DNA from: Convolutriloba macropyga
Lineage: Eukaryota
Direction of reading: 5' to 3'
Assembly: GCF_964194025.1 (NCBI RefSeq)
Contig: NC_134470.1
Location: 37,882,001 to 37,946,000 of the forward strand
Length of the DNA stretch: 64,000 bases
Positions 1-64,000 of the stretch are shown here, piece by piece (positions within the stretch are counted from its first letter, which is position 1; each line of letters opens with the position of its first letter). Both the position numbers and the translations under genes were made by a program. The notes below the pieces were generated by a model. That model was not told where the DNA came from and searched no databases. It saw nothing but the letters and a program-made list of their open reading frames with translations.

Positions 1-152
1 GAGAGAAACTAGTCTAGAGAAGTCAAAAAGATATCACGCAAAATGTTGAAAAAGCGGCAAAATGAGGTAAAGCGAAAAATTTTTTTATTCGACGAAGTAA
101 AAAAAAAATAGGAGCGCTATAAAAGCCGGCTGAGAAGATGAGGCGGCTATTA
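1..152 (-). mobile_element. Partial non-autonomous Helentron-type (HINE/DINE-1-like) element, 5' end
   Basis: Near-identical to 43895-44046 and 62433-62585. Ends in the inverted-repeat terminus agccggctgagaagatgaggcggctattaa. Confidence 0.65.
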
Positions 153-3100
153 ATAAACAAATGAAAAAGCAGATTTTAAGTGATTGTGACCTCATACCGT
201 CGTAACAAAAAACTTGCTGACGAAATAAAAAACAGCCAGCAGATTGCCGGAATAACTAAGAACGAAAAGACTTCCGTGCCGTATAATAGAGATAGAAACA
301 GATACAGACCTTAACTGAAAAAAAACGACGCCGGTCAAAAAGCTAGGTAGAAAACATTCAGCGATAAATTAATAAAGTTAATTCATTCCGCAGAAGCCTT
401 TTATTAGGTACCTTTACTGTACATATTTTGACAATTAACTAATTAAAATTACACTTGAGTTTTATAGTACAAAAGTCATTTTATTGAGTGAAAAAACCAA
501 AACTATAAAAACCTTTGCCTGAGTATCACGGCTGACAAATGGAATAATAGGAGCTAACGACATAATTTTTTTCAGGAAAAAAAGCATTTAGACTTATATT
601 TTAAACCCTAGTGGAGCTTTTTCAAAATTATTCGAAATAAAATGCATACTATTGACCTTTAACTAGTTGATGTTCATAAAGCGAGTTCAGAAGTCATCTT
701 TTTGAATGATGAAGTCACGCAATCCTCAGAAGTCACGCAATTGACCTAAACGCAGGACAAGTGACGTCACACATATAAATTCAAAGCAGTAGAAATCACT
801 GAAATTGAAAAAGTCACTTCCAACTCAGGTCGCAAAAATCATCGATGGAGACGAAGAATTAAAAAATCATAGCAGGACATGTACTGAAAAACAATCCAAA
901 GCATTAAATGAAAAACCTAAAAGTACTTTACCGAACCAGCAGATCAATTGAACAATGCCAGCCAAAACGCAAAGAAAATCATCTCAAAAAGTTGAAACAA
1001 ACAAACAAACTAAACAATACACTCAATGCTGAAACTATTGAGGCTTTTCCCCGAAGGCAGAATTTGCTCCCTTGAAACATACCTATTTCAAAAATAGGTT
1101 TAAAACCAATTTTTGTATCTGAAATCGGTCCAGTATTATATCCGAAACAAAATTCATAGGACCTTAAGGATCGATTAATTAAGAAAATAACAGAACAATT
1201 CAAAAAAAAAATTGAAATCAATTGCAAATTTTTTGCAAAAAGTGTTGCTGAAAATTGTGATATTCATATCATCAGAACCAATTCTGTGTTTCTAGAGGCT
1301 ATCCAGTAACCCAAATCCAAGCCTTGAAAATTCATTGGCTCAAAGATCGATAGATAATTTTTGAAAACTTGAAAAATTCGTTCTATTAAATTGCTGAAAA
1401 CCATTTCATTGCCCTAGTAACAATGTAATAAAATACTATCAAAACCTGGAGGAGATTACCTAACTACTTAGGCAAGAAAAAATGAACAAAAATGTTGCAA
1501 ACTTTTAATATTGCAAAATTTATCAAAAATGCTAATATTCGAGACATTAAAGGTTTGAAAACAATTCCTTTGTCAGTAGAAACAATGCAGTGCCCTATCA
1601 TCAAACCTTAAAGTAGATTCCCTGCCCCCTGAGGCTGGAAAACTCCAAAAATTAAAAAAAACTGCGTATTTGTAGTATCAAAACATTTAGCTCACAAAAT
1701 GGTAAAAACAAGTAATTTTTTATCGCGAAAGCTCTTCAACAAATTTAAAACTTCAACAAAGACTAACCAAATAAAAAACTCTCCTTCCTGTGTAAACAAA
1801 TGTATAACGAAAAAGAGCGTTAGACGGCGAAACGGAAAAAACCAAGAGCACCGCAATAAAACTCCGCTCAGCTAACAGCTTTGCAGCTACAAAAAATATA
1901 AAAACTTTAAAACCCCTTTGCCTGTTTAGCACGGCTGACATATGGAACAATAGGAGCTAACGAGATGATAATTTTTTCAGGAAAAGCATTTAGATTTATA
2001 TTTTATTGATATCGCCGTATTGAATAACACTGCAAATATTTTAAGAAAAAAATCAAGAAAGCGATAACAATACGTGTTATCGAAGCGACTCAGTATATAA
2101 GAGAACAGCAGATGCAATAAAAACCATAAAAAATGTCTTTCACATTCTTCGGACCAAAATTGTAAAGCTGAAAATGACCAGGCTTGCCTGACCACAAAAA
2201 CCCAAAGAAATCAAAAATGTCAAAAAAAACTACGGAAATATGAAAACATAGCCGGCAGATAGCCGGAAAATAGCCACTTGTGGCCTTCCATGAATTGAAA
2301 CAACTAAAGAAATATGATAGACAGATTAACCACCAGTCTTTTAATAGACCACTGGACTTTTTGGTTAGGCTCTGACTGTCATTTGTATGAGACGCATACG
2401 CTCTAAAAGAAAAAACCCTAGTGTAGCTTTTTCAAAAATATTAGAAATAAAACACTCCAGACTCTAATACTCAAGAATTAGGTCATATACGTCTGGCACA
2501 ACTTAGATGCACACTATTGACCTTTAACTAGTTGGTGTTCATAAACTTAAAAGTTCATTAAGCGAGTTCAGAAGTCAATTTTTTAGTGAAGTAATTCACG
2601 CAATTGACATAAAAGCAGAACAAACGACGTCACGCTTACAAAATTTAACTGCAAAGCAGTAGAAAAACCTGCTTTGAACGTCAATTCCAAGAAGTCAGGT
2701 CGCAAGAATCATCGATGGAGGCGACGAATTAAAAAACATAGCCAGAATAATTCCGGAAACAACAAAGTGCCGTCTTCGTGAAAGAATTGCCGTTTAAATC
2801 AACTGATTCTTACTATAAAAAAAATAAAAAAAAATCAGTAAAAAATGAAGATAGCCCACAAAACCAACTGAACAAAAAAATTACATTTCTCCTATATATA
2901 AAATAAGCCAACATTTTTGTACGCAATTGAAAATCAAAGTACACGAGCAGCAAAAGTCAAGTCATATTAGGCTCCCAAGACTTTTTGGAAGAAAAATTTG
3001 AATATTGCCAGAAATGGCCAAAAATTGTTACAAGAAAATTATCCAACTTCCGTAACTACTCTCAATCGAAACACTATTCTACACCAAAGAGAGTAATCAG

Positions 3101-5194
3101 TTGGTAACTAAATTAACTGTCGCTTTAACTATAATCATTATTTGCCTCGAACGCAATGACAATGAACGCGATAAAACTAAAAACTGACAAAAAATTAATC
3201 AAATCGAAATTAATCATGAAGACTAACGAGAAAGAGCAATAATCAAACGCATAAATTCGTATGTTAGCAAAACCGAGAAAAGAATATTCGCAGAAAGAGT
3301 ATTGTCCAAAAATGGTAAAAGTCAAGCTAGCAAAACATTAGTTCCATTTTATGTTAAATAAAATCAAAAGCAAACAAAAAAATTTAATTCAAAGGAAAAA
3401 GACAATTATTATTTCAAATCGATAATTTTCAATTTAATAAAGGCAGGGTGAATAAAACTATAGGTCTTATGAGAATGCTAGAAAGAAACATAATAGAATA
3501 GATACATTGAGAAAAAGATTAAAAACTAATTCGCAATTTTTGAAAAATCAAAAAACTAAACTGGAAACTCTAATCAAGAGGTATCCAATACAGAAATTTT
3601 TAAAAAGACACAGATAATTAGTTATTTGTTTTTAAAAAGTCAGCTCAAAGAGCCGAAACTAAAAGAAGATGAAAAACTCTAAAAATTGACCAAATAAAAT
3701 TGAGAAAAATGGGCGAATTTGCGCCTTTAAACGCATTATTAAGCTCTCAAAAACATTGTGGTATCGATTTCAGATGGTTGCATATTCATGCGGCATCAAT
3801 CAACATTAACTTCTACAAAAAACCAAATTCCAATAAAAAAATTTGAGCCAAATGTACAACACGGCTAAAAACTCATCTGTATGCGCCAATCTCTCAAAAA
3901 CTCTTTTCAAACTCAAAAAGTCATTCACTGAATGCAACGCATGAACAAAAAACTTTTCTCGCTCAGAAAGTTAGTTCACATGGCAATTTTACTCTTCCAC
4001 TATTAGGTAAAAAAAAACCTTAAAACCAATACTCCTCTTCGAGTTTCAAAAAAAACGACGATGTCTCCACTAATAGCAGCTATCGCTTCGCAGCTATTAA
4101 AATTGTAAAACTTAATGCAGATCAAATGTTTTCAACGCATCAGACTTCAAAAACAACTCATTTATTGCAGAACCAGAAAAAAATTAATGAGTAACTTGCA
4201 GTTTCGAAGATACACAAATAAAGGCAAAAACCGACAAACTTCAAAACGTGAAATTAGCTCAAATTAGTAATAATTGGGTACAGTTCTTAATTTAAATATC
4301 CTCAAAACCAATTTTGCGCTACCAAAAAAACTGCGAAAAAAAACGGCAATATTTTGGACTCAAAACATAAAAAAATCTTTTCACATTTAACGTAGACCTT
4401 TCCAGCAGCTTCAGCACACTAAGCACTCGGAATGCTACTAAAGCCAGCTTAGGGCTTCTACTGAAATTTATTGCCCACTGGTGTTTACCTGTTTTGAAAG
4501 AAAGTAATCAAAAATATGTTACCACTTATTACAAAAAAGACAGCACCAATGTAATCGAAATTATTTGAATTGTTAAAAAGTAGCAGCGCTATAATAGCCC
4601 GATGAGATCACGGCAGCTATTAACAATATCTTTTCGATTTAGTTATGCTCAAAAAAATGAACATAGAAAATACCGTGTTAACTTCGATCAGCTATCGCAT
4701 CGCAGCTATTAGCATAGATTACTAACATTGTTAGGTCTTTATCAATCCCGCCAATTTTTTTCAAAACAGTAAGTTTTCAGGTAAAATATATCGCAGAAGC
4801 GAAGAGTTTTAGAAACCAATTCATTTAAAATTAAGAACTTTGAGAGCGTGGCATAGAAAAACCAAAATATTTTTGAAATAAATAATATGAAAATACTGGA
4901 TGATCTGGGATTTCGGATGTGCCAGCTCTTCAACGTTCACTTGCATCCAAAATTTACCAAAACGTTATATTTGCAGAGAACTATTTTTATGAACGTGTTA
5001 ATAAAACTACAACAGTTTTAAACATTTATCCACCATTAATCATGCATAGCTGCTACATTCACCAAAATCAAATTTCATCATTTTATAAGCCGATCGGTGG
5101 CAACCAATCAGCGAACTGTGCATCTGCGGAAGCTAACATTACTGGGTATTGAGAAAATGAATTCAATAAAAATTTCGCCAAAAACGAGGCAGTT

Positions 5195-5354
5195 TCAATG
5201 ATGTGGTTCAGCTTTGGGAACGATTGCGTCAGGCTGGTTCACAAACATGTTTGGATCCGACTCTGCAAAGCCAGAATCGTTCAGGTGGACCTGTGAGGAC
5301 CCATATTGGTGCCATGACTGATCATCTTGACTTGGCTCCGGTTTAACATGGCTG
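5195..5354 (-). CDS. Probable terminal coding exon of host gene A (paralogue family with unrecognised domain)
   Basis: ttttag acceptor at 5355-5360. Open frame SHVKPEPSQDD...NDSGFAESD...VPKAEPHH* shares VKxEP and DSGFxE motifs with the paralogous exon at 63014-63355. Confidence 0.55.
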
Positions 5355-5978
5355 CTAAAAAGCAAAGTTCAGCAAATCATTGGGCAGTGTTACCGCTGAA
5401 AACAGTAACCTTTATTTCGATTTAAAAAATTGATTTCACGCTTGAAAAATTATTGCCTCAATAAATTCAGAAAAAGATAGCCAAGTAACCTGTTTTCAGA
5501 TCAACCCAAATACACTTACAATAGACTTTGTAGAGGAAAACTTCTGGAGCCTATTTTAATTTAAGCCTTTAAATGTTTCGCTTCTTCGGATTGAATAGAA
5601 ATATATATACGCTAGAAAATACTTAAATACTTGTAATCCTCTTTTGGATGCCTGACTTTTAATGTACAATATCAATTTTCATAGCTACCGTCAACGTCTG
5701 AGTAAATGCTACTCAATCAAGTATCATCACCAATGTCGATATTAGGGACTAGGTGTCCTAGTTCTTACAAGTTTATAACCTTACCGGTGATCATAATAGC
5801 GGCCGATAATGATAATACTAATAGAATACCCCCAGCAGGTACTTTCCCTACATTCTAATTACTCATTATACTCTATTTGCACCATAGGATTCTTCGATTA
5901 TAGACAATTGATCGAACTTAATATGTATACTCAGCTACATACGAGCGAAAGCCTTCTTAGAGATTAACATGGTCCAAC

Positions 5979-6286
5979 CTTGAATAGTTTCCCCATGAAG
6001 TTGCTGCAGCGGCTGACCCACCCTGCTGGTACTGGTAATCATGGGCAGTTTCACATATGACATTAGAAGACGCCATTTGAGGTTCCACGTAACCCATGCC
6101 TGTATCAGAGGTGACTCCATTGAACTTGGCACTTCCTCCACAATGTTGACCATCTTGACTCACCAATACATAGTCTGTCTGCTTGGGAGTCATCAGTTGA
6201 CTCTTCTCAATTTTGAACGAGAATGAAACTATTCTTCCACCTTGCGCGCCTAGGTTGTAGTCACCAACATGGGGATTCATCGACAT
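5979..6286 (-). CDS. Coding exon of host gene A, uncharacterised protein
   Basis: ATG at 6286 (MSMNPH...) downstream of a ttttcag acceptor at 6340. GRIVSFSFKIEKSQLMTPKQTDYVLVSQDGQHCGGSAKFNG aligns with GRQLCISFTVEKKTLLTPTPAGAEYLIMTKDGSQCQGKFKFDG at 63.2 kb. The donor (AG|GTTGGA, 5979) is uncertain; the unspliced ORF ends at 5957. Confidence 0.6.
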
Positions 6287-6514
6287 TTTGAGGATTTTTC
6301 TGTTTTGAGGTTTCAAGGATTAAAATCAAATATGTCCAACTGAAAAACTAGCTTCTCATGAATGAAAGCCATTTCTTACATTATAAGTAACGAGCAACAG
6401 TTTAACTAAAGCTGGAACACGCTCGGCATAGTAACAGCCCCGCGACAACTAATAAATGCTGTCTCCATCTAAATCCGTGAACTCAGTTTTCGCATTTGTT
6501 TTTGTTCAAATTAA

Positions 6515-6759
6515 AGTAGTAATATGTGAGCAGATCAGGGGGGGGGGGGGGTAAAAGGAAGTACCTATGTATTAACATTAGGTATAGCCCAATTTCCCTC
6601 AAATCCCAAAGAAGTACCTCACAGCTTGATACCCACGCTGTTCACACGAGGGGGATTAGCAAGTTAATCCCTTAATATTAAATTAGGCCATTTACTCATT
6701 CCCATATTGCACTTTAATAATGTAAATTTCTAAAGACGTACCTCACAGCATGATACCCA
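6515..6759 (+). repeat. Left terminal inverted repeat (near-perfect part)
   Basis: Reverse complement of 22638-22879 except for the poly-G length (14 vs 11). Confidence 0.95.
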
Positions 6760-7886
6760 AGTTGTTCTCTCAAAGGGGATTAGCAAGATAGTCTTAACAA
6801 CAAATCAGTAAGGTCATTTACCCTTTCCCATATTACACTTTACTAATGTAAATTTTCAGTAGTGTACCTCACAGCATGATACCCACGCTGTTCACACGAA
6901 GGGGATTAGCAGGATAATGTTTTAATATTAAATTAGGTAGGATGACTCATCTACAGTTACGTAAGTTATACGCGATTTTCAAAAATGTACCTCACAGCAT
7001 GATACCCACGCTGTTCACACGAGGGGATTAGCTAGGTAATGTTTTAATATTAAATTAGGTAGGATGACTCATCTACAGTTACGTAAGTTATACGCGATTT
7101 TCAAAAATGTACCTCACAGCATGATACCCACGCTGTTCACACGAGGGAATTAGCTAGGTAATGTTTTAATATTAAATTAGGTAGGATGACTCATTTACAC
7201 TTACGTACGGTTTACGCGATTTTCAAAAATGTACCTCACAGCATGATACCCACGCTGTTCACACGAGGGGATTAGCTAGGTAATGTTTTAATATTAAATT
7301 AGGTAGGATGACTCATTTACACTTACGTACGGTTTACGTGATTTTCAAAAGTGTACCTCACAGCATGATACCCAAGCTGTTCACACGAAGGGGATTAGCA
7401 GTGCCTTAACATCAAATTAATAAGGTCATTTACCCCCAACCATATTAAACTTTAATAATGTAAATTTCCAAAGACGTACCTCACAGCATGACACCCAAGC
7501 TGTTCAAACGAAGGAGATTAGCAAGATTAGCAAGATAGCAGGACATTGACCCCTACCATATTAAATTTTAATAATGTAAAGTTCCAAAAGTGTACCTCAC
7601 AGCATGACACCCAAGCCGTTAACACTAAAAAGGATTAGCAAGATAGTACCTTAACAATGAATCAGTAAGGCCATTGACCCCCTACCGTAGTGCACTTTAA
7701 TAATGTAAATTTTCAAAAATGTACCTCACAGCGTGACAACCAAGCTGTTCACACTAAAGGGATTAGCTATAAAATGTTTAAATATTACATTAGATATGAT
7801 GACTCACAGTTATGTACGACTTACGTGATTTTCAAAAATGTACCGCACAGCATGATACCCAAGCTGTTCTCACGAAAGGGATTAGC
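6614..7886 (+). repeat. Left subterminal tandem array, 11 units of ~116-129 bp
   Basis: Core GTACCTCACAGCATGATACCCACGCTGTTCACACGAAGGGGATTAGC starts at 6614, 6738, 6864, 6987, 7109, 7231, 7353, 7476, 7592, 7721 and 7840. Confidence 0.95.
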
Positions 7887-7934
7887 AATATAATCCCTCA
7901 ATAACAAATTAGTTTGGATTACTCATTCATTCGC

Positions 7935-8650
7935 CATTACTCCTATTCATTATTTCAAAACAAATTCTAAAAATCAGTTGGTCAAATTCTTATTTAATTT
8001 ACTGTTTTCAGATAGACGTTGTTTCTTTCTCGTTGTTGACAGTTTCAATTTATCTTTTTGTTTTCAGATAGATTTTGTTTCTTTCTCCTTGTTGACAGTT
8101 TCAAGTTGACAGTTTTCAGATAGACTTTGTTTCTTTCTCCTTGTTGACAGTTTCAAGTTGAACACTTGCAGTGGGTAAGCAAACAAATTTTACTAAAAGA
8201 AATCTTGATTTGTTCCTGTATTAAAACTGAACCATTTTAGCCAGCCAAAGTTTCCCCCAACAGTAGATATTGCAACACTTCAGTTCGCTTCCAAATCCAA
8301 AAACAAACTGGTATGTTCGCTTTTATTAAGCCTCTACTCCTATTCCCAAACCACTACTTCTATTTATTATTTCAAACAACTTCTAAAAATCAGTTGATCA
8401 AAATTATAGTTAAATTTATCTCTTTTTTTCAGATAGTCTTTGTTTCTTTCTCCTTGTTGCCAGTTTCAAGTTGAACACTTGCAGTGTTGAAGCGGGTAAG
8501 CAACTAAATTTAATTAATAGAAATCTTCCGTTCTTCCTGTATTTAAACTGGACCATTTTAGCCAGCCAAAACTTTCCCCTATCGTAGATAATACAACACT
8601 TCACTTCAACTTTAAATCCAAAAAAAAAAGAAAACTGGTAAGTTTACTTT
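7935..8650 (+). repeat. Imperfect ~415-bp direct duplication with nested ~50-57-bp repeats in the Polinton non-coding region
   Basis: ttatttcaaa..ttctaaaaatcagttg at ~7950 and ~8367; accattttagccagccaaa at 8231 and 8552; three copies of tttcagatag...gttgacagtttcaa in 8006-8157. Confidence 0.75.
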
Positions 8651-8796
8651 AATTTAAACATGTTTTTGAGGTAGGAATATATACCTAATTATTGAATTAA
8701 AAGAACCATTGAAAATCATAAAATTCTTGCGTGATTAGACAATTAGTCACTATTTTATAGTCAAAATTAATCATAACATCACAATAACATCATAGC

Positions 8797-8969
8797 ACGT
8801 CACAATTACGTCGTAGCGTTTTCATAATTACGTCATAATGACATCATATTTACGTCATTATGTCGTCATAATTACGTCCTTTTGTCGTCACAATTACGTC
8901 ATTATATCGTTATAGCTACGTCATTTTGTCGTCGCAATTACGTCATTATGTCGTCATAATTACGTCATA
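8797..8969 (+). promoter_or_regulatory. Phased CRE/ATF-like (TTACGTCA) array upstream of pPolB
   Basis: TACGTC at 8807, 8829, 8851, 8873, 8895, 8917, 8939 and 8961 (exact 22-bp period), followed by GATAAA at 8973 and an Inr-like TCATTT with +1 at 9005. Confidence 0.7.
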
Positions 8970-9157
8970 TTTGATAAAGGACATTTCATTTCCGTTTTGT
9001 TTTCATTTTCTGATTTCTAGAATTGAGTGCAGTTGAGTACAAAAATCATTAAAACTTCTGAAAAATATTTTATTCCATCGCAACTTTCATTTTAACAATT
9101 GTTTTTACTCCTCCTTTCTCACTTCCAATCCAACATTATTTTTTATTTTCAGCGAAA

Positions 9158-12100
9158 ATGCCCAGAAATTCTAACCCAAAAGAACAGTGTTCTTCATGCA
9201 GTAAGCTTATTATGAAATCCAATATGAGCAGACATCAGAAGCTTCACGCAAAAAGATGTCAACAATGCTCCCAGTCATTTCCAGACGACCAGAAGCTGCA
9301 GCGTCACATTGCTTCTAAACATGCTCCATCTCTTATTCAAAAGAAGAAGTTTTCATGCAGCAGCTGCAATTCAACGTTCTCCACATATTATCAACTTCTT
9401 CATCATAAACGAAACAATTACCAGCATTCTGTTCCAGTGGCTTATGATGTTGACTTATCTATCTATGGAGACTCTCCAGCTCTTTATAGTGAACTTCAAA
9501 CCGTTCAACATTTTTTGCGTGACTCGGTTCTCGAATTGTCCAGGAAGAAAGTTCACAACTTCAAAATAATGGAGATCAACCATGAAACATTGATCGACAA
9601 GTTGGATTGTGTTTACAACGAGTTACCCAGTTCAGCTAAAATCAATATTTCCTTTGGATTCGTGCTGCAAAGTGTGCAAAATCCTGAAGAGTTTCGCTAC
9701 TACTACGCAGCAGATAACAACCCCGTATTCCTAAATCCTATGGTTCTCGCTGATGACTCAGATCTCAATTATATTAAATCAAAGCTGAGAGAAGATGAAA
9801 TTTTACCAAATCTAATCAATCAACGTCCAGACACAAAATGGAAGTTTTATTGCGTTACAAATGTCACTTTCTTTGTATTTCTCCTCAGTGGCGTTCCTCT
9901 AGGCTGTATCGCTCAAAACATTCCGTCTGTTCTGCTCAAGAACAAGCTTGTTAAGTGTTTTGTTTCGGATTGCGAAAACAAACCTTACCAGGACAATTTG
10001 TGTATGTTCCGTGCACTGGCCTATGAATTACATGGCAGCAATGAGCTACAACAAAATACAATGAAATTGATGCAGAATTTCCTCTCAGCGACAAGGAGAG
10101 ATGACGAAACCTTTCCAGGAATACATGAAGACGATATTCCTGTTCTTGAGGCTCTAGTTGACAGAAATATTCAAGTTTACTCCATAATTTTTGACGAACA
10201 ATCGGATATGTTTGCTGAACTTACTCGCCGCTCCTCGATGAAACGTTCAAAGACAACTTCATTACTGAGATATGAAAATCACATTTGTTGGACAGCAGAC
10301 ATCAACAAATTCCTCAAAAAGTTCCGATGCTACGTATGCGATCAGTTTTTCGACAGATCCTTCAACCTATTGCGGCACATGCAAAACTGCTCCGAAAACA
10401 CGCAACACAAATATCCAACAGGAGCCTATCAGTTATCTGAAACTATTTTTGAACGTCTGGAAGATGTAAACATTAATGTACCACAGGAGCTGAGATTGTT
10501 TTCTAACCTTATCGTATTCGATTTCGAGTCAATAACAGTCCCCGACAATACACTCAGAAACACAGAATTGACTTCTTGGATAGGAAAACATGTCCCCATT
10601 AGTGTGTCAATATCCTCGAATCTAATCTCCGCACCAATTTTTATTTGCAACGAAGATCCGCCTCAACTAATCCGTGATTTTGTATCCAGCTTGACTAATA
10701 TAGCAGAGAAAAGCATGCTTCTAATGAGGGAAAAACTCCATGATTTCGTGCTAGAATTGGAAGAAAAATATTGGGCAGTACGACAATTAGTTCCAGTGAA
10801 AGACAAGAAGGTACCTACCGGAGCGGAAGACTTATTGGACAACGAGGCGGAACCTGACGGAGAGGAAGAGGAAGACCTTGAAATACAGAGACTGAGATGT
10901 GAGCTCAAGATGTTATCAAATTTGAGACAAGATTTTGAGAACTATTACAGCACCATTCCTGTGTTTGGGTTCAACAGTTCGAGGTACGATTTGAACTTAA
11001 TCAAAGAGTATCTTCTGCATCATCTCCTAATAGAAAGAAACGTTGTTCCCAAAGTGATTCGAATGGGGAATAAATATATTGGCATGAATTTTCTTGGTCT
11101 ACAGTTTCTGGACATTTTAAACTTCCTGGGAGGAGCTACAACCCTGGATAACTTCCTAAAAGCCTATGGAGCGAGTGAAGAAAAAGGTTTCTTCCCCTAT
11201 GAATGGTTCGACAGTATTGAGAAGTTGAATGTATCCCAATTGCCACCAATCGACAGCTTTTGGAGCAAGTTGAAGAACCACAACGTTCTTTCGGTCGATT
11301 ACGATAAGTTCGTGCAATTGAAGAACGGTGGAATGCAAGAGGAGGCAATTTTGAAGAAGTTGAGACTGAAGAAAGTTCCACAAAATGCTGAAGAAAATTA
11401 CTTGGAGCTCCAAAATATTTGGAAAAGAGAAGGAATGCAGACGTTTCGCGACTTCCTCATGTGGTACAATAACAAAGATGTCGAACCTACACTTGAAGCT
11501 ATGGACAAAATGATCAGTTTTTACCACTCCAGACAAGTAGACATGTTAAAATTGGGCTACACTCTTCCCAACTTGGCAAACAGGTTCCTTCATTCGTCAA
11601 CAGATGCAGCTTTCTTTCCGTTTTGTGAGAAAGATAAAGAATATGATAATTACATTCGGAAATGGTTGACTGGGGGACCCTCAATTATCTTTACAAGGTA
11701 TGCAAAAGTTGGTGAAACAAAAATACGAGAGTCAGAAAACGTTTGCAAGTCAATTGTCGGAATAGATGCCAGTCAGTTGTACCCTTTTTCCATGACAAAA
11801 GAGATGCCAACAGGACCCTATACAAAATGGGAGTACAATGAAGAGACTGCAAAATTTCATCCAAACAGGAACTGGAGAAGCTACTTTGAACAGCAGGTCA
11901 TGGACTACTTCCAACAGGTTCACCCCAATTGTAAAATACAAACCCAGTTCACACACAAGAAACAAAAGAAGCTCGGTCCTTATTTAGTTGATGGGTTTTG
12001 TAACCATTGCAACACGGTCTTTGAAGCGATGGGTTGCTTCTTTCATTTTTGTCCGTGTCAAGAGGAAAAACCACTTCTCTTCGAGGACATTGAAAGCGGC

Positions 12101-13483
12101 TTGAAGCGGAGAGAACGTGACAATGATAGAAGAGAGTACCTGAAGGGATTGGGGTTGAATGTTGAAGAGATCTGGGAGTGTCAATGGAAGAAGTGGAGGA
12201 GCGAAAACACAAATGGGGTTAAAGACTTTCTCAAGTCAAATTATCCCTTCCAACCAGCGATGAACAAGCACTCGCTCATTGAGAAAATTAAACGTGGAGA
12301 ACTGTTTGGTGTCGTCGATTGTAGTCTTCAAGTTCCAGAGGAAATGTATCCTTACTTTGAAGACTTTCCTCCAATTTTCAAGAATTGTGAAGTGGGACGA
12401 GATGATATTGGGGACCATATGAAAGAGTTTGCAGAACGCAACAAATTACTATCCAGACCCAGAAAAATGCTCATTTCCAGTTTCAAGCTTGAACGAGGAC
12501 CAGTTATTACACCACTTTTGTTATTTTATCTAGAAAAAGGTGTGATCCTAAAAGACGTCTTTTGGTTTCTTCAATACACTCCCCGACGCTGCTTTGAGAC
12601 ATTTGTTCAGAATGTTGTCGATGCCCGCCGCGAAGGAGACCAGAATAGGGAGTCAACAGTCGTTGCGGAGACAATGAAGCTGATTGGAAACAGTTCGTAT
12701 GGATATCAGATCATGGACCGTAGTCGACATACGAATACCAAGTACGTGAAAGGATCACAGGTGGACAAATTTATTAACAATAGGTTTTTCAAGACTATGA
12801 ATGAGCTACCAGAGCAGATATATGAGATAGAAATGAGCAAGTCGCGTATCGATCATAAAGAACCAATAATTGTAGGCTTCTTCATCCTCCAGTACGCCAA
12901 ACTCACCATGCTACAACTTAAATACAACTTCTTCACCCCTTTCTGTGATAAGAACAAGTACGAACTCATTGAAATGGATACCGACAGTCTCTACATGGCC
13001 CTTAGCGAGGAAAAAATTGACGACATCATTCGACCAGAAATGCAATCAGTGTGGTACTGGATGAGACAGAGCGACTGCAATGATAACTTTGCAGCAAACT
13101 CCAGCAGCAATTTCTTCCCACGAGAATGTTGCAAAAAACATGCTGCCTTTGACAAGAGAACTCCTGGACTTTTTAAGGAAGAATTTAGATGCTCTGAAAT
13201 GATTGCTCTTTGTTCAAAGACATACTGCTGTTACGATGAGGAAACAGACACAGTTAAACTATCAAGTAAAGGACTCAACAAGAGCAACATTGAGGAGCCC
13301 CTAAACAAGTATAGAAAAGTTCTGTTCGATGAGGAGCGAGTTTATTCAACAAATCGTGGCTTCAGAGTTGTTGACAACAAGAAAGTTTGTACCTATGAAC
13401 TAAAGAAAGTGGGACTTTCATATTTTTATCCCAAGCGTAAAGTCTGTGAAGATGGTATTCACACTACTCCTTTAGATTTATAG
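9158..13483 (+). CDS. polB: Protein-primed family B DNA polymerase with N-terminal C2H2 fingers, vOTU-like domain and inserted VSR-like nuclease
   Basis: 1441 aa. ExoI IVFDFES, ExoII FNSSRYD, KGFFPY, ExoIII YNNKDV; motif A DASQLYP, motif B KLIGNSSYG, motif C MDTDS. DNLCMFRALA is OTU-like; VDG...EAMGCFFH...EIWECQW is VSR-like. Confidence 0.97.
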   Translation: MPRNSNPKEQCSSCSKLIMKSNMSRHQKLHAKRCQQCSQSFPDDQKLQRHIASKHAPSLIQKKKFSCSSCNSTFSTYYQLLHHKRNNYQHSVPVAYDVDLSIYGDSPALYSELQTVQHFLRDSVLELSRKKVHNFKIMEINHETLIDKLDCVYNELPSSAKINISFGFVLQSVQNPEEFRYYYAADNNPVFLNPMVLADDSDLNYIKSKLREDEILPNLINQRPDTKWKFYCVTNVTFFVFLLSGVPLGCIAQNIPSVLLKNKLVKCFVSDCENKPYQDNLCMFRALAYELHGSNELQQNTMKLMQNFLSATRRDDETFPGIHEDDIPVLEALVDRNIQVYSIIFDEQSDMFAELTRRSSMKRSKTTSLLRYENHICWTADINKFLKKFRCYVCDQFFDRSFNLLRHMQNCSENTQHKYPTGAYQLSETIFERLEDVNINVPQELRLFSNLIVFDFESITVPDNTLRNTELTSWIGKHVPISVSISSNLISAPIFICNEDPPQLIRDFVSSLTNIAEKSMLLMREKLHDFVLELEEKYWAVRQLVPVKDKKVPTGAEDLLDNEAEPDGEEEEDLEIQRLRCELKMLSNLRQDFENYYSTIPVFGFNSSRYDLNLIKEYLLHHLLIERNVVPKVIRMGNKYIGMNFLGLQFLDILNFLGGATTLDNFLKAYGASEEKGFFPYEWFDSIEKLNVSQLPPIDSFWSKLKNHNVLSVDYDKFVQLKNGGMQEEAILKKLRLKKVPQNAEENYLELQNIWKREGMQTFRDFLMWYNNKDVEPTLEAMDKMISFYHSRQVDMLKLGYTLPNLANRFLHSSTDAAFFPFCEKDKEYDNYIRKWLTGGPSIIFTRYAKVGETKIRESENVCKSIVGIDASQLYPFSMTKEMPTGPYTKWEYNEETAKFHPNRNWRSYFEQQVMDYFQQVHPNCKIQTQFTHKKQKKLGPYLVDGFCNHCNTVFEAMGCFFHFCPCQEEKPLLFEDIESGLKRRERDNDRREYLKGLGLNVEEIWECQWKKWRSENTNGVKDFLKSNYPFQPAMNKHSLIEKIKRGELFGVVDCSLQVPEEMYPYFEDFPPIFKNCEVGRDDIGDHMKEFAERNKLLSRPRKMLISSFKLERGPVITPLLLFYLEKGVILKDVFWFLQYTPRRCFETFVQNVVDARREGDQNRESTVVAETMKLIGNSSYGYQIMDRSRHTNTKYVKGSQVDKFINNRFFKTMNELPEQIYEIEMSKSRIDHKEPIIVGFFILQYAKLTMLQLKYNFFTPFCDKNKYELIEMDTDSLYMALSEEKIDDIIRPEMQSVWYWMRQSDCNDNFAANSSSNFFPRECCKKHAAFDKRTPGLFKEEFRCSEMIALCSKTYCCYDEETDTVKLSSKGLNKSNIEEPLNKYRKVLFDEERVYSTNRGFRVVDNKKVCTYELKKVGLSYFYPKRKVCEDGIHTTPLDL

Positions 13484-13708
13484 CTCGTTTTCATTAATCT
13501 TATATTTAAATCGCCTCTTTACTTTAATTCACAGTTTTCCTACCAAAATCTCTTTAACAAAAGACCTTTTTTTTGAAATAAATGAATTAGATACAATTAC
13601 AAATACAAATAATTAAATACAAAATTTACAAACTTTTAAAGTTTTGAAAACCATTTGCAGCATTTTACGAATTATTGTTTAAACACTTCAAATTTTGGTT
13701 TTCAAAAC

Positions 13709-14104
13709 TTACAAAACATCAGCAAAGAACGTCAATATATGAAAATCATTTAAATATTTAGACGAAACTTTAGAAAATAGCACATGTGCAAAATAAATAG
13801 CATATAAACCACACAATTCTGAATCTTGGAGTTTCTCCTGTACTAATGAACCAAAGTTTGCTCTTGTCCTGATGCCATATTTTTCCAAAACTTCTCCCAT
13901 CGAATCACCGTAGAACAACTTTCCATTTTTATTTGCAAGCAAAATCCAGTGGGAGCCCGGTTGAGTAGATGGATCTGTGTTGATTATACAAAACGTGTTT
14001 GTAGGTAAATTTTTCGGTCGAAGATCTGCAGGGAAGGAACCGAGATATTTGAACTTTAGGTGTGGGAACCTGTTGACAACATTTAAGAGTTGTTGATTAT
14101 CCAT
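13709..14104 (-). CDS. Adenain-like (adenovirus-type) cysteine maturation protease
   Basis: INTDPSTQPGSHW, FYGDSMG and LQDSELCGLYAIYF supply the His/Asp/Cys triad and the oxyanion Gln. ATG at 14104. Confidence 0.93.
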   Translation of the reverse strand: MDNQQLLNVVNRFPHLKFKYLGSFPADLRPKNLPTNTFCIINTDPSTQPGSHWILLANKNGKLFYGDSMGEVLEKYGIRTRANFGSLVQEKLQDSELCGLYAIYFAHVLFSKVSSKYLNDFHILTFFADVL

Positions 14105-15335
14105 TTTTGGTGACTGATCCCTCCTTATCAATTGCAATTGAGCTTATACGTTCACCACTAACAAATAATTCTACAGTATTGGTCAAATTGTTAGCAAAGT
14201 AGAGCTCCAAACGAATTCCTGCTCCAACTACATCAGGAAAATGCATTTCGACATTGGCCTCCTGTGTTGAAGTGAGATCGAAAAATAAATGAAAATGATT
14301 TTCAAAATCCTTGTATTGAATGTTAGGACCGTCATCATCAAATTTGAGTGCTTTCATTGTTTCAGCATAAGCTCTCACGTGATTTTCTGTTTTCAAGTTT
14401 ACAATAGTTTGATTCCCACGCACAATTTTAACTTGTCGAAGACCAAATTTACGAAAATGGAACGGATTCGTGTTGTATGTTCCACTGAACTCATTATTCA
14501 GATTCATAGCAATATCAATCATTCGAATTGGTTTGTTTGAAAATATATTTTCTTGTATAAACTGGTTCTGTCCAGCGGGAATAATAAACGTCTTTGGAAG
14601 TTCTTCATTATAGTAAAATATGGCAGGTTCTCGAAGCAGTCTGCTTTTGAAACTTCTCATCCAGTTATCTGAGATCGCTACCTGTCTAGTAAAAAGGCAA
14701 GCTTCCAAAATTATAGCCTCAGAGTTCAGCCCACCAGTATCGATCATATAGAACGCTGGAGATGATCGGATCAATTTCAGTCTGAGGTTGACATTTGGGA
14801 GAAGTAAAGTTTCACAAGCAAATAGACCTATTGCCAACGGACCGTAAAAAGTAAATTCATCTTTATCTTTTTGAAAAACAGTATCTGTAAAGGCTCTTTT
14901 TGTAAAATCGTTCGGTTCAATCTCGTATCGATATCCTTGGCATTGGGATAAGCTCTCCTTGGTACCTTTTGTTCCTGAAAATTCAGCAGAGACAAAAGCT
15001 TGGTGAGCATAAAGAGAATTGGCACTGTGAACTTGTTCATTGTTTAGATAGACTTCGCAATTAGAGAAAAGTGAATGAAGAGCATTGTTTACCAATAATG
15101 TTTCTTCGGCATTATCCAAACGTGTTCGATCGCCTTTAATAACCCTTCCTCTGATGAATAATCGAGTAGATCGCAAGTCAGTGAAAATATTACGATCAGT
15201 TTCCAATTGAAATTCGATTGTTGATTCGTTTAAGGAATTTGTTGGAAATATTTGTTGTTCATTGGACCAAAGAATTGGATCTAAAATTGGAACTTTCCCA
15301 AAAAAGTCGAGCATAGAGTGAGACAAGGAATTCAT
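14097..15335 (-). CDS. Major capsid protein (double jelly-roll, hexon-like)
   Basis: 412 aa from ATG 15335. Polinton MCP motifs IEF..FTDL..TRL, NNALHSLFSNCEVYLN, LLPNVNLRLKLIRS, NPFHF, FDLT. Lies between penton and protease. Confidence 0.92.
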   Translation of the reverse strand: MNSLSHSMLDFFGKVPILDPILWSNEQQIFPTNSLNESTIEFQLETDRNIFTDLRSTRLFIRGRVIKGDRTRLDNAEETLLVNNALHSLFSNCEVYLNNEQVHSANSLYAHQAFVSAEFSGTKGTKESLSQCQGYRYEIEPNDFTKRAFTDTVFQKDKDEFTFYGPLAIGLFACETLLLPNVNLRLKLIRSSPAFYMIDTGGLNSEAIILEACLFTRQVAISDNWMRSFKSRLLREPAIFYYNEELPKTFIIPAGQNQFIQENIFSNKPIRMIDIAMNLNNEFSGTYNTNPFHFRKFGLRQVKIVRGNQTIVNLKTENHVRAYAETMKALKFDDDGPNIQYKDFENHFHLFFDLTSTQEANVEMHFPDVVGAGIRLELYFANNLTNTVELFVSGERISSIAIDKEGSVTKNG

Positions 15336-15375
15336 TTTAGCCGACCGTTTTTTATAATGATAATTGAGGAAATGA

Positions 15376-16176
15376 TCAAGTTTTTTTCTGAAATAATAAA
15401 GTAAGTTGAACTTGACCAATAGGGAAGAAGGGAACAAGCTGTCCAGCAGCGTTTCTTAACTCTACATGGATACTGTGGAAGTTCGATTTGATTACTTTAT
15501 GGAATCTCAAGTGTTCGAAACTGCGATAACTCAGAACCTGCGATCTCTTAAAAATCTCATCATTGTGGAACTCTCGGTGTTTGAATGGAAAGGAGCGTAG
15601 AAGAGGACATTTCACATCACCGACTGAATTGGGTTCAACTATATCCAAGTAGAGTAAAACTGTATGTGTTCCAGTAATATCAAAAGGGAGATCTGCCGTT
15701 GCCCAGGATTTAGTGTTGTATGATCTTTTCGAATAAGGCATAACAGGTTTGTCAGCTTCAACGCCCAAGTTAGCAGCCAAACTTTTGCTGAATGATACAT
15801 TTTGAGATTCTCTATTGCAAAAAGTTAGTCTTCGACTTTTTTTGTCGATGTTGATGGAAAATTGAGGATCTAAGTTTTTGGGATGTCGTGCTTTTTTGGG
15901 AATATCTGTAAGACTCTTTACAAATTCATCCATAGAGTTAAAAACTGCTGGTGGAATGGCAAAGACATGCTTAAATTTCTCATCGTAGTGAAAGGTCATC
16001 AATCCTCCTTCAACGTTATAACATATACCGGGATATGATACTTCGACTAAAGCTACTTCCCAAGATCCATCCAGTTCAATTTTGTCGGGAAGAAAATTAG
16101 TGAATGAAGCCATTGTATTTTGAGGATAAACTTGAGAAGAAGCGTTGGATACTAATTCAAGATAAAACGAATTCAT
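15376..16176 (-). CDS. Minor capsid protein (penton-like)
   Basis: N-terminus FYLELVSNAS..YPQNT..SF...L....L.GSWEVAL.E.SYP and C-terminal YLDIVE...VGD..CPLLR are typical of Polinton mCP. Confidence 0.92.
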   Translation of the reverse strand: MNSFYLELVSNASSQVYPQNTMASFTNFLPDKIELDGSWEVALVEVSYPGICYNVEGGLMTFHYDEKFKHVFAIPPAVFNSMDEFVKSLTDIPKKARHPKNLDPQFSINIDKKSRRLTFCNRESQNVSFSKSLAANLGVEADKPVMPYSKRSYNTKSWATADLPFDITGTHTVLLYLDIVEPNSVGDVKCPLLRSFPFKHREFHNDEIFKRSQVLSYRSFEHLRFHKVIKSNFHSIHVELRNAAGQLVPFFPIGQVQLTLLFQKKT

Positions 16177-16217
16177 GATGTTTGACTGTACTCTGTGACG
16201 TTTGTTTGGGAAAATGA

Positions 16218-16556
16218 TTAGTCAAGGTTCTTCAGAAAGTCTTTCCGAATTTTTTGCCGAACGATACTTTGTCTCGTGTTTTTCCTCTTTTTCATACCAC
16301 CACCAACCTGTTTTCGTATTGTTGATTTCGCAGTCTTCTTTACTGCTTTTTTAATTGAAGTCTGTCCTGATAAAACACCTCCAATTTCGGGAATGGCTGA
16401 CTCGATTACATCTCGTCCAATTTTTTTTGCTGCAGGTAAAACGTATTTCTTGAGAATTGGGAGAGTTGTTCTAGCGACTGTTCTAGCCAATGCTCCAAAG
16501 CCACGCCCTCTCTGACGAGGGACTCCTTTAAAATAAGGCAGATTGTAACCGTCCAT
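16218..16556 (-). CDS. Small basic virion core/cement-like protein with QxGxG motifs
   Basis: QRGRGFGAL followed by an amphipathic helix, QVGGG and a K/R-rich tail. Resembles the Polinton structural-module ORF whose QxGxG sites are presumed adenain cleavage sites. Confidence 0.75.
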   Translation of the reverse strand: MDGYNLPYFKGVPRQRGRGFGALARTVARTTLPILKKYVLPAAKKIGRDVIESAIPEIGGVLSGQTSIKKAVKKTAKSTIRKQVGGGMKKRKNTRQSIVRQKIRKDFLKNLD

Positions 16557-16583
16557 TTTCTAGCGCGACTAATTGAAAAATGA

Positions 16584-17528
16584 TTATTTAACTTTTGACA
16601 ATTCTTGCTCGTAAAAGATTCCATCAATGTTTTCTCCTTTCTGATCAACAACAAAGTAAGTCGGGAAAGGAGCCAAAGTGTTTATTTTTCGAATTAGGAA
16701 AATTTCATGTGTATAGTGAGGCTTATATCCTTTTTGAAAATTGTGCCCTACTAATACCAACCGAACTTTATCACCTACTTTAAAATTAGGCTTCTTGTTT
16801 TTTCGTAGTTTCATCCGCTTGTACATGACAGTCAAAAAGTCAGCATTGACTACATTTTTGGGTGCCAAACCAATACTTCGATTTATTCTAGAGTTGATGA
16901 TGTCAACAAACATTTGCAGGTCTCTGATGTAAGATAATGTGTCCTTTTCCTCCAGGTAGCGGTAAATTAAGTTTTTCAGGGTTCGTATAGCTCTCTCGCC
17001 AAAAGCTACTTTTGTTTCACTATAAGTGTGATAATATTTGACTCCCACATCCTCGCAGAAATTGGCCATATCTCCAAAAAACTCTTTTCCTTGATCTAGC
17101 CATAACTTTTTTGGGAAATTGAGTTCGTTCTTTTTCGAACACATTTTGATAAAAGCTGCTTTCACACCCTCTGGTCTTTTGCTTCGTAATGCTTCTACTC
17201 GCAAGAATCGAGAAAAAACATCGACAGTAACGAGTAAAAAGTTGATACCTCGGTTCCATTGTGATAGTTTATCCATTTGTGCAAGATCCAAGCACCAAAT
17301 CTCATCAATATAGCGAGCATGCGCATTTAGCCGGGGAAATTTTCGTCTGATTCCTTTGTACTTCGTATAAGAGTCTTTTGACTGTAAAAAATCGGTAACT
17401 CTCTCGCGACTGATTCCACTTGATTTTGTTAGGTTATTGATAGAACCGAAAGCTGTTGGTCCCTTCCCTTTATACAACTTCTGCAATTTGATTCTATCTG
17501 AAACTGTAATTGAACCAGTCTGAGCCAT
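16584..17528 (-). CDS. int: Retroviral-like (DDE) integrase, no C-terminal chromodomain
   Basis: WCLDL (D), VDVFSRF, WLDQGKEF (D), GERAIRTLK (E), FKVGDKVR, GIFYEQEL, then stop. Confidence 0.95.
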   Translation of the reverse strand: MAQTGSITVSDRIKLQKLYKGKGPTAFGSINNLTKSSGISRERVTDFLQSKDSYTKYKGIRRKFPRLNAHARYIDEIWCLDLAQMDKLSQWNRGINFLLVTVDVFSRFLRVEALRSKRPEGVKAAFIKMCSKKNELNFPKKLWLDQGKEFFGDMANFCEDVGVKYYHTYSETKVAFGERAIRTLKNLIYRYLEEKDTLSYIRDLQMFVDIINSRINRSIGLAPKNVVNADFLTVMYKRMKLRKNKKPNFKVGDKVRLVLVGHNFQKGYKPHYTHEIFLIRKINTLAPFPTYFVVDQKGENIDGIFYEQELSKVK

Positions 17529-17964
17529 ACTGTGTCCTCAAAATGTTGTTTTTAACCAGATGTGGTCTCAGATTTAGAACTTTAAGAATAAGGAAATAGT
17601 TTGGATCAACTGGAGCGTTCTTCAATTTAATTGAATGAAGGAATGTTTTTATATCAACTCCTGTGTCAACGTTGTCAACAATAATTGTATTGGAAAGTGA
17701 AATTTTTAACCGTTTGTTTTCGTAAATCTCTTTCAAAGTTTTCAATGTCTCAGGATAGTTCTTATAGTGAAATTCCAGGTCTGTCTTAAGTTCTTTAGGT
17801 GGACGCTCGGTTTTTTCGGAACTAACTTCTTCTTTCACTTTTTTGATAACTGGGAAAACAGTTTCTTCCTTTTTATAGATCTCGCAGGAGGGTTCCGGTA
17901 ATTTCCTTTTTCTGGTCTCCCACAGTTCTTTTGGAACAAGAACAAACTTTTTGACCTCACTCAT
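17494..17964 (-). CDS. Polinton conserved hypothetical protein (KKxVLVP N-terminus, PZ-like)
   Basis: MSEVKKFVLVP N-terminus and C-terminal QYGSDW. Overlaps both neighbours in the gene block. Confidence 0.65.
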   Translation of the reverse strand: MSEVKKFVLVPKELWETRKRKLPEPSCEIYKKEETVFPVIKKVKEEVSSEKTERPPKELKTDLEFHYKNYPETLKTLKEIYENKRLKISLSNTIIVDNVDTGVDIKTFLHSIKLKNAPVDPNYFLILKVLNLRPHLVKNNILRTQYGSDWFNYSFR

Positions 17965-18277
17965 TGAAGAAAGTTGAAAATTTGTTCATACAAGGTTGAT
18001 ATATGTACCCTAATATTTTTATTCCAGCTTTCGAGCCCAAAATAAGTCTTCTGGAATTGAGGGTTGTTGATTTTGACGTGAGCTTTCTAAGTTGTTTTTG
18101 GAAGCGAACAAACTGATTTTTTCTTACTCCTGTGAGGTTTCCTTCAATCAAGTTTACAATACACTCACAGAGAAATCTGATGAACTCTTTAGGACAATTT
18201 AGAAGGAAAGCTGGTTGAAATTTCTTGCTGAGATTCCGAAAGAGCTTCAGAGTATAATAGTTCTGTGCGTTTATCAT
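17957..18277 (-). CDS. Polinton conserved small protein (PW-like)
   Basis: FIRFLCECIVNLIEGNL motif. ATG at 18277; the ORF-track start at 18313 is a TTG. Confidence 0.75.
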   Translation of the reverse strand: MINAQNYYTLKLFRNLSKKFQPAFLLNCPKEFIRFLCECIVNLIEGNLTGVRKNQFVRFQKQLRKLTSKSTTLNSRRLILGSKAGIKILGYIYQPCMNKFSTFFNE

Positions 18278-18929
18278 TAATATCAGTAATACGAGCACGA
18301 CTGTTCGGTACAAAGAATTCTGAGGGAAATGATGTTACATTTGAACAGTATCTCAACAAATCAGGTGTAGATGGTCTCAAATCAATCATAAGATGACCAT
18401 ATGGTTCTTCTGTTGCATCATCATACCAATCTTTTAGTTGTCTTCCGAGACCTAGCTGTCTTCCCAAGATATCAATCTGCTGCACATCTCTCGGTGATTT
18501 GAACAAAACAATGTGAGTAGTCTGCAGCTCGGCATCACGTCCAGTTTTGTTTTTGTGGAAGAGATTATGCTTGATATATACACAATTTAGGTTTCGATGT
18601 CTACCGGCTGTCGCAATTCCGTTGAATTTTTCCGACTAGGAAAGAATGTCCAATGAATCATCGAATATAAGTAAATATTTAGTACCGTCAGCGGGTAAGT
18701 TATCGATTAAATCAAAGTCAACTCCCTGAATGAATTCTATATCTGCAATTGATTGCATCATTGTGTCGTAAATTGGCTGAAAGTGCTTATAAAAGTATAA
18801 AATTCGATCAAATGATGGTTGAAAAGTTTTCATTCGTAGCATATCATTGATAAAAACAGTTTTTCCAGATCCGGAAGGACCAACAAGATACATCAAAATT
18901 CGTTCGTTTGTTGAAATGATTTTGTTCAT
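18189..18929 (-). pseudogene. FtsK/A32-type genome-packaging ATPase interrupted by a single in-frame TAG (18636-18638)
   Basis: Walker A GPSGSGKT and Walker B LLIFDD. Reading past the TAG gives SEKFNGIATAGRHRNLNCVYIKHNLF...LQTTHIVLFKSPRD...PYGHLMIDL in frame. Confidence 0.93.
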
Positions 18930-18930
18930 T

Positions 18931-19185
18931 TTATGTTCTGGGATTAGGAAGTATATAACCAACGGCACTTGAAAGAATAGCAATCCAAACTGTTCGCTCG
19001 TCACAAGTTCTAGCAAAAATAAGATTAATAATTGAAAACAGAAGCAGTACTAATACAACTAAGCACTGAAATATTGACAAAAAAGCTGTTCGAGAGCAAG
19101 TGCGACCACAGATTTTCCAAGGAGGTCTTTCTTGATTGTTATTATCAAAAATAAAGTCAGATGCGTGATTGAGATGATCTGTCAT
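18931..19185 (-). CDS. Small two-transmembrane-helix protein
   Basis: Two hydrophobic segments and a C-terminal GYILPNP. Has its own Inr/DPE-like promoter and abuts the ATPase ATG. Confidence 0.75.
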   Translation of the reverse strand: MTDHLNHASDFIFDNNNQERPPWKICGRTCSRTAFLSIFQCLVVLVLLLFSIINLIFARTCDERTVWIAILSSAVGYILPNPRT

Positions 19186-19227
19186 TAGAGAGCAACTGAT
19201 TTTTGTTCGTCTTTAGGAAATAATGAT

Positions 19228-19626
19228 TCACACTTTGATAAATTGGAATCGTGGTGACATTTTCAAAAAACAACAATATGCAAGACCTGTTATATGTCCC
19301 AAGAAACAAAAATTCAATATAGAATTAAAAAATGGAACCATGTAACAATATCCAGGACCAATATTTAGATTTGTTTTCAGGTATCCTGCGGCATCATGAA
19401 ATGTAGCATGTAATCGAAAAATTTTTGACCAATTGAGAAGTTTTTCTAACTTTGAGTCACCAACTCCTATTAGTCCCCCAAACGGAGCTTCTCTGTTGAT
19501 TTTATCCAGATCTAAATTTTTGTTCAAGCTTCGACAGACAGCCAAAAAATAATTTTTGCGTTTTGTATTTCCAACAAAAAGTTTACTGATTTCTTTCTCT
19601 AACGCTACAATTTCCTCAATGTTCAT
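19228..19626 (-). CDS. Phospholipase A2-like (PLA2X) protein
   Basis: GGLIGVG loop and LHATFHDAAGY (HD catalytic motif), then GPGYCY. ATG 19626 lies just after the Inr/DPE-like motif. Confidence 0.65.
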   Translation of the reverse strand: MNIEEIVALEKEISKLFVGNTKRKNYFLAVCRSLNKNLDLDKINREAPFGGLIGVGDSKLEKLLNWSKIFRLHATFHDAAGYLKTNLNIGPGYCYMVPFFNSILNFCFLGHITGLAYCCFLKMSPRFQFIKV

Positions 19627-19713
19627 ATCAAGCAACTGTACTGGAACATTAAATTTTAAAAAGTGATTAAAGACAAACATCACAACATACAATATAAAAA
19701 TTTTCAATAACTT

Positions 19714-20463
19714 TTATGCACTTTGCGATCTTTTTTGGTTTTTGACTTTGTTCAGCACTGAAATAATTTCATCGCTCATTCTGTGTAGTTTCTCCATCTC
19801 GCCAATTCTGACCGAAAGAAAGCATTTCCTTCTAAAACTGTCCTTTTCAGTCCCTCGTGTGAACAGCTTGATTGTGAAATAACATCGATTCGGATCATCT
19901 TGGAAAAATATTCTAGTCACACACACCTTCCGTCGAGCAGTCTCACTCACCTCCCAGAACACATCAAATTTTGCTTTTTCCTCAACATCAGTTGGTTGGA
20001 ACACAGTTTCGTCAATCACCAGCTTCGCAGTACCTACAGTAGGTTCGAACAGTAGTGCTTCTTTTATCATCTCAGGTATCTTTTCAATAACAAGCTTCAA
20101 TTCTCTGGCCGATAGCATCAGAAATTGATGCAGAACATATTCACTTTCCACATTTTCGCGAAATACTTTCAAGTGAGTCCAGTTAGAGTTTGTGTTGATT
20201 GTTTCCTCTGGGATGCTGATTTGAAACTTCCGGTTCCCGTATTCTTGAAAGGACCAACAGTTGTTTCTTCCATCGTGCTCCTCATTTGGTTTTGAGTCGG
20301 TGTTGTCTTTTTTATCGTTGTTGTCTTTAAATAGAGAAAACATGCTCTCATTGTGGTATTCCAATTGTGGTGAGGGAACAACTGGTTTTCCTTTGTAATC
20401 TCGTTTACGGATGGGAAAGGAGAATGGTTTTTTGGAGTTAGGAGAGACAGAGCTTTGATCCAT
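19714..20463 (-). CDS. Hypothetical protein with two internal repeats, probably tandem PC4-like ssDNA-binding domains
   Basis: WSFQEYGNRKFQIS..THLKVF..FLMLSARELKLV is repeated as WEVSETARRKVCVT..FTIKLF..FLSVRIGEMEKL. Confidence 0.6.
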   Translation of the reverse strand: MDQSSVSPNSKKPFSFPIRKRDYKGKPVVPSPQLEYHNESMFSLFKDNNDKKDNTDSKPNEEHDGRNNCWSFQEYGNRKFQISIPEETINTNSNWTHLKVFRENVESEYVLHQFLMLSARELKLVIEKIPEMIKEALLFEPTVGTAKLVIDETVFQPTDVEEKAKFDVFWEVSETARRKVCVTRIFFQDDPNRCYFTIKLFTRGTEKDSFRRKCFLSVRIGEMEKLHRMSDEIISVLNKVKNQKRSQSA

Positions 20464-20525
20464 CTGTGAAATGAGAATGTGAATTATTTAAAGTTTTTAA
20501 AGCAGAAAATTTGGGTCTACAAGGG

Positions 20526-20781
20526 TAACTGAATATTGAAATCGCAAAGAAACAAATGAATGAATTGTCTTTAAGAAAGGGCTGGATATCTTGAACCAAT
20601 GAAATTTAAGTAAGAACGAGAACAGTTGCGAAAAATAAACTTCGTATCCAATGAGATGTTATAAAATAATTCGTAACCAATGAAAATAGAGCGTGCATCA
20701 TGACGTAATAGTTATGTCACTTCTATTTTTAGTAACATCACGTGATGCCAAAGATGAGTTTTCTATATTTAGTCACGTGAG
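20526..20781 (-). promoter_or_regulatory. Promoter of the 19714-20463 gene: Inr+DPE, three CCAAT boxes, CRE-like site, two E-boxes
   Basis: Inr +1 at 20557 and AGTTA at +28..+32. CCAAT at 20596, 20648 and 20677; TGACGTAA at 20701; TCACGTGA at 20738 and 20773. Confidence 0.6.
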
Positions 20782-20817
20782 GGTGAATTTAGCATCGAAC
20801 AAAAGCGAGTTATCTCT

Positions 20818-21399
20818 CTATTCTATTGGAGAACACTTATAGTTCGAGAAAGGAATATTTTGATGAGATGATTGAGTCTCTTCATTGTCAGTTTCCTGGA
20901 TCGGAGGAAGAATAAGGTCTTTGAAATCGGGCAGATTGAAGGCTTCTGGTTTTTTAGAAAATGAGTCAGCATGCTTGGAGAACATGTCTTCTACCCACCA
21001 AACACCGTAGTGATTTATGTCACGAGAGTACGGGAACATAATTCCTTTGCTGTCTTTCAACGGGTGAAACCCTTGTTCTTTTGGAATTCTTTCAATGGTT
21101 TGAAAATAAGTTTGGAGAGAAAGCAATGAATTGTTGACTTTTTCTTCGGCTAGGTGGAGGTTATGATGTCTAGCTGCCTCTAAAGTTCTCCACAAATCCT
21201 TCGGAAGTGTCAAGCTAGTTGTCTGAGTTTTAATTGTTACTCTAGTGCAATCCACCTCAAAAGATAATTCCAAATTGTTATCGGTTACTACCGTTTTAAA
21301 TATTGATGCTTCCGTGATAGGAGCGTAATCTAAATCTGAATGAAAAGTGGAAAGAAAAGATGTTGAAGGAAGTAAAGGAAGAATTGGAGTATTTTGCAT
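20818..21399 (-). CDS. Polinton hypothetical protein, possibly a single PC4-like fold
   Basis: 193-aa ATG ORF with an Inr upstream. RVTIKTQTTSLTLPKDLWRTL resembles the PC4 C-terminal 'ISLxxxxWxxL' motif. Confidence 0.65.
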   Translation of the reverse strand: MQNTPILPLLPSTSFLSTFHSDLDYAPITEASIFKTVVTDNNLELSFEVDCTRVTIKTQTTSLTLPKDLWRTLEAARHHNLHLAEEKVNNSLLSLQTYFQTIERIPKEQGFHPLKDSKGIMFPYSRDINHYGVWWVEDMFSKHADSFSKKPEAFNLPDFKDLILPPIQETDNEETQSSHQNIPFSNYKCSPIE

Positions 21400-21689
21400 T
21401 TTTTTTTAGGCTACTGATGTTCATCCAAGACAAAAGACAAAATGAATCGTAAATGTTTTTCAGCATCAACATTCCAAAATCAGATCTGACAGATTATGTG
21501 ATTGGTTAAAAATAAAAAAATAAGAAAGACATTTTCAAAACAATAATACAACTTTTTCTGAAATCGGAAAATTGGAACTTCAGTTTAAAACGACACAGTG
21601 AAACACTATTTCAAACATAAAATTGATTAAAATTGTACAAAAATCTAAAAATCAAAAATAAAAAATTGTACTTTTTTGTTAATATGCGA

Positions 21690-22785
21690 ATGGGTGGGTA
21701 AATGACCTTATTAGTTTGTTGTTAAGACACTATCTTGCTAATCCCTTTAATTTGAAGAGCTTGGGTATCTTACTGTGAGGTACATTTTTGAAAATCACGT
21801 AAGCTGTACATAAGTGTAAATGAGTCATCCTATCTATTTTAACATTAAAACATTACCTAGCTAATCCCCCTTTGTGTGAACAGCTTGGTGTCATGCTGTG
21901 AGGTACATTTTTGAAAAGTCGTATGTAACTGTAAATGAGTCATCCTAAATTATTATTGAAGGATTATCTTGCTAATCCCCTTCGTGTGAACAGCTTGGTT
22001 ATCATGCTGTGAGGAGGTACATCTTTGGAAATTTACGTTATTAAAGTGTTATTTTGTAGAGGGTCGATGACCTTATTAATTTGTTGTGAAATCACTATCT
22101 TGCTAATCCCCTTCGTGTGAACAGCTTGGGTGACATGCTGTGAGGTACACTTTTGAAAATTTACATTAGTAAACTGTAATATGGTAGGGGGTCAATGACT
22201 TGACTGATTTGCTGTTAAGGCACTATCTTGCTAATCCCCTTCGTGTGAACAGCGTGGGTATCATGCTGTGAGGTACGTCTTTAGAAATTTACATTATTAA
22301 AGTGCAATATGGGAATGAGTAAATGGCCTAATTTAATATTAAGGGATTAACTTGCTAATCCCCCTCGTGTGAACAGCGTGGGTATCATGCTGTGAGGAGG
22401 TACATCTTTGGAAATTTACGTTATTAAAGTGTTATTTTGTAGAGGGTCGATGACCTTATTAATTTGTTGTGAAATCACTATCTTGCTAATCCCCTTCGTG
22501 TGAACAGCTTGGGTGACATGCTGTGAGGTACACTTTTGAAAATTTACATTAGTAAACTGTAATATGGTAGGGGGTCAATGACCTGACTGATTTGCTGTTA
22601 AGGCACTATCTTGCTAATCCCCTTCGTGTGAACAGCGTGGGTATCATGCTGTGAGGTACGTCTTTAGAAATTTACATTATTAAAGTGCAATATGGGAATG
22701 AGTAAATGGCCTAATTTAATATTAAGGGATTAACTTGCTAATCCCCCTCGTGTGAACAGCGTGGGTATCAAGCTGTGAGGTACTT
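21690..22785 (-). repeat. Right subterminal tandem array, 9 cores, including a ~383-bp three-unit duplication
   Basis: Reverse-complement cores of the left array. 22000-22382 is repeated at 22383-22765. Confidence 0.92.
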
Positions 22786-22879
22786 CTTTGGGATTTGAGG
22801 GAAATTGGGCTATACCTAATGTTAATACATAGGTACTTCCTTTTACCCCCCCCCCCTGATCTGCTCACATATTACTACT
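22638..22879 (-). repeat. Right terminal inverted repeat (near-perfect part)
   Basis: Reverse complement of 6515-6759. Confidence 0.95.
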
Positions 22880-24573
22880 AATTAATAAACTCTCTCAAAA
22901 TAGCAAATCTTTGCTTAAACTTAGAGCTCTACAATAGGCAGACTTTATTCACATATCATTACGGAGAGAACATATGTTCATCTCGAGCCTCAAAAGGTGT
23001 TTATTGGAGGAAATTAAATACACTATTGGAAACAGTACAGTCGATTGAATCACAGCAGAAATTTTCCACAAAAATCACAATGATTAACTTGTATGCAAGG
23101 ACGGTTTCTTAGGGGCCGAAACAGTGTTAGTCATTCAAAGTGTTTATGAAGTCAGCCAACAAAAGCAAATAATTGAAACAAGACTTTGTCTGGAAACAAA
23201 AATGACAAGCAATTCTTAAGGAATCACAATTTGAAAACAACATTATTTGGAACGATGTTTTCATGACGCCGAAAAATCCAGATTTCGAACCAACATCACA
23301 AGTGCTACATAATAAACCGATAACTAGATACCTTCCATAATTAGATCAAATTTGTGCTGTGCAAAGCATCGCACAATTTGCCCAATAAGGTAGTAATTTT
23401 ACGAAATGTCCACGACTAAAATGACTAAACCAGAATCTCAGTTCAAATGGTAAAAGATTTGATGCCCAAAACAGTTATTTCTGGACTATAGTGAGCAACG
23501 GCAATATAGTACTTGGAAACCATTGGAAACAAAATTGTTCACTCAATTATATCAAAAAAATCTTAATATTCCGCATGACCACAAAATTAACTTCAAATTG
23601 AAGACACTATTTGTCCAGTCGTAAATGGTAAATTCAATATACTCGGAGTCGTTAGATTTTATGACTAGCCAGAAATATTTAAAATCAAGAACTTTTCTTA
23701 AACAAGAGTTCCTCATTTCTGTTTAGCTTGAATTCCAAAGCGCTAAATTTCTCCACAAACGAACATGAACGGAGCAAGAAAGGAACGATTTCTTCCGGGT
23801 CAAAGCAGCATTTAATGATTCAATATCACCTTACGTTTATAGAGTTGTACTGCAGGACAGAAGCCAATAATTTAGAAGTGCCTTTCGCGAAAAAATCAAA
23901 ACAATCTCTCGAAAAACGACTTGAAACAGCAAGGATTCGTCGAAGAATAGTTTTAAAACAAAGTCAATCGGGACTTCAATACTAAGTTTATAATTAGTTT
24001 ATATTAATATAAACAGTGAACTAATTTTTTTTCAACATTCAGATAGCTTCAATTGTCTTTTGTGACATCGTGCTGTGTAATATAAACACTGCTTTCAAAG
24101 GCAGAAGCCGAAGTCCTGGTGAAAGCCAGAAATCGTCACAATTTTACGGAATTTTTCGTACCAGCGACCTCAAATTTTAATTGAAAGCAGAACTTTAGTT
24201 CAAATAGTAACGTATATATCAGTGCTGAAATATATCCGGTAGAAGTTGGAGGTCGGCGGCGTGTATTTTTCTTAAAACACAAGCGATGTTTTGAAAAACT
24301 TTACTCTTCTCAACTGCTATAGTATAGACTTCTTCAAAAATCCTCATATTATCAAGCAAGATAAATTCTTTTTTTGGAAAACAGTTTTATCGACAATTGA
24401 TTGGGTAATCTACTTGGAATCTGAAAACGTTACTGGAGCTATCTTGACTTATTGTTTTTCGTCAGCCGGTGAGATCAAACCAGTTTATTTTTCTTTCTTT
24501 TCAGGTCAACATCTTTTTTTTGCTATGTTTACCTAAGACTTTGTCATAAAAACCCAAAGTATCCGACATCAAA

Positions 24574-25487
24574 ATGGAGACAACTGCACTAGCAAAATGC
24601 AATAGAGAAAAATTGATACAAGAAATTTTGAAAATAAGAGAAAATAAAAGAACATCACTTAGTAGTAGTTTGCAACAATGTGAAATAGATGAGGTCAGGA
24701 AATATGTAGAATTATATAAAGAAAAAGCTGCGTTAATTGAACAACAAAAAAAAACTTCGAGCAGCCTTAGACAACGAAAAAAGATTATATGATCAGCCAA
24801 CGTCGGAAATCATTCACTTGAGAGCTCAAAATGACAAAATGCCGACAAAAATTATTGATGGTATGGATGGCAATGAACGTTAAGCGTCTGACTGCTAGCA
24901 AAAAGTTTTCCCCCAAATTTGCAATTTGCACCTAGTTTTGCAAAAAAATTAGTTATTTCTGACAACACGTTCAAATTTGTAAAACAAAGCGATATCAGTA
25001 GCGAAAGAGCTATACACTCTACCCATCTGCAACCATTCATGACGTCAACAGTACCATTGATTCGTATTCAACAGGAACAAAGTCGGAAAGCCTTATATTT
25101 CACCTTGGGCATAACACTATTGATCAGGGTACTGACGGAAAAAAAGCAGCAGAGCAAAATGGTGACCTGGTTGGCAAATGTATCACAAAATTCAAGCCAC
25201 ATAAGGTTGCCATTTGCAAAATACCGAATGCAAAGAATGGTCTGTATGGAAGAGATGTGAATAACAAAGAAATTAATGATAACAACAAGGACGTCAATAA
25301 TATAACCGATCAACTTAATGGTGAATTTCAGTCGTGTAAAGTAAATGTCCTGAATTACGACGTGGAAAACAGAGATATAAGGAATGATGGTGTTCACCCT
25401 AATTTAGATGGAATTCAAAATGGTAGCGACTCTGAGAAATCAATTGAAAACGATTGGTTACAATTGTTCAACAAACGATGTCTCTAA
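24574..25487 (+). pseudogene. LINE ORF1 remnant (coiled coil plus SGNH esterase-like domain)
   Basis: Coiled-coil N-terminus, then HLGHN...DGVHPN (SGNH block III and V-like) across frameshifts. Confidence 0.7.
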
Positions 25488-25662
25488 GACAACTTCCACC
25501 AAAGCGCAAAGATCTTTTTGTACCCATGAGGGATGGATGGAATAATTTCAACAATCGTATTGAATTCTGATACGCTTAGAAATCATTAAGAATGTTTTAT
25601 TCGGGATGTGTGTGGATTTTTATCTTGGTTTTAATTTTGATTAAGTTTTTTTCTAGAAAAGA

Positions 25663-28640
25663 TTGAGTTTCTCGAAAGTCACTCGAATTAATGTAAACTT
25701 GAAAAACCTAACTGCCGTGATATCGTGCAGATCAAAAATTTTTTTCTATGGTTCGGAATATTTAACAAAATATCTACAAAAATGTAGTGACATTGAAAGA
25801 AACTCAGTTCCATCAAATTTGGATATAACAACAATTGAAAAGTACAATGCTGGGCGTGGGAGAAACTCGGAGTTTCTCAAGTTTTGGTATATGAATTGTA
25901 GAAGCCTCAGTAAAAAACATGAACAACTGTCTCGTTTCTTGAAAAAACTTGATGAAACTTCATTCCTAGTTGTTACCGAAACTGACATTCCCGAGTTTTA
26001 TCCGTGCAATAGTCATCACTTTGTTCAACAACCAAGATCATCATTAACTAATGTACAGATAGGTGGAGGGGTAGGTATCTGGGCTCCCAAACAGCTTACA
26101 GTAAAAATGAGAATGATTTGAACACAAGAGAAGTTTTTTTTGAGTAAATGTGGATTGAAAATGATAAGCCTTTAACACAAAAACTACTCATTAATGTAAC
26201 ATACTGCCCCAATGTAAAAATTTCTAGCTTTTTTCTGGATAAAATGACTGTAGAAATCTCAAATGGGTATTCGTATACAGATAATCTAATTTTATTCGGA
26301 GATTACAATATAAACTTGTTAGGCGCAAAAGGTAGACAGTCACTCGATATTGTCACAGCAAACAATGGGCTATGTTACGTTAATGAAACGGAGGCAACAT
26401 GGACAAATGGTGAAAAATATTCGTTAAATGATCACTGTTTTATCTCGACCAACCAATTTTTTGAAGCCAATGTTCGAGAGTCGACTCTTGGAGTTGATCA
26501 CTTCCCAATAGTATATCAGTAATCATTAAAGGGAGATCACAGTGACAAGAAGAGACAGTTTTTGATACGAAATACCAACAAATATAAAAGATCAAATTTC
26601 AATCGTCATATTGCGCTGCAAGATTGGTCTCCTATGTACCAGATAAATGAGCCTAACGATATGTTTTTGAAATTTATCGACATTTGCTAAAAAATATACT
26701 GAGTTGTCATGCGCCCTTGAAGTTCGTAGAAAGTATTACCAAAAAACAACAAAAGCAATGGTTGACAAAGGAATTACGTGGTCTCATAAATGAAGAACAC
26801 CGTCTTTTTAATGCGTGGAAGAAAAGCCCAAAACCAGAGATTTATAATATTTACAAATCTTTACGCAATTCAGAGAATAAAAAACTGAAAAAAGCTGGAG
26901 ACGATTATACAAAGAACTTTTTCCAGCAGCTACCAACTTCAAGAGAACAATGGAAATTAATCAAAAACAGGATCAACTCCAACAGTCAAATAGAAAAAAA
27001 TTGACAAATTAAGGGAGGTAGTCATTTTGTTGAGGATGACAGAAAGCATGCCAATATTCTTAACTGTTTTGCGAGGCTCGGATTATACAAAGCCAAAGAC
27101 GTTTCTCCAAATCATTCTTCCCTAACATTTGAGGGACCGGAATTTAGCTTCCGACCAGTCACAAGAAAAGAATTGTATAATGTTATTGATAATCTACCCA
27201 AGCATAAATCGCCCGGACCGGGCTATATACCAGCATGGGCGCTAAAAGATAGTAAACTGTCTATTGGAACTCATTTAACATTTGTCGTCAATGAATGTAT
27301 TCACAAAAACACGTCTCCTTATATTTAGAAAACAGCCCATGTTACAACTGTTTATAAGAAAGGAGACCGAATAGAACCAGAAAACTATCGACCCATATCA
27401 GTCACACCAACTCCAGCAAAAATTTTTGAGCGATTAATACTTGAACAACTAACTCACCACCTAACTCTTAATGGTCTGATTAACAAGAATCAATTCGGAT
27501 TTTAAAAGCATATGTGCTGTCTCGATACTATCATTTCATTAACTGAAAAAAAAACCAATGCATTGACGAAAACGAGTTTTCTTCGACTTAGCAAAGGCTT
27601 TCAACTCAATACCCATAGATGTTTTATGAACAAAACAAAAAGGTATGGAATTGGAGAAAATGCAAGAAACTTCTTAAACTCCTCCCTTTGTGATAGAAAA
27701 CAGTGTGTAAAAAATGGGATAGTAAAATCAGATTGGGTTGTCATAAATCACGGTGCTTCTCAGGGAACTGTCTTAGGGCCTTTAATTTTTATACTTTGCA
27801 TGTCATGCAAAGAATGAAGCAAATTTGCAGCTAATAGCTGAAGATACATTAAACAAGACAGATCAAAATATGAAATAAAACAGGTTAACCTTGAATGAGG
27901 AAAAACGGAGTTAATGGTGTTCAGGAATGAAAAATTGCCCATCATTGAAACGGTCGATTTCAAGGGACACCGATTCGAAGCATCTGAAAAATGTAGATAT
28001 TTAGGTGTAATAACTAATAGGGAACTGACATACCAAAATCAACTAAATAAGGTTATTAGTAAAATGGCTTCAGCAATCAGATCACTATATTTGGTTCGTT
28101 ATCAGGTACCGTTAAAAACAAGAATAAATCTTTTTAAATCTCTAGTTTTGTCTCATTTAGATTTTAGTGCGATTTTTTTTTATAAAATTACCAACTTACT
28201 CCGTTGACAGAATTAACAAACAGATAAACTGGGGCATAAAAGTTTGCTTTATGAAAACCAAATAGGACGCTTCATGAGATCTACTTCTGGACTAAAATTC
28301 TTCCAGCAGAGCTCCAAATAACACGGGTGTCTAAATAGGTTTTTCAATATTCTCGAACAAACAAGAAATCGCTCAAAAAAACATTTCAGATTTTTAGAAA
28401 ACGTGCCAATTATTGCAAACAAACGAGCCCATAACCTTTTCTTAGAACAAAAATGTAAGTCAAAATGGAGGAATGGTTCAATTGTTCGTAATTCGGAAAT
28501 GGAACACAATTCCACTTAAAATTAGAAAAAAAACGTCGAAGACCAAATTTAAACAAAAAGTTACAGCGGAAATGCTTAAACGACATGAAATAGTTCAAAT
28601 AGACAGAAGGGTTGCAGGATTCAAACATATTTTTTATTGA
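25663..28640 (+). pseudogene. LINE ORF2 remnant (APE endonuclease plus reverse transcriptase)
   Basis: MNCRSL, VTET, GGGVGIW, FGDYNINL, DHFP; KSPGPG, YKKGD..NYRPIS, NQFGF, GASQGTVLGPLIF. The YADD region appears deleted. Confidence 0.88.
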
Positions 28641-31600
28641 ACTGTTTTAAGAAAACCGAACCTTAGTTTGTTGGTAATTAGAAAATAATAATGTTTGATT
28701 AATAAATTTCTAAAATGTAACATTAACCAAGTGGTTAGTTTAATTTACATGTTTCAGATTTAAAAAAAAGATTGCCCGAAAATAGCAGCGAGATAGACCG
28801 TTCAGTCCCTTAGTTAAAAAAGATTGAATTGATTAAAGACAAAACAAATTAGCCAAATAATTAATTGAAAACTTTGATTTCAACAGTTTCGATAAGCTTC
28901 GAGGTATTTCTAATTTGGTCGACCTCAGAGTACAGATGCCAATTACTTGAGAGGTAAATCATATAAGTTTCCAAAAAATAGTCACACCGGCTGGAAAAAT
29001 CATACAGAGAGAGTAACCAATGGCATCACGCACAGAAGTTCTGATGAGCGATCAAAGTTATCAGAAAGAATCAAACTTCTTGGCGTGTGAAAATAGGGAA
29101 ACGACGAAATCTGAAACGATTCGAAAACTTCTTCTCAGCAAAACTCCAATCTTCGCCAGAACTATCTGCCATAAAAAATGAGCAAAACATTTAGAAGCGA
29201 TATTAAGTCAAATAACAATGAAAAAAATTATATAACTAATTTGAATGACTTATTAAATTCAACATAAAACAAAAAAGTAACAACGCAAAAGCACAGTGCA
29301 GACACGATACCATGCAAGCTTTAAACGCTACCCTAACTTCTCTAATTATAAAAACTTGAAAAAAACTGGCGAAAGTAGTTACATTTTTTGTCAAAATTCT
29401 CATCCAGAATACTTTATGCCAACAAACGCTCAATTAAATTGTAATTAATCATGGTGGTGAGCTATATGCATCTATTGTGCTTCGAAAAAATGCAAAACAA
29501 TTACTTCTTGAAAAATCGCCGTAAATTAAAAATCTGCTCAAAACTGGAAAACCGAATTAGCTCAAAACCCGTTCCAATCGTCGAACAGCTGGCAGCAGAA
29601 TCAAAAGGATATAAAAGGGAAAAGATCAGACATAGCCGTCAGCTTGCCGGAATATGTGCGAAGGAATAGACTTCCGTGCCTTATGATAGAGATAGAAACA
29701 TACAGATATAAGTTAACGCTACTCAAGAAGCTATGTAAAAAAATTCAGCGCTAAATTAATTTAACTTATTCATTAGAATTCGTTGCGCAGAAGCCTTTTC
29801 AGGTTCTTAGGGACCTTTGTTACAGATATGATTTCCTCTGATCTTAAACTAATTCAGAATAAACTCAAATTTGAAAGTGCAAATGTTAATTTATTAAGTG
29901 AGGTAAGTCACATATGATCATAATCTATTTAGTCGTCTGACACTTTCCAAAAATATTAAAATAAAACTGAAAAACAATGTCAAAATGCCACAATTGAACA
30001 AAAAACCACTAGCGAGAAGAGGAAATTTGGTCTAAAAAACACTAGGTCTGAATGGACTATGAATGGATTAGGAAAACCATTTGAAAAATTAAAAAAAAAT
30101 CGAAAAAATTGAATTGAAATTGTCCCATGTGAACAAAAAACAATAGCGAGAAGCAAAATTTTGTTCCGACACCATTATATCACTACTTTAAAATTAGAGC
30201 GAAAAAACTTCACGCCGCAAAACCACTAGCTTTTTCGCTCCACTTCCTGTTTCGGCGTGACCAAAATCAATACTCCAATTTGACTTCAAAAATCAAGACA
30301 ATGTGTGAACAGATCTTGAAAAAAGACAGCGCCCCAATACAATTCAAATTGTTTGTATTGCAAAGAACGAAGAGCACCGCAATATAGCTTCACTCAGCTC
30401 ACAGCTTCGCAGCTATAAAAAAATCATTTAATTAAAAGCTGAGATGTTACATTTTGATTAGGAACCATTTTGATTAAAGTTAATATTATTTCTATTAGCT
30501 GTTCTCAAACAACCTTCAATTAGAGCGACACGCACTCACTTGACCTTATCTCTTTTAAATAGAGTAACGAAAAGTTAATTTCAGAATGAGGAAGTCATTT
30601 TTTAGAGTGAGGTAAGCCGTGTGACCAAACAATTAATCACGCGAATGAACAAAAAAATTGCTCTAATAAGAGTGAAAATGACGTCACATACACAATTCAG
30701 TCAAAAATGCAAGAAAGAATGAACAAAAAGCAGATTTGAAGTGATTGTGACGTCATATGGTTGTAACCAAAATCTTGACGAAATGAAAAAAAAAATAAAG
30801 AAGGCCAATAATAGCCCCAGCTATCGCTGTGCGGCAATTATAGACTTCAAAACGCATTCAAAACATCTTTGATATTAATGCTCGCGCCTACTTGAAACTT
30901 TTCAGCAAAAACGTTATTTAAAATTAAAGAAAAAAAAACGCTTGAAAATTCAGCAACAGGAAAATTCTTCACAACTCAATTTCTCTCCCTAAAAAAGGGT
31001 ATTAATAAAATCCACCCTTTCTTTGCTCCCCTCTTTAAATTTCGTCAACAGTTAAATCACTAAAGTAAACCACGTGCGCCCATTTCTGTATCAAACTCAC
31101 TCCACAAAAATTTGATTAAACAAAGGCACGCCTCCAAAACTCCTCTTCTCGAATTAAAAAAAATAGGAAGAGACCAATCATAGCCTCATTATCTCTTGGA
31201 GACAATCAAAAAACCAGTTGTTTCTGTACGCAGTTTTTAACGAAAAGTTCAGCGAAACACTACAGGGTAATCTGTAGTAATCAAAAACGGTAATTGAAAA
31301 GAATTCACACACACAGAGCTTCAAATTCGCTTATTATTGTTCCCTGTAAATGCAACTTGTGCCTTCTATAGGTATTTGTTCCGAACCCCACTTTAGTGGG
31401 TAGGGAGGAACTATATACTCAACCTGGTTTTTTTTTGTTTACACAATTTTGGCCGATCGATATATTCAACGGATAGAGTTGTTAGTGGAATCATTAAATA
31501 GCACATACATCCTAGAAAATGGACAAAAAGATTTCGAATTTCGTTTTTTACAGGGAGTTATCGAGAATTCAATTTTGGTGAATATTCGAAAGTTTCTATT

Positions 31601-34600
31601 CAGTGATTTTTGCTACAATTTGGCACAATTTTGCTAATATGATTTAAAATAAGTTGAAAGTTAAAATTTCTAACGCTATAGTGTTATTGTTACCCTTAAA
31701 GAGAGAGGAGCGTTGCTGAATTGTCTGATTAAAGTTTTTTTGTTAAAATTTTTGATATCATTTTCAAAATTCGAACTTTTTTCATCAAAAATGGCACAAA
31801 ATGTGCTTTTTTGGTCTACTTTGCCAGACGTAGTGACGTGGAATCCTTGACAAAGACTTTTTAACCTCCAAAAGAGCACAAGTTGAAATTAGGCGCCCTA
31901 GGAAAGTCTCTAGAATTTCAATTTTGCGGTTTTTGAAGACCAAACACTTGGAAAACTTGCCGGGTTTGTTGGGCGCTCGGCAAAAACCATGGAAAGATTG
32001 GTTATCATGGTTTCTTGCAATCAGATACTTTTTAATTTTTATTTTGGTGATGCCTTTTTTCAATATATTTTGCTGTTGTTTTTTCAATGTAAGTTACTGA
32101 AAAAGTTTTTCATCCACGGCTCCCTTAAGGACAGCTCCAATTTACGTAAAAATATTGCCGAATGTAGATAGAGTTTGTTTTCAAAGAACCTTCAGCTTTT
32201 TATGGCTTTAAGAAAGAGTTTTAGTAAACTTCAACTGAACTCTTGTGTTTTGCTTTCAATTTTTATTCTTTTTGCAGTCTGATTACTAAGTCTAACCACT
32301 CAAAGATCCAAACAGCTTCCTCAAGAGGTGTAGGTGAAACTGTACCATGCATTCGGTTGTTACCTAATGTCGCCTATGTCATTAAAAAAAATCTTTTAAG
32401 AACATTTCAGTGCTTTTTTGAAGTTGCAAACTTTTAAACTCATTTCAGCCACCTTTTTGCTTGTTCTCAAAATACAGGTCAAACTTCCTTCCCTATAGAA
32501 TAGAACCTAATTTTGTGCCGGAGTGTTTTAACAGAACGTTTTCTTGCTTTTAGTACGAGTTTTCAATCTTTTTTGATTTTTTGTGCATAATATCCTATTT
32601 TTGCTGTTGTTATTGATTCTTTGGTAAATTGTCATATTACTTAACAATCTAACTGGAAAAAGCTTCAAAAAATTTGTAACGGAACATTTATTATTTTCAT
32701 AAGATATCATTTTAAGGGCTGCGACACCGTTCTCTCGCAGATTTTGGCCTCTATTTGTTTTTAATTTTTGTTATCGTATGCCAAATATTGGGTAATTAAT
32801 GGTCTCACTGTCCAACTATAGATACATAATTGAACTTAGTTACCGATATCGGTATACAGCTAATGGTTTTATTGACGTTCAAATTCAATTTTTAAAATAA
32901 GAGAAAGTAATCTTCAATTATCCCTTTTTGTTCTGCTTTGCGTGTTTTTTCGTATTTTACAATGTTGATTCAATTTCGTAATTTAGACTTATTACTGAGA
33001 GGTCTCTCTAATGTTTCGCAGAACCAAACGATAAATTTTCTGTGGCTGAAACGTTTTGACTGATGTCTTCAGGGCTTAAATTGTTTCAGAAAAATTGTGA
33101 AATTTAGATACCTTTCTATTTTTGTGGTTATTATTGTTTTCTTTTTGTTATAGTCGTTTCATAAAAAGAGTTGATGATGATCAAAAGAGACGCAAATGAG
33201 TATATTATAATCTCGCGTTAAAATTTTTATAAATTTAATGGCTACGACACTGGTTCCGTTAAGTCGTTGGAATTTTTTTTAAGTTCAGCTTGTATTTAAT
33301 TTTGTGTTTGAATGTGATTTTGTAGTCTTATGACTTGGTCTTACTAATAACAGTCGCTTTTAATTTTTAATGAAGTTGCAAGATAAACTGTCTACTCTTT
33401 TAGTCGAAAGCTTACGTTGGCTATGAATTTTGAAAAAGATTGTCTTCTAAGACAATGGATGTTTGAGATTTGCCAATCTCATTTCTATTTAACTTGTAGC
33501 TTAGCATCTCCATAGACAACTCAACATCCGTTATCCACTGATCTGCATTTTGCTCTTCATAGCAGTTTTATTTTCCTCAAATTGTCCTTGTTCTTGGTAC
33601 ACCCATTTTTCATAAAATATTTGTGATTTTGCACCTTTTTTCTAGGTTTTTGTTTTCGTTTCACGGTATCACAATGACGGGCGGTCCTCTTGTCATTTGA
33701 AACAAAAACGCAATCAATGATTTAAAATGTTTTCAGTGAACAGCTTTATGTTTAATTGGCTGGGACATTGTTCTCGTGCAATTTTTTTAATCAGATCTTT
33801 TTTTGTTAGTCATATTATGGTAGTCACAGGTCTCATAGACCCTCTAAGGTAGATTGCTTTTTCATTTAGTAGTTTGCTGAATATGTTTATATGTTTTTTT
33901 CTCTTCCTCATTTGGTAGACAATTAAGTGAAAAATGTAGATGAGCGGGGTCGGAACTTTATGTGCGAACGCACATTTTAGAGCCTCCTTGTCTTATCTAC
34001 CTCATTAGATTGCTCCGACAAACAAGAAATTTGTTCAAATTTGGCTGAAATAGTGCCGAAAGCTATATTACTGCTCCAAATAATATTTAGGAAACCGTCC
34101 GGTTAAAGTATTTCGCGTCTGACGTAAAAAAAGCTCTCTCAATGAATTACATCGGTGGTCACATCAAAATTAGACCTAGGACCTGACACTTTGATAACAA
34201 CGCATTACAAAAATCGTCTCTGGAAACTTCTTTTAGCCTGGTGTGAATATTGGTTCAAACACAAACAAATTAAAATAAACAAAATAAACAACGCTAATAA
34301 ATAATGAAAGTTTCAGTCAAATATAACGTCAACTGCTCTAAAACTATTCCCATTGTTTTATCAATTCATCACGCCCGTTTTCAGTTTTTTGCATTTAATC
34401 TCGTGAAGACAAAGCATTTACTTCGCTAATTGTGATTGCATACCATATTTAAGGAAAAAGTCTTAATTCGTCAACGGACACTACCTTTCTTCCACTTAAC
34501 TTAAACAATATTTATGCAAAAAAAATTTTCAGCACAACATACAAATAACTTTCACCTCGACGTGAAAAATGCGATGTTTGCTATCAAATAAATAAATAGA

Positions 34601-34695
34601 TGTGTTCACAAGAAACAATGCACCCAAAAAACTTTTCTCTCGCTCGTTAGGTCGGAAAACGTGCAGGGCAAAATGAAATGAGAAGGGCACTAAAT

Positions 34696-34901
34696 TTATT
34701 TCATATTTGGTGGTTTCTTTCCAATGAGGGACTTGTGGATGTGTGGGATAACTCCGCCACCCGCAATCGTGGCTTTGATCAGCGTGTCAAGCTCCTCATC
34801 TCCTCTTATCGCCAGCTGCAGGTGCCTCGGCGTGATTCTCTTTACCTTGAGATCCTTACTCGCATTGCCAGCCAGCTCAAGCACTTCAGCTGTCAGATAT
34901 T
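34696..34901 (-). CDS. H2A.Z: Histone H2A.Z, exon 2
   Basis: [63 protein letters not shown]. Pyrimidine tract and TAG acceptor at 34902-34904. Confidence 0.97.
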
Positions 34902-35087
34902 CTATAAAAAAGAAAAATAGTCCCAAATAAACAGAAGATCTCGCGATACATCATCTTTGACTATGAGAACAATGACTACAAAATGGTATTGGTTGCTAGA
35001 GAAACGTTCAAATTTCAAAGACTTTTAAAGCAAAAAAATTGGTAGGCAAAAGCTTTTTACCCAGTGGTTACAATAATAACAACTAGC

Positions 35088-35268
35088 CTAAAATAGCGGC
35101 ACTGTACACCGCAGCTGTTGCCCCCACCCTACCCTGTGACGTCATCATGGACTTTAGGAATCTGTGGATTCGACCTACTGGGAACTGCAAACCCGCTCTG
35201 TGAGACCTCGAAATGCCCGGCCTCTTTACCTTTCCCGTAGCCGACTTTCCAGACTTCCCGCCTGGCAT
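35088..35268 (-). CDS. H2A.Z: Histone H2A.Z, exon 1
   Basis: MPGGKSGK...[13 protein letters not shown]...[16 protein letters not shown] phase-1 GC donor (AG|GCTAGT) restores AAILEYL; the spliced product is 128 aa. Confidence 0.93.
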
Positions 35269-35829
35269 CTCTTCGCAAGGATATCGACTCACTGGGCAAA
35301 TCAAACACGATTTATATCAAAGTCAATCAGCATAAGCAACACAATGCATCTGAAATGCAAAATATTATCGAATGTTCTGATCCACACATTTTTTTCAAAT
35401 ATGAGCATGATATAGCGCGACGAGTTAGTTGACTACGATTCAGGGCCGCGTACAGTATGGGACAAAATGAATATAAAAATAAATCAGTAGAAAACCATTT
35501 TGAGGAAAGATGTGTTGCATGCACCAAATCGATTGCGTAAAGTAAGAAATTAGATTGGGAGCTCAAACATCAAATGAACTGCTAAAAAAGTGAAACTTTT
35601 TATATTACTGATAATTTTGACTAAATTATGCGCCCAACTTTGGAATAGAACATCTTAAATTGGCCCCGGTAGTGGCCGGCCTTAAATTGAGAGGCTGGTC
35701 TTTGTAGTGGCTAGCTTAAGCTTGGGTAGGCTTGTTGAAGTTGTCGCACGCAGCTGCAATTCGCAGTCAATTTTGGCTGGATACAGGCGCTTATTGCCGT
35801 TTTTAACTGGTACCCTAGTTGCATTGGTA

Positions 35830-35844
35830 TCATAAAAATAATAA

Positions 35845-35875
<31 letters not shown>

Positions 35876-36440
35876 AAAAATAATAATAATAATAATAACA
35901 ATAGAAATATTAGTAGTAGTGGGTGACTGCCTATCCACAACTTGCTATCCACAACGTCGACCTTTCTGCAACTACGCCATGGCGAAAGACATGCGGTCCC
36001 CGGGTTAGGGGGAACAGGAGGCGCATCGTCAACATCAGGGGAAAGCGGCTAGGATGGCGGATTATTCTGTGCAGTTTGGTCGTGTAGCACTGATGGTATT
36101 AAGTCCAGCCATTTGGCTACCTCAACTGGTCTTTCCCACAGGTCAATCACTTTCAGGTCAGTGGGGTTCTTACTGAAAATGTGGTTTACGTAACGTGGTG
36201 CTACATCACATTTCGGAGAGCGGTTATCAACATTGTCACAGACCCTACTCAGGTTAAGATTCTAGCAGGGGCGAGTATCCAGTTATCAGTTCTGCCAATC
36301 AGATACGTGCAATTCGTGGCAGCATTTGTTCTTCATCTTCTGCTATCATTGGTTGAGGTGTACCTAGTTGCTTGCTGTCTTTGTTCAACTAAGTATGGAC
36401 CGTGTGCCGATGGAATTTTGAGCGCATTTTTGTATTCTTT
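35830..36440 (-). mobile_element. 3' fragment of an I/Ingi-like LINE ending in a (TAT)n tail
   Basis: Minus-strand remnants LPRIAR.LAELITGYSPLL, SPKCD..YVNHIF and PTDLKVIDLWERPVEVAKWL, then a 3' UTR and the (ATA)n microsatellite at 35838-35898. Confidence 0.55.
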
Positions 36441-39246
36441 GTGATTTAATTGCTTTATTGTTTGTGTGTTGTTTCACGCAAGTATCATTTAGTGTCAGCC
36501 TCGTGTGACGAAAACTGGTTGAAGACTGCTTGAAAACTGGTTCTCAAGTATGGACGCCTCTAAGCGGCAGAACTACGAGCGAGCAACCGCTCCCAGGATC
36601 CATACACACTGTACAGAGTGCGAGAAACGGGTTTTTGCGGCAGGATCAGGCAAGCCCGGTCTCTCTGGTCCCTAGAATGCATTTGGATAGGCTTGTCTCG
36701 CAGATGGTTGTTGCCGCAGGGAGAAAAATTGGCGGTAGCAAGAAATGTGGAGAGCGTGTTTTCAATATCGACCTTAAACGGCGCGTTTAAGCTTCTTCAA
36801 AAGTTCCGGCCAATTGTGCACGTAACTCGAACAGAACGCCACGATTGTTTGAAGCCTTAGAGCTTTACCCCTTTATCTCGACGAAATTTCACATGGGTCA
36901 GATGAAAAGTTGCTTCAAAAAACCAGCAGCATTGATATAATTGCTCAGACCACCGTTTGACAGCAATAAATCAACTAAGCAGATGAAATGCAAAAATTGG
37001 GTTCTAGAAACATTTCAGAAACACTTCTTCAAGCACTGTCCCAAAAACGTCACAAGACATGGATAAGGAAAAGGTCACTAGATACCAAAATCTAGAAAAT
37101 TGTAACAAAAAACTAGAACATGCTATTAAAAAATAAACCCTCAATTCAATATCTTTTCAAACAGTTACACTTATACATCAGGAAGCGATAAACTTCTACA
37201 ATTTGTACTATATTTCACCCCTCAACAATCTAAAAAATAATTAATATTTCGTGGTTGGAAAGATCATGGGAAATACATGAAGAATTGATAAGTCTCCGGC
37301 AGCTCAATTATTGATATTTAATTGGTCCAAGAATTGCCCAATATATGGAAGGTTTACTTAATTCGGCTAGACAAGACTCGTAAAGAATTTGCAACATATA
37401 ATTTCATTGAAACCCTGGAATCAAAACAACGGTCATCTCCTATATTGATAATTTCAAATTTTTCGAAAAAAAACTGCTGTAACCGCCACAATTTAGTGCA
37501 CCATTACGTCGCCAATCCTCTATATTCAGCGGAGTCCGCATTTGCCAACACGCGTGGTAATCTTTTATCACTTCATTTCGCGTTGTATACAATTGGTTAA
37601 ATTGTGAACAACAGCGACAAGAAAAGCAGCAGATAATTGTTACAAAATTCCGTTCATTTACAAGTGACATCAAAGTTGCGGACAATAGCGACCAGGACAA
37701 TAGTCACAAACACATCAAATGCGAAAATTAGTAACGTTTAAACCGCGGAAAGTATTTACCTTAGAGGGAAAATTAGGGACGTAATTCTGCGGATGACATT
37801 GACTAAAATCTGTCCGCCTGTCTCGCGCGCCATCAAATTCCTCAATCGCGGACATTTGTGACAGTCCTTCAAATTTGAGCAAATTTGAATAGTTTCCATC
37901 GAAACACTAAAAAAGCCCTATCTTAAAACATGGGAGAGCGGACAACGCTGACTTCAGCAGTCAAATTTGCTTGCTCAAAATGTAGGATTGGCGGCGTAAT
38001 GACTGATTAGCTCAAACTCTATCCGTAATATTAGCAAAATCCGAAATTTCCCACAAGAAGATTGTCAGTTGTTGCAATAAAAGTTAAAAACTACCATTAA
38101 TCTTAAGTTCAGAGCCACCAAACAAGGTCAATGAGGACTGTTTCGCTGCTTATGCAATTTTACAAAATTTCCATCAAAAACACAAAATTGAGAAGGCTGC
38201 TTTTCTGTATTGCCTAAAGCGCCATTCAGATCATGAAATGTGTTCAAGATTGGCAAAAGCGCACTGAAACAATTTGAGCAAAACTTTAACGATTAAGAAG
38301 CGCCCTTCACACCATGAAATAGTCTCCTAAAAACAGTTTCGGTTAATTGCATATTGAGAGACTGCTAAGGCGTAAGCTCTAAGAGGGCTGCTCGGACACC
38401 TAATGCCCTCCAGTCTTTATGTGCTTATCCCATTTTTGAGTACAATAAGTTAAGAAAAGCTGACACGAAAAATCAGTCGAGCGAAAAATTATAATTGAGG
38501 CCGCAGGATAAATATAATTGCTACAAATATCGTTTAAAACCAATTAATAAACTTTGAAATTCCGAAACAATCAACCAAGCAATTTCAGTGAGACGAAAAC
38601 AATATTAAGTAAAACCGTCGGCTGTGCTTGAAAAAAGAGTTTAATGAGCCATTGCACAAAAATCTTTATCTAAAAAATAATCTGTATCCTCGAAAAATTA
38701 CCTATTCCGTGAAATATAATACACAAAGCTCAGAAAACGAACATCTGATTTTCCATTTATACGCAACATGGTCGATGCATTACTTTTTTTTCGTGTACAG
38801 TTCGTAGTGAGTTTGGAACATAAGATGCATTAAAATAGGAAAAATACCGCCTCTAGCTTTACCTTTAGTCAAAAACAATATATCGTTCATAAACTAGTCA
38901 ATCGGAATTTCAATCAGGTCTTTATTTAATAAATATACCTGGCAAATTGCCAGAAATAGCCGCAATAGCTTCATAGATCTGTAGTCCCAAAAAAGGAAGT
39001 AAAAAAAGACAGACCAAGAAACTTATTCTTTTCATTAAGGGCTGAGATGTTAAACTTTGATTAAGAATCGGTATAACTTATTGCTGTTTCTAATAGATGC
39101 TCTTCAACAACCTTCAATTAGAGTGACAAGCACTCATTTAACCTTATCTTTGAATTAAATTTAAAAAGTCAATTTCAGGGTGGGGCCGAGAAAGTCACGT
39201 TTGACCAAAATTATTTGATCACGCGAATGAACAACAAAAATCGCTC

Positions 39247-39424
39247 GGATCTTTTCCGTTTGTGCCCCCCCCCCCCCCCCCCCAGTACGTTATGCGCCCC
39301 CCCCCCCCGTTACAGAGCACGTGCCATTACATAGTAAATCACTATGCAAAAATGTTGCACGTGCGTCTGGGGGGTGCAAATAATATGCGCCCACTAAGCT
39401 GGGGGGCACAAACGGAAAAGATCC
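39247..39424. mobile_element. Merlin-like MITE, copy 1
   Basis: TIR GGATCTTTTCCGTTTGTGCCCCCC. 8-bp TSD AATCGCTC at 39239-39246 and 39425-39432. Confidence 0.8.
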
Positions 39425-39944
39425 AATCGCTCCATTAAGAGTGAAAAAAGACGTCACGAACGCAATTCAGTTGAAATTGCATGAAAGAACGAACAAAAAG
39501 CAGATTTGAAGTGGTTATGACGTCATATGGTCGTAACAAAAATCTTGACGAGGAATTAAAAAAACTTAGCAGGACAAGTCTTGAAGTACAATTAAAAGAA
39601 TTGTCATTTACTTAACAAAAAACTAGGCCTAGAATGAACTATGTATGGATTGGGAAAACAATTCAGAAAAAAAATCCGATCCAAAAATCAAAAAAAAACC
39701 AGTAAAACTCAAAGCGAAATTGCCGCATGTGAACAAAAAATTATTAGCGAGAAAGCGAATTTTTGTTCAACCACCGTTTTCTCTCTACTTTAAAATTAGA
39801 GTGAAAAAAATTCACGCCGAAAAATCACTCGCTTTTTCGCTCCATTTTCTGCTTCGGCGTGACCAAAATCACTACTCCAATTTGACTGGATGAGACTACT
39901 CCAAAAATCATGAAAATGTGTGAACAGATCTCGCGGAAAAAGAC

Positions 39945-40150
39945 AGTAGTAAAGGAAAGTGACTAGAACCTCAACGGGGGGGGGGGGGGGTCAATTTTTG
40001 TAACGCACATCTACAAGGGGGGGGGGGCAAAAATTGTCCTCGCCACCCCGTTGAGGTTTGAAGTGTCCACCACCCCCCCCCCCCCCGTTGTAGATGCGCG
40101 TCGCAAAATTTGACCCCCCGTTGAGGTTCTAGTCACTTTCCTTTACTACT
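39945..40150. mobile_element. Palindromic MITE with AGTAGT...ACTACT termini
   Basis: Perfect TIR AGTAGTAAAGGAAAGTGACTAGAACCTCAACGGGGGG, continuing imperfectly to ~75 bp. Flanked by GAC/GAC inside a Helentron-type repeat whose empty site reads aaaagacagcgc (30321). Confidence 0.8.
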
Positions 40151-42539
40151 GACAGCGCACCAGTACAATTCAAATTCTTTGAAATGAAAAAAAACAAGAG
40201 AAGGCCAATAATAGCCTCAGCTATCGCTTCGCGGTTATTAAAAATCATATAATTTGTCCTTTTCGAGCTAGTTTTCGATCTCTTTGACCTGCCAGAGAAA
40301 AGAAGTGGAAGCAGGAAATTTGCACGAAGCAAGAAGATTAAAATGTAAAAAAAAATCAAATCCACTCATGGTCCAAACTATATGTGGAGCCCTCAGTCCA
40401 AGTCTCTACGGTAACTCTGTAAGAAATATCCATTTTCAAAACTCGTGTTCCCTCCAAGCGCACTTATCGATTAAAAACCAACTTCCTTAAAATATACTCT
40501 TACATATATACTCTTGATGTTTACTCAAAACAAACAGTTCTTTTATTGAAATGTTTGGCCACTCGGAAGATACTGGCGTCTTTCGGTAAATAGTCAGCCT
40601 ATGTAGTCCATCGGATAAGCAGACAGATCTAGATATTTAGATTCGGCGTAAATAGGAAGGAGGCAGATTTATTGGCGTTTACTAACAGCCATCTTAGCAG
40701 CTGGAGAAATAAGTTTTTCAGCGTTTTTAGTCAAATCGCAAATTTTGCGTATAGCTATATTTTAAAACTTTTTTTACGCATGCAATTAAAATGTGCTCTT
40801 TTTGACCCACAACTAGCACGTTCCCTGTGGCAAACCGTTATGCTTGACCACTCAACTTGTTTTGTTTTTTAGCTTCATTAAGCCTAACTGATCAACAGAG
40901 AGCAGAGATGTCAGTAGTAAATTCGCGGCAGTACTTGCAAATTGCAGCGCAAAACTTTGACGCACTGTTACCGAGGAATGTATTCCCCTAGCGTATTCCT
41001 AAAAACCTAAGTAACAGATGGTCAAATAATATCATCTATTCTTTCATTAGGTTCTTTCAAGCCCATAAATTGCGTTTTGTCTAAATTAAGCAATTGTTTG
41101 TTTCGCCAAAATAATGTCAACAATTCAATTATTTTTCTAATATAAAACTTGTGGCATTATAAATTTCTAATGACGTGCCAAAAATCATTTACATTTTGCA
41201 TTACCACTTAACTATTAGTATTTAAGCACATAGATAGATTAATTATTTACGTAAGGAAAGGTTATGGTCCAGATATCACCTCCAATTTAAGTAAACCGTA
41301 CTCATTTTGATCAACTACAAAAAAGGTCAATATGAGCCCGCTCAGCTATTGCAGCTAAAAGAGATTGGCTTTTTGTTGGTTGCATGGTGAATATTGATCT
41401 CGCAACTCCGCAGACAAATTAATTCAATTATAAACGTCAGCAAGACTAATGACAAAAACACTTTTGCGGGATAGTTTTGAGTGATCTTGCGTAATGGTGG
41501 TTAACACGTTTCAGACCCAATTGGAGCTTTATCTACAATGGTAACCAGCTTTTGCACCATTCATTTCACACCAATTTATTCACCCCGCTGTCATTTCATT
41601 CAATTAAATTTTTCAAATATAAATCGGACTGATAAATTAGCAAAATAGTTTCTTAGCCATGCCTTTCGTGCCATGGCCATGCCTCAGCAGCCAATAATAT
41701 CACGAGTTAATCACTCAATTACACAACAATCATTTCACAACAGAGATCACACTTGGGCGAAAGTCCCGTTCTCGAATGTCTCTGAAGATTAGATAAAGTT
41801 TCAGCTTAAATTTAATAAACAAACGCTTAAAATAATTGAAAAGTTTGAAACTTAAGAAATTTGGAACAAAACCTACAAAACAGAAGTTTGGAAAATTTAA
41901 CTAACGTTAATTGAAAACTTTCACTACAACTTTATGATTTCCTGAAAAAAAGCTATCTAGAAGACTGACAAAAAGTTTGGGACTAGACATGAAACGATCA
42001 CAGTCGAACATGGGATTAAGTTATCCGCTTAATTGTGACAAAACATGCATGCAATGACGACTGTTAATTGGCGAGGTGAAATGATAGAGGGGTTAAATGT
42101 CATGGGGTTGATGTGTGAGGTTCAATGAATCGGTGGGATGAGTAGACCCGTCAACAATACATCGATCTTTGTTATGCTGAAATGAACTGTTAACCTTAAA
42201 TGAATTGAACAAAAATTTCTCAATCCAACGATATGAGAACTCTTTGTTTTTTATTTCAATGGGAAAGAATTGTAAATTTTCAGACATGAGCAAACCGTAA
42301 TTGTATATTGATATTAGGTCAAAGGAGCCATTTGATTTGACAAAGTTTTTCTTTCTTGATTTCAAACTTGGATATCAAAATAGTAGGACATTAAAACAAC
42401 ATAAATCTTTGAAAACTGACGGAATGCTTGAATGATCATAAGAACATAGATGCAAAAGACTACTCCAGAACAAATAACATAGGCCTAAGAGAGATGCGAT
42501 ACCGGTAGGACATAAAAAATATGAGACGATAGAAATCAA

Positions 42540-43041
42540 AAACACAGCTGGCAGATTGTCAGAAAATAGCCGCAATAGCTTCGTAGATCTCCAGTCTCGA
42601 AAAACAGTAAAAAAAAGAGACCAAAAAATTCGTCTTTTCATTGAAGGCTGATATGTTATTTTTTGATTAAAGGTCTGTTTAAATTTTTGCTGCCTCTATT
42701 AGCTGCACTCAGATAACCTTCATTTAGAGTGACACACACCCTTTTGACCTTATCTCTTTGAATTAAAGTAAATAGAAGTCAATTTCAAAGTGAGGAAGTC
42801 ATTTTTGAGAGTGAGGAAAATCAAGTGTGACCAAAAATTTAATCACGCGAATGAACAAAAAAACTCGCTCCACTAAGAGCAAAAAACGACGTCACGTACC
42901 CACTTCAGTTGAAATTCCATGAACGAATGAACAAAACGAAGATTCGAAGTGGTTGAGAAGTCATATGGTCGTAACGAAAATCGCGCAACAAAAACCAAGA
43001 GAAGGCCAATAATAGCTCCAGCTATCGCTTTGCGGCTATTA
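42540..43041 (-). mobile_element. Non-autonomous Helentron-type element
   Basis: Has the stem-loop plus subTIR end and the inverted-repeat end seen in the other copies. Confidence 0.6.
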
Positions 43042-43507
43042 AAAAGGTTTTGAACGCCAGCTTTTTGCCAATGCTTTTTGGACTGTCAGATAATTTCCGT
43101 TGAAAAACACAGAATTTATAAAGTGGGGAACCTAAACGGATCCAAAACCAAACCTTAAATAACCACTTTTTACATTTGATTAACTGGTCGCGAGACAACA
43201 AGCCATAAAACTGCTCAGCTTTGATAGAGGTGATAAAGAGACAATGTCTTGTAAAAAAAAAAGCAATGAGTTTAATTACCGTGAGACCAGCACTTCCCGC
43301 TCCTCGTCTGTCGGGTGCAGAAGCCCCTGGTGGCAAAGCGGCTATTAAAATACGCAACAAGAAGCCTCGCTCGTTCTGTTTACCTATATTGTGCTGTAAT
43401 GAAGCACGAGCACTAAGTTCGATTTTTTTCATTGAAAATTTTGATAGTGCTTGATCAAACTTTTTCTATTACTCTTTGAGAATTAAGAGATCTTTTTTAG
43501 CCATCCA

Positions 43508-44046
43508 AAAACATACCCGGCAGATTGCCGGAAAATAGCCGCCGTTGATTCCAATAAGCATGATTGGGATTGAAATAACAGAAGATATTGAAAAAGAAAG
43601 ATTTTTGTACAAAAACATTTTTTTAAGTCCGATTTATTTTGAAGGCATTTCGTAGTTGAACATACTTGTTTCTTAGAGAGAGGCTACAGGGGCTCCTATC
43701 AATAACAATAAGCATTAGAGATGGTAAATAAGACTTATAGGAACGACGTTCAAATAGCGGGCATCTAAAATTGGGCTTTATGGGTTTATCCCGTTTCTAT
43801 TTCTGACATCCATTTTTGTACTAACTCTGTTCATTTTGAATTGCTTTGCTGAGCAACTGATGTTCAAAATCACTTTTAGCAGAATGAGAGAAGAGAGAAA
43901 CTAGCCTAGAGACGTCAAAAAGATTTCACGCAAAATGTTGAAAAGGCGGCAAAATGAGGTAAAGCGAAACATTTTTTTATTCGACGAAGTAAAAAAAAAA
44001 ATAGGAGCGCTATAATAGCCGGCTGAGAAGATGAGGGCGGCTATTA
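43508..44046 (-). mobile_element. Non-autonomous Helentron-type element
   Basis: Close match to 61707-62585 without the internal duplication. Confidence 0.75.
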
Positions 44047-45610
44047 ATCAAATTGATTAATTCTGATTCAAAGTTAACGGTTTTTCATACTCTGATGTTT
44101 TTACCACGAACGGCTTAGTAAAAAAATGGTAAATGTGGCTGCAGAAGTTACAATAGTTGTGAAACAATTTTTTCTATTAATTGTCAATTAAAACGATTTC
44201 TATTAATTGTCAATTATAATTGTCAACAGATGCGTATGAGACTTTGACAATTTACTAAAAATTACTCAATCTAAATAATTTATATATCAGCCTTCTTCTT
44301 CACATCATGAGAGATGTTTTTTCTATGTGACCATTATGAATTGTTATCTTATGGTTCTATAAAAATTGACTTTTTGAAAACAGAAAATTGAGGCGGTATA
44401 TCAAATAGAAAAACGGCTTATCACACTGAGGCAGAACGGGTAACAAAAATTGTTTCAGATTGGTATAAGCTCATGGAGATTGCCTGCTTAGAAACGACCT
44501 TTCTTTGTCAAAACAGAATATTTTACATTTTAAATTTTGTTCTGACATGATATCTCTATTTTGCTCTGTTTTCCTTCTTTTTGATGGATATTTTGAAATT
44601 TTAATTGAAGCAATTTAAAACCATTCGCACTTCAATTGTTCTGGCTGTTTGTTTTCAGGAAACTAATTTTACAATTCAAAACAATTTATTTTAAATTCGT
44701 CTTTCTGTCCGAAACAAAAAAATTAAGGGGTCTGAAATGCTTTCTACTGAAAGATGTCGTCTTCCTTTAGACCCTTCTTGTTCAGAGCGTATGGTTCTAT
44801 CAAAATTGATTTTTTGAGCATTTTTTTGTCGATTTGATTTGATTGATTACATCAAAAATTATGAAGATTTTTACTGCAGCCAAAAATAACCCAGATAATA
44901 TGAAATGTTAAATAATTAAAAATTTAAAGACACGCTGACCAAATTATAGCGCTTTATGTCAAAGCTAAACATGAACACCTGATGTCGGGCGAATTGCTCT
45001 CGAAAAACTGACCTTGGCTCGATTCTGTTGCAGCCGAAAGAAGACACACATGACTACAATTCGAGAAGTATTTGTATGAAATACCCCCACACAAACAGCT
45101 GCCAAACTGCCAGAAAATACCCACGATAGCGTTGTAGATCTACAGTATCAAAAAGGTTAAGAGATGGAAAGACATTAATATTCCTTTTATTAATTGCTGA
45201 TATGCTATATTTGGCTAACGAATCTGTAATTAATAACCAATAAAATTAATAACCATTGAAACACTCAAGGGCAAAAATTTCCAACTTCAGAGTTTTTGGA
45301 TCTCATATCAAACAGTTGATTACAAATGAATGATTTCATTTAAAAAAAGCTGCTGATAGGCAAGACTAAATTTTAAGGCCAACATAAATTTCAAACAACA
45401 AATTTAAGTAAATAATAAAGACAAAGACTATCTATTTGACAGTGACTTGAAAACTTTTTGATAGAAAGTGTAAGTCAACAAAAACAGCTGCTAAAAAACT
45501 CAGTGATTCATGGTAACGCTTAATACAACTAGCTTCCATGTTAACCAACTTTTGATGTTTAAATCTGAACTCCTATATCTTAAGCTGAAATTTGCAGGTT
45601 CGTGTGCCGC

Positions 45611-45892
45611 TTAAACTGACATTTGCAGGTTTGTGTGCTGTATCTTATGATGCTTCATTGCACCAGCCTTCGATGCAAATTGCTTCTGGCAAACGGAGCA
45701 GCTAAACTTTCCAGACCCATCTGTTGCAGCAATAACGGCTGCCGAATTTCCTGAAACTGCTGAGGCCGAATCCATAGGCTCTGGTTTTACTGGATCCATT
45801 TCTGCAGCTACTTCATGGCTCTCATCGCCGACTTCGGCAGTTGGTTGTACTTCGTTCACGATAAGGTGATTGTTGTTATCGTCACTCTGACC
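45611..45892 (-). CDS. Terminal exon with C2H2 zinc finger, probably of host gene B
   Basis: Acceptor tcattatag|GT CAG (phase 1), VKPEP motif and FSCSVCQKQFASKAGAMKHHKIQH. Phase matches the donor at 63014. Confidence 0.75.
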   Translation of the reverse strand, partial: GQSDDNNNHLIVNEVQPTAEVGDESHEVAAEMDPVKPEPMDSASAVSGNSAAVIAATDGSGKFSCSVCQKQFASKAGAMKHHKIQHTNLQMSV

Positions 45893-47076
45893 TATAATGA
45901 AGACGAGTTAATTAAAATGTTGCGATACAATCTTAATATCAGAAAGCATACGGACACATCTATCATGGAAGATAACTTCGATAGAAAACACAAAACCGAC
46001 TAGCATCGGACAAACTGCTCTCGAACGACAAGCGGGGCAATTTGATTCAGAGGCAAAGATAATGTGCTAGTTATCTTTCAATCGCATCAGACTTAATTGC
46101 TGATTAAGAGCAATTAAGCTCACGCAAATATCAAAAGTGAAATCAGCCGAGAAGTGGAATAGAAAGAATGTTCTAGAACAAAACAGGCAAGCCACAATTT
46201 TGCCCAAAAAGACACGTTTTCAATAACTGTTTCAAACTTCATTCGAGAACAATGAGAAATCTCGGGCATTTCAACCTTACAAAATCCTCCAAAGAAACCA
46301 ACGCTTACCAAAAAAACTGTGTTAGGCCGATAAACAACTCCACGGCAATAAAGAAAAGGATGCCAGTAGACTCCCTCGACAATCAACCAAACACTTAGTA
46401 ATGCTCCAATAGAGATCTACTTGAACTTAATGCCCTCGGGCTTTGCCAGTTTAACCAGTTTCTGTTGAAAATTGAAGGAAGAGACCCACTATACTACAAC
46501 TGATACTTCCGACTTCGCTTGAGATTAAGTATTCACAATAGTACAAACAAAATTCAAAATCTCTATTGAAAAATTGATAACCATAACTCAACTAAGAGCA
46601 TTATAAACGTCAACTACTCTTCGAATTGATGAGATGTCAAGATAATGATTTAGATGAAATTTTATGTGTTTCCTTATTTTCGACCCTCTAGATCAAAATG
46701 TTTTTCGCACCCACTATTCTGTCGTCCTGTCAGAAAAAAGTATGAACTGAAAGCAATCCTTTTTCTCTCTGCCTGTAACTTTTGTTCAGGAGATTGACCT
46801 AAACACGTTTTATACGTGCGCGGCATTGACTTTTACATCCCGTTTCGTTTAAAACTCAACTGATTTAAAAAACATAGTCGCCAGAATCCCGAAACAAGTC
46901 GACGAGTCGTCTTCAACGAAAACCTAGCTATTTGACATGAAAATTAGCTAAGTGACTAACTGTTGCGCCTTCGGTCGACAAAAAAATGCCACAAAAAATT
47001 GAACCGACGTGGTACGCATTGACTACGAACGACTGGCGAAGCCAGGGAAATTTTTAAAGTTCGAACATTTCTGATT

Positions 47077-47144
47077 AAGGAGCGGTTCGAACCCGCCACC
47101 TCCCGGTTCAGAGTCGATCACAATAACCACTACGCTACAAGGGC
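47077..47144 (-). mobile_element. tRNA-derived SINE head or tRNA(Gln)-like pseudogene
   Basis: A box TAGCGTAGTGG, B box GGTTCGAACC and a CT-CTG-AA loop. The acceptor stem does not pair. Confidence 0.6.
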
Positions 47145-48684
47145 TATGTACTGCCTTTTCTCAAAATCATCTTTGTTTTAGCATTAAATTTAATTTTTGA
47201 ACGCACGAAAATCAAATCAGTCAAAATTCAAAATATGAAAAAGTAACCCGAAAACGGTCCAGCACTTATAGAAAATGCATAAAAAGCCACGTCTACAACT
47301 TCGAGAGCCATTAAAAAATAGGGTAATTCAATTAAATCTTTCGATATCACAAGTACAAACAACAACGATAGGCTATCTCTCGTTATTGGACAACAGTAAT
47401 TAAGCACGAAATACATCGAACGTCTTATAGGGTAAGAAATTAAGAAACGCAATAAATCGGCAAAAACAAGTTTTCTCAATGTTTGTAAAATAAAATGCCC
47501 ATGAACAGTAGTAGCAGTTCATTCCCAATAAAAGAGAAGACAAAACACTGACAAAAAAGCTGCAACAAAGAATCTGAAAATGCTCAAAAAATATTAGCCA
47601 AGCCATAAAAAGTTAAAACATTCCCAACTTCTTAAAAATAGAAAACTGCAAGAAATTGAAAATTATAAATTTCTCAATTTTAAATTTCATAGAAAAAACC
47701 GCGTCATACCGAAATACATTATTTATTTCGTTAAGGAAAATGACTTAAAAATTAGGGTTCAAATCCTTCACCAGTAGGGGCGAAAAACTTCAAACCATCA
47801 CCGGGAAATAGCCACCGTTGATTCGCTCTACGAATATCGCAATTAAAAGAAAAAGAATAGAGCCAGCATTTTGCCGGAAAACAGCGGCCATTTTTAGAAC
47901 ATTTTAGAGTGCGAAGTATTTTTACTTTCATTTTGTAGTTAAACAAACTCTTGTTCCTTAATAACAAATTACAGGGTCTATTAACAAGTGAATACACATT
48001 AGAGATGTAACTAAGACTTAAGAAAAAAAGTTCAAGTAGAGGGCATCTGAAATTGCGCTTAATGTGTTTGACCCAGTTTCTATTTCTTATCTCGTATTTA
48101 GGGCTCCGTTCATTTTAGATTGCTAAGAAAGTGTTTAAATGGAAGAACAAAACTAGCTTAGAGAAGCCAAAAAGAATTCACGCAAAATGTTGAACAAGCT
48201 CTGACTTACGGCAAGTTTAAACAAATTTTAATTCGACTAAGTAAAAAAGCAGTAGGACGGAGCCCTGAATTACAATCCATATACTTAAATTTAGTAACCG
48301 TCTGACAATTAAAAAAAATTCACACCAAATCGAAGTCAGACAAACAGTCAAAAAAAGCCCACGACCCAATATGCGCTAAGATGAATAAAAAATCTAATTG
48401 ACTAATAAAGTCCTTAGAATGAGTACACAGTACAGCAAGTGCGTGAGAATCAATAACTACTAGACAAAACTATAGAGAATATGGCAGAAACCAGAAAAAT
48501 TTTGAAATTCAGTGTCGTAAAATAAATAAAAAAAACTATATAAATACATGCCAAAAAGCCAAGACAACATACCTTATATTTTATTAGTCAGAAAATATTC
48601 CAAGCAGTTCTAATGGCTTAAAACAGTTCTTATGACTGAAAAAGTGACAGCAGAACTACAAATGAAGGCAGCATTTCTAATTTC

Positions 48685-48858
48685 GGATCATTGCCGTTTG
48701 TGCCCCCCCCCCCCCCCCCCCAGTACGTTATGCTCCCCCCAGTTACAGAGCACGTGCCATTACATAGTAAATCATCATGCAAAAATATGGCACGTGCGTC
48801 TGGGGGGTGCAAAAAATATGCACCCACTAAGCTGGGGGTGCACAAACGAAAAAGGTCC
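48685..48858. mobile_element. Merlin-like MITE, copy 2
   Basis: Same internal sequence as 39247-39424. 8-bp TSD CTAATTTC on both sides. Confidence 0.8.
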
Positions 48859-49448
48859 CTAATTTCAATTGAGCACTTCAAGATTAAACGGCAAACTTTT
48901 ATTCGACGAATTAAAAAACTGCAGTAATGCAATCAAAACTGAATTACAATTCAAAGAATTGAACAACTCAAGAAAACACTATCATTATTATCCTTAAAAG
49001 AGCAACCTCTGATTAAAAAACAAATAATATACGAAGGTCGACGAAAGTAAACAAAACACTGCAGAAACATTATTTCATTTTAAACCAAAATTGAGTTATC
49101 GAATTCATAATGTCCAACAAAGTCAGAAACCATTACTCAATGTGAGTTCAGACAGCAAAATTCAACTTTGTAGAGAATCATTGAAAGACAAAGTTACGGG
49201 TAACAACCAATTTGCAAAAACGTTTTTACGATGTCACTGAAAACAACTGACATCAAAGCCATTGAATCACGTAATTAGAACTTCAATCTTTTTGACATCC
49301 ACTAAACATAGATAGAAAGCACACATCGACTTAAATGAAAAAAATTGGGGAACCGCTAAACAAAAGTAGCAAAAAAGTAGTCAAAAATCAGATCTTAACT
49401 TTCGGACAAAAGTGAGGTCAAATTCAAAAAAAAATTAGTAAATAAAAC

Positions 49449-49929
49449 AACATAGCCGACAGATTGCCGGAAACTAGCCGCCGTTGACGCGCTACACGCA
49501 CATCGGGATTGAAACAAAAAAAAGGAAAAAAGAAATTTTTTCTTTTCAATAAGGGCTGAGATGTTATATTTCGATTACGAATAAGTTATTGCTGCCTCTA
49601 TTAGCTGCTCTCAAATAACCTTCATTTAGAGTGACACATATTCTCTTGACCATATCTCTTCGAATTAAAGTAAACAAAAGACAAAGTGAGGAAATCATTT
49701 TTGAGAGTGAGGTAAGTCACGTGTGAATTAAAACTTCACGCGAATGCACAAAAAAACTCGCTCCACTGAGAGTAAAAAATGACGTCACACACGCAATTCA
49801 GTTAAAATTGCATGAACGAATGAACAAAAAGCAGATTTGAAGTGGCTGTGACCTCATATGGTCGTAACCAAAACCGCGACAACGAAAAAAAGACCAATAA
49901 TAGCCTCAGCTATCGCTTCGCGGCTATTA
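49449..49929 (-). mobile_element. Non-autonomous Helentron-type element
   Basis: catagccgacagattgccggaaactagccgcc at one end and aatagcctcagctatcgcttcgcggctattaa at the other. Confidence 0.65.
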
Positions 49930-52900
49930 ATAACCGACTAATTTCGGACGAACTGCCCTCAAACGACCGTCGAGCTGTTGGCGTCATTAGCAAAGGTTTA
50001 GTGAGGCTAGCTTCCGATTAATTGAAGGCGCGTAAGGCGAGCTCAGCAGGGGTGCAAAAGTGGGTGACTGATGTGGGGGCGGTAGCTGGGGATCAATTTC
50101 CAAGAACCGCCTTTCACACCATAAGTATAAGTATATAAAACAATTTCTGTTAATCGCATAATTTAAGACTAGTGGGCTCTATGAAAACTTAGTGCGAACT
50201 GGAAGCTACCTCTATTCCGTTTCTGAAGACGAAAGTCAGATGGCTCAGTTGGTAAATCGGCCGAGCGAAAAATTGAATAGAAGAGACAATCGATCAAGGG
50301 AAAAATTGCATAAAAGACCGACAGGACTAATTTAATTGCTACAAACTTTGTTTGAGAGCAATTACAAAAATTTAAGTGGATTCAGTTATGACTATAAAGA
50401 GAAAATGAGAGAAATCATAAATCTAAACGACAGAACAAAAAACCAACCTAAATTTTGAAAATACCATTGAGAAATAGAGAGCCATTGAGAACAGTCAAAA
50501 ATATGACGAAATAACCCCCGAAAAAAGAAGGTCGAAAAAATCAATTTTGTTTTACGAAAAATAGAGCCCAGTCTTTGAAAGCCATTAGTTGCCTTCAGAG
50601 GCGTTAAAACAATTGGAAATTTTAACAAGTGGTTTAAAATAAGTGGAAGCAAGTGAGGGGATAAAACAACCTGAAGTATTCGTACAGGAAATCAAACAAG
50701 CAAAATCAGACGCCAAATTACCGCACGTGAAGCAAAATTTGCTCTCAACGACCAAAAATCAGTTTTTACACCAATTTCGCACTTCACTTTCAAGCAGTTT
50801 GAAAAATGTCACGGCATAAAACCTGCTTTTCGCTCCTTTTACTACTCCAGCGTGATTATAATCAGTACTCCAATTTGCCTTCTCATTGACAGGAAAGTGT
50901 CGAAAATAGTGTGAACAGATCTCCAAAAGTAGCGCACTAATACAATTCAAATTCTTTGAATTCTAAAAAGAAAAATTAGGGCCGCAATAACAACCAGCTG
51001 AGAGGATTAAGGCGGTTATTAAAAAACCATGAAATCAATAATAGCCTCACTATTGTTTCGCCAGTCCGATATCGCTTCGCCAGTCCAATCAATAATAGCC
51101 TCACTATCGCTTCGCCAGTCCTAATCGTGATTGCATCACGATTAGGTAACTAGTAAACAGCCAGCAATTGCCGGAATAGCTGCAAAATAGACTTCCGTGC
51201 CGCCATATAGTACTGAGTTCACTGCGGGAAAGCCATTTATTAGGGCCTTTACTGCACATATGAGATCATTTGACCTTAACTTAATTCAAATTAAGTTTTA
51301 AAGTGCAAAAGTCATTTTATTGAGTGAGGTACGTCACGTATGATCAAAATCTAATAACTTAACTTAAAAACTTATCCTAGAGAGCGAGAAATGTCGTCAG
51401 GCGCGCATATGCAGTTAGTGAGAGCAGTAAGCCATCGAAAAATTTTATTTTCAGCTTTCTTATATTTTCAGTGAGAATCTGTTAAGTTATTGCTGCTTCT
51501 ATTAGCTACCATCGAATACCCTTCAATTAGAGCGACATGCACTTACTTGACCTTATCTCTTTGAATTAAAGTAACAAAAAGTCAATTTCAGAGCGAGAAA
51601 GTCATTTTTGAGAGTGAGGTAAGCCACGTGCGTGTGACCAGACAATTAATCACACGAATGCACAAAGAAATAGCCCCAATAAGAGTGAAAAATGACGTCA
51701 CGCACAAAATTCAGTTTAAATTGCATGAACGAATGAAAAGCAGATTTGAAGTGCTTGTGACGTCATACTGTCATAACTAAAATCCTGTTGACGAAATGAA
51801 AAAAAAAACATAGCAGGACAAGTTCTGGTCAACAATTCAAAGATTTTTCACTGACTAAAAAACTAGAAGTACAAGGGACAATGATTGGATTAGGAAAACT
51901 ATTTTTAAAAAATCAGATGAAAAATGAGAAAAAATAGTAATCAATGCAAAATGCCGCATTAGAACAAAAAACCACTAGCGATAAAAATTTTGGTTTAAAC
52001 ATTTTCTCAATACTTTAAAATTAGAGCGAAACAATTTCACGCTGCAAAACCACGCTTTTTGGCTCAACTTCCTGTTTCGGCGTGACCAAAATTGTCACTT
52101 CAATTTGACTTTAAAAAATCATGAAAATGTGTGAACAGATTTAAAAAAAAACATAGCCGGAAGACTCCGGAATTGACTGGAAGTATAACTGCATATAACT
52201 GGTAAAAAAAAGAGAAAGTTAAAGTAGCTGGCATCCCCTTTCTAATTTTGATTTTGTTTTCCGACATTGAATCTCCGAGCAACATTTGCTTAAAAGCACT
52301 GTGATCAGAACGAGAGAACAAAAAACCTGAAGATGTCAAAAAGATCACTAAAAATGTTGAACAAGCTGAGAAAGAAAGCAAACAAACAGATTTCCATTCG
52401 ATAAAAATTAAGTCCACCATAATAGCGGGCTCAGAAGATGACGGACAATATTACAAAACAACTATCAGTCGATACACCTCACAGAAAAGCAGCAAAAAAA
52501 CTTCATGAGAAAATATAAGAACTCTGTAAAGTTTTTTTTTTACAAACGTTCTCAAAAAATTGTAGACTCTCGAAAAATGAATCTCAATTTCAACCCACTT
52601 TTAAAACTCAGTTCCTGTTGATTCGTTGAGCAACCACACGTCACCCAAAGGCACTGGAAAACACTTAAGACCAGAGCAAGAAGTAAAAAAAACAAAAAAA
52701 CTGCAGAATTGACTTAATTTTACAAAAACATGTGCTATCAAACTTTTAATTGTTTTGAAAACCCTACAAACAACCTTAGTTAAACAATTGGATGAAAAAA
52801 AAATCTGAAAGGCAGAAAACTAATTAGTCAATCCAAAACAGAAAAATTAAGCAAAAATAAAATTTAACATTTAGCCTGGTTTCTTAAAAAGCAGATTAAA

Positions 52901-53691
52901 ATGAAAACAACAAAATTAAAAGCGCATTGAAACCCACATGAATACCAATTTCGAACAAAATTATCCGAGACACTAAAAATTTTAAAAAGAGTACTACAAA
53001 TATCACTAAAAAGCGTACAAAACTCAAATATATGATTTAGAAAAAAACTCCCAACCGGCAACTACTTCTTAATATGGCTGACACACTACTTCACCCTTAA
53101 AAGTAAATTAAAAAAACTTTTTCTAAAAAGCCCCAAGTGATCAAAAAATTTCACTCGCTTGGCAAAAAAATTTTCACATCTACTTTTCCCACTCTCTCTC
53201 AAAATACAACATGGCCAGAAAACAAAACCACTTTTCTTTCTGCTCCCCAATTCATTCAACCGTTTGACCTAAATGCTTAGTTTTCACATGAAGCATTGCC
53301 TTCTACAGCAGAACAAGTCCTGGCCAACAAGTCAAGGATTTTTGATTGACTAAACCAAAAATTAGACCTAAAATGAACTATGAATTGATTTGAAAAACAA
53401 TTCAGAAAAAATCCTATCAAGAATAATATCAACTATAAAAATCAAATTTAAAATGTCGCATGTTAACTATCGAAATTTTTTTCAAACATCATTTTCTCAC
53501 TTTACTTTAAAATTAGAGCAAAAAAAAATTCAAGCAGCCAAAACAACTTGCTTTTTCCCTCCACTTCTTGTTTCGGTGTGACTAAAATCATCACTCTAAT
53601 TTGACTTCAAAAATCATAAAAATGAGTGAACAGATTCTTACAAAAAAACAGCGCCCCCAATACAATTCAAATTCATTGAATTGTAGTAAAC

Positions 53692-54377
53692 TGTAATATA
53701 CCTTTGTCCGGCTATATTATTGTGTTAAATTTGTTGAAGTAATGATTCTCGCTAATTTAATTAACTACTTAGTAACATGGCTTTTATTGCTTAAATTATT
53801 GTTTTCGCATGATTAATTGTTCAGGGCCTGAGCGGTTTCAATATTGCTCCGGAGCAGGGCCGACAGCTATAAGTTTTGTCACTAGAGAAAAAGATTTCAA
53901 TCTAAGACTAAATTACTCGTCTGCTGATTTGCAATTTGACAATCTTGGTTGTCGCTTAAATTATTACTTTTTAAGACCTGAGGGCCGTATTTACATTTGA
54001 GTAATCACTTATACAAATACATCAAGATTAACACAAGATAAATAGAACTTCTGGCGCGTGCTGACACGTGCCAGGCAAATAAGATGAACACAGTAAAGTG
54101 TACATTGTAAATATAAATACCGGTTAGCACTATCACAAATTCCTCTGTTATGGGTAAGTAAATCGAATAACAAAAGATAATTAAATGGTTTTTAGAAAAA
54201 ATATACTTGAGAAAGTTTTACAGGATGTTAATAAAGTAAATACATTTTCTCATCTTAATAAGGCAGAAAAATGAAGTCTATATATGGCCTTGAGATTATA
54301 GCAAATATAGCACTAAATAAGGCGATCAGTAAAATTGCGGGAAAAGATATCGATTACTATATAAAACGTACTTTACA
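53692..54377 (-). repeat. 3' LTR
   Basis: 53834-54374 matches 61372-61706 plus 62586-62785. Confidence 0.8.
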
Positions 54378-54558
54378 CAACCCACGTTTAATGAAAAAAT
54401 TAGATATAAATTTTTTGATAAAATACACAGATAAAGATATTAATAAGGAGCCACCCTTAAGTTTCTGTCGCGTTTTCGTCAGTTTCCATAGAGTCGTTAT
54501 TAAATTGCTGAAGAAATTCGGGCTTCACTCGGTTGGAGCGTATAGAAATTGTCGATTT

Positions 54559-56511
54559 TTATAGTCTAATCGGCAAATGGGGCTTTTGTGTAGTTGCAGA
54601 GATGTCAACTTTGTGATCGGTCATTGTTTTAAGAGCGCATATTTCATTGTCAAGGTATTGAATTTCCTCCTCAATTTTCAGGAGACGTGAATCTATATCG
54701 TTATCAATGTTTGTCTCTCCAACAATAGTCATCAAATTTTCTATTTTGTGGTCAAGGGACTGTATCTTTGTCAACTCACTGCTTGCAACCGAAACTACTG
54801 GTTCGAGAGGGATTTTTCCATCGGAGAATTTCATAAAATTGGGGGTTATTCGTTGGAAAAAATTGATCTTATGATACAGATACATTACTAGAATGTGAAG
54901 AAGATTTCCAATGAAGACTGTAAAAGGCAGAGTAAGGGGAAAGCTTTATTGGAACATAAGACTCTAACTTATCAACAAGGGAAGGCTTCAGTAGTTGCAT
55001 TTTGTGGACCAAAGGGGCTGCTATTTTGTCTAAATCGGCTCGTTTAAGAGTATCAGTTGTGATGATCATTTCTACTCTCAATTGTTGAAACAATTCAATG
55101 TTAGCATCCGTTTTCGACGTAAAGTAAAGGAGTTTCTCAATTTCGGGTAACGATGAAATCAGGTGTTGAAGAGGGTCAGCAAGTTTAACATCGATTCGAG
55201 TGGCTGGAATTGTTTGGCAACTCGAGAGGTCCGGTCGGATTTTGATGTGTTTGCTGATCAATTGGATTCCGCATTGGAGAGTTATTATGCAGAGTCGACA
55301 TCCCTCCTTCTCTTCACTGGTCGGTAACGAGGCATCGTTCAAATTGTATTCTCTCCACGCATATGGTTTTGCGCTCATGATTAGCCAAATCCCGTAACCG
55401 AGATTTCTGGCAGTTTCAGTCAATGGGAGCAGTACCTTTTCTGTTTGGCATACAGAAAGTGCAACAACTGTCGTGTGAAAAGTGTTGCTAAGCAAGACGA
55501 TTGTGCTAGATGAGTCTTTATTGTTTCGTGGCAGATACGATAAGTTGAAGATCCTAGACAGTTATCGAGCTGTTGTTGGGTCAATGTAGTCGTCTCCATG
55601 GAATCCTGCGAAATTGCCAACTATGGACCTTCGATGATCCATTGAAGGGCTTCTTTAGGATCCTGTTGAGGCCTTGGGATGACGTGTGCACTGTAGACGT
55701 AAAATGAAGTTTGACGGGATGCTAGAGGAACTGCTAGAGTCAAAAGTAATCCTTGTTCAACGGTGGCAATTTCGTAAACCAGTTTGGCATAATACGACAT
55801 GAGATCCTTCATGGGTATTGCCCGTGACAAACGATCTGTTGAGTGTTTCTAGCTATCATGAACTGAATCTAAGACAGCTAATAATGATTCGCGGGAAACT
55901 AAAGACATTGGTAATCGTTTATCTAACAGAATGGGTATAGAGTTTAGCAAGTTTATACTATAGGCATATAAAGCTGAACGATAGCTTTTGATGTCGGCGT
56001 ATAAAATTGATAACAATGAAGCTACAGTATTGAAGTTGAAATTTAATTGCTGATTTGAGAAGAGCATTTGTGTATAATCTAGTAAAAAGGAAAAATTTCT
56101 CGAAAATGTCGAATTGATTTTGTACTACTTTCCAGTTTTTATTTTGGTTATTTTGCATTTCCTGCTGGATTTCGGAAACTTTAGCTATTTCATTCGATAT
56201 ACTATTTCATTCGGAATCTTTAGCTATTTCATTCGCTCTGAGAAGTTTACTGGGCACAAAATTGACGGTTGTGTCCACATAGTTGCTAGTTTTTCGAGCA
56301 TATCTTCGATTTGTTGTTTCATAACAAAATCGTATTGCGGGAAAGGAACTAGGAAATCATCGTTAACGAACTTCTCTGCGAGTAGAATCTGTGATTCTTT
56401 GTGAAAAAGAATTCCTTTAGTTAGCGCTTCATATTTAGTTGGGGTCTCTGTATTAATAATTTCAGAAACTAAGAAGAAAAGAGAAAGAAATGAACAAATT
56501 ATTGTTTTCAT
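54559..56511 (-). pseudogene. env: env-like class I fusion glycoprotein remnant
   Basis: Signal peptide MKTIICSFLSLFFLVS, heptad-rich region, Cys motifs CLGSSTYRICHE, SCLATL and GCRLCIITLQCG. Many frameshifts. Confidence 0.8.
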
Positions 56512-56723
56512 CGTGAGAAAAGTAATGTGTACTGTAAGTCGAAATTTAAACCAAGTGACGTTCAATAGAGACCCGCTGTGTTGTTCTACTAATACTTGTC
56601 TCAATTGTTAACATTACCATACTGAGTTGATGTTCATTTTATGGTAAATAATTGCTCTAGCATTTTACATACAGATTTCCAATTATGGTGATGTTGATGT
56701 TTGATTTGTAATTAAACTAGTTT

Positions 56724-56824
56724 CTCCCAGCTGCACGGGTCGAGGCAGCGCTCAACCTGAGCCAGGGGGCAAATAATTAGGTTCTTACGGCACCATTTCC
56801 CAGCAACACGGGTCGAAGTTGCGC
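56724..56824 (-). other. Two tandem predicted H-type RNA pseudoknots upstream of env
   Basis: Minus strand GCTGC-CTCGACCCGT-GCAGC-TGGG and GCAAC-TTCGACCCGT-GTTGC-TGGG, with compensatory stem changes. Confidence 0.55.
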
Positions 56825-57324
56825 CACTTGCGGCTAATAATGCTAAGCAAGTAGGGCTAAGTGTTTTCGAGTTTTCTAGATTTTGATCTGTGTTTCAACG
56901 TGACCGTTTCAAATTCGACCCTTACATGTTGCCCCAATGGCACTTTTTATGGCAAGCTGGGTGTTTGGACAAGTGGCATAATACCGCAGTGCAAATCTGA
57001 AGATTTAATTCAGAATGAATCAGATCCTGCTCAGTTAGTGCTCAGCTTAATATGTTTGTTATTATCTATATTTATTTGTGTTATAAGTGGTCTGAGATAC
57101 AGACAAAGAATGAGGGAGCGGTTCGACTGGTTTTCTGAGGGCTTTATGGCATGCAGAGATTATCTTCCTCGTTTATTTTAACTTCTGAGGTTCATGTCAG
57201 TTATTCAGTTTTAATTCAGTTTCTAATTCAAGCAGAAGTGTTAGCGGTAATGAATTTATGAAAATTGCATCGCATGTTCATTTGAGCAGATTTATTGTTT
57301 GTGTACCATCAGGCTAGCCACATT

Positions 57325-59415
57325 ATACGGGTAAGTCATGCTCTGGAGTTGACTTTATTTTCAGTTCCGTATTGTATCCAACGTCAAATCGGCGTTTGGC
57401 GAAAATGTCACAATATTCAATTAATAAATGCTCACATTCTTCGATTTGCTTCTGGTTTAATGGCGTTGTTTTGTGTAAGCGTGCAATAGAACAGGTCCTT
57501 CAAGTAATTTGTTAACTGCATGTTCTATTTCTGAGTTGTCTGGCAGAATCTGCCTCACGGATTGTTCATTTCGTTTGGTAACCTAATGTATTAATTGCTT
57601 TTTCTCAGTGCTATTAACATTTGGCATGAATTAACAAGAGTTGCTTCATTCCAGTTGAAAATGACTAACTTTATTGACAAATGCTCCTGGTTATTGAAAC
57701 TGGCCAGAGAAGGGAAGTTTGAGAAATTTGGTTTCCGTAAGTTGCAGCCTCAAGAGAAGTGGGAAGTTAACGAGGGTGATAGTTTTCCAACTGAACCATT
57801 TTATCTGAGGGGGCCGGCTGCTGAGCACATATACTCATGGAATCAAGATTTAATGGAAGAATGGAACGGTGCTATGGTTGACGTCAAGGATTTTGTTAGA
57901 ACTGAAGGAGGAGTTATTGGTGCCAAAAATAGTGGAGATCATGGATACGGTGACTCAAATACAATTTCTTTTGAATTACCTTAAGAAAAGGTTAATTTTG
58001 TGGCTCACCCAGCGTTGAACATTATGAGTGCTGCCAGTATCACTTCTGTGGGGGGCCGCGTTTTGCATCGGCCATGTTTGAGATGGGGAAGTTTGTGCTG
58101 TGGTAGTCCTTTTTCAGTAGGTGGTTGACTCTTCTCAGATCAATTAAAATTCGCAGCTTGCCTGACTCTTTTCTATGAGCAAATAATGGACTACTGTAAC
58201 TAGACTATGACAAAGTTGTTTTAAGTCCATAGTAGTGCATTAATGCTAATTCAATATGTAGTTCGTCACACAGATGGATTGGGGTTGGTGGTCCTTGTAC
58301 ATATACGGGTAAGTCATGCTCTGGAGTTAACTTTATTTTCAGTTCCGTATTGTATCCATGGTCAAATCGGCATTTGGCGAAAATGTCACAATATTCAATT
58401 AATAAATGCTCACATTCTTCGATTTGCTTCTGGTTTAATGGCGTTGTTTTGTGTAAGCGTGTAATAGAACAGGTCCTTCAATTTGTTAACTGCATGTTCT
58501 ATTTCTGAGTTGTCTGGCAGAATCTGCCTCAAGGATTGTTCATTTCGTTTTGTAACCTAATGTATTAATTGCTTTTTCTCAGTGCTATAAACATTTGGCA
58601 TGAATTAACAAGAGTTGCTTCATTCCAGTTGAAAATGACTAACTTTAATGACAAATGCTCCTGGTTATTGAAACTGGCAAGAGAAGGGAAGTTTGAGAAA
58701 TTTGGTTTCCGTAAGTTGTAGCCTCAAGAGAAGTGGGAAATTAACGAGGGTGAGTTTTCCAACTGAACCATTTTATCTGAGGGGGCCGGCTGCTGAGCAC
58801 ATATACTCATGGAATCAAGATTTAATGGAAGAATGGAACGGTGGTCTGGTTGACGTCAAGGATTTCGTTAGAACTGAAGGAGGAGTAATTGGTGCCGAAA
58901 ATAGTGGAGAAGATCATGGATACGGTGACAATTTCTTTTATTTTGCATTACCTCAAGAAAAGGTTAATTTTGTGGATGACCCAGCGTTGAACATTATGAG
59001 TGCTGCCAGTATCACTTCTGTGGGGGGCCGCGTTTTGCATCAGCCATGTTTGAGATGGGGAAGTTTGTGCTGTGGTAGTCCTTTTTCAGTAGGTGGTTGA
59101 CTCTTCTCAGATCAATTAAAATTCGCAGCTTGCCTGACTCTTTTCTATGAGCAAATAATGGACTACTGTAATTAGACTATGACAAAGTTGTTTTAAGTCC
59201 ATAGTAGTGCATTAATGCTAATTCAATATGTAGTTCGTCACACAGATGGATTGGGGTTGGTGGTCCTTGTACATATACGGGTAAGTCATGCTCTGGAGTT
59301 AACTTTATTTTCAGTTCCGTATTGTATCCATGGTCAAATCGGCGTTTGGCGAAAATGTCACAATATTCAATTAATAAATGCTCACATTCTTCGATTTGCT
59401 TCTGGTTTAATGGCG
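57325..59415 (-). repeat. ~975-bp tandem duplication (about 2.1 copies) spanning the pol deletion junction
   Basis: atacgggtaagtcatgctctggag at ~57326, 58304 and 59275. The minus strand encodes PTPIHL..ELALMHYYG and YSSPLFA..SGKLRILIDLRRVNHLL..NFPISNM (RT start) joined to a GYNLRKP pol tail. Confidence 0.85.
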
Positions 59416-60059
59416 AATTTTCCCAGTTAATTTACTGAGAAAAATTTGTCGGTCTTCCTCATTACTTCGTGGATCAACCTTCTCCAACTTTTAGAAATTT
59501 AATATTTGTTCATAAATTTCTTGTTGTAAGAGCGGCAAATTACTTGGGTCCTCGCAAGTTTCTGTGTCGGATACCATAGTTTACTATATTCCGGAGGGGG
59601 TCTCCTAGTTTGGCCTGGTTTGTGTTGAGTGAAATCTTAGATAAGCTGGTTCAATTCCGCAAAATAATCATCTTGATTTTGCTAACGTTATCAGTTGTGG
59701 GTCAATTTTTATCAATTGGTCGGCTTGCTCGGTTGAAAGGATTGAGAATCTGCCTGCCTCTTTTCGGCTATTGATTGTGAGAGGGTGCTCAGTTACGTTT
59801 AGGGCAGAGACGTATAATGTAATATTCTTTCCTACTGTACTTAGCGAAGAAGTTAATGTAATTTCTGTTTCTTTTTCGAGAATTTCATTAGAAGTGATTA
59901 CTCCATTTTTGTTCTCAAACTGATCGGCTTTGTCTGATAGATAGTATTCCAGGAAGATCTGCTCTTTGGGCTGTATCGTGTGCTTCTTGTTTGTGTAAAT
60001 GGGAATTTTCTTATGTCTTACTGATCGTCGTTTTTCGTTTACAGGCTTGATTTCATTAA

Positions 60060-60423
60060 TTTGAACTGCAAATCGGGGAATTGAATAAGGGCTTGTTTTG
60101 GGCTAATTAAAATATCATGCTTGACAAAGAAAGGGTTGCCAAGGATGACCGAGTTTGTTGAGGAAAGGACAAGGAAGTCTTCAACAAACTCTGTTAGTTT
60201 TAATTTCGGCCTGTTTCTCTATTCTGACTAGTTGTCCTCCAGCCATTTTGACTGAAGTACAATCTGGTTGCTTCAATTTGACTGCGTTTTTGTCAGTTTC
60301 AGTAATTTCTTGAAGCAATCTGTTGCTTATGACATTTGCAGAAGCGCCGGTGTCAATTAGTACTCGACGGCTCATTCTGTTATTAAATTTAACTTTGACA
60401 TAGGGAAGAAGGGATGATCGCAT
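60060..60423 (-). pseudogene. pro: Retroviral-type aspartic protease remnant
   Basis: RVLIDTGASANVI, with a frameshifted ILGNPFF downstream. Confidence 0.85.
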
Positions 60424-60518
60424 ATTTGGGTTTATATTGTAAAGATTGAATAGTTTGGTAGGCTGCTCTATAGATTTCGTAGACTGTTTGCGACCTTTGG
60501 GCGTTAAGGGTGGCTTTA

Positions 60519-61350
60519 TTAGTTTTTTGATTGCCGATTAAATGGAAATGAGGTTCCTCTATTATTAGTTCTACCTCTCTGAGAACATTGACTTGATCGG
60601 TGATTTGGATAAACACATGTATAACAGAAGGTACCGCTGGAACTAGTCACAGGCATATATGGGCTGGTGGGCATGCGGAATTGTGACTGAGTTGTGAAAT
60701 TTCGAGGATAAAACACTTGAGCATTAGTGTTCGGGAACCGGGGTCTCGGATTTCTAAAATAGAAGTTTCGACCTCTAAGATTATTTCCTCTGTAAGAGTT
60801 TTGATACATTTGACTTGCATAGTTATTTTGACTTGCATAGTTATTTTGACTTGCATAGTTATTTTTGGGCGTATAGGGCGCCGCGGGGAATTGCCCCTGC
60901 CTATTAAATGATTGCTGGGGAGAGTGGGTTACATCTCTTTGTGTTGTTGTTTCTATCTGTGCCGCCGTGATGCGGTCGTCAATTGTTTGAAGCTTTTTGT
61001 CAAGTGAATCTTGCGTCTGGTTCAATTTAGAGAGCGCATTTATCAAATTTTCGGAAACGGCGTTATTGATTTTATTGAACCCATCTTCAGGATAGTCATC
61101 TTTTTTGCACATGTCTAATTGTCATCTGTTTTCGAGCAGTGGTGCAGAGATTGGTAACAAGCGTGGCTGGTGGTTGTTCCATCAATTTTGATCGCAGCCA
61201 TCCCGGCATGGCTTTAACGACCATTCGTTTCACTTGTTCGTTCTTGTTGTCCTCCGCTGCTTGCAATCTAGCAGCTCGTGCGGCTGTTTCTCCATCGAAG
61301 CGTGCGTGCTCTGCTCTGTCCCCTGCTCCTCCATCTCCTGGAAGCGCTAA
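60519..61350 (-). pseudogene. gag: gag remnant with CCHC zinc knuckle
   Basis: CYTCVYPNHRSSQC fits CX2CX4HX4C. The 5' part and PBS are deleted. Confidence 0.8.
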
Positions 61351-61371
61351 TGCTGCAACTGCTTGCTGAAG

Positions 61372-62795
61372 GGTTTCAATATTGCTCCGGAGCAGGGTCG
61401 ACAGCTATTAGTTTTGTCACCAGAGAAAAAGATTTCAATCTAAGACTGAATTATTTGTCTGCTGATTTTCAACTTGACAATCTTGGTTGTGTCGCTTAAA
61501 TTATTACTTTTTAAGACCTGAGAGCCGTATTTACATTTGAGTAATCACTTATACAAATACATCAAGATTAACACAAGATAAATAGAACTTCTGGCGCGTG
61601 CTGACACGTGCCAGGCAAATAAGATGAACATAGTAAAGTGTACATTGTAAATATAAATACCGGTTAGCACTACCACAAATTCCTCTGTTATGGGTAAGTA
61701 AATCGAAACATAGCCGGCAGATTGCCGGAAAATAGCCGCCGTTGATTCCAAAAAGCATGATTGGGATTGAAAGAACAGAAGATATTGAAAAAAAAAGATT
61801 TTTGTACAAAAAAATTTTGAAGTCCGATTTATTTTGATGGCATTTCGTAGTTGAACATAACGTACTTCTGCTTCTTATAGAGAGGCTACAGGGTCTACTA
61901 TCAATACCAATAAGCATTAGAGATGGTAACTAAGACTTATAGGTACGACGTTCAAATAGCGGGCATCTAAAATTGGGCTTTATGGGTTTATCCCGTTTCT
62001 ATTTCTGACTTCAATTTTTATACTGACTCTGTTCATTTTGAATTGCTTTGCTGAGCAATTCAAAATGAAGATGATAAGCATGATTCCAATAAGCATGATT
62101 GGGATTGAAAGAACAGAAGATATTGAAAAAAAAAGATTTTTGTACAAAAAAATTTTGAAGTCCGATTTATTTTGATGGCATTTCGTAGTTGAACATAACG
62201 TACTTCTGCTTCTTATAGAGAGGCTACAGGGTCTACTATCAATACCAATAAGCATTAGAGATGGTAACTAAGACTTATAGGTACGACGTTCAAATAGCGG
62301 GCATCTAAAATTGGGCTTTATGGGTTTATCCCGTTTCTATTTCTGACTTCAATTTTTATACTGACTCTGTTCATTTTGAATTGCTTTGCTGAGCAACTGA
62401 TGCTCAAAATCACTTTTAGCAGAATGAGAGAAAAGAGAAACTAGCCTAGAGAAGTCAAAAAGATTTCATGCAAAATGTTGAAAAAGCGGCAAAATGAGGT
62501 AAAGCGAAACATTTTTTTATTCGACGAAGTAAAAAAAAAAATAGGAGCGCTATAATAGCCGGCTGAGAAGATGAGGCGGCTATTAATAACAAAAGATAAT
62601 TAAATGGTTTTTAGAACAAATATACTTGAGAAAGTTTACAGGATGTTAATATAGTAAATACATTTTCTCATCTTAATAACGCAGAAAAATGAGGTCTATA
62701 TATGGCCTTCAGATTATAGCACTAAATAAGGCGATCAGTAAAATTAGGGGAAAAGATATATCGATTACTATATAAAACGTACTTTAGGACGTTAC
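61372..62795 (-). repeat. 5' LTR, truncated at its inner end and interrupted by a Helentron-type insertion
   Basis: Matches the other LTR on both sides of 61707-62585. Confidence 0.8.
61707..62585 (-). mobile_element. Non-autonomous Helentron-type (HINE) element with a ~338-bp internal duplication
   Basis: Inserted in aatcga|ataac (TT on minus) with no TSD; the empty site is visible in the other LTR. Minus strand shows a 5' subTIR AATAGCCGCC with partial IR, a 3' subTIR GGCGGCTATT and the hairpin CCGGCAATCTGCCGG. Confidence 0.85.
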
Positions 62796-63013
62796 ATAAA
62801 CATTTCTTTGAACTGTAAAAAGACCGATAGAAACCCAATACCCCTCTTCCAGTTGTAAAAAAAAAGGAGAAAAGGAGAGCGCCAAAATAATAGCCGCAGA
62901 GAGGCTGACGGCGGCTATTAAAAATAGATCACCATAACTCCTCTTCGAGTCGCAAAAAGGAGAGCGACTAACAATAGCCGTTGAGAGGCTGACGGCTGCT
63001 ATTAAAAATTTAC

Positions 63014-63355
63014 CTTCAATAAAGCCTGAGTCATCAGCGGGGTTTGCATCCATAGGTTCATCCTTGACAGGTAAGTCTAGAGGCATTTGCGTTTCTGTCA
63101 TCTCAAGCCCTGGTTCTGCCTTAACAGACGCTTCTGTACTAGCAGGGGCGTCTATTTTGCCATCGAACTTGAATTTTCCTTGGCATTGTGAACCATCCTT
63201 GGTCATTATCAGGTACTCAGCACCAGCTGGCGTCGGGGTCAGCAGGGTCTTCTTCTCGACGGTAAAAGATATGCATAGTTGTCGTCCAGCCATGTCAGTA
63301 ATATGATAAAGTTCAGAACTTGAATTGTCAGAAATAATCGTCAGCACAAATGCAC
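63014..63355 (-). CDS. Coding exon of host gene B, paralogue of gene A at 6 kb
   Basis: ttcag acceptor at 63356-63360 and GAAG|GTAAAT donor. Carries the shared domain plus VKAEP, VKDEP and DDSGFIE. Confidence 0.72.
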
Positions 63356-64000
63356 CTGAAGACTCAACTACACGTCAGTTAAAATACCCACAGCTTCTAA
63401 AAAATGCTGCAGCAAAAACCACAGAGCTTAGATCTTATCGCTAGACTTGGGTTTGATTGATTAGTAAGTAATACTCAGTAACTCAATGATTTATTTACAA
63501 AAATTTTAACATAGCTAGGGTTTGCCTTTGGTTATTATTGTCCAAGTCCACTGAAGGGTAGAACTTAACACTCTAAACTCTAAAATTCAAGGTTAGAAAA
63601 TGCCATTCGAAATAACTTTCATCGAATTTGTTAACAAATCGCTAAAAGTCGGTCGTTTCCATACCCAATTTAAATCGATACAAGAGATACAATTTAGATC
63701 GATAATGTGCGTTTGCACATAATTTTCCGACCCCGCGTATCTACATTTTGACTTAATTGTCTACCGAATGAGTAAGAGAAGGAAAAATTTCAAAACCTCA
63801 AATTGGTGTAAAAGATTTTAAACTCAGACAAACAAATTAAATAGTGCGTCATCAGAGCGCCGATAACTCTTAGAGGGCCGGGCCGATAGCATCAGATAAA
63901 ACCTAAATTAAACAAATTAACTGGTACTTTCATATATCAGATATGGGACCTGTACTTAATGGGACTTGGTAACAAGTAGACAAAAAGTACAAAAGTGGGC

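Follow-up and report, generated by a model that had tools for sequence, protein, structure and literature searches.

The stretch of DNA analysed here, a window of 64,000 nucleotides, contains a Polinton/Maverick-type element of 16,365 bp at positions 6515 to 22,879, delimited by its terminal repeats and assigned by its gene content. The element is flanked on both sides by the 6-bp target-site duplication AATTAA (6509-6514 and 22,880-22,885), and at both termini the reading starts with AGTAGTAATATG. The long terminal inverted repeats consist of tandem repeats, of ~120 bp on the left (6515-7913) and of ~120-128 bp on the right (21,679-22,879). Besides these repeats and the 6-bp duplication, the features that characterise Polintons include a major capsid protein (MCP) with a double jelly-roll fold, an rve integrase, an A32/FtsK-type ATPase and an adenain/Ulp1-type protease, all of which were found. 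Neither the list of open reading frames nor Pfam searches revealed a gene for an RNA polymerase in the element.

On the forward strand lies polB (9158-13,483), an uninterrupted reading frame of 1441 aa with N-terminal C2H2 fingers that resemble those of ZNF568 (E 1e-5) and a DTDS motif, the candidate for the protein-primed family B DNA polymerase of a Polinton. No Pfam or PDB sequence match fell on the polymerase part of its product, and the PF03175 matches in polB of relatives are faint or weak. The other genes lie on the reverse strand, beginning with a cysteine protease gene (13,709-14,104, 131 aa) that shows weak matches to Peptidase_C5 and C48 (the relative L012 carries PF00770) and shares 8 nt with the end of the MCP gene. 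The MCP (14,097-15,335, 412 aa) was modelled by AF2 with pLDDT 79.5 and pTM 0.80, and the model matched the MCPs of iridovirus, PBCV-1, Sputnik and mavirus in Foldseek searches at E ~1e-15. For the putative penton gene (15,376-16,176, 266 aa) there was no Pfam match, and the label that it bore in an earlier note on this DNA found no support beyond position and size. Next come the gene of a small basic "core" protein (16,218-16,556, 112 aa) and the integrase gene (16,584-17,528, 314 aa; PF00665, E 3.3e-8, 34.2 bits against a cut-off of 32.6), which overlaps ORF156 (17,494-17,964, no assigned role). The PW reading frame (17,957-18,277, 106 aa counted from the first ATG), kept in relatives at 105-117 aa, overlaps the 3' end of the gene for the A32-type packaging ATPase (18,189-18,929). 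A single in-frame stop, but no frameshift, interrupts the frame of the latter, whose Walker-A piece matches Pox_A32 weakly (19.6 bits, cut-off 22.8), as compared to E 4.8e-7 and 29.9 bits against the same cut-off for the intact ATPase of the relative L002. The ATPase gene starts 1-2 nt past the stop of the 2TM gene (18,931-19,185, 84 aa, two hydrophobic segments). The reading frame previously labelled PLA2-like (19,228-19,680) encodes 150 aa if read from its first in-frame ATG and 132 aa if read from an ATG at 19,626, the latter lying past the start site predicted below; a Pfam search gave no match to bear out the label. ORF193 (20,818-21,399), at the far end of the array, has no assigned role.

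Between these two lies a gene for a 249-aa protein (19,714-20,463) with two beta-beta-beta-beta-alpha repeats, modelled at pLDDT 71 and pTM 0.66. Its best Foldseek matches were repeats I-II of Pur-alpha (E 1e-4, TM 0.63-0.68), followed by MRP1/2 and Whirly, with PC4 homologues weaker (E 0.02-0.04); no Pfam match was found at E 0.1, PF02229 included. The protein is thus predicted to have a single-strand nucleic-acid-binding fold of the Pur-alpha/Whirly/PC4 type. Its former description as PC4-like is right as to the fold superfamily and wrong as to the family: membership of the PC4 (Sub1/p15) family was rejected on the two repeats and the missing PF02229 match. We refer to the gene as PUR/PC4-like.

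Ahead of many of these genes stands a pair of short motifs, TCAYT and RGWYV, at a nearly constant distance. The earlier note had listed nine such sites in the window, and a scripted reading found all of them as described, apart from small corrections. Taking the A of TCAYT as +1, the pair is exactly in the +28 to +32 register on the reverse strand for the MCP gene (15,342-15,375; TCATT with A at 15,373, GGTCG, ATG at +39), the core gene (16,550-16,583; TCATT with A at 16,581, GGACG, which its own ATG at +26 overlaps), the 2TM gene (19,193-19,226; TCATT with A at 19,224, AGTTG, ATG at +40), the PLA2-like gene (19,633-19,666; TCACT with A at 19,664, AGTTG, ATG at +39) and the PUR/PC4-like gene (20,526-20,559; TCATT with A at 20,557, AGTTA, ATG at +95). 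It is displaced by one base for penton (16,183-16,217, reverse strand; TCATT with A at 16,215, AGTCA at +29 to +33, ATG at +40) and for the polB candidate on the forward strand (9003-9035; TCATT with A at 9005, AGTTG at +27 to +31), whose 153-nt leader is free of ATG. The candidate for PW (18,298-18,332, reverse strand; TCATT with A at 18,330, AGTCG at +29) falls within the ATPase reading frame, and in relatives its box does not fit RGWYV; we regard it as doubtful because coding (S-F-P and N-S codons) can explain its conservation in relatives. At the ORF193 candidate (21,411-21,445, reverse strand) the A of TCATT lies at 21,443 rather than at 21,445 as first given, with CAGT at +28, and the box AGTAG at +29 does not fit RGWYV and is no DPE match; the window copy also has an out-of-frame upstream ATG and a CCAAT box ~58 nt upstream. 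Four TCAYT motifs had been said to follow the upstream stop codon directly, and three do so exactly, at the integrase-core, core-penton and penton-MCP boundaries. The fourth, at the PLA2-like/2TM boundary, is separated from the TGA stop by one base, and the TAA ahead of the TCACT of the PLA2-like gene does not terminate the gene annotated upstream.

The polB and PUR/PC4-like genes, too, have sites upstream of the pair. A 22-bp tandem array (8798-8973, forward strand), in which TTACGTCR (CRE/ATF-like) occurs six times, lies 38-200 nt upstream of the polB TCATT and is likely an upstream activating region, and the region ahead of the PUR/PC4-like gene (20,594-20,810, reverse strand) holds three inverted CCAAT boxes (TCATTGGWT), two CACGTGA and one TTACGTCA.

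Taken by itself, the window gives a modest, suggestive signal. On the gene-sense strand RGWYV stands at +28 after 5 of the 41 TCAYT sites, against a mean of 0.88 for other offsets (Poisson P 2e-3); none of 2000 dinucleotide shuffles of the window reached five at +28, while 41 of the 2000 did so at any offset from 8 to 60. It is the relatives that make the result decisive, and the spacing enrichment in related Polintons that had been proposed as a check appeared in both sets compared. The first set comprises seven related elements with MCPs 41-57% identical, which had no part in forming the hypothesis: RGWYV occupies +28 in 16 of 76 gene-proximal TCAYT sites against ~1.1 expected per offset (P ~2e-14), +29 in 8 and +27 in 4, with no offset peak among the 169 non-proximal TCAYT sites of the same elements. 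In the independent second set, 37 metagenome loci, the box was found at +28 in 21 of 115 sites and at +29 in 12, against 2.1 expected (P ~1.5e-14). Intergenic sites in which the box lies entirely in the leader retain the excess (6 of 27, 0.3 expected, P 5e-7).

Scans made from other directions point the same way. When 6-mers in the 80 nt ahead of ATGs were ranked without bias in eight independent elements, TCATTT came first (33 occurrences vs 54 in background, 4.8-fold, P 7e-11), with CAGTCG and AACAGT also among the top four. In the reverse test, which set out from 895 gene-proximal RGWYV, the 5-mer 27 nt upstream was TCATT 38 times vs 3.5 in shifted registers, and no other 5-mer was enriched there. 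Any TCAYT was found within 70 nt of 53 of the 99 genes in the eight elements, and the complete pair is on the sense strand of 31 and on the antisense strand of one (random anchor points, 7.4%). The proposal that genes are transcribed individually, each from its own promoter, may describe the genes that carry the pair but is too strong for every gene. The host flanks (92.6 kb, 536 TCAKTY sites) gave no peak, and base composition is therefore not the cause. The +28 architecture is also absent from more distant Polintons, with MCP identity below 35%.

After de-duplication 70 TCAYT/RGWYV pairs remain, with the box at +28 in 41, at +29 in 23 and at +27 in 6, and other offsets at background. The peak is narrow, but with one third of the pairs at +29 the spacing is near-strict rather than strict. 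The commonest boxes are AGTTG (17), AGTCG (12), GGACG (6), AGTCA (5), GGTCG (5) and GGTTG (5); 24 of the 70 read CAGT and the other 46 do not (GGACG, GGTCG, GGTTG etc.). The upstream motif is TCATT or TCACT by the search rule, and TCAGT never occurred in the reverse test; among the positions that were not selected, +4 holds T in 29 of 41 sites, and A is found at -4 in 25 of them. The motif agrees with the initiator (Inr) consensus TCAKTY (A = +1), and RGWYV at +28 to +32 recurs in three data sets. As had been stated earlier, the pairs are TATA-less: TATAWA occurs at -36 to -21 in 1 of the 70 sites, leaving 69 without it, and near -30 in none of the nine sites in the window. Information downstream is confined to +20 to +35, mostly +23 to +33, and there is none upstream of -4.

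The two boxes and their distance persist while the DNA between them does not. Between orthologous promoters, spacer identity is 33-39%, which is close to random, as compared to 94-100% for the Inr, with the distance preserved, and the same holds at the intermediate divergence of the relative L013. The 2TM promoter is near-identical in L013 and retains both boxes around a diverged spacer among orthologous promoters; that of the PUR/PC4-like gene keeps both boxes in L013 with a leader that has diverged past +35. Thus the geometry is kept across this Polinton clade, in both sets of relatives and in the comparison of orthologs, as spacers diverge. The ATG, by comparison, lies anywhere from +9 to +121. 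It stands at exactly +26 in ten pairs, mostly of the small basic core gene (the +26 register of the window's core gene recurs in L002, L005, L007, L008, L009, L018, L021, L024, L029 and L039), and at +9 in three penton genes of relatives, whose 8-nt leaders are unusual for scanning ribosomes, a point that weighs against the reading proposed below. In 29 of the 70 pairs the ATG comes no later than +33, and transcription should therefore start upstream of the box and not at it. Together these results support the view that the TCATT/+28 pair is a selected, strand-specific, TATA-less signal, linked to gene starts and with the canonical Inr-DPE geometry.

We think it probable that the pairs are TATA-less core promoters for the RNA polymerase II and TFIID of the host, with the A of TCATT as the presumed start site and the box at +28 to +33 (RGWYV, mostly AGTYG or GGWYG) as the downstream promoter element (DPE). 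Host TFIID would bind both boxes together. The MCP, penton, core, 2TM and PLA2-like genes would rely on the minimal pair only, which is fitted into the short gap from the upstream stop to their own ATG or overlies the ATG, and the early-looking genes polB, PUR/PC4-like and ORF193 would add upstream CRE-like, CCAAT and E-box sites. The ATPase, protease, integrase and ORF156 genes overlap or abut the upstream gene and lack the pair (the first three have no Inr of their own), and some genes may therefore use shared or nested transcripts; these four would probably be read from a neighbour's transcript or from nested, 3'-co-terminal ones. DPE use is documented mainly in Drosophila, a point against this reading. 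The rule there places RGWYV at +28 to +32, counted from the A+1 of the Inr, which is the geometry seen here, and the two boxes are bound cooperatively by TFIID, whose contact with the box (TAF6/TAF9) is known for Drosophila and human factors (PMC5580651). By analogy with Drosophila, TFIID or, if the host has it, TRF2 may read the Polinton pair. Against this interpretation count the absence of the pair from two thirds of genes, the CAGT of 24 of the 70 boxes, which is itself Inr-like, and the one third of pairs at +29 and 9% at +27; in Drosophila a 1-nt shift between Inr and DPE lowers activity several-fold (PMC5580651). Where boxes fall within coding sequence (PW, the penton gene of relatives, the MCP promoter inside the core gene), their conservation could be that of amino acids.

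It is unlikely, by our estimate, that the pair is instead a virus-specific promoter read by a factor of the element (such as the PUR/PC4-like protein or the zinc-fingered N-terminus of polB) or of a helper virus, its likeness to Inr+DPE being partial or convergent. Such a reading would suit the clade-specific architecture, absent at MCP identity below 35%, the restriction to TCATT or TCACT to the exclusion of TCAGT, the presence of a predicted PC4/PUR/Whirly-fold nucleic-acid-binding protein in the element, and the motifs of virophage-type relatives, which match those of giant viruses (TCTA; PMC8547959). However, the peak falls at the one offset of the 53 tested, +28, and on the 5-mer class that define the cellular Inr-DPE; the element lacks an RNA polymerase gene; its early genes have ordinary cellular CCAAT, E-box and CRE-like sites; and the motif differs from the published giant-virus late motif (PMC8547959). 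An early-to-late switch seems similarly improbable: early genes driven by CCAAT, E-box and CRE sites would make, among others, the Pur-alpha/PC4-like protein, which would license the Inr+DPE promoters of the capsid genes, the pair being a virus-tuned late promoter. PC4 is needed for DPE-specific transcription by human factors, according to Lewis et al. (2005) as reported in PMC5580651.

A signal acting on RNA, in which the pair directs cleavage, trans-splicing or internal translation initiation of polycistronic transcripts, appears quite unlikely. In its favour, the pair shows strand specificity and marks the boundaries of cistrons, often in direct contact with the upstream stop; AG precedes several ATGs by a few nt, host flanks contain TTTTCAG acceptors, and the gene array has 8 poly(A) hexamers vs 15.4 expected, which makes long read-through RNAs plausible. 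Yet the antisense strand is equally depleted of these hexamers, the spacing is tied to TCATT and not to the ATG, TCATT lacks the AG of a splice acceptor, the boxes show no apparent complementarity, so that no stem is expected, and the match to a rule that operates on DNA would be a coincidence. We consider it just as unlikely that the roles are reversed, with CAGTYG as the true initiator, its A as the start, and TCATT in the place of TATA, as an upstream core element of an unconventional kind. CAGT is the arthropod-type initiator core, CAGTCG and AACAGT are over-represented ahead of ATGs, and the gap of 27-28 nt is near the usual distance from TATA to the start; but transcripts that began at the box would lack the ATG in the 29 pairs mentioned above, including the ten +26 sites, penton at +9 to +10 and a 135-139-aa gene, 46 of the 70 boxes are not CAGT, and TCATT makes a good initiator but a poor binding site for TBP. 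An origin by chance, or as a side effect of composition, coding or shared ancestry, to which the look-elsewhere probability of the window alone (~2%) and the sites in coding sequence might still point, is ruled out by P ~1e-14 in each of the two independent relative sets, by the intergenic sites, by spacers at random identity, and by flanks, antisense strand and non-proximal sites without a peak.

The mode of transcription of Polintons/Mavericks is essentially undescribed in the literature, and our search of full-text papers on these elements for DPE, initiator or start site returned none that is relevant, in agreement with the earlier note. Inr+DPE promoters ahead of capsid genes would argue for nuclear transcription by host RNA polymerase II, without a helper virus, in this clade. 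Some 70 start sites are predicted at the level of the base from sequence, and the pair, a marker recognisable from sequence alone, may help to tell Polinton lifestyles apart and give hints of host lineages. For the study of core promoters these elements offer a natural comparative series outside Drosophila, dozens of diverged promoters that keep the +28 register even where the box overlies the start codon.

The pair resembles the Drosophila-type Inr+DPE (Burke and Kadonaga; PMC5580651) in its A+1 within TCA(T/G)T, RGWYV at +28 to +32, absence of TATA and two-box cooperative logic, and in having its other downstream information only at +20 to +27 (MTE/bridge), with a purine at +24. It differs in that the Polinton Inr is always TCATT or TCACT and never TCAGT, one third of the boxes are at +29, boxes overlie stop and start codons (the +26 ATG being part of the box), and start sites and TFIID binding are predicted from sequence alone. 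Outside insects, an Inr with a DPE-like box is also found in the cestode Taenia solium, where the DPE is bound by TAF6/TAF9 (PMC11361659). That case concerns a single host gene studied by biochemistry, whereas ours concerns ~70 promoters and purely comparative evidence. The Drosophila non-LTR retrotransposons jockey, Doc and I have internal Inr+DPE promoters. Pr77 of Trypanosoma cruzi L1Tc is likewise the internal promoter of a non-LTR retrotransposon (PMC4748587). As in the Polintons, a downstream core element travels with the mobile element and needs little or no upstream DNA, but these retrotransposons have one 5' promoter and one transcript, and the Polintons six to nine predicted promoters within a virus-like DNA genome, one per gene or gene pair. 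Finally, virophages and endogenous mavirus-like elements have promoters with TCTA in an AT-rich context (PMC8547959), which resemble the Polinton pair in being a short motif of clade-specific type that recurs within the ~100 nt ahead of most genes of a Polinton-related element. [quoted passage not shown]

A complete element of the Polinton/Maverick type, 16,365 bp long, occupies 6515-22879 of the window; it was delimited by reading its termini and the flanking duplication. Both termini read AGTAGTAATATG..., and the element is bordered by a perfect 6-bp target-site duplication, AATTAA (6509-6514 and 22880-22885); a run of 13-14 G residues lies ~25 nt inside each end (within 6509-6560 and 22830-22885). 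The terminal inverted repeats, 1.2-1.4 kb in length (6515-7913 and 21679-22879), are arrays of ~120-128 bp tandem repeats with 77-88% identity between the arms, and a 52-bp tandem repeat of 2.9 copies (8004-8161) separates the left inverted repeat from the region upstream of polB. The polB ORF (9158-13483), which includes a DTDS motif, is on the plus strand, and the other twelve genes have their ORFs on the minus strand, running from 21399 to 13709. The N-terminus of the polB protein (encoded by 9158-9420) is made up of C2H2 zinc fingers, which are ZNF568-like (E 1e-5), have zf-C2H2 matches in relatives as well and are unusual for a polymerase. Predicted structure and Foldseek comparison identify the 412-aa protein as a double jelly-roll capsid protein (MCP); the integrase exceeds its Pfam cut-off, and the ATPase and protease are recognizable, in part via relatives. 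All genes of the element are open except that for the packaging ATPase (18189-18929), which is interrupted by a single in-frame stop codon, without any frameshift. The PW ORF (17957-18277) uses a different frame and runs across the 3' end of the ATPase gene; five of seven relatives (L002, L004, L005, L007 and L016) have an ORF of matching size (105-117 aa) at this position. Gene order differs between the window and its relatives: in the window the core gene comes before penton and polB, at the left end, is convergent with the capsid module (9158-13483 and 15376-16556); in the related loci L002-L009 penton comes before core and the polB gene is divergent from the early region.

The earlier note had proposed that the genes of this element are individually transcribed from TATA-less core promoters in which an initiator (TCAYT, its A being the predicted +1) is paired with a downstream box (RGWYV, the DPE) at +28..+32. 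When the sites were read directly, all nine were present where they had been placed, subject to minor corrections only. RGWYV is exactly at +28 for MCP, core, 2TM, PLA2-like and PC4-like, and the described offsets of 1 nt hold for penton and PW (+29) and for polB (+27). The box of ORF193, AGTAG at +29, fails RGWYV, and the position of the A in its TCATT is corrected to 21443. Four initiators were said to follow directly upon an upstream stop codon; three abut it exactly, and a single base separates the fourth from it. The PW site sits within the ATPase reading frame, and none of the nine sites (0/9) has a TATA box near -30. Within the window, 5 of 41 TCAYT occurrences have RGWYV at +28 as compared to a mean of 0.88 for the remaining offsets (P 2e-3), and five matches at some offset arise in 2% of dinucleotide shuffles, such that the window taken by itself is only suggestive evidence for the pair.

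Homologues of the MCP are numerous in long-read eukaryote assemblies. None were found in the viral contig collection that was searched. Twelve loci with MCP identities from 98% to 36% were retrieved around such homologues, one locus of intermediate divergence (L013) was added via the 249-aa protein, and 80 more were drawn from a separate metagenome collection. When the 80 nt preceding ATGs were scanned without bias in eight independent elements, TCATTT came out as the top 6-mer (4.8-fold, P 7e-11), with CAGTCG and AACAGT within the next three. The spacing enrichment that the earlier note had named as a check is borne out by seven relatives that had no part in forming the hypothesis: 16 of 76 gene-proximal TCAYT sites have RGWYV at +28 (P 2e-14), 8 have it at +29 and 4 at +27, and other offsets between 8 and 60 average ~1.1. 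TCAYT sites distant from gene starts in the same elements (n=169) are flat, with no +28 peak. When ORF-internal sites and boxes that touch coding sequence are removed, 6 of 27 remain at +28 versus 0.3 expected (P 5e-7), and the 37 metagenome loci whose MCP is at least 35% identical give the same result (21/115 at +28 and 12 at +29, versus 2.1 expected; P 1.5e-14). In the reverse test, the 5-mer 27 nt before a gene-proximal RGWYV is TCATT in 38 of 895 cases, versus 3.5 in shifted registers, and no other 5-mer is enriched there. The pair is found in sense orientation for 31 of 99 genes and in antisense for 1 of 99. Host flanks totaling 92.6 kb served to control for composition: their 536 initiator-like sites have no +28 peak, the promoter density of these flanks being too low to inform on host promoter usage. 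Among eight orthologous 2TM-gene and seven core-gene promoters, the initiator retains 94-100% identity and the register is preserved, with spacer identity of 33-39%, about the level of AT-rich random sequence; by this comparison, shared ancestry does not explain conservation of the pair. In L013, both boxes are conserved together with upstream CCAAT, CACGTG and ACGTCA sites, and the leader past +35 is not.

After de-duplication, 70 pairs were available, with the box at +28 in 41, at +29 in 23 and at +27 in 6, and with a TATA-like hexamer at -36..-21 in only one (1/70). The commonest boxes are AGTTG (17), AGTCG (12), GGACG (6) and AGTCA, GGTCG and GGTTG (5 each). In the 41 exact pairs the informative columns that were not themselves selected are +20 (T, 27/41), +23 (A, 30/41), +24 (purine, 39/41) and +32 (G, 33/41), and there is no information upstream of -4. 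An ATG occurs at or before +33 in 29 of the 70 pairs, and at exactly +26 in ten, where the box begins with the G of the ATG and the G that follows it. Five of these ten belong to core genes (the window, L002, L005, L008 and L009) and five to genes for 124-158-aa proteins (L018, L021, L024, L029 and L039) that are core-gene-like by size and position; the core gene of L007 keeps its ATG at +26, with a box that fails RGWYV. In the penton genes of relatives, the ATG is at +9 or +10 and the box is within coding sequence. Avoidance of upstream ATGs in the predicted leaders is uninformative (28/34 leaders ATG-free versus 25/34 controls). The predicted polB leader, 153 nt long, ends TTTTATTTTCAG, and that of the 249-aa gene, 94 nt long, ends TTTCACAG, in both cases just before the ATG (stretches 9026-9157 and 20464-20525); in L013 the latter leader is not conserved from +35 to the AG preceding the ATG. 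These stretches may be 5'-UTR introns. Near the core/MCP gene junction, a TCAYT with AGTCG at +28 was seen in eight loci (L006 9939, L007 9933, L011 9943, L012 8662, L019 4544, L020 431, L027 178 and L034 467), either within the core reading frame, at its 3' end, or, on short contigs, just upstream of MCP; core directly precedes MCP, and the ATG is at +59 to +91. This pair has the look of a coding-embedded promoter, but the codons for Ile-Ile and Ser-Arg could also explain it.

Some genes have additional sites upstream. Directly upstream of the polB initiator is a 22-bp tandem array (8798-8973) that contains six TTACGTCR (CRE/ATF-like) sites, a further TTACGTCR copy (20701-20708) is upstream of the 249-aa gene, and three inverted CCAAT boxes and two CACGTGA sites (20594-20810) precede the same gene. 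The early, divergent intergenic region of the relatives (L002 3312-3686, L004 3379-3739, L006 3086-3506 and L007 2908-3268) contains 2-5 CCAAT boxes or 1-4 TCACGTGA palindromes. The CCAAT, CACGTGA and TCACGTGA sites look like ordinary cellular activator sites. Certain second genes have no pair and overlap or abut their neighbor in all relatives, namely the ATPase gene after 2TM, the protease gene after MCP and the integrase gene after ORF156. Across 13709-19185 of the window and in L002-L009, 2TM and ATPase are 1-2 nt apart or overlap, MCP and protease share an 8-nt overlap, and ORF156 and integrase overlap. Conservation of these gene pairs, the second member being without an initiator, suggests that their expression is bicistronic or nested. 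Past both converging gene sets, canonical poly(A) hexamers first occur within the 13483-13709 gap; depletion of poly(A) signals in the gene array is weak evidence for nested transcripts, because the antisense strand is similarly depleted.

We consider it likely that the pairs are Inr+DPE-type core promoters for host Pol II, their start sites being predictions. Capsid-module genes have the minimal pair alone, packed from stop codon to next ATG; polB, the 249-aa gene and ORF193 add upstream sites to it; and genes without a pair are probably read from a neighbor's RNA or from nested transcripts. It is unlikely that the pair is read instead by a virus-specific or helper-virus factor, for which the restriction of the pair to one clade and the virophage precedent (PMC8547959) can be cited; the pair matches the cellular rule exactly, however, and the upstream sites are ordinary cellular ones. 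Somewhat less likely still is an RNA-level signal acting on polycistronic transcripts. A reversal of roles, with CAGT as the initiator and TCATT as a TATA substitute, is a little more doubtful again, since the early ATGs make a start at the downstream box impossible for the genes that have them, which rules this reading out there. Chance, set beside the counts at +28, is a negligible explanation. The downstream box was also considered as a 5' splice donor and ruled out, AGTYG being without an AG/GT junction.

The 249-aa protein, labeled "PC4-like" in the earlier note, has no Pfam match. Its model consists of two beta-beta-beta-beta-alpha repeats (pLDDT 71, pTM 0.66), for which Foldseek places Pur-alpha repeats I-II best, then MRP1/2 and Whirly, with true PC4 homologues matched weakly; the label is therefore apt for the fold superfamily and not for the PC4 family. 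A passage of PMC5580651 reports that, with human factors, PC4 is necessary for DPE-specific transcription, which permits, without supporting, the idea that the element might supply its own cofactor for late promoters.

The host DNA is AT-rich (36% GC) and has intron-like GTGAGT...TTTTCAG signals; Rfam and tRNA searches of the window and Pfam searches of ten flank ORFs gave no matches. In L001, which contains a 98%-identical copy, the host flank (1-2387) has an uninterrupted 723-aa Med25_VWA ORF preceded by an intron-like stretch of ~85 nt (GTGAGT...TTTTCAG), the sole pointer to the type of host; the protein database matched this gene to itself alone and PDB yielded nothing. Rfam detected one tRNA across seven loci. 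In L008, a tRNA gene scoring 60 bits (12458-12529), either cargo or flank, lies downstream of a related element's protease gene at a distance of ~300 nt. A non-LTR retrotransposon with RVT_1 and Exo_endo_phos ORFs (L011 94-2664) adjoins another related Polinton.

The architecture is not general to Polintons, because no +28 peak is present in L010-L012, which have tightly overlapping genes and few pairs, or in the 43 loci with MCPs less than 35% identical to that of the window (3/71 versus 1.5 expected; noted for L050-L093), where genes overlap as well. On these sequence comparisons the promoter type is clade-specific, and it is perhaps linked to host lineage.

A literature search found no description of Polinton/Maverick core promoters. 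Promoters of the Inr+DPE kind are already known (PMC5580651), as are downstream core elements in retrotransposons among mobile elements (PMC4748587) and recurring promoter motifs in virophage-type elements (PMC8547959). A parabasalid-type host, with its TCAYW initiator and short leaders, was considered and rejected, the flanks being without long ORFs and having canonical intron signals. In Drosophila promoters, TFIID makes contact at +18..+33 (PMC5580651), and the footprint of the pair covers this same zone.

Follow-up and report, generated by a model that had tools for sequence, protein, structure and literature searches.

A conserved two-hairpin structure heads units of passenger genes in three kinds of mobile element of Convolutriloba macropyga, and the chief result of this work is that retrotransposons and DNA transposons have it in common. 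The structure was met as a twin motif in a window of 64,000 nucleotides (contig NC_134470.1, positions 37,882,001 to 37,946,000; coordinates below count from the first letter of this window). The twin motif is a real, selected structured element, apparently undescribed, which an earlier note had misassigned to env. The structured module is about 100 nt long.

The place given in that note for two motifs of ~28 nt is confirmed; they lie 73 nt apart, share the loop YTCGACCCGT and have TGGGA behind each. The switch of the stem from GCTGC/GCAGC in one to GCAAC/GTTGC in the other can be read directly in the sequence. The GC-rich island is equally clear, with a GC content of 0.59 in 56724-56824 vs 0.37 in 56300-57300, and the distance to env, given as ~210 nt, is 213 nt from 56724 to the env ATG (56511, minus strand). 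On the plus strand both cores have the same layout: YCCCA, a 5-bp stem arm, the loop ACGGGTCGNN, and the partner arm. The GGG in the loop of core 2 can pair with the CCC, giving a predicted H-type pseudoknot. Core 1 is unlike most other copies in its last loop base. The features are as follows.

56725..56749, plus strand: core 2, with CCC, a 1-nt A linker, the 5-bp stem GCTGC/GCAGC and the 10-nt loop ACGGGTCGAG.
56750..56762, plus strand: hairpin A2 (GCTCA/TGAGC), adjoining core 2; the equivalent hairpin covaries in other families.
56798..56822, plus strand: core 1, laid out as core 2, with the stem GCAAC/GTTGC.
56823..56834, plus strand: hairpin A1 (GCC...GGC), adjoining core 1.
56848..56879, plus strand: GTAGGG (56851), donor-like, and TTTTCTAG, acceptor-like (AG at 56878-56879), close by on the 5' side of antisense gene 1; a putative splice pair.

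A broken Ty3/gypsy-type element hosts the twin motif; it occupies the minus strand and is bounded by direct repeats of ~340 bp.

53828..54167, minus strand: 3' terminal direct repeat, LTR-like, ~340 bp.
54450..56511, minus strand: env gene, with stops and frameshifts in the window copy and ~805 aa elsewhere; the end coordinate is approximate.
56532..56538, minus strand: CTTACAG, resembling an acceptor, 20 nt 5' of the env ATG and 3' of both motifs on the env strand.
56888..57181, plus strand: antisense gene 1 (AS1), ~100 aa, a predicted membrane protein with a hydrophobic segment.
57324..61404, minus strand: gag, protease and partial RT, broken in the window copy.
61366..61707, minus strand: 5' terminal direct repeat, LTR-like, ~340 bp.

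An RT fragment of ~975 nt is repeated in tandem two to three times at window 57324-59453; neither an integrase nor antisense gene 2 (AS2) was seen in the window copy. The family was sampled by a DNA search that gave 41 genome matches, 20 of which were taken with 10 kb each. In less damaged copies, the gene order is gag-pol (RNase H, integrase, Macro domain), two opposite-strand genes, the twin motif, and env. The Macro domain (PF01661, above cut-off) ends pol after the integrase, as in L034:6515-9829. The acceptor-like site 20 nt before the env ATG is found in 17 of the 20 copies. PF12259 was detected in two env homologues, and a Pfam scan of one env found nothing. Because the motif lies between the divergent AS1 and env, it is not simply upstream of env.

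AS1 is kept across many env families (window 56888-57181; L101-L148). Its N-terminus is a signal-like peptide in some of these; in others, including the window family, it begins at the first Cys. The window copy has no ATG at the homologous position, and other copies start 63-64 nt from the core 1 stem. AS2 has 355-400 aa in the window family and may, with low confidence, be a JmjC-fold protein: its predicted model, with a pLDDT of 49, matched JmjC proteins (best E 3e-7), and a PDB sequence search gave no significant match. Copies of AS2 (L047:4736-5884, L034:4028-5170, L036:4921-5994, L033:4124-5317) have 20-43% identity, compared with ~90% on the env side, which suggests a fast-changing or swappable cassette.

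In the genome as a whole, the frequency of the motif is far above chance. Exact matches to CGACCCGT-N5-TGGGA number 88, vs 3 for the reversed control. The 25-nt core with 2 mismatches allowed gives 374 matches vs 0, in a pattern search of which 100 of the 374 matches are listed individually and which may miss more diverged families. A pattern scan of IMG/VR gave 0 matches. Metagenome contigs gave 119, which are GC-rich (median GC 0.67) with stems complementary at chance rate, and these served as a control.

Among the loci examined, mobile elements are the sole setting of the motif, and they are of three kinds: the env-bearing LTR clade of the window, a second LTR clade, and DNA transposons. 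The second LTR clade has a 1,702-aa pol with RT and integrase and a different env (PF24664). Here the motif follows env and three Cys-rich ORFs and lies ~375 nt before the last ORF of 400 aa, all on one strand. A further element with a PF24664-type env is found at L065/L098. Copies of the second clade are ~98% identical. In this clade the env region ends in a TAATG overlap, where the first Cys-rich ORF begins (L072, ~2,030 nt upstream of the motif; L091-L094), an arrangement that suggests stop-restart translation. The DNA elements carry a GDSL-like ORF, several unknown ORFs, and then SET and DUF1258/Transposase_21-like ORFs, and the motif heads the cluster. These elements appear CACTA-like, a label resting on Transposase_21 matches below the Pfam cut-off. 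In L051-L064 and L351-L366 the genes have one orientation, and an array of ~180-bp repeats follows the first gene.

Between element groups (45 pairs), core identity is 0.84, and that of all ten flanking windows is 0.39-0.47. L065 and the DNA element L051 also have an identity of 0.88 over the 25 nt upstream of the core, a sign that a cassette may have been transferred. Since copies of one family are related to each other, the counts represent three or four lineages. The earlier note's duplication does not generalise, since doubling is limited to the window family and other families have one copy.

The evidence for a fold is comparative. The earlier note spoke of covarying pseudoknots; the stem does covary, with 2 of 5 pairs changed on both sides, which bears out a selected secondary structure, but the 3 pairs of CCC/GGG show no compensatory change in 13 representatives. 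In the core alignment of these 13 hand-picked sequences, 95% of cells are paired, and 2/5 stem pairs have double changes. As many as 15 of the 25 core positions are invariant, several of these unpaired. The stem has three versions (GCAAC/GTTGC, GCTGC/GCAGC, and GCCAC/GTGGC), of which the TG/CA and CA/TG versions could in part stem from CpG decay. At the two free positions of the stem, Watson-Crick complementarity holds in 97/101 genome matches (loci L001-L150, some sites being counted twice) vs 6/119 chance metagenome matches.

A second hairpin, hairpin A, which was absent from the earlier note, adjoins the stem in most families and varies in length; it is missing or displaced in L056, L069 and L308. 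The alignment that includes hairpin A has 11 sequences, with 98% paired and double changes in 5/10 pairs. None of 500 shuffles reached its covariation score, although such scores are inflated by relatedness and L065 is aligned loosely in this set. L066, in which the loop matches and the 3' stem arm is lacking, was excluded from the alignments.

This picture does not extend to the knot. No compensation of CCC/GGG was seen in the 13 representatives, the 11-sequence alignment, or searches relaxing the first and second G; the latter turned up families already known, with single mutations, and also unrelated sequence that by eye was in several cases BEL/Pao-like coding DNA. As CCC/GGG is conserved but never compensated, the pseudoknot is a prediction; it is possible, though only 3 bp long. 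When the 151-nt region is simply folded, neither strand does better than its shuffles (z 0.72 and 1.02), so that the case rests on comparison.

The motif probably works as RNA on the plus (YCCCA) strand, to judge from its neighbourhood and geometry. In three other families, an ORF of at least 80 aa starts at most 700 nt downstream on this strand in 23/23, 29/29 and 12/17 copies; the same census of the opposite strand gives 1, 7 and 4 copies. TTYYAG lies 2-28 nt upstream of the core on the YCCCA strand in 17/23, 28/29 and 16/17 copies (background 3.8%; other strand 0, 6 and 0). The RNAalifold consensus is -20.08 kcal/mol on the plus strand vs -18.37 kcal/mol on the opposite one, and the plus strand has a U.G pair in 7/11 sequences. 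One family has hairpin A closed by a cUUCGg loop on the plus strand; this loop is a stable one. In the plus-strand knot, a 1-nt loop would cross the major groove of a 5-bp stem, near the CPK1 layout. On the env strand, a 1-nt linker must span the minor groove of this stem, compared with the 6-13 nt given for solved H-type pseudoknots (PMC6411933).

The window family itself speaks against the plus strand. Here the downstream ORF is found in 18/45 copies on the YCCCA strand vs 40/45 on the env strand, and TTYYAG is upstream in 0/45 copies. Identity within this family is 0.89-0.97 from hairpin A1 to env and 0.50-0.70 in AS1, for loci picked by a query that includes the motif. On the env strand a further helix, CCUA/UGGG, can also form, and it has a U.G pair in 10/11 sequences. 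MFE favours the env strand in 6/19 single folds. Single-copy stem changes giving G.U number 6 on the plus strand vs 1, too few to count.

Host trans-splicing enters the interpretation. A spliced leader (SL) is reported for the acoel Symsagittifera roscoffensis, with 30% of genes trans-spliced (PMC9911081). The present genome has 2,922 matches to the leader of that species and a tandem array of leader-plus-GT genes. The SL RNA genes stand in tandem on contig C9:23.1-23.6 Mb (L349, L350), with a 5S rRNA-like stretch, seen by eye, in each unit. SL exons are also dispersed without a GT donor, some of them fused near an ATG (L311, L312, L345, L346); these are likely retrocopies of trans-spliced messages. 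TTTCAG is located 3-12 nt before the AS1 ATG in 22/27 sister loci, and AS1 and other passenger genes may be trans-spliced. In L313-L342, TTTCAG, 2 nt, and GTAAGT or GTAGGT stand just 5' of the motif, possibly as a 2-nt micro-exon or a recursive splice site. The idea of an SL RNA mimic was rejected: in two stretches of the host SL array, neither exon nor intron resembles the motif, with no motif-like or loop-like match.

The reading that we prefer, at a probability of about one in three, is that the motif is a structured RNA element at the 5' end of passenger-gene transcripts, where it would hold up 5'-3' exonuclease until the transcripts gain a cap by trans-splicing. An exonuclease block was among the candidate roles of the earlier note, and it stays the leading guess for function. 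Plus-strand RNA would carry the motif at the head of the passenger-gene transcript, where the predicted pseudoknot would stall Xrn2 or Xrn1 on uncapped or read-through RNA. The stall would last until the spliced leader is joined near the ATG, capping the message. For the element in the window, the beneficiary would be the antisense unit AS1-AS2, coding for the small membrane protein and the putative JmjC-fold protein, and not env.

Exonuclease blocking might be supposed by analogy. In C. elegans operons, the Ur element with the SL2 snRNP is described as blocking XRN-2 (PMC7725455), and plant-virus xrRNAs are described as intergenic, ahead of coding subgenomic RNAs, and acting alone (PMC6299227). 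Each strand of the motif is genomic in one LTR clade, so a one-way block would be tolerable in a retroelement genome and an efficient ribozyme would not. However, the plus-strand loop would pair with the 5' flank, the side from which an exonuclease arrives, whereas class 3 xrRNAs use the 3' tail. An acceptor upstream of the motif would place the motif behind the cap, making a block less needed. Service to AS1 is further questioned by sister elements, which keep AS1 without the motif at 20/27 loci.

In its boldest form, this proposal sees in the motif a portable RNA of novel fold that blocks exonuclease unaided by protein, is exchanged between LTR retroelements and DNA transposons, and frees passenger genes via the host SL machinery; this is tentative and on the unlikely side. 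If true, the JmjC-fold, SET, GDSL-like and Cys-rich passenger genes would be issued as separate messages, making these elements transposon operons; if exonuclease is blocked, xrRNAs would extend beyond RNA viruses to animal transposons. How transposons express extra genes that are antisense to their main ORFs, or lie 3' of them, is for the most part little understood. That retrotransposons and DNA transposons reuse one structured module points to a common solution, traded between them. Titles and abstract openings in the open-access literature yielded no account of the motif or of an xrRNA in a transposon.

On the same strand and in the same place, the motif may instead be a splicing or translation control element, probably protein-bound, which selects the upstream or the downstream acceptor or represses an unspliced leader. 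This is a rather unlikely alternative. One group of DNA elements has TTTCAG, 2 nt, and GTAAGT/GTAGGT a few bases before the motif, and another has AG|GTAGG after it; a second acceptor stands just before the ATG. With the donor 5' of the motif in one group and 3' in another, no single splice geometry is kept. The invariance of 15/25 core positions, several unpaired, speaks for this reading, but the window family has no upstream acceptor (0/45), and there is the lack of likeness to host SL RNA.

It is improbable that the motif acts as DNA, that is, as a promoter or enhancer, possibly bidirectional and possibly cruciform, for internal transcription units. Its position, between the divergent AS1 and env in the window element and leading the gene cluster in DNA elements, would fit such a role, and Oikopleura Tor3b/4b elements are described as using an internal env promoter (PMC4402516). 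On the env strand, 16/20 copies have TATAAA ~51 nt behind motif 2, but TATAAA is common in AT-rich DNA. In a factor-binding site one would not expect two adjoining helices that carry compensatory changes, inserts of variable length and G.U pairs. A sigma-70 scan found nothing; the sigma-70 consensus is irrelevant to the host.

The earlier note's own proposal, twin pseudoknots acting on the env strand to make, protect, translate or package env-side RNA, is now very doubtful. In its favour, motif and env module go together in the window family, the env strand offers the extra closing helix, and pairing of the loop with the 3' tail is the class 3 xrRNA topology (PMC11702639). However, a role in making or translating env mRNA was not borne out by sister env loci: a core covariance model at E up to 5, which recovered all positive controls, found no match in 30/30 of them. 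These loci were found with a second env query, and 27/30 hold the region upstream of env. The motif thus is not needed for env and is not an env-specific cis element. It also occurs in elements without env and in elements where env lies upstream of it, and the strand chosen in the earlier note is antisense to the neighbouring genes in other motif-bearing elements. The 1-nt linker over a 5-bp minor groove is again far from the 6-13 nt of solved knots (PMC6411933). Finally, as the acceptor-like site 20 nt before the env ATG is 3' of both motifs, mature env mRNA would exclude them.

A self-cleaving ribozyme of an undescribed class, which would cut read-through RNA and leave the downstream gene to be trans-spliced or translated without a cap, is just as doubtful: the invariant loop and linker bases, the ribozymes described at the 5' end of R2 elements (PMC3774820) and viral 5' UTR ribozymes whose cleavage is said to aid translation (PMC13725137) speak for it, whereas no Rfam ribozyme matched five regions at E up to 10, HDV helix order fits neither strand, and efficient cleavage would cut one genome, the YCCCA strand being genomic in the LTR clade of ~98% identical copies and the other strand in the window clade.

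Comparison with known RNAs sets the motif apart from the classes considered. As the earlier note had held, there is no match to HDV or hammerhead RNAs: Rfam searches of five regions at E up to 10 gave weak unrelated matches only, with no ribozyme or xrRNA family, and the covariance models for hammerhead, twister, pistol and hatchet found no match there. Readings as twister, as a TURBS-type UGGGA reinitiation signal and as a Pol III B box were rejected since their flanking requirements are not kept across families. The env-strand UGGG...GCUAA resembles HDV J1/4 and J4/2, but this reading was given up, there being no space for P2/P3 beside the covarying stem. HDV-like ribozymes are described as having five helices in a double pseudoknot, with a P1' of ~7 nt directly behind P3/L3 (PMC3774820). 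By hand, this class was rejected on both strands, with no room for the P2 5' strand within the covarying stem, an inner loop of 3 nt, or a P1' of only 3 nt. The HDV-like ribozymes of R2 and L1Tc are alike in being structured RNAs that head a mobile-element transcription unit. They are found at the element end; the motif is internal, and its helix order and loop size do not fit.

Class 3 xrRNAs (xrRNA-LT of Tombusviridae/Solemoviridae; SCNMV, PLRV, ST9a), as defined in the text descriptions of PMC7668246, PMC6299227 and PMC11702639, share with the motif a compact hairpin, invariant loop bases, and an intergenic site ahead of coding ORFs; their pseudoknot, in which the loop forms 3-5 bp, has a predicted counterpart in the motif. 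Membership was rejected for lack of a P1/P2 stack, L2B or AGY. Where the class has a P1-J1/2-P2 stack, the motif has one uninterrupted 5-bp stem in 13/13 representatives, and it has neither the L2B sub-loop nor the AGY before the knot. On the env strand, its 10-nt loop leaves 2 nt between knot and stem, with a single U before GGG. Pairing of the apical loop with the 3' end is possible on this strand only (3 bp, 1-nt linker) and is without covariation; on the plus strand the loop would pair 5'. The class comes from RNA viruses, whereas the motif, with its predicted fold, comes from transposons of an animal genome. The flaviviral tandem xrRNAs (class 1/2) resemble the window family in their tandem duplication, but have a double pseudoknot round a three-way junction, which the window copies are without, and other families have a single copy.

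In geometry, the plus strand comes close to CPK1, an H-type pseudoknot in which a loop of 1-2 nt is reported to pass over the major groove in a 6-7 bp stem (PMC11262651); the motif would likewise have a 1-nt loop over the major groove of its second stem. CPK1, as described there, has no loop between the stems, while the motif has a second stem of 5 bp, a 2-nt loop between stems and a first stem of only 3 bp, and is followed by an adjoining variable hairpin. In setting, Oikopleura Tor3b/4b are env-bearing Ty3/gypsy elements with an intergenic control region ahead of env; the part of that account at hand reports no structured element, and in the window element antisense genes share the region (PMC4402516). 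In its proposed job, holding off XRN-2 ahead of a trans-splice acceptor, the motif is likened to C. elegans Ur (PMC7725455). Ur works with the SL2 snRNP in host operons; the motif, among the loci examined, is a part of mobile elements and is unlike the host SL RNA.
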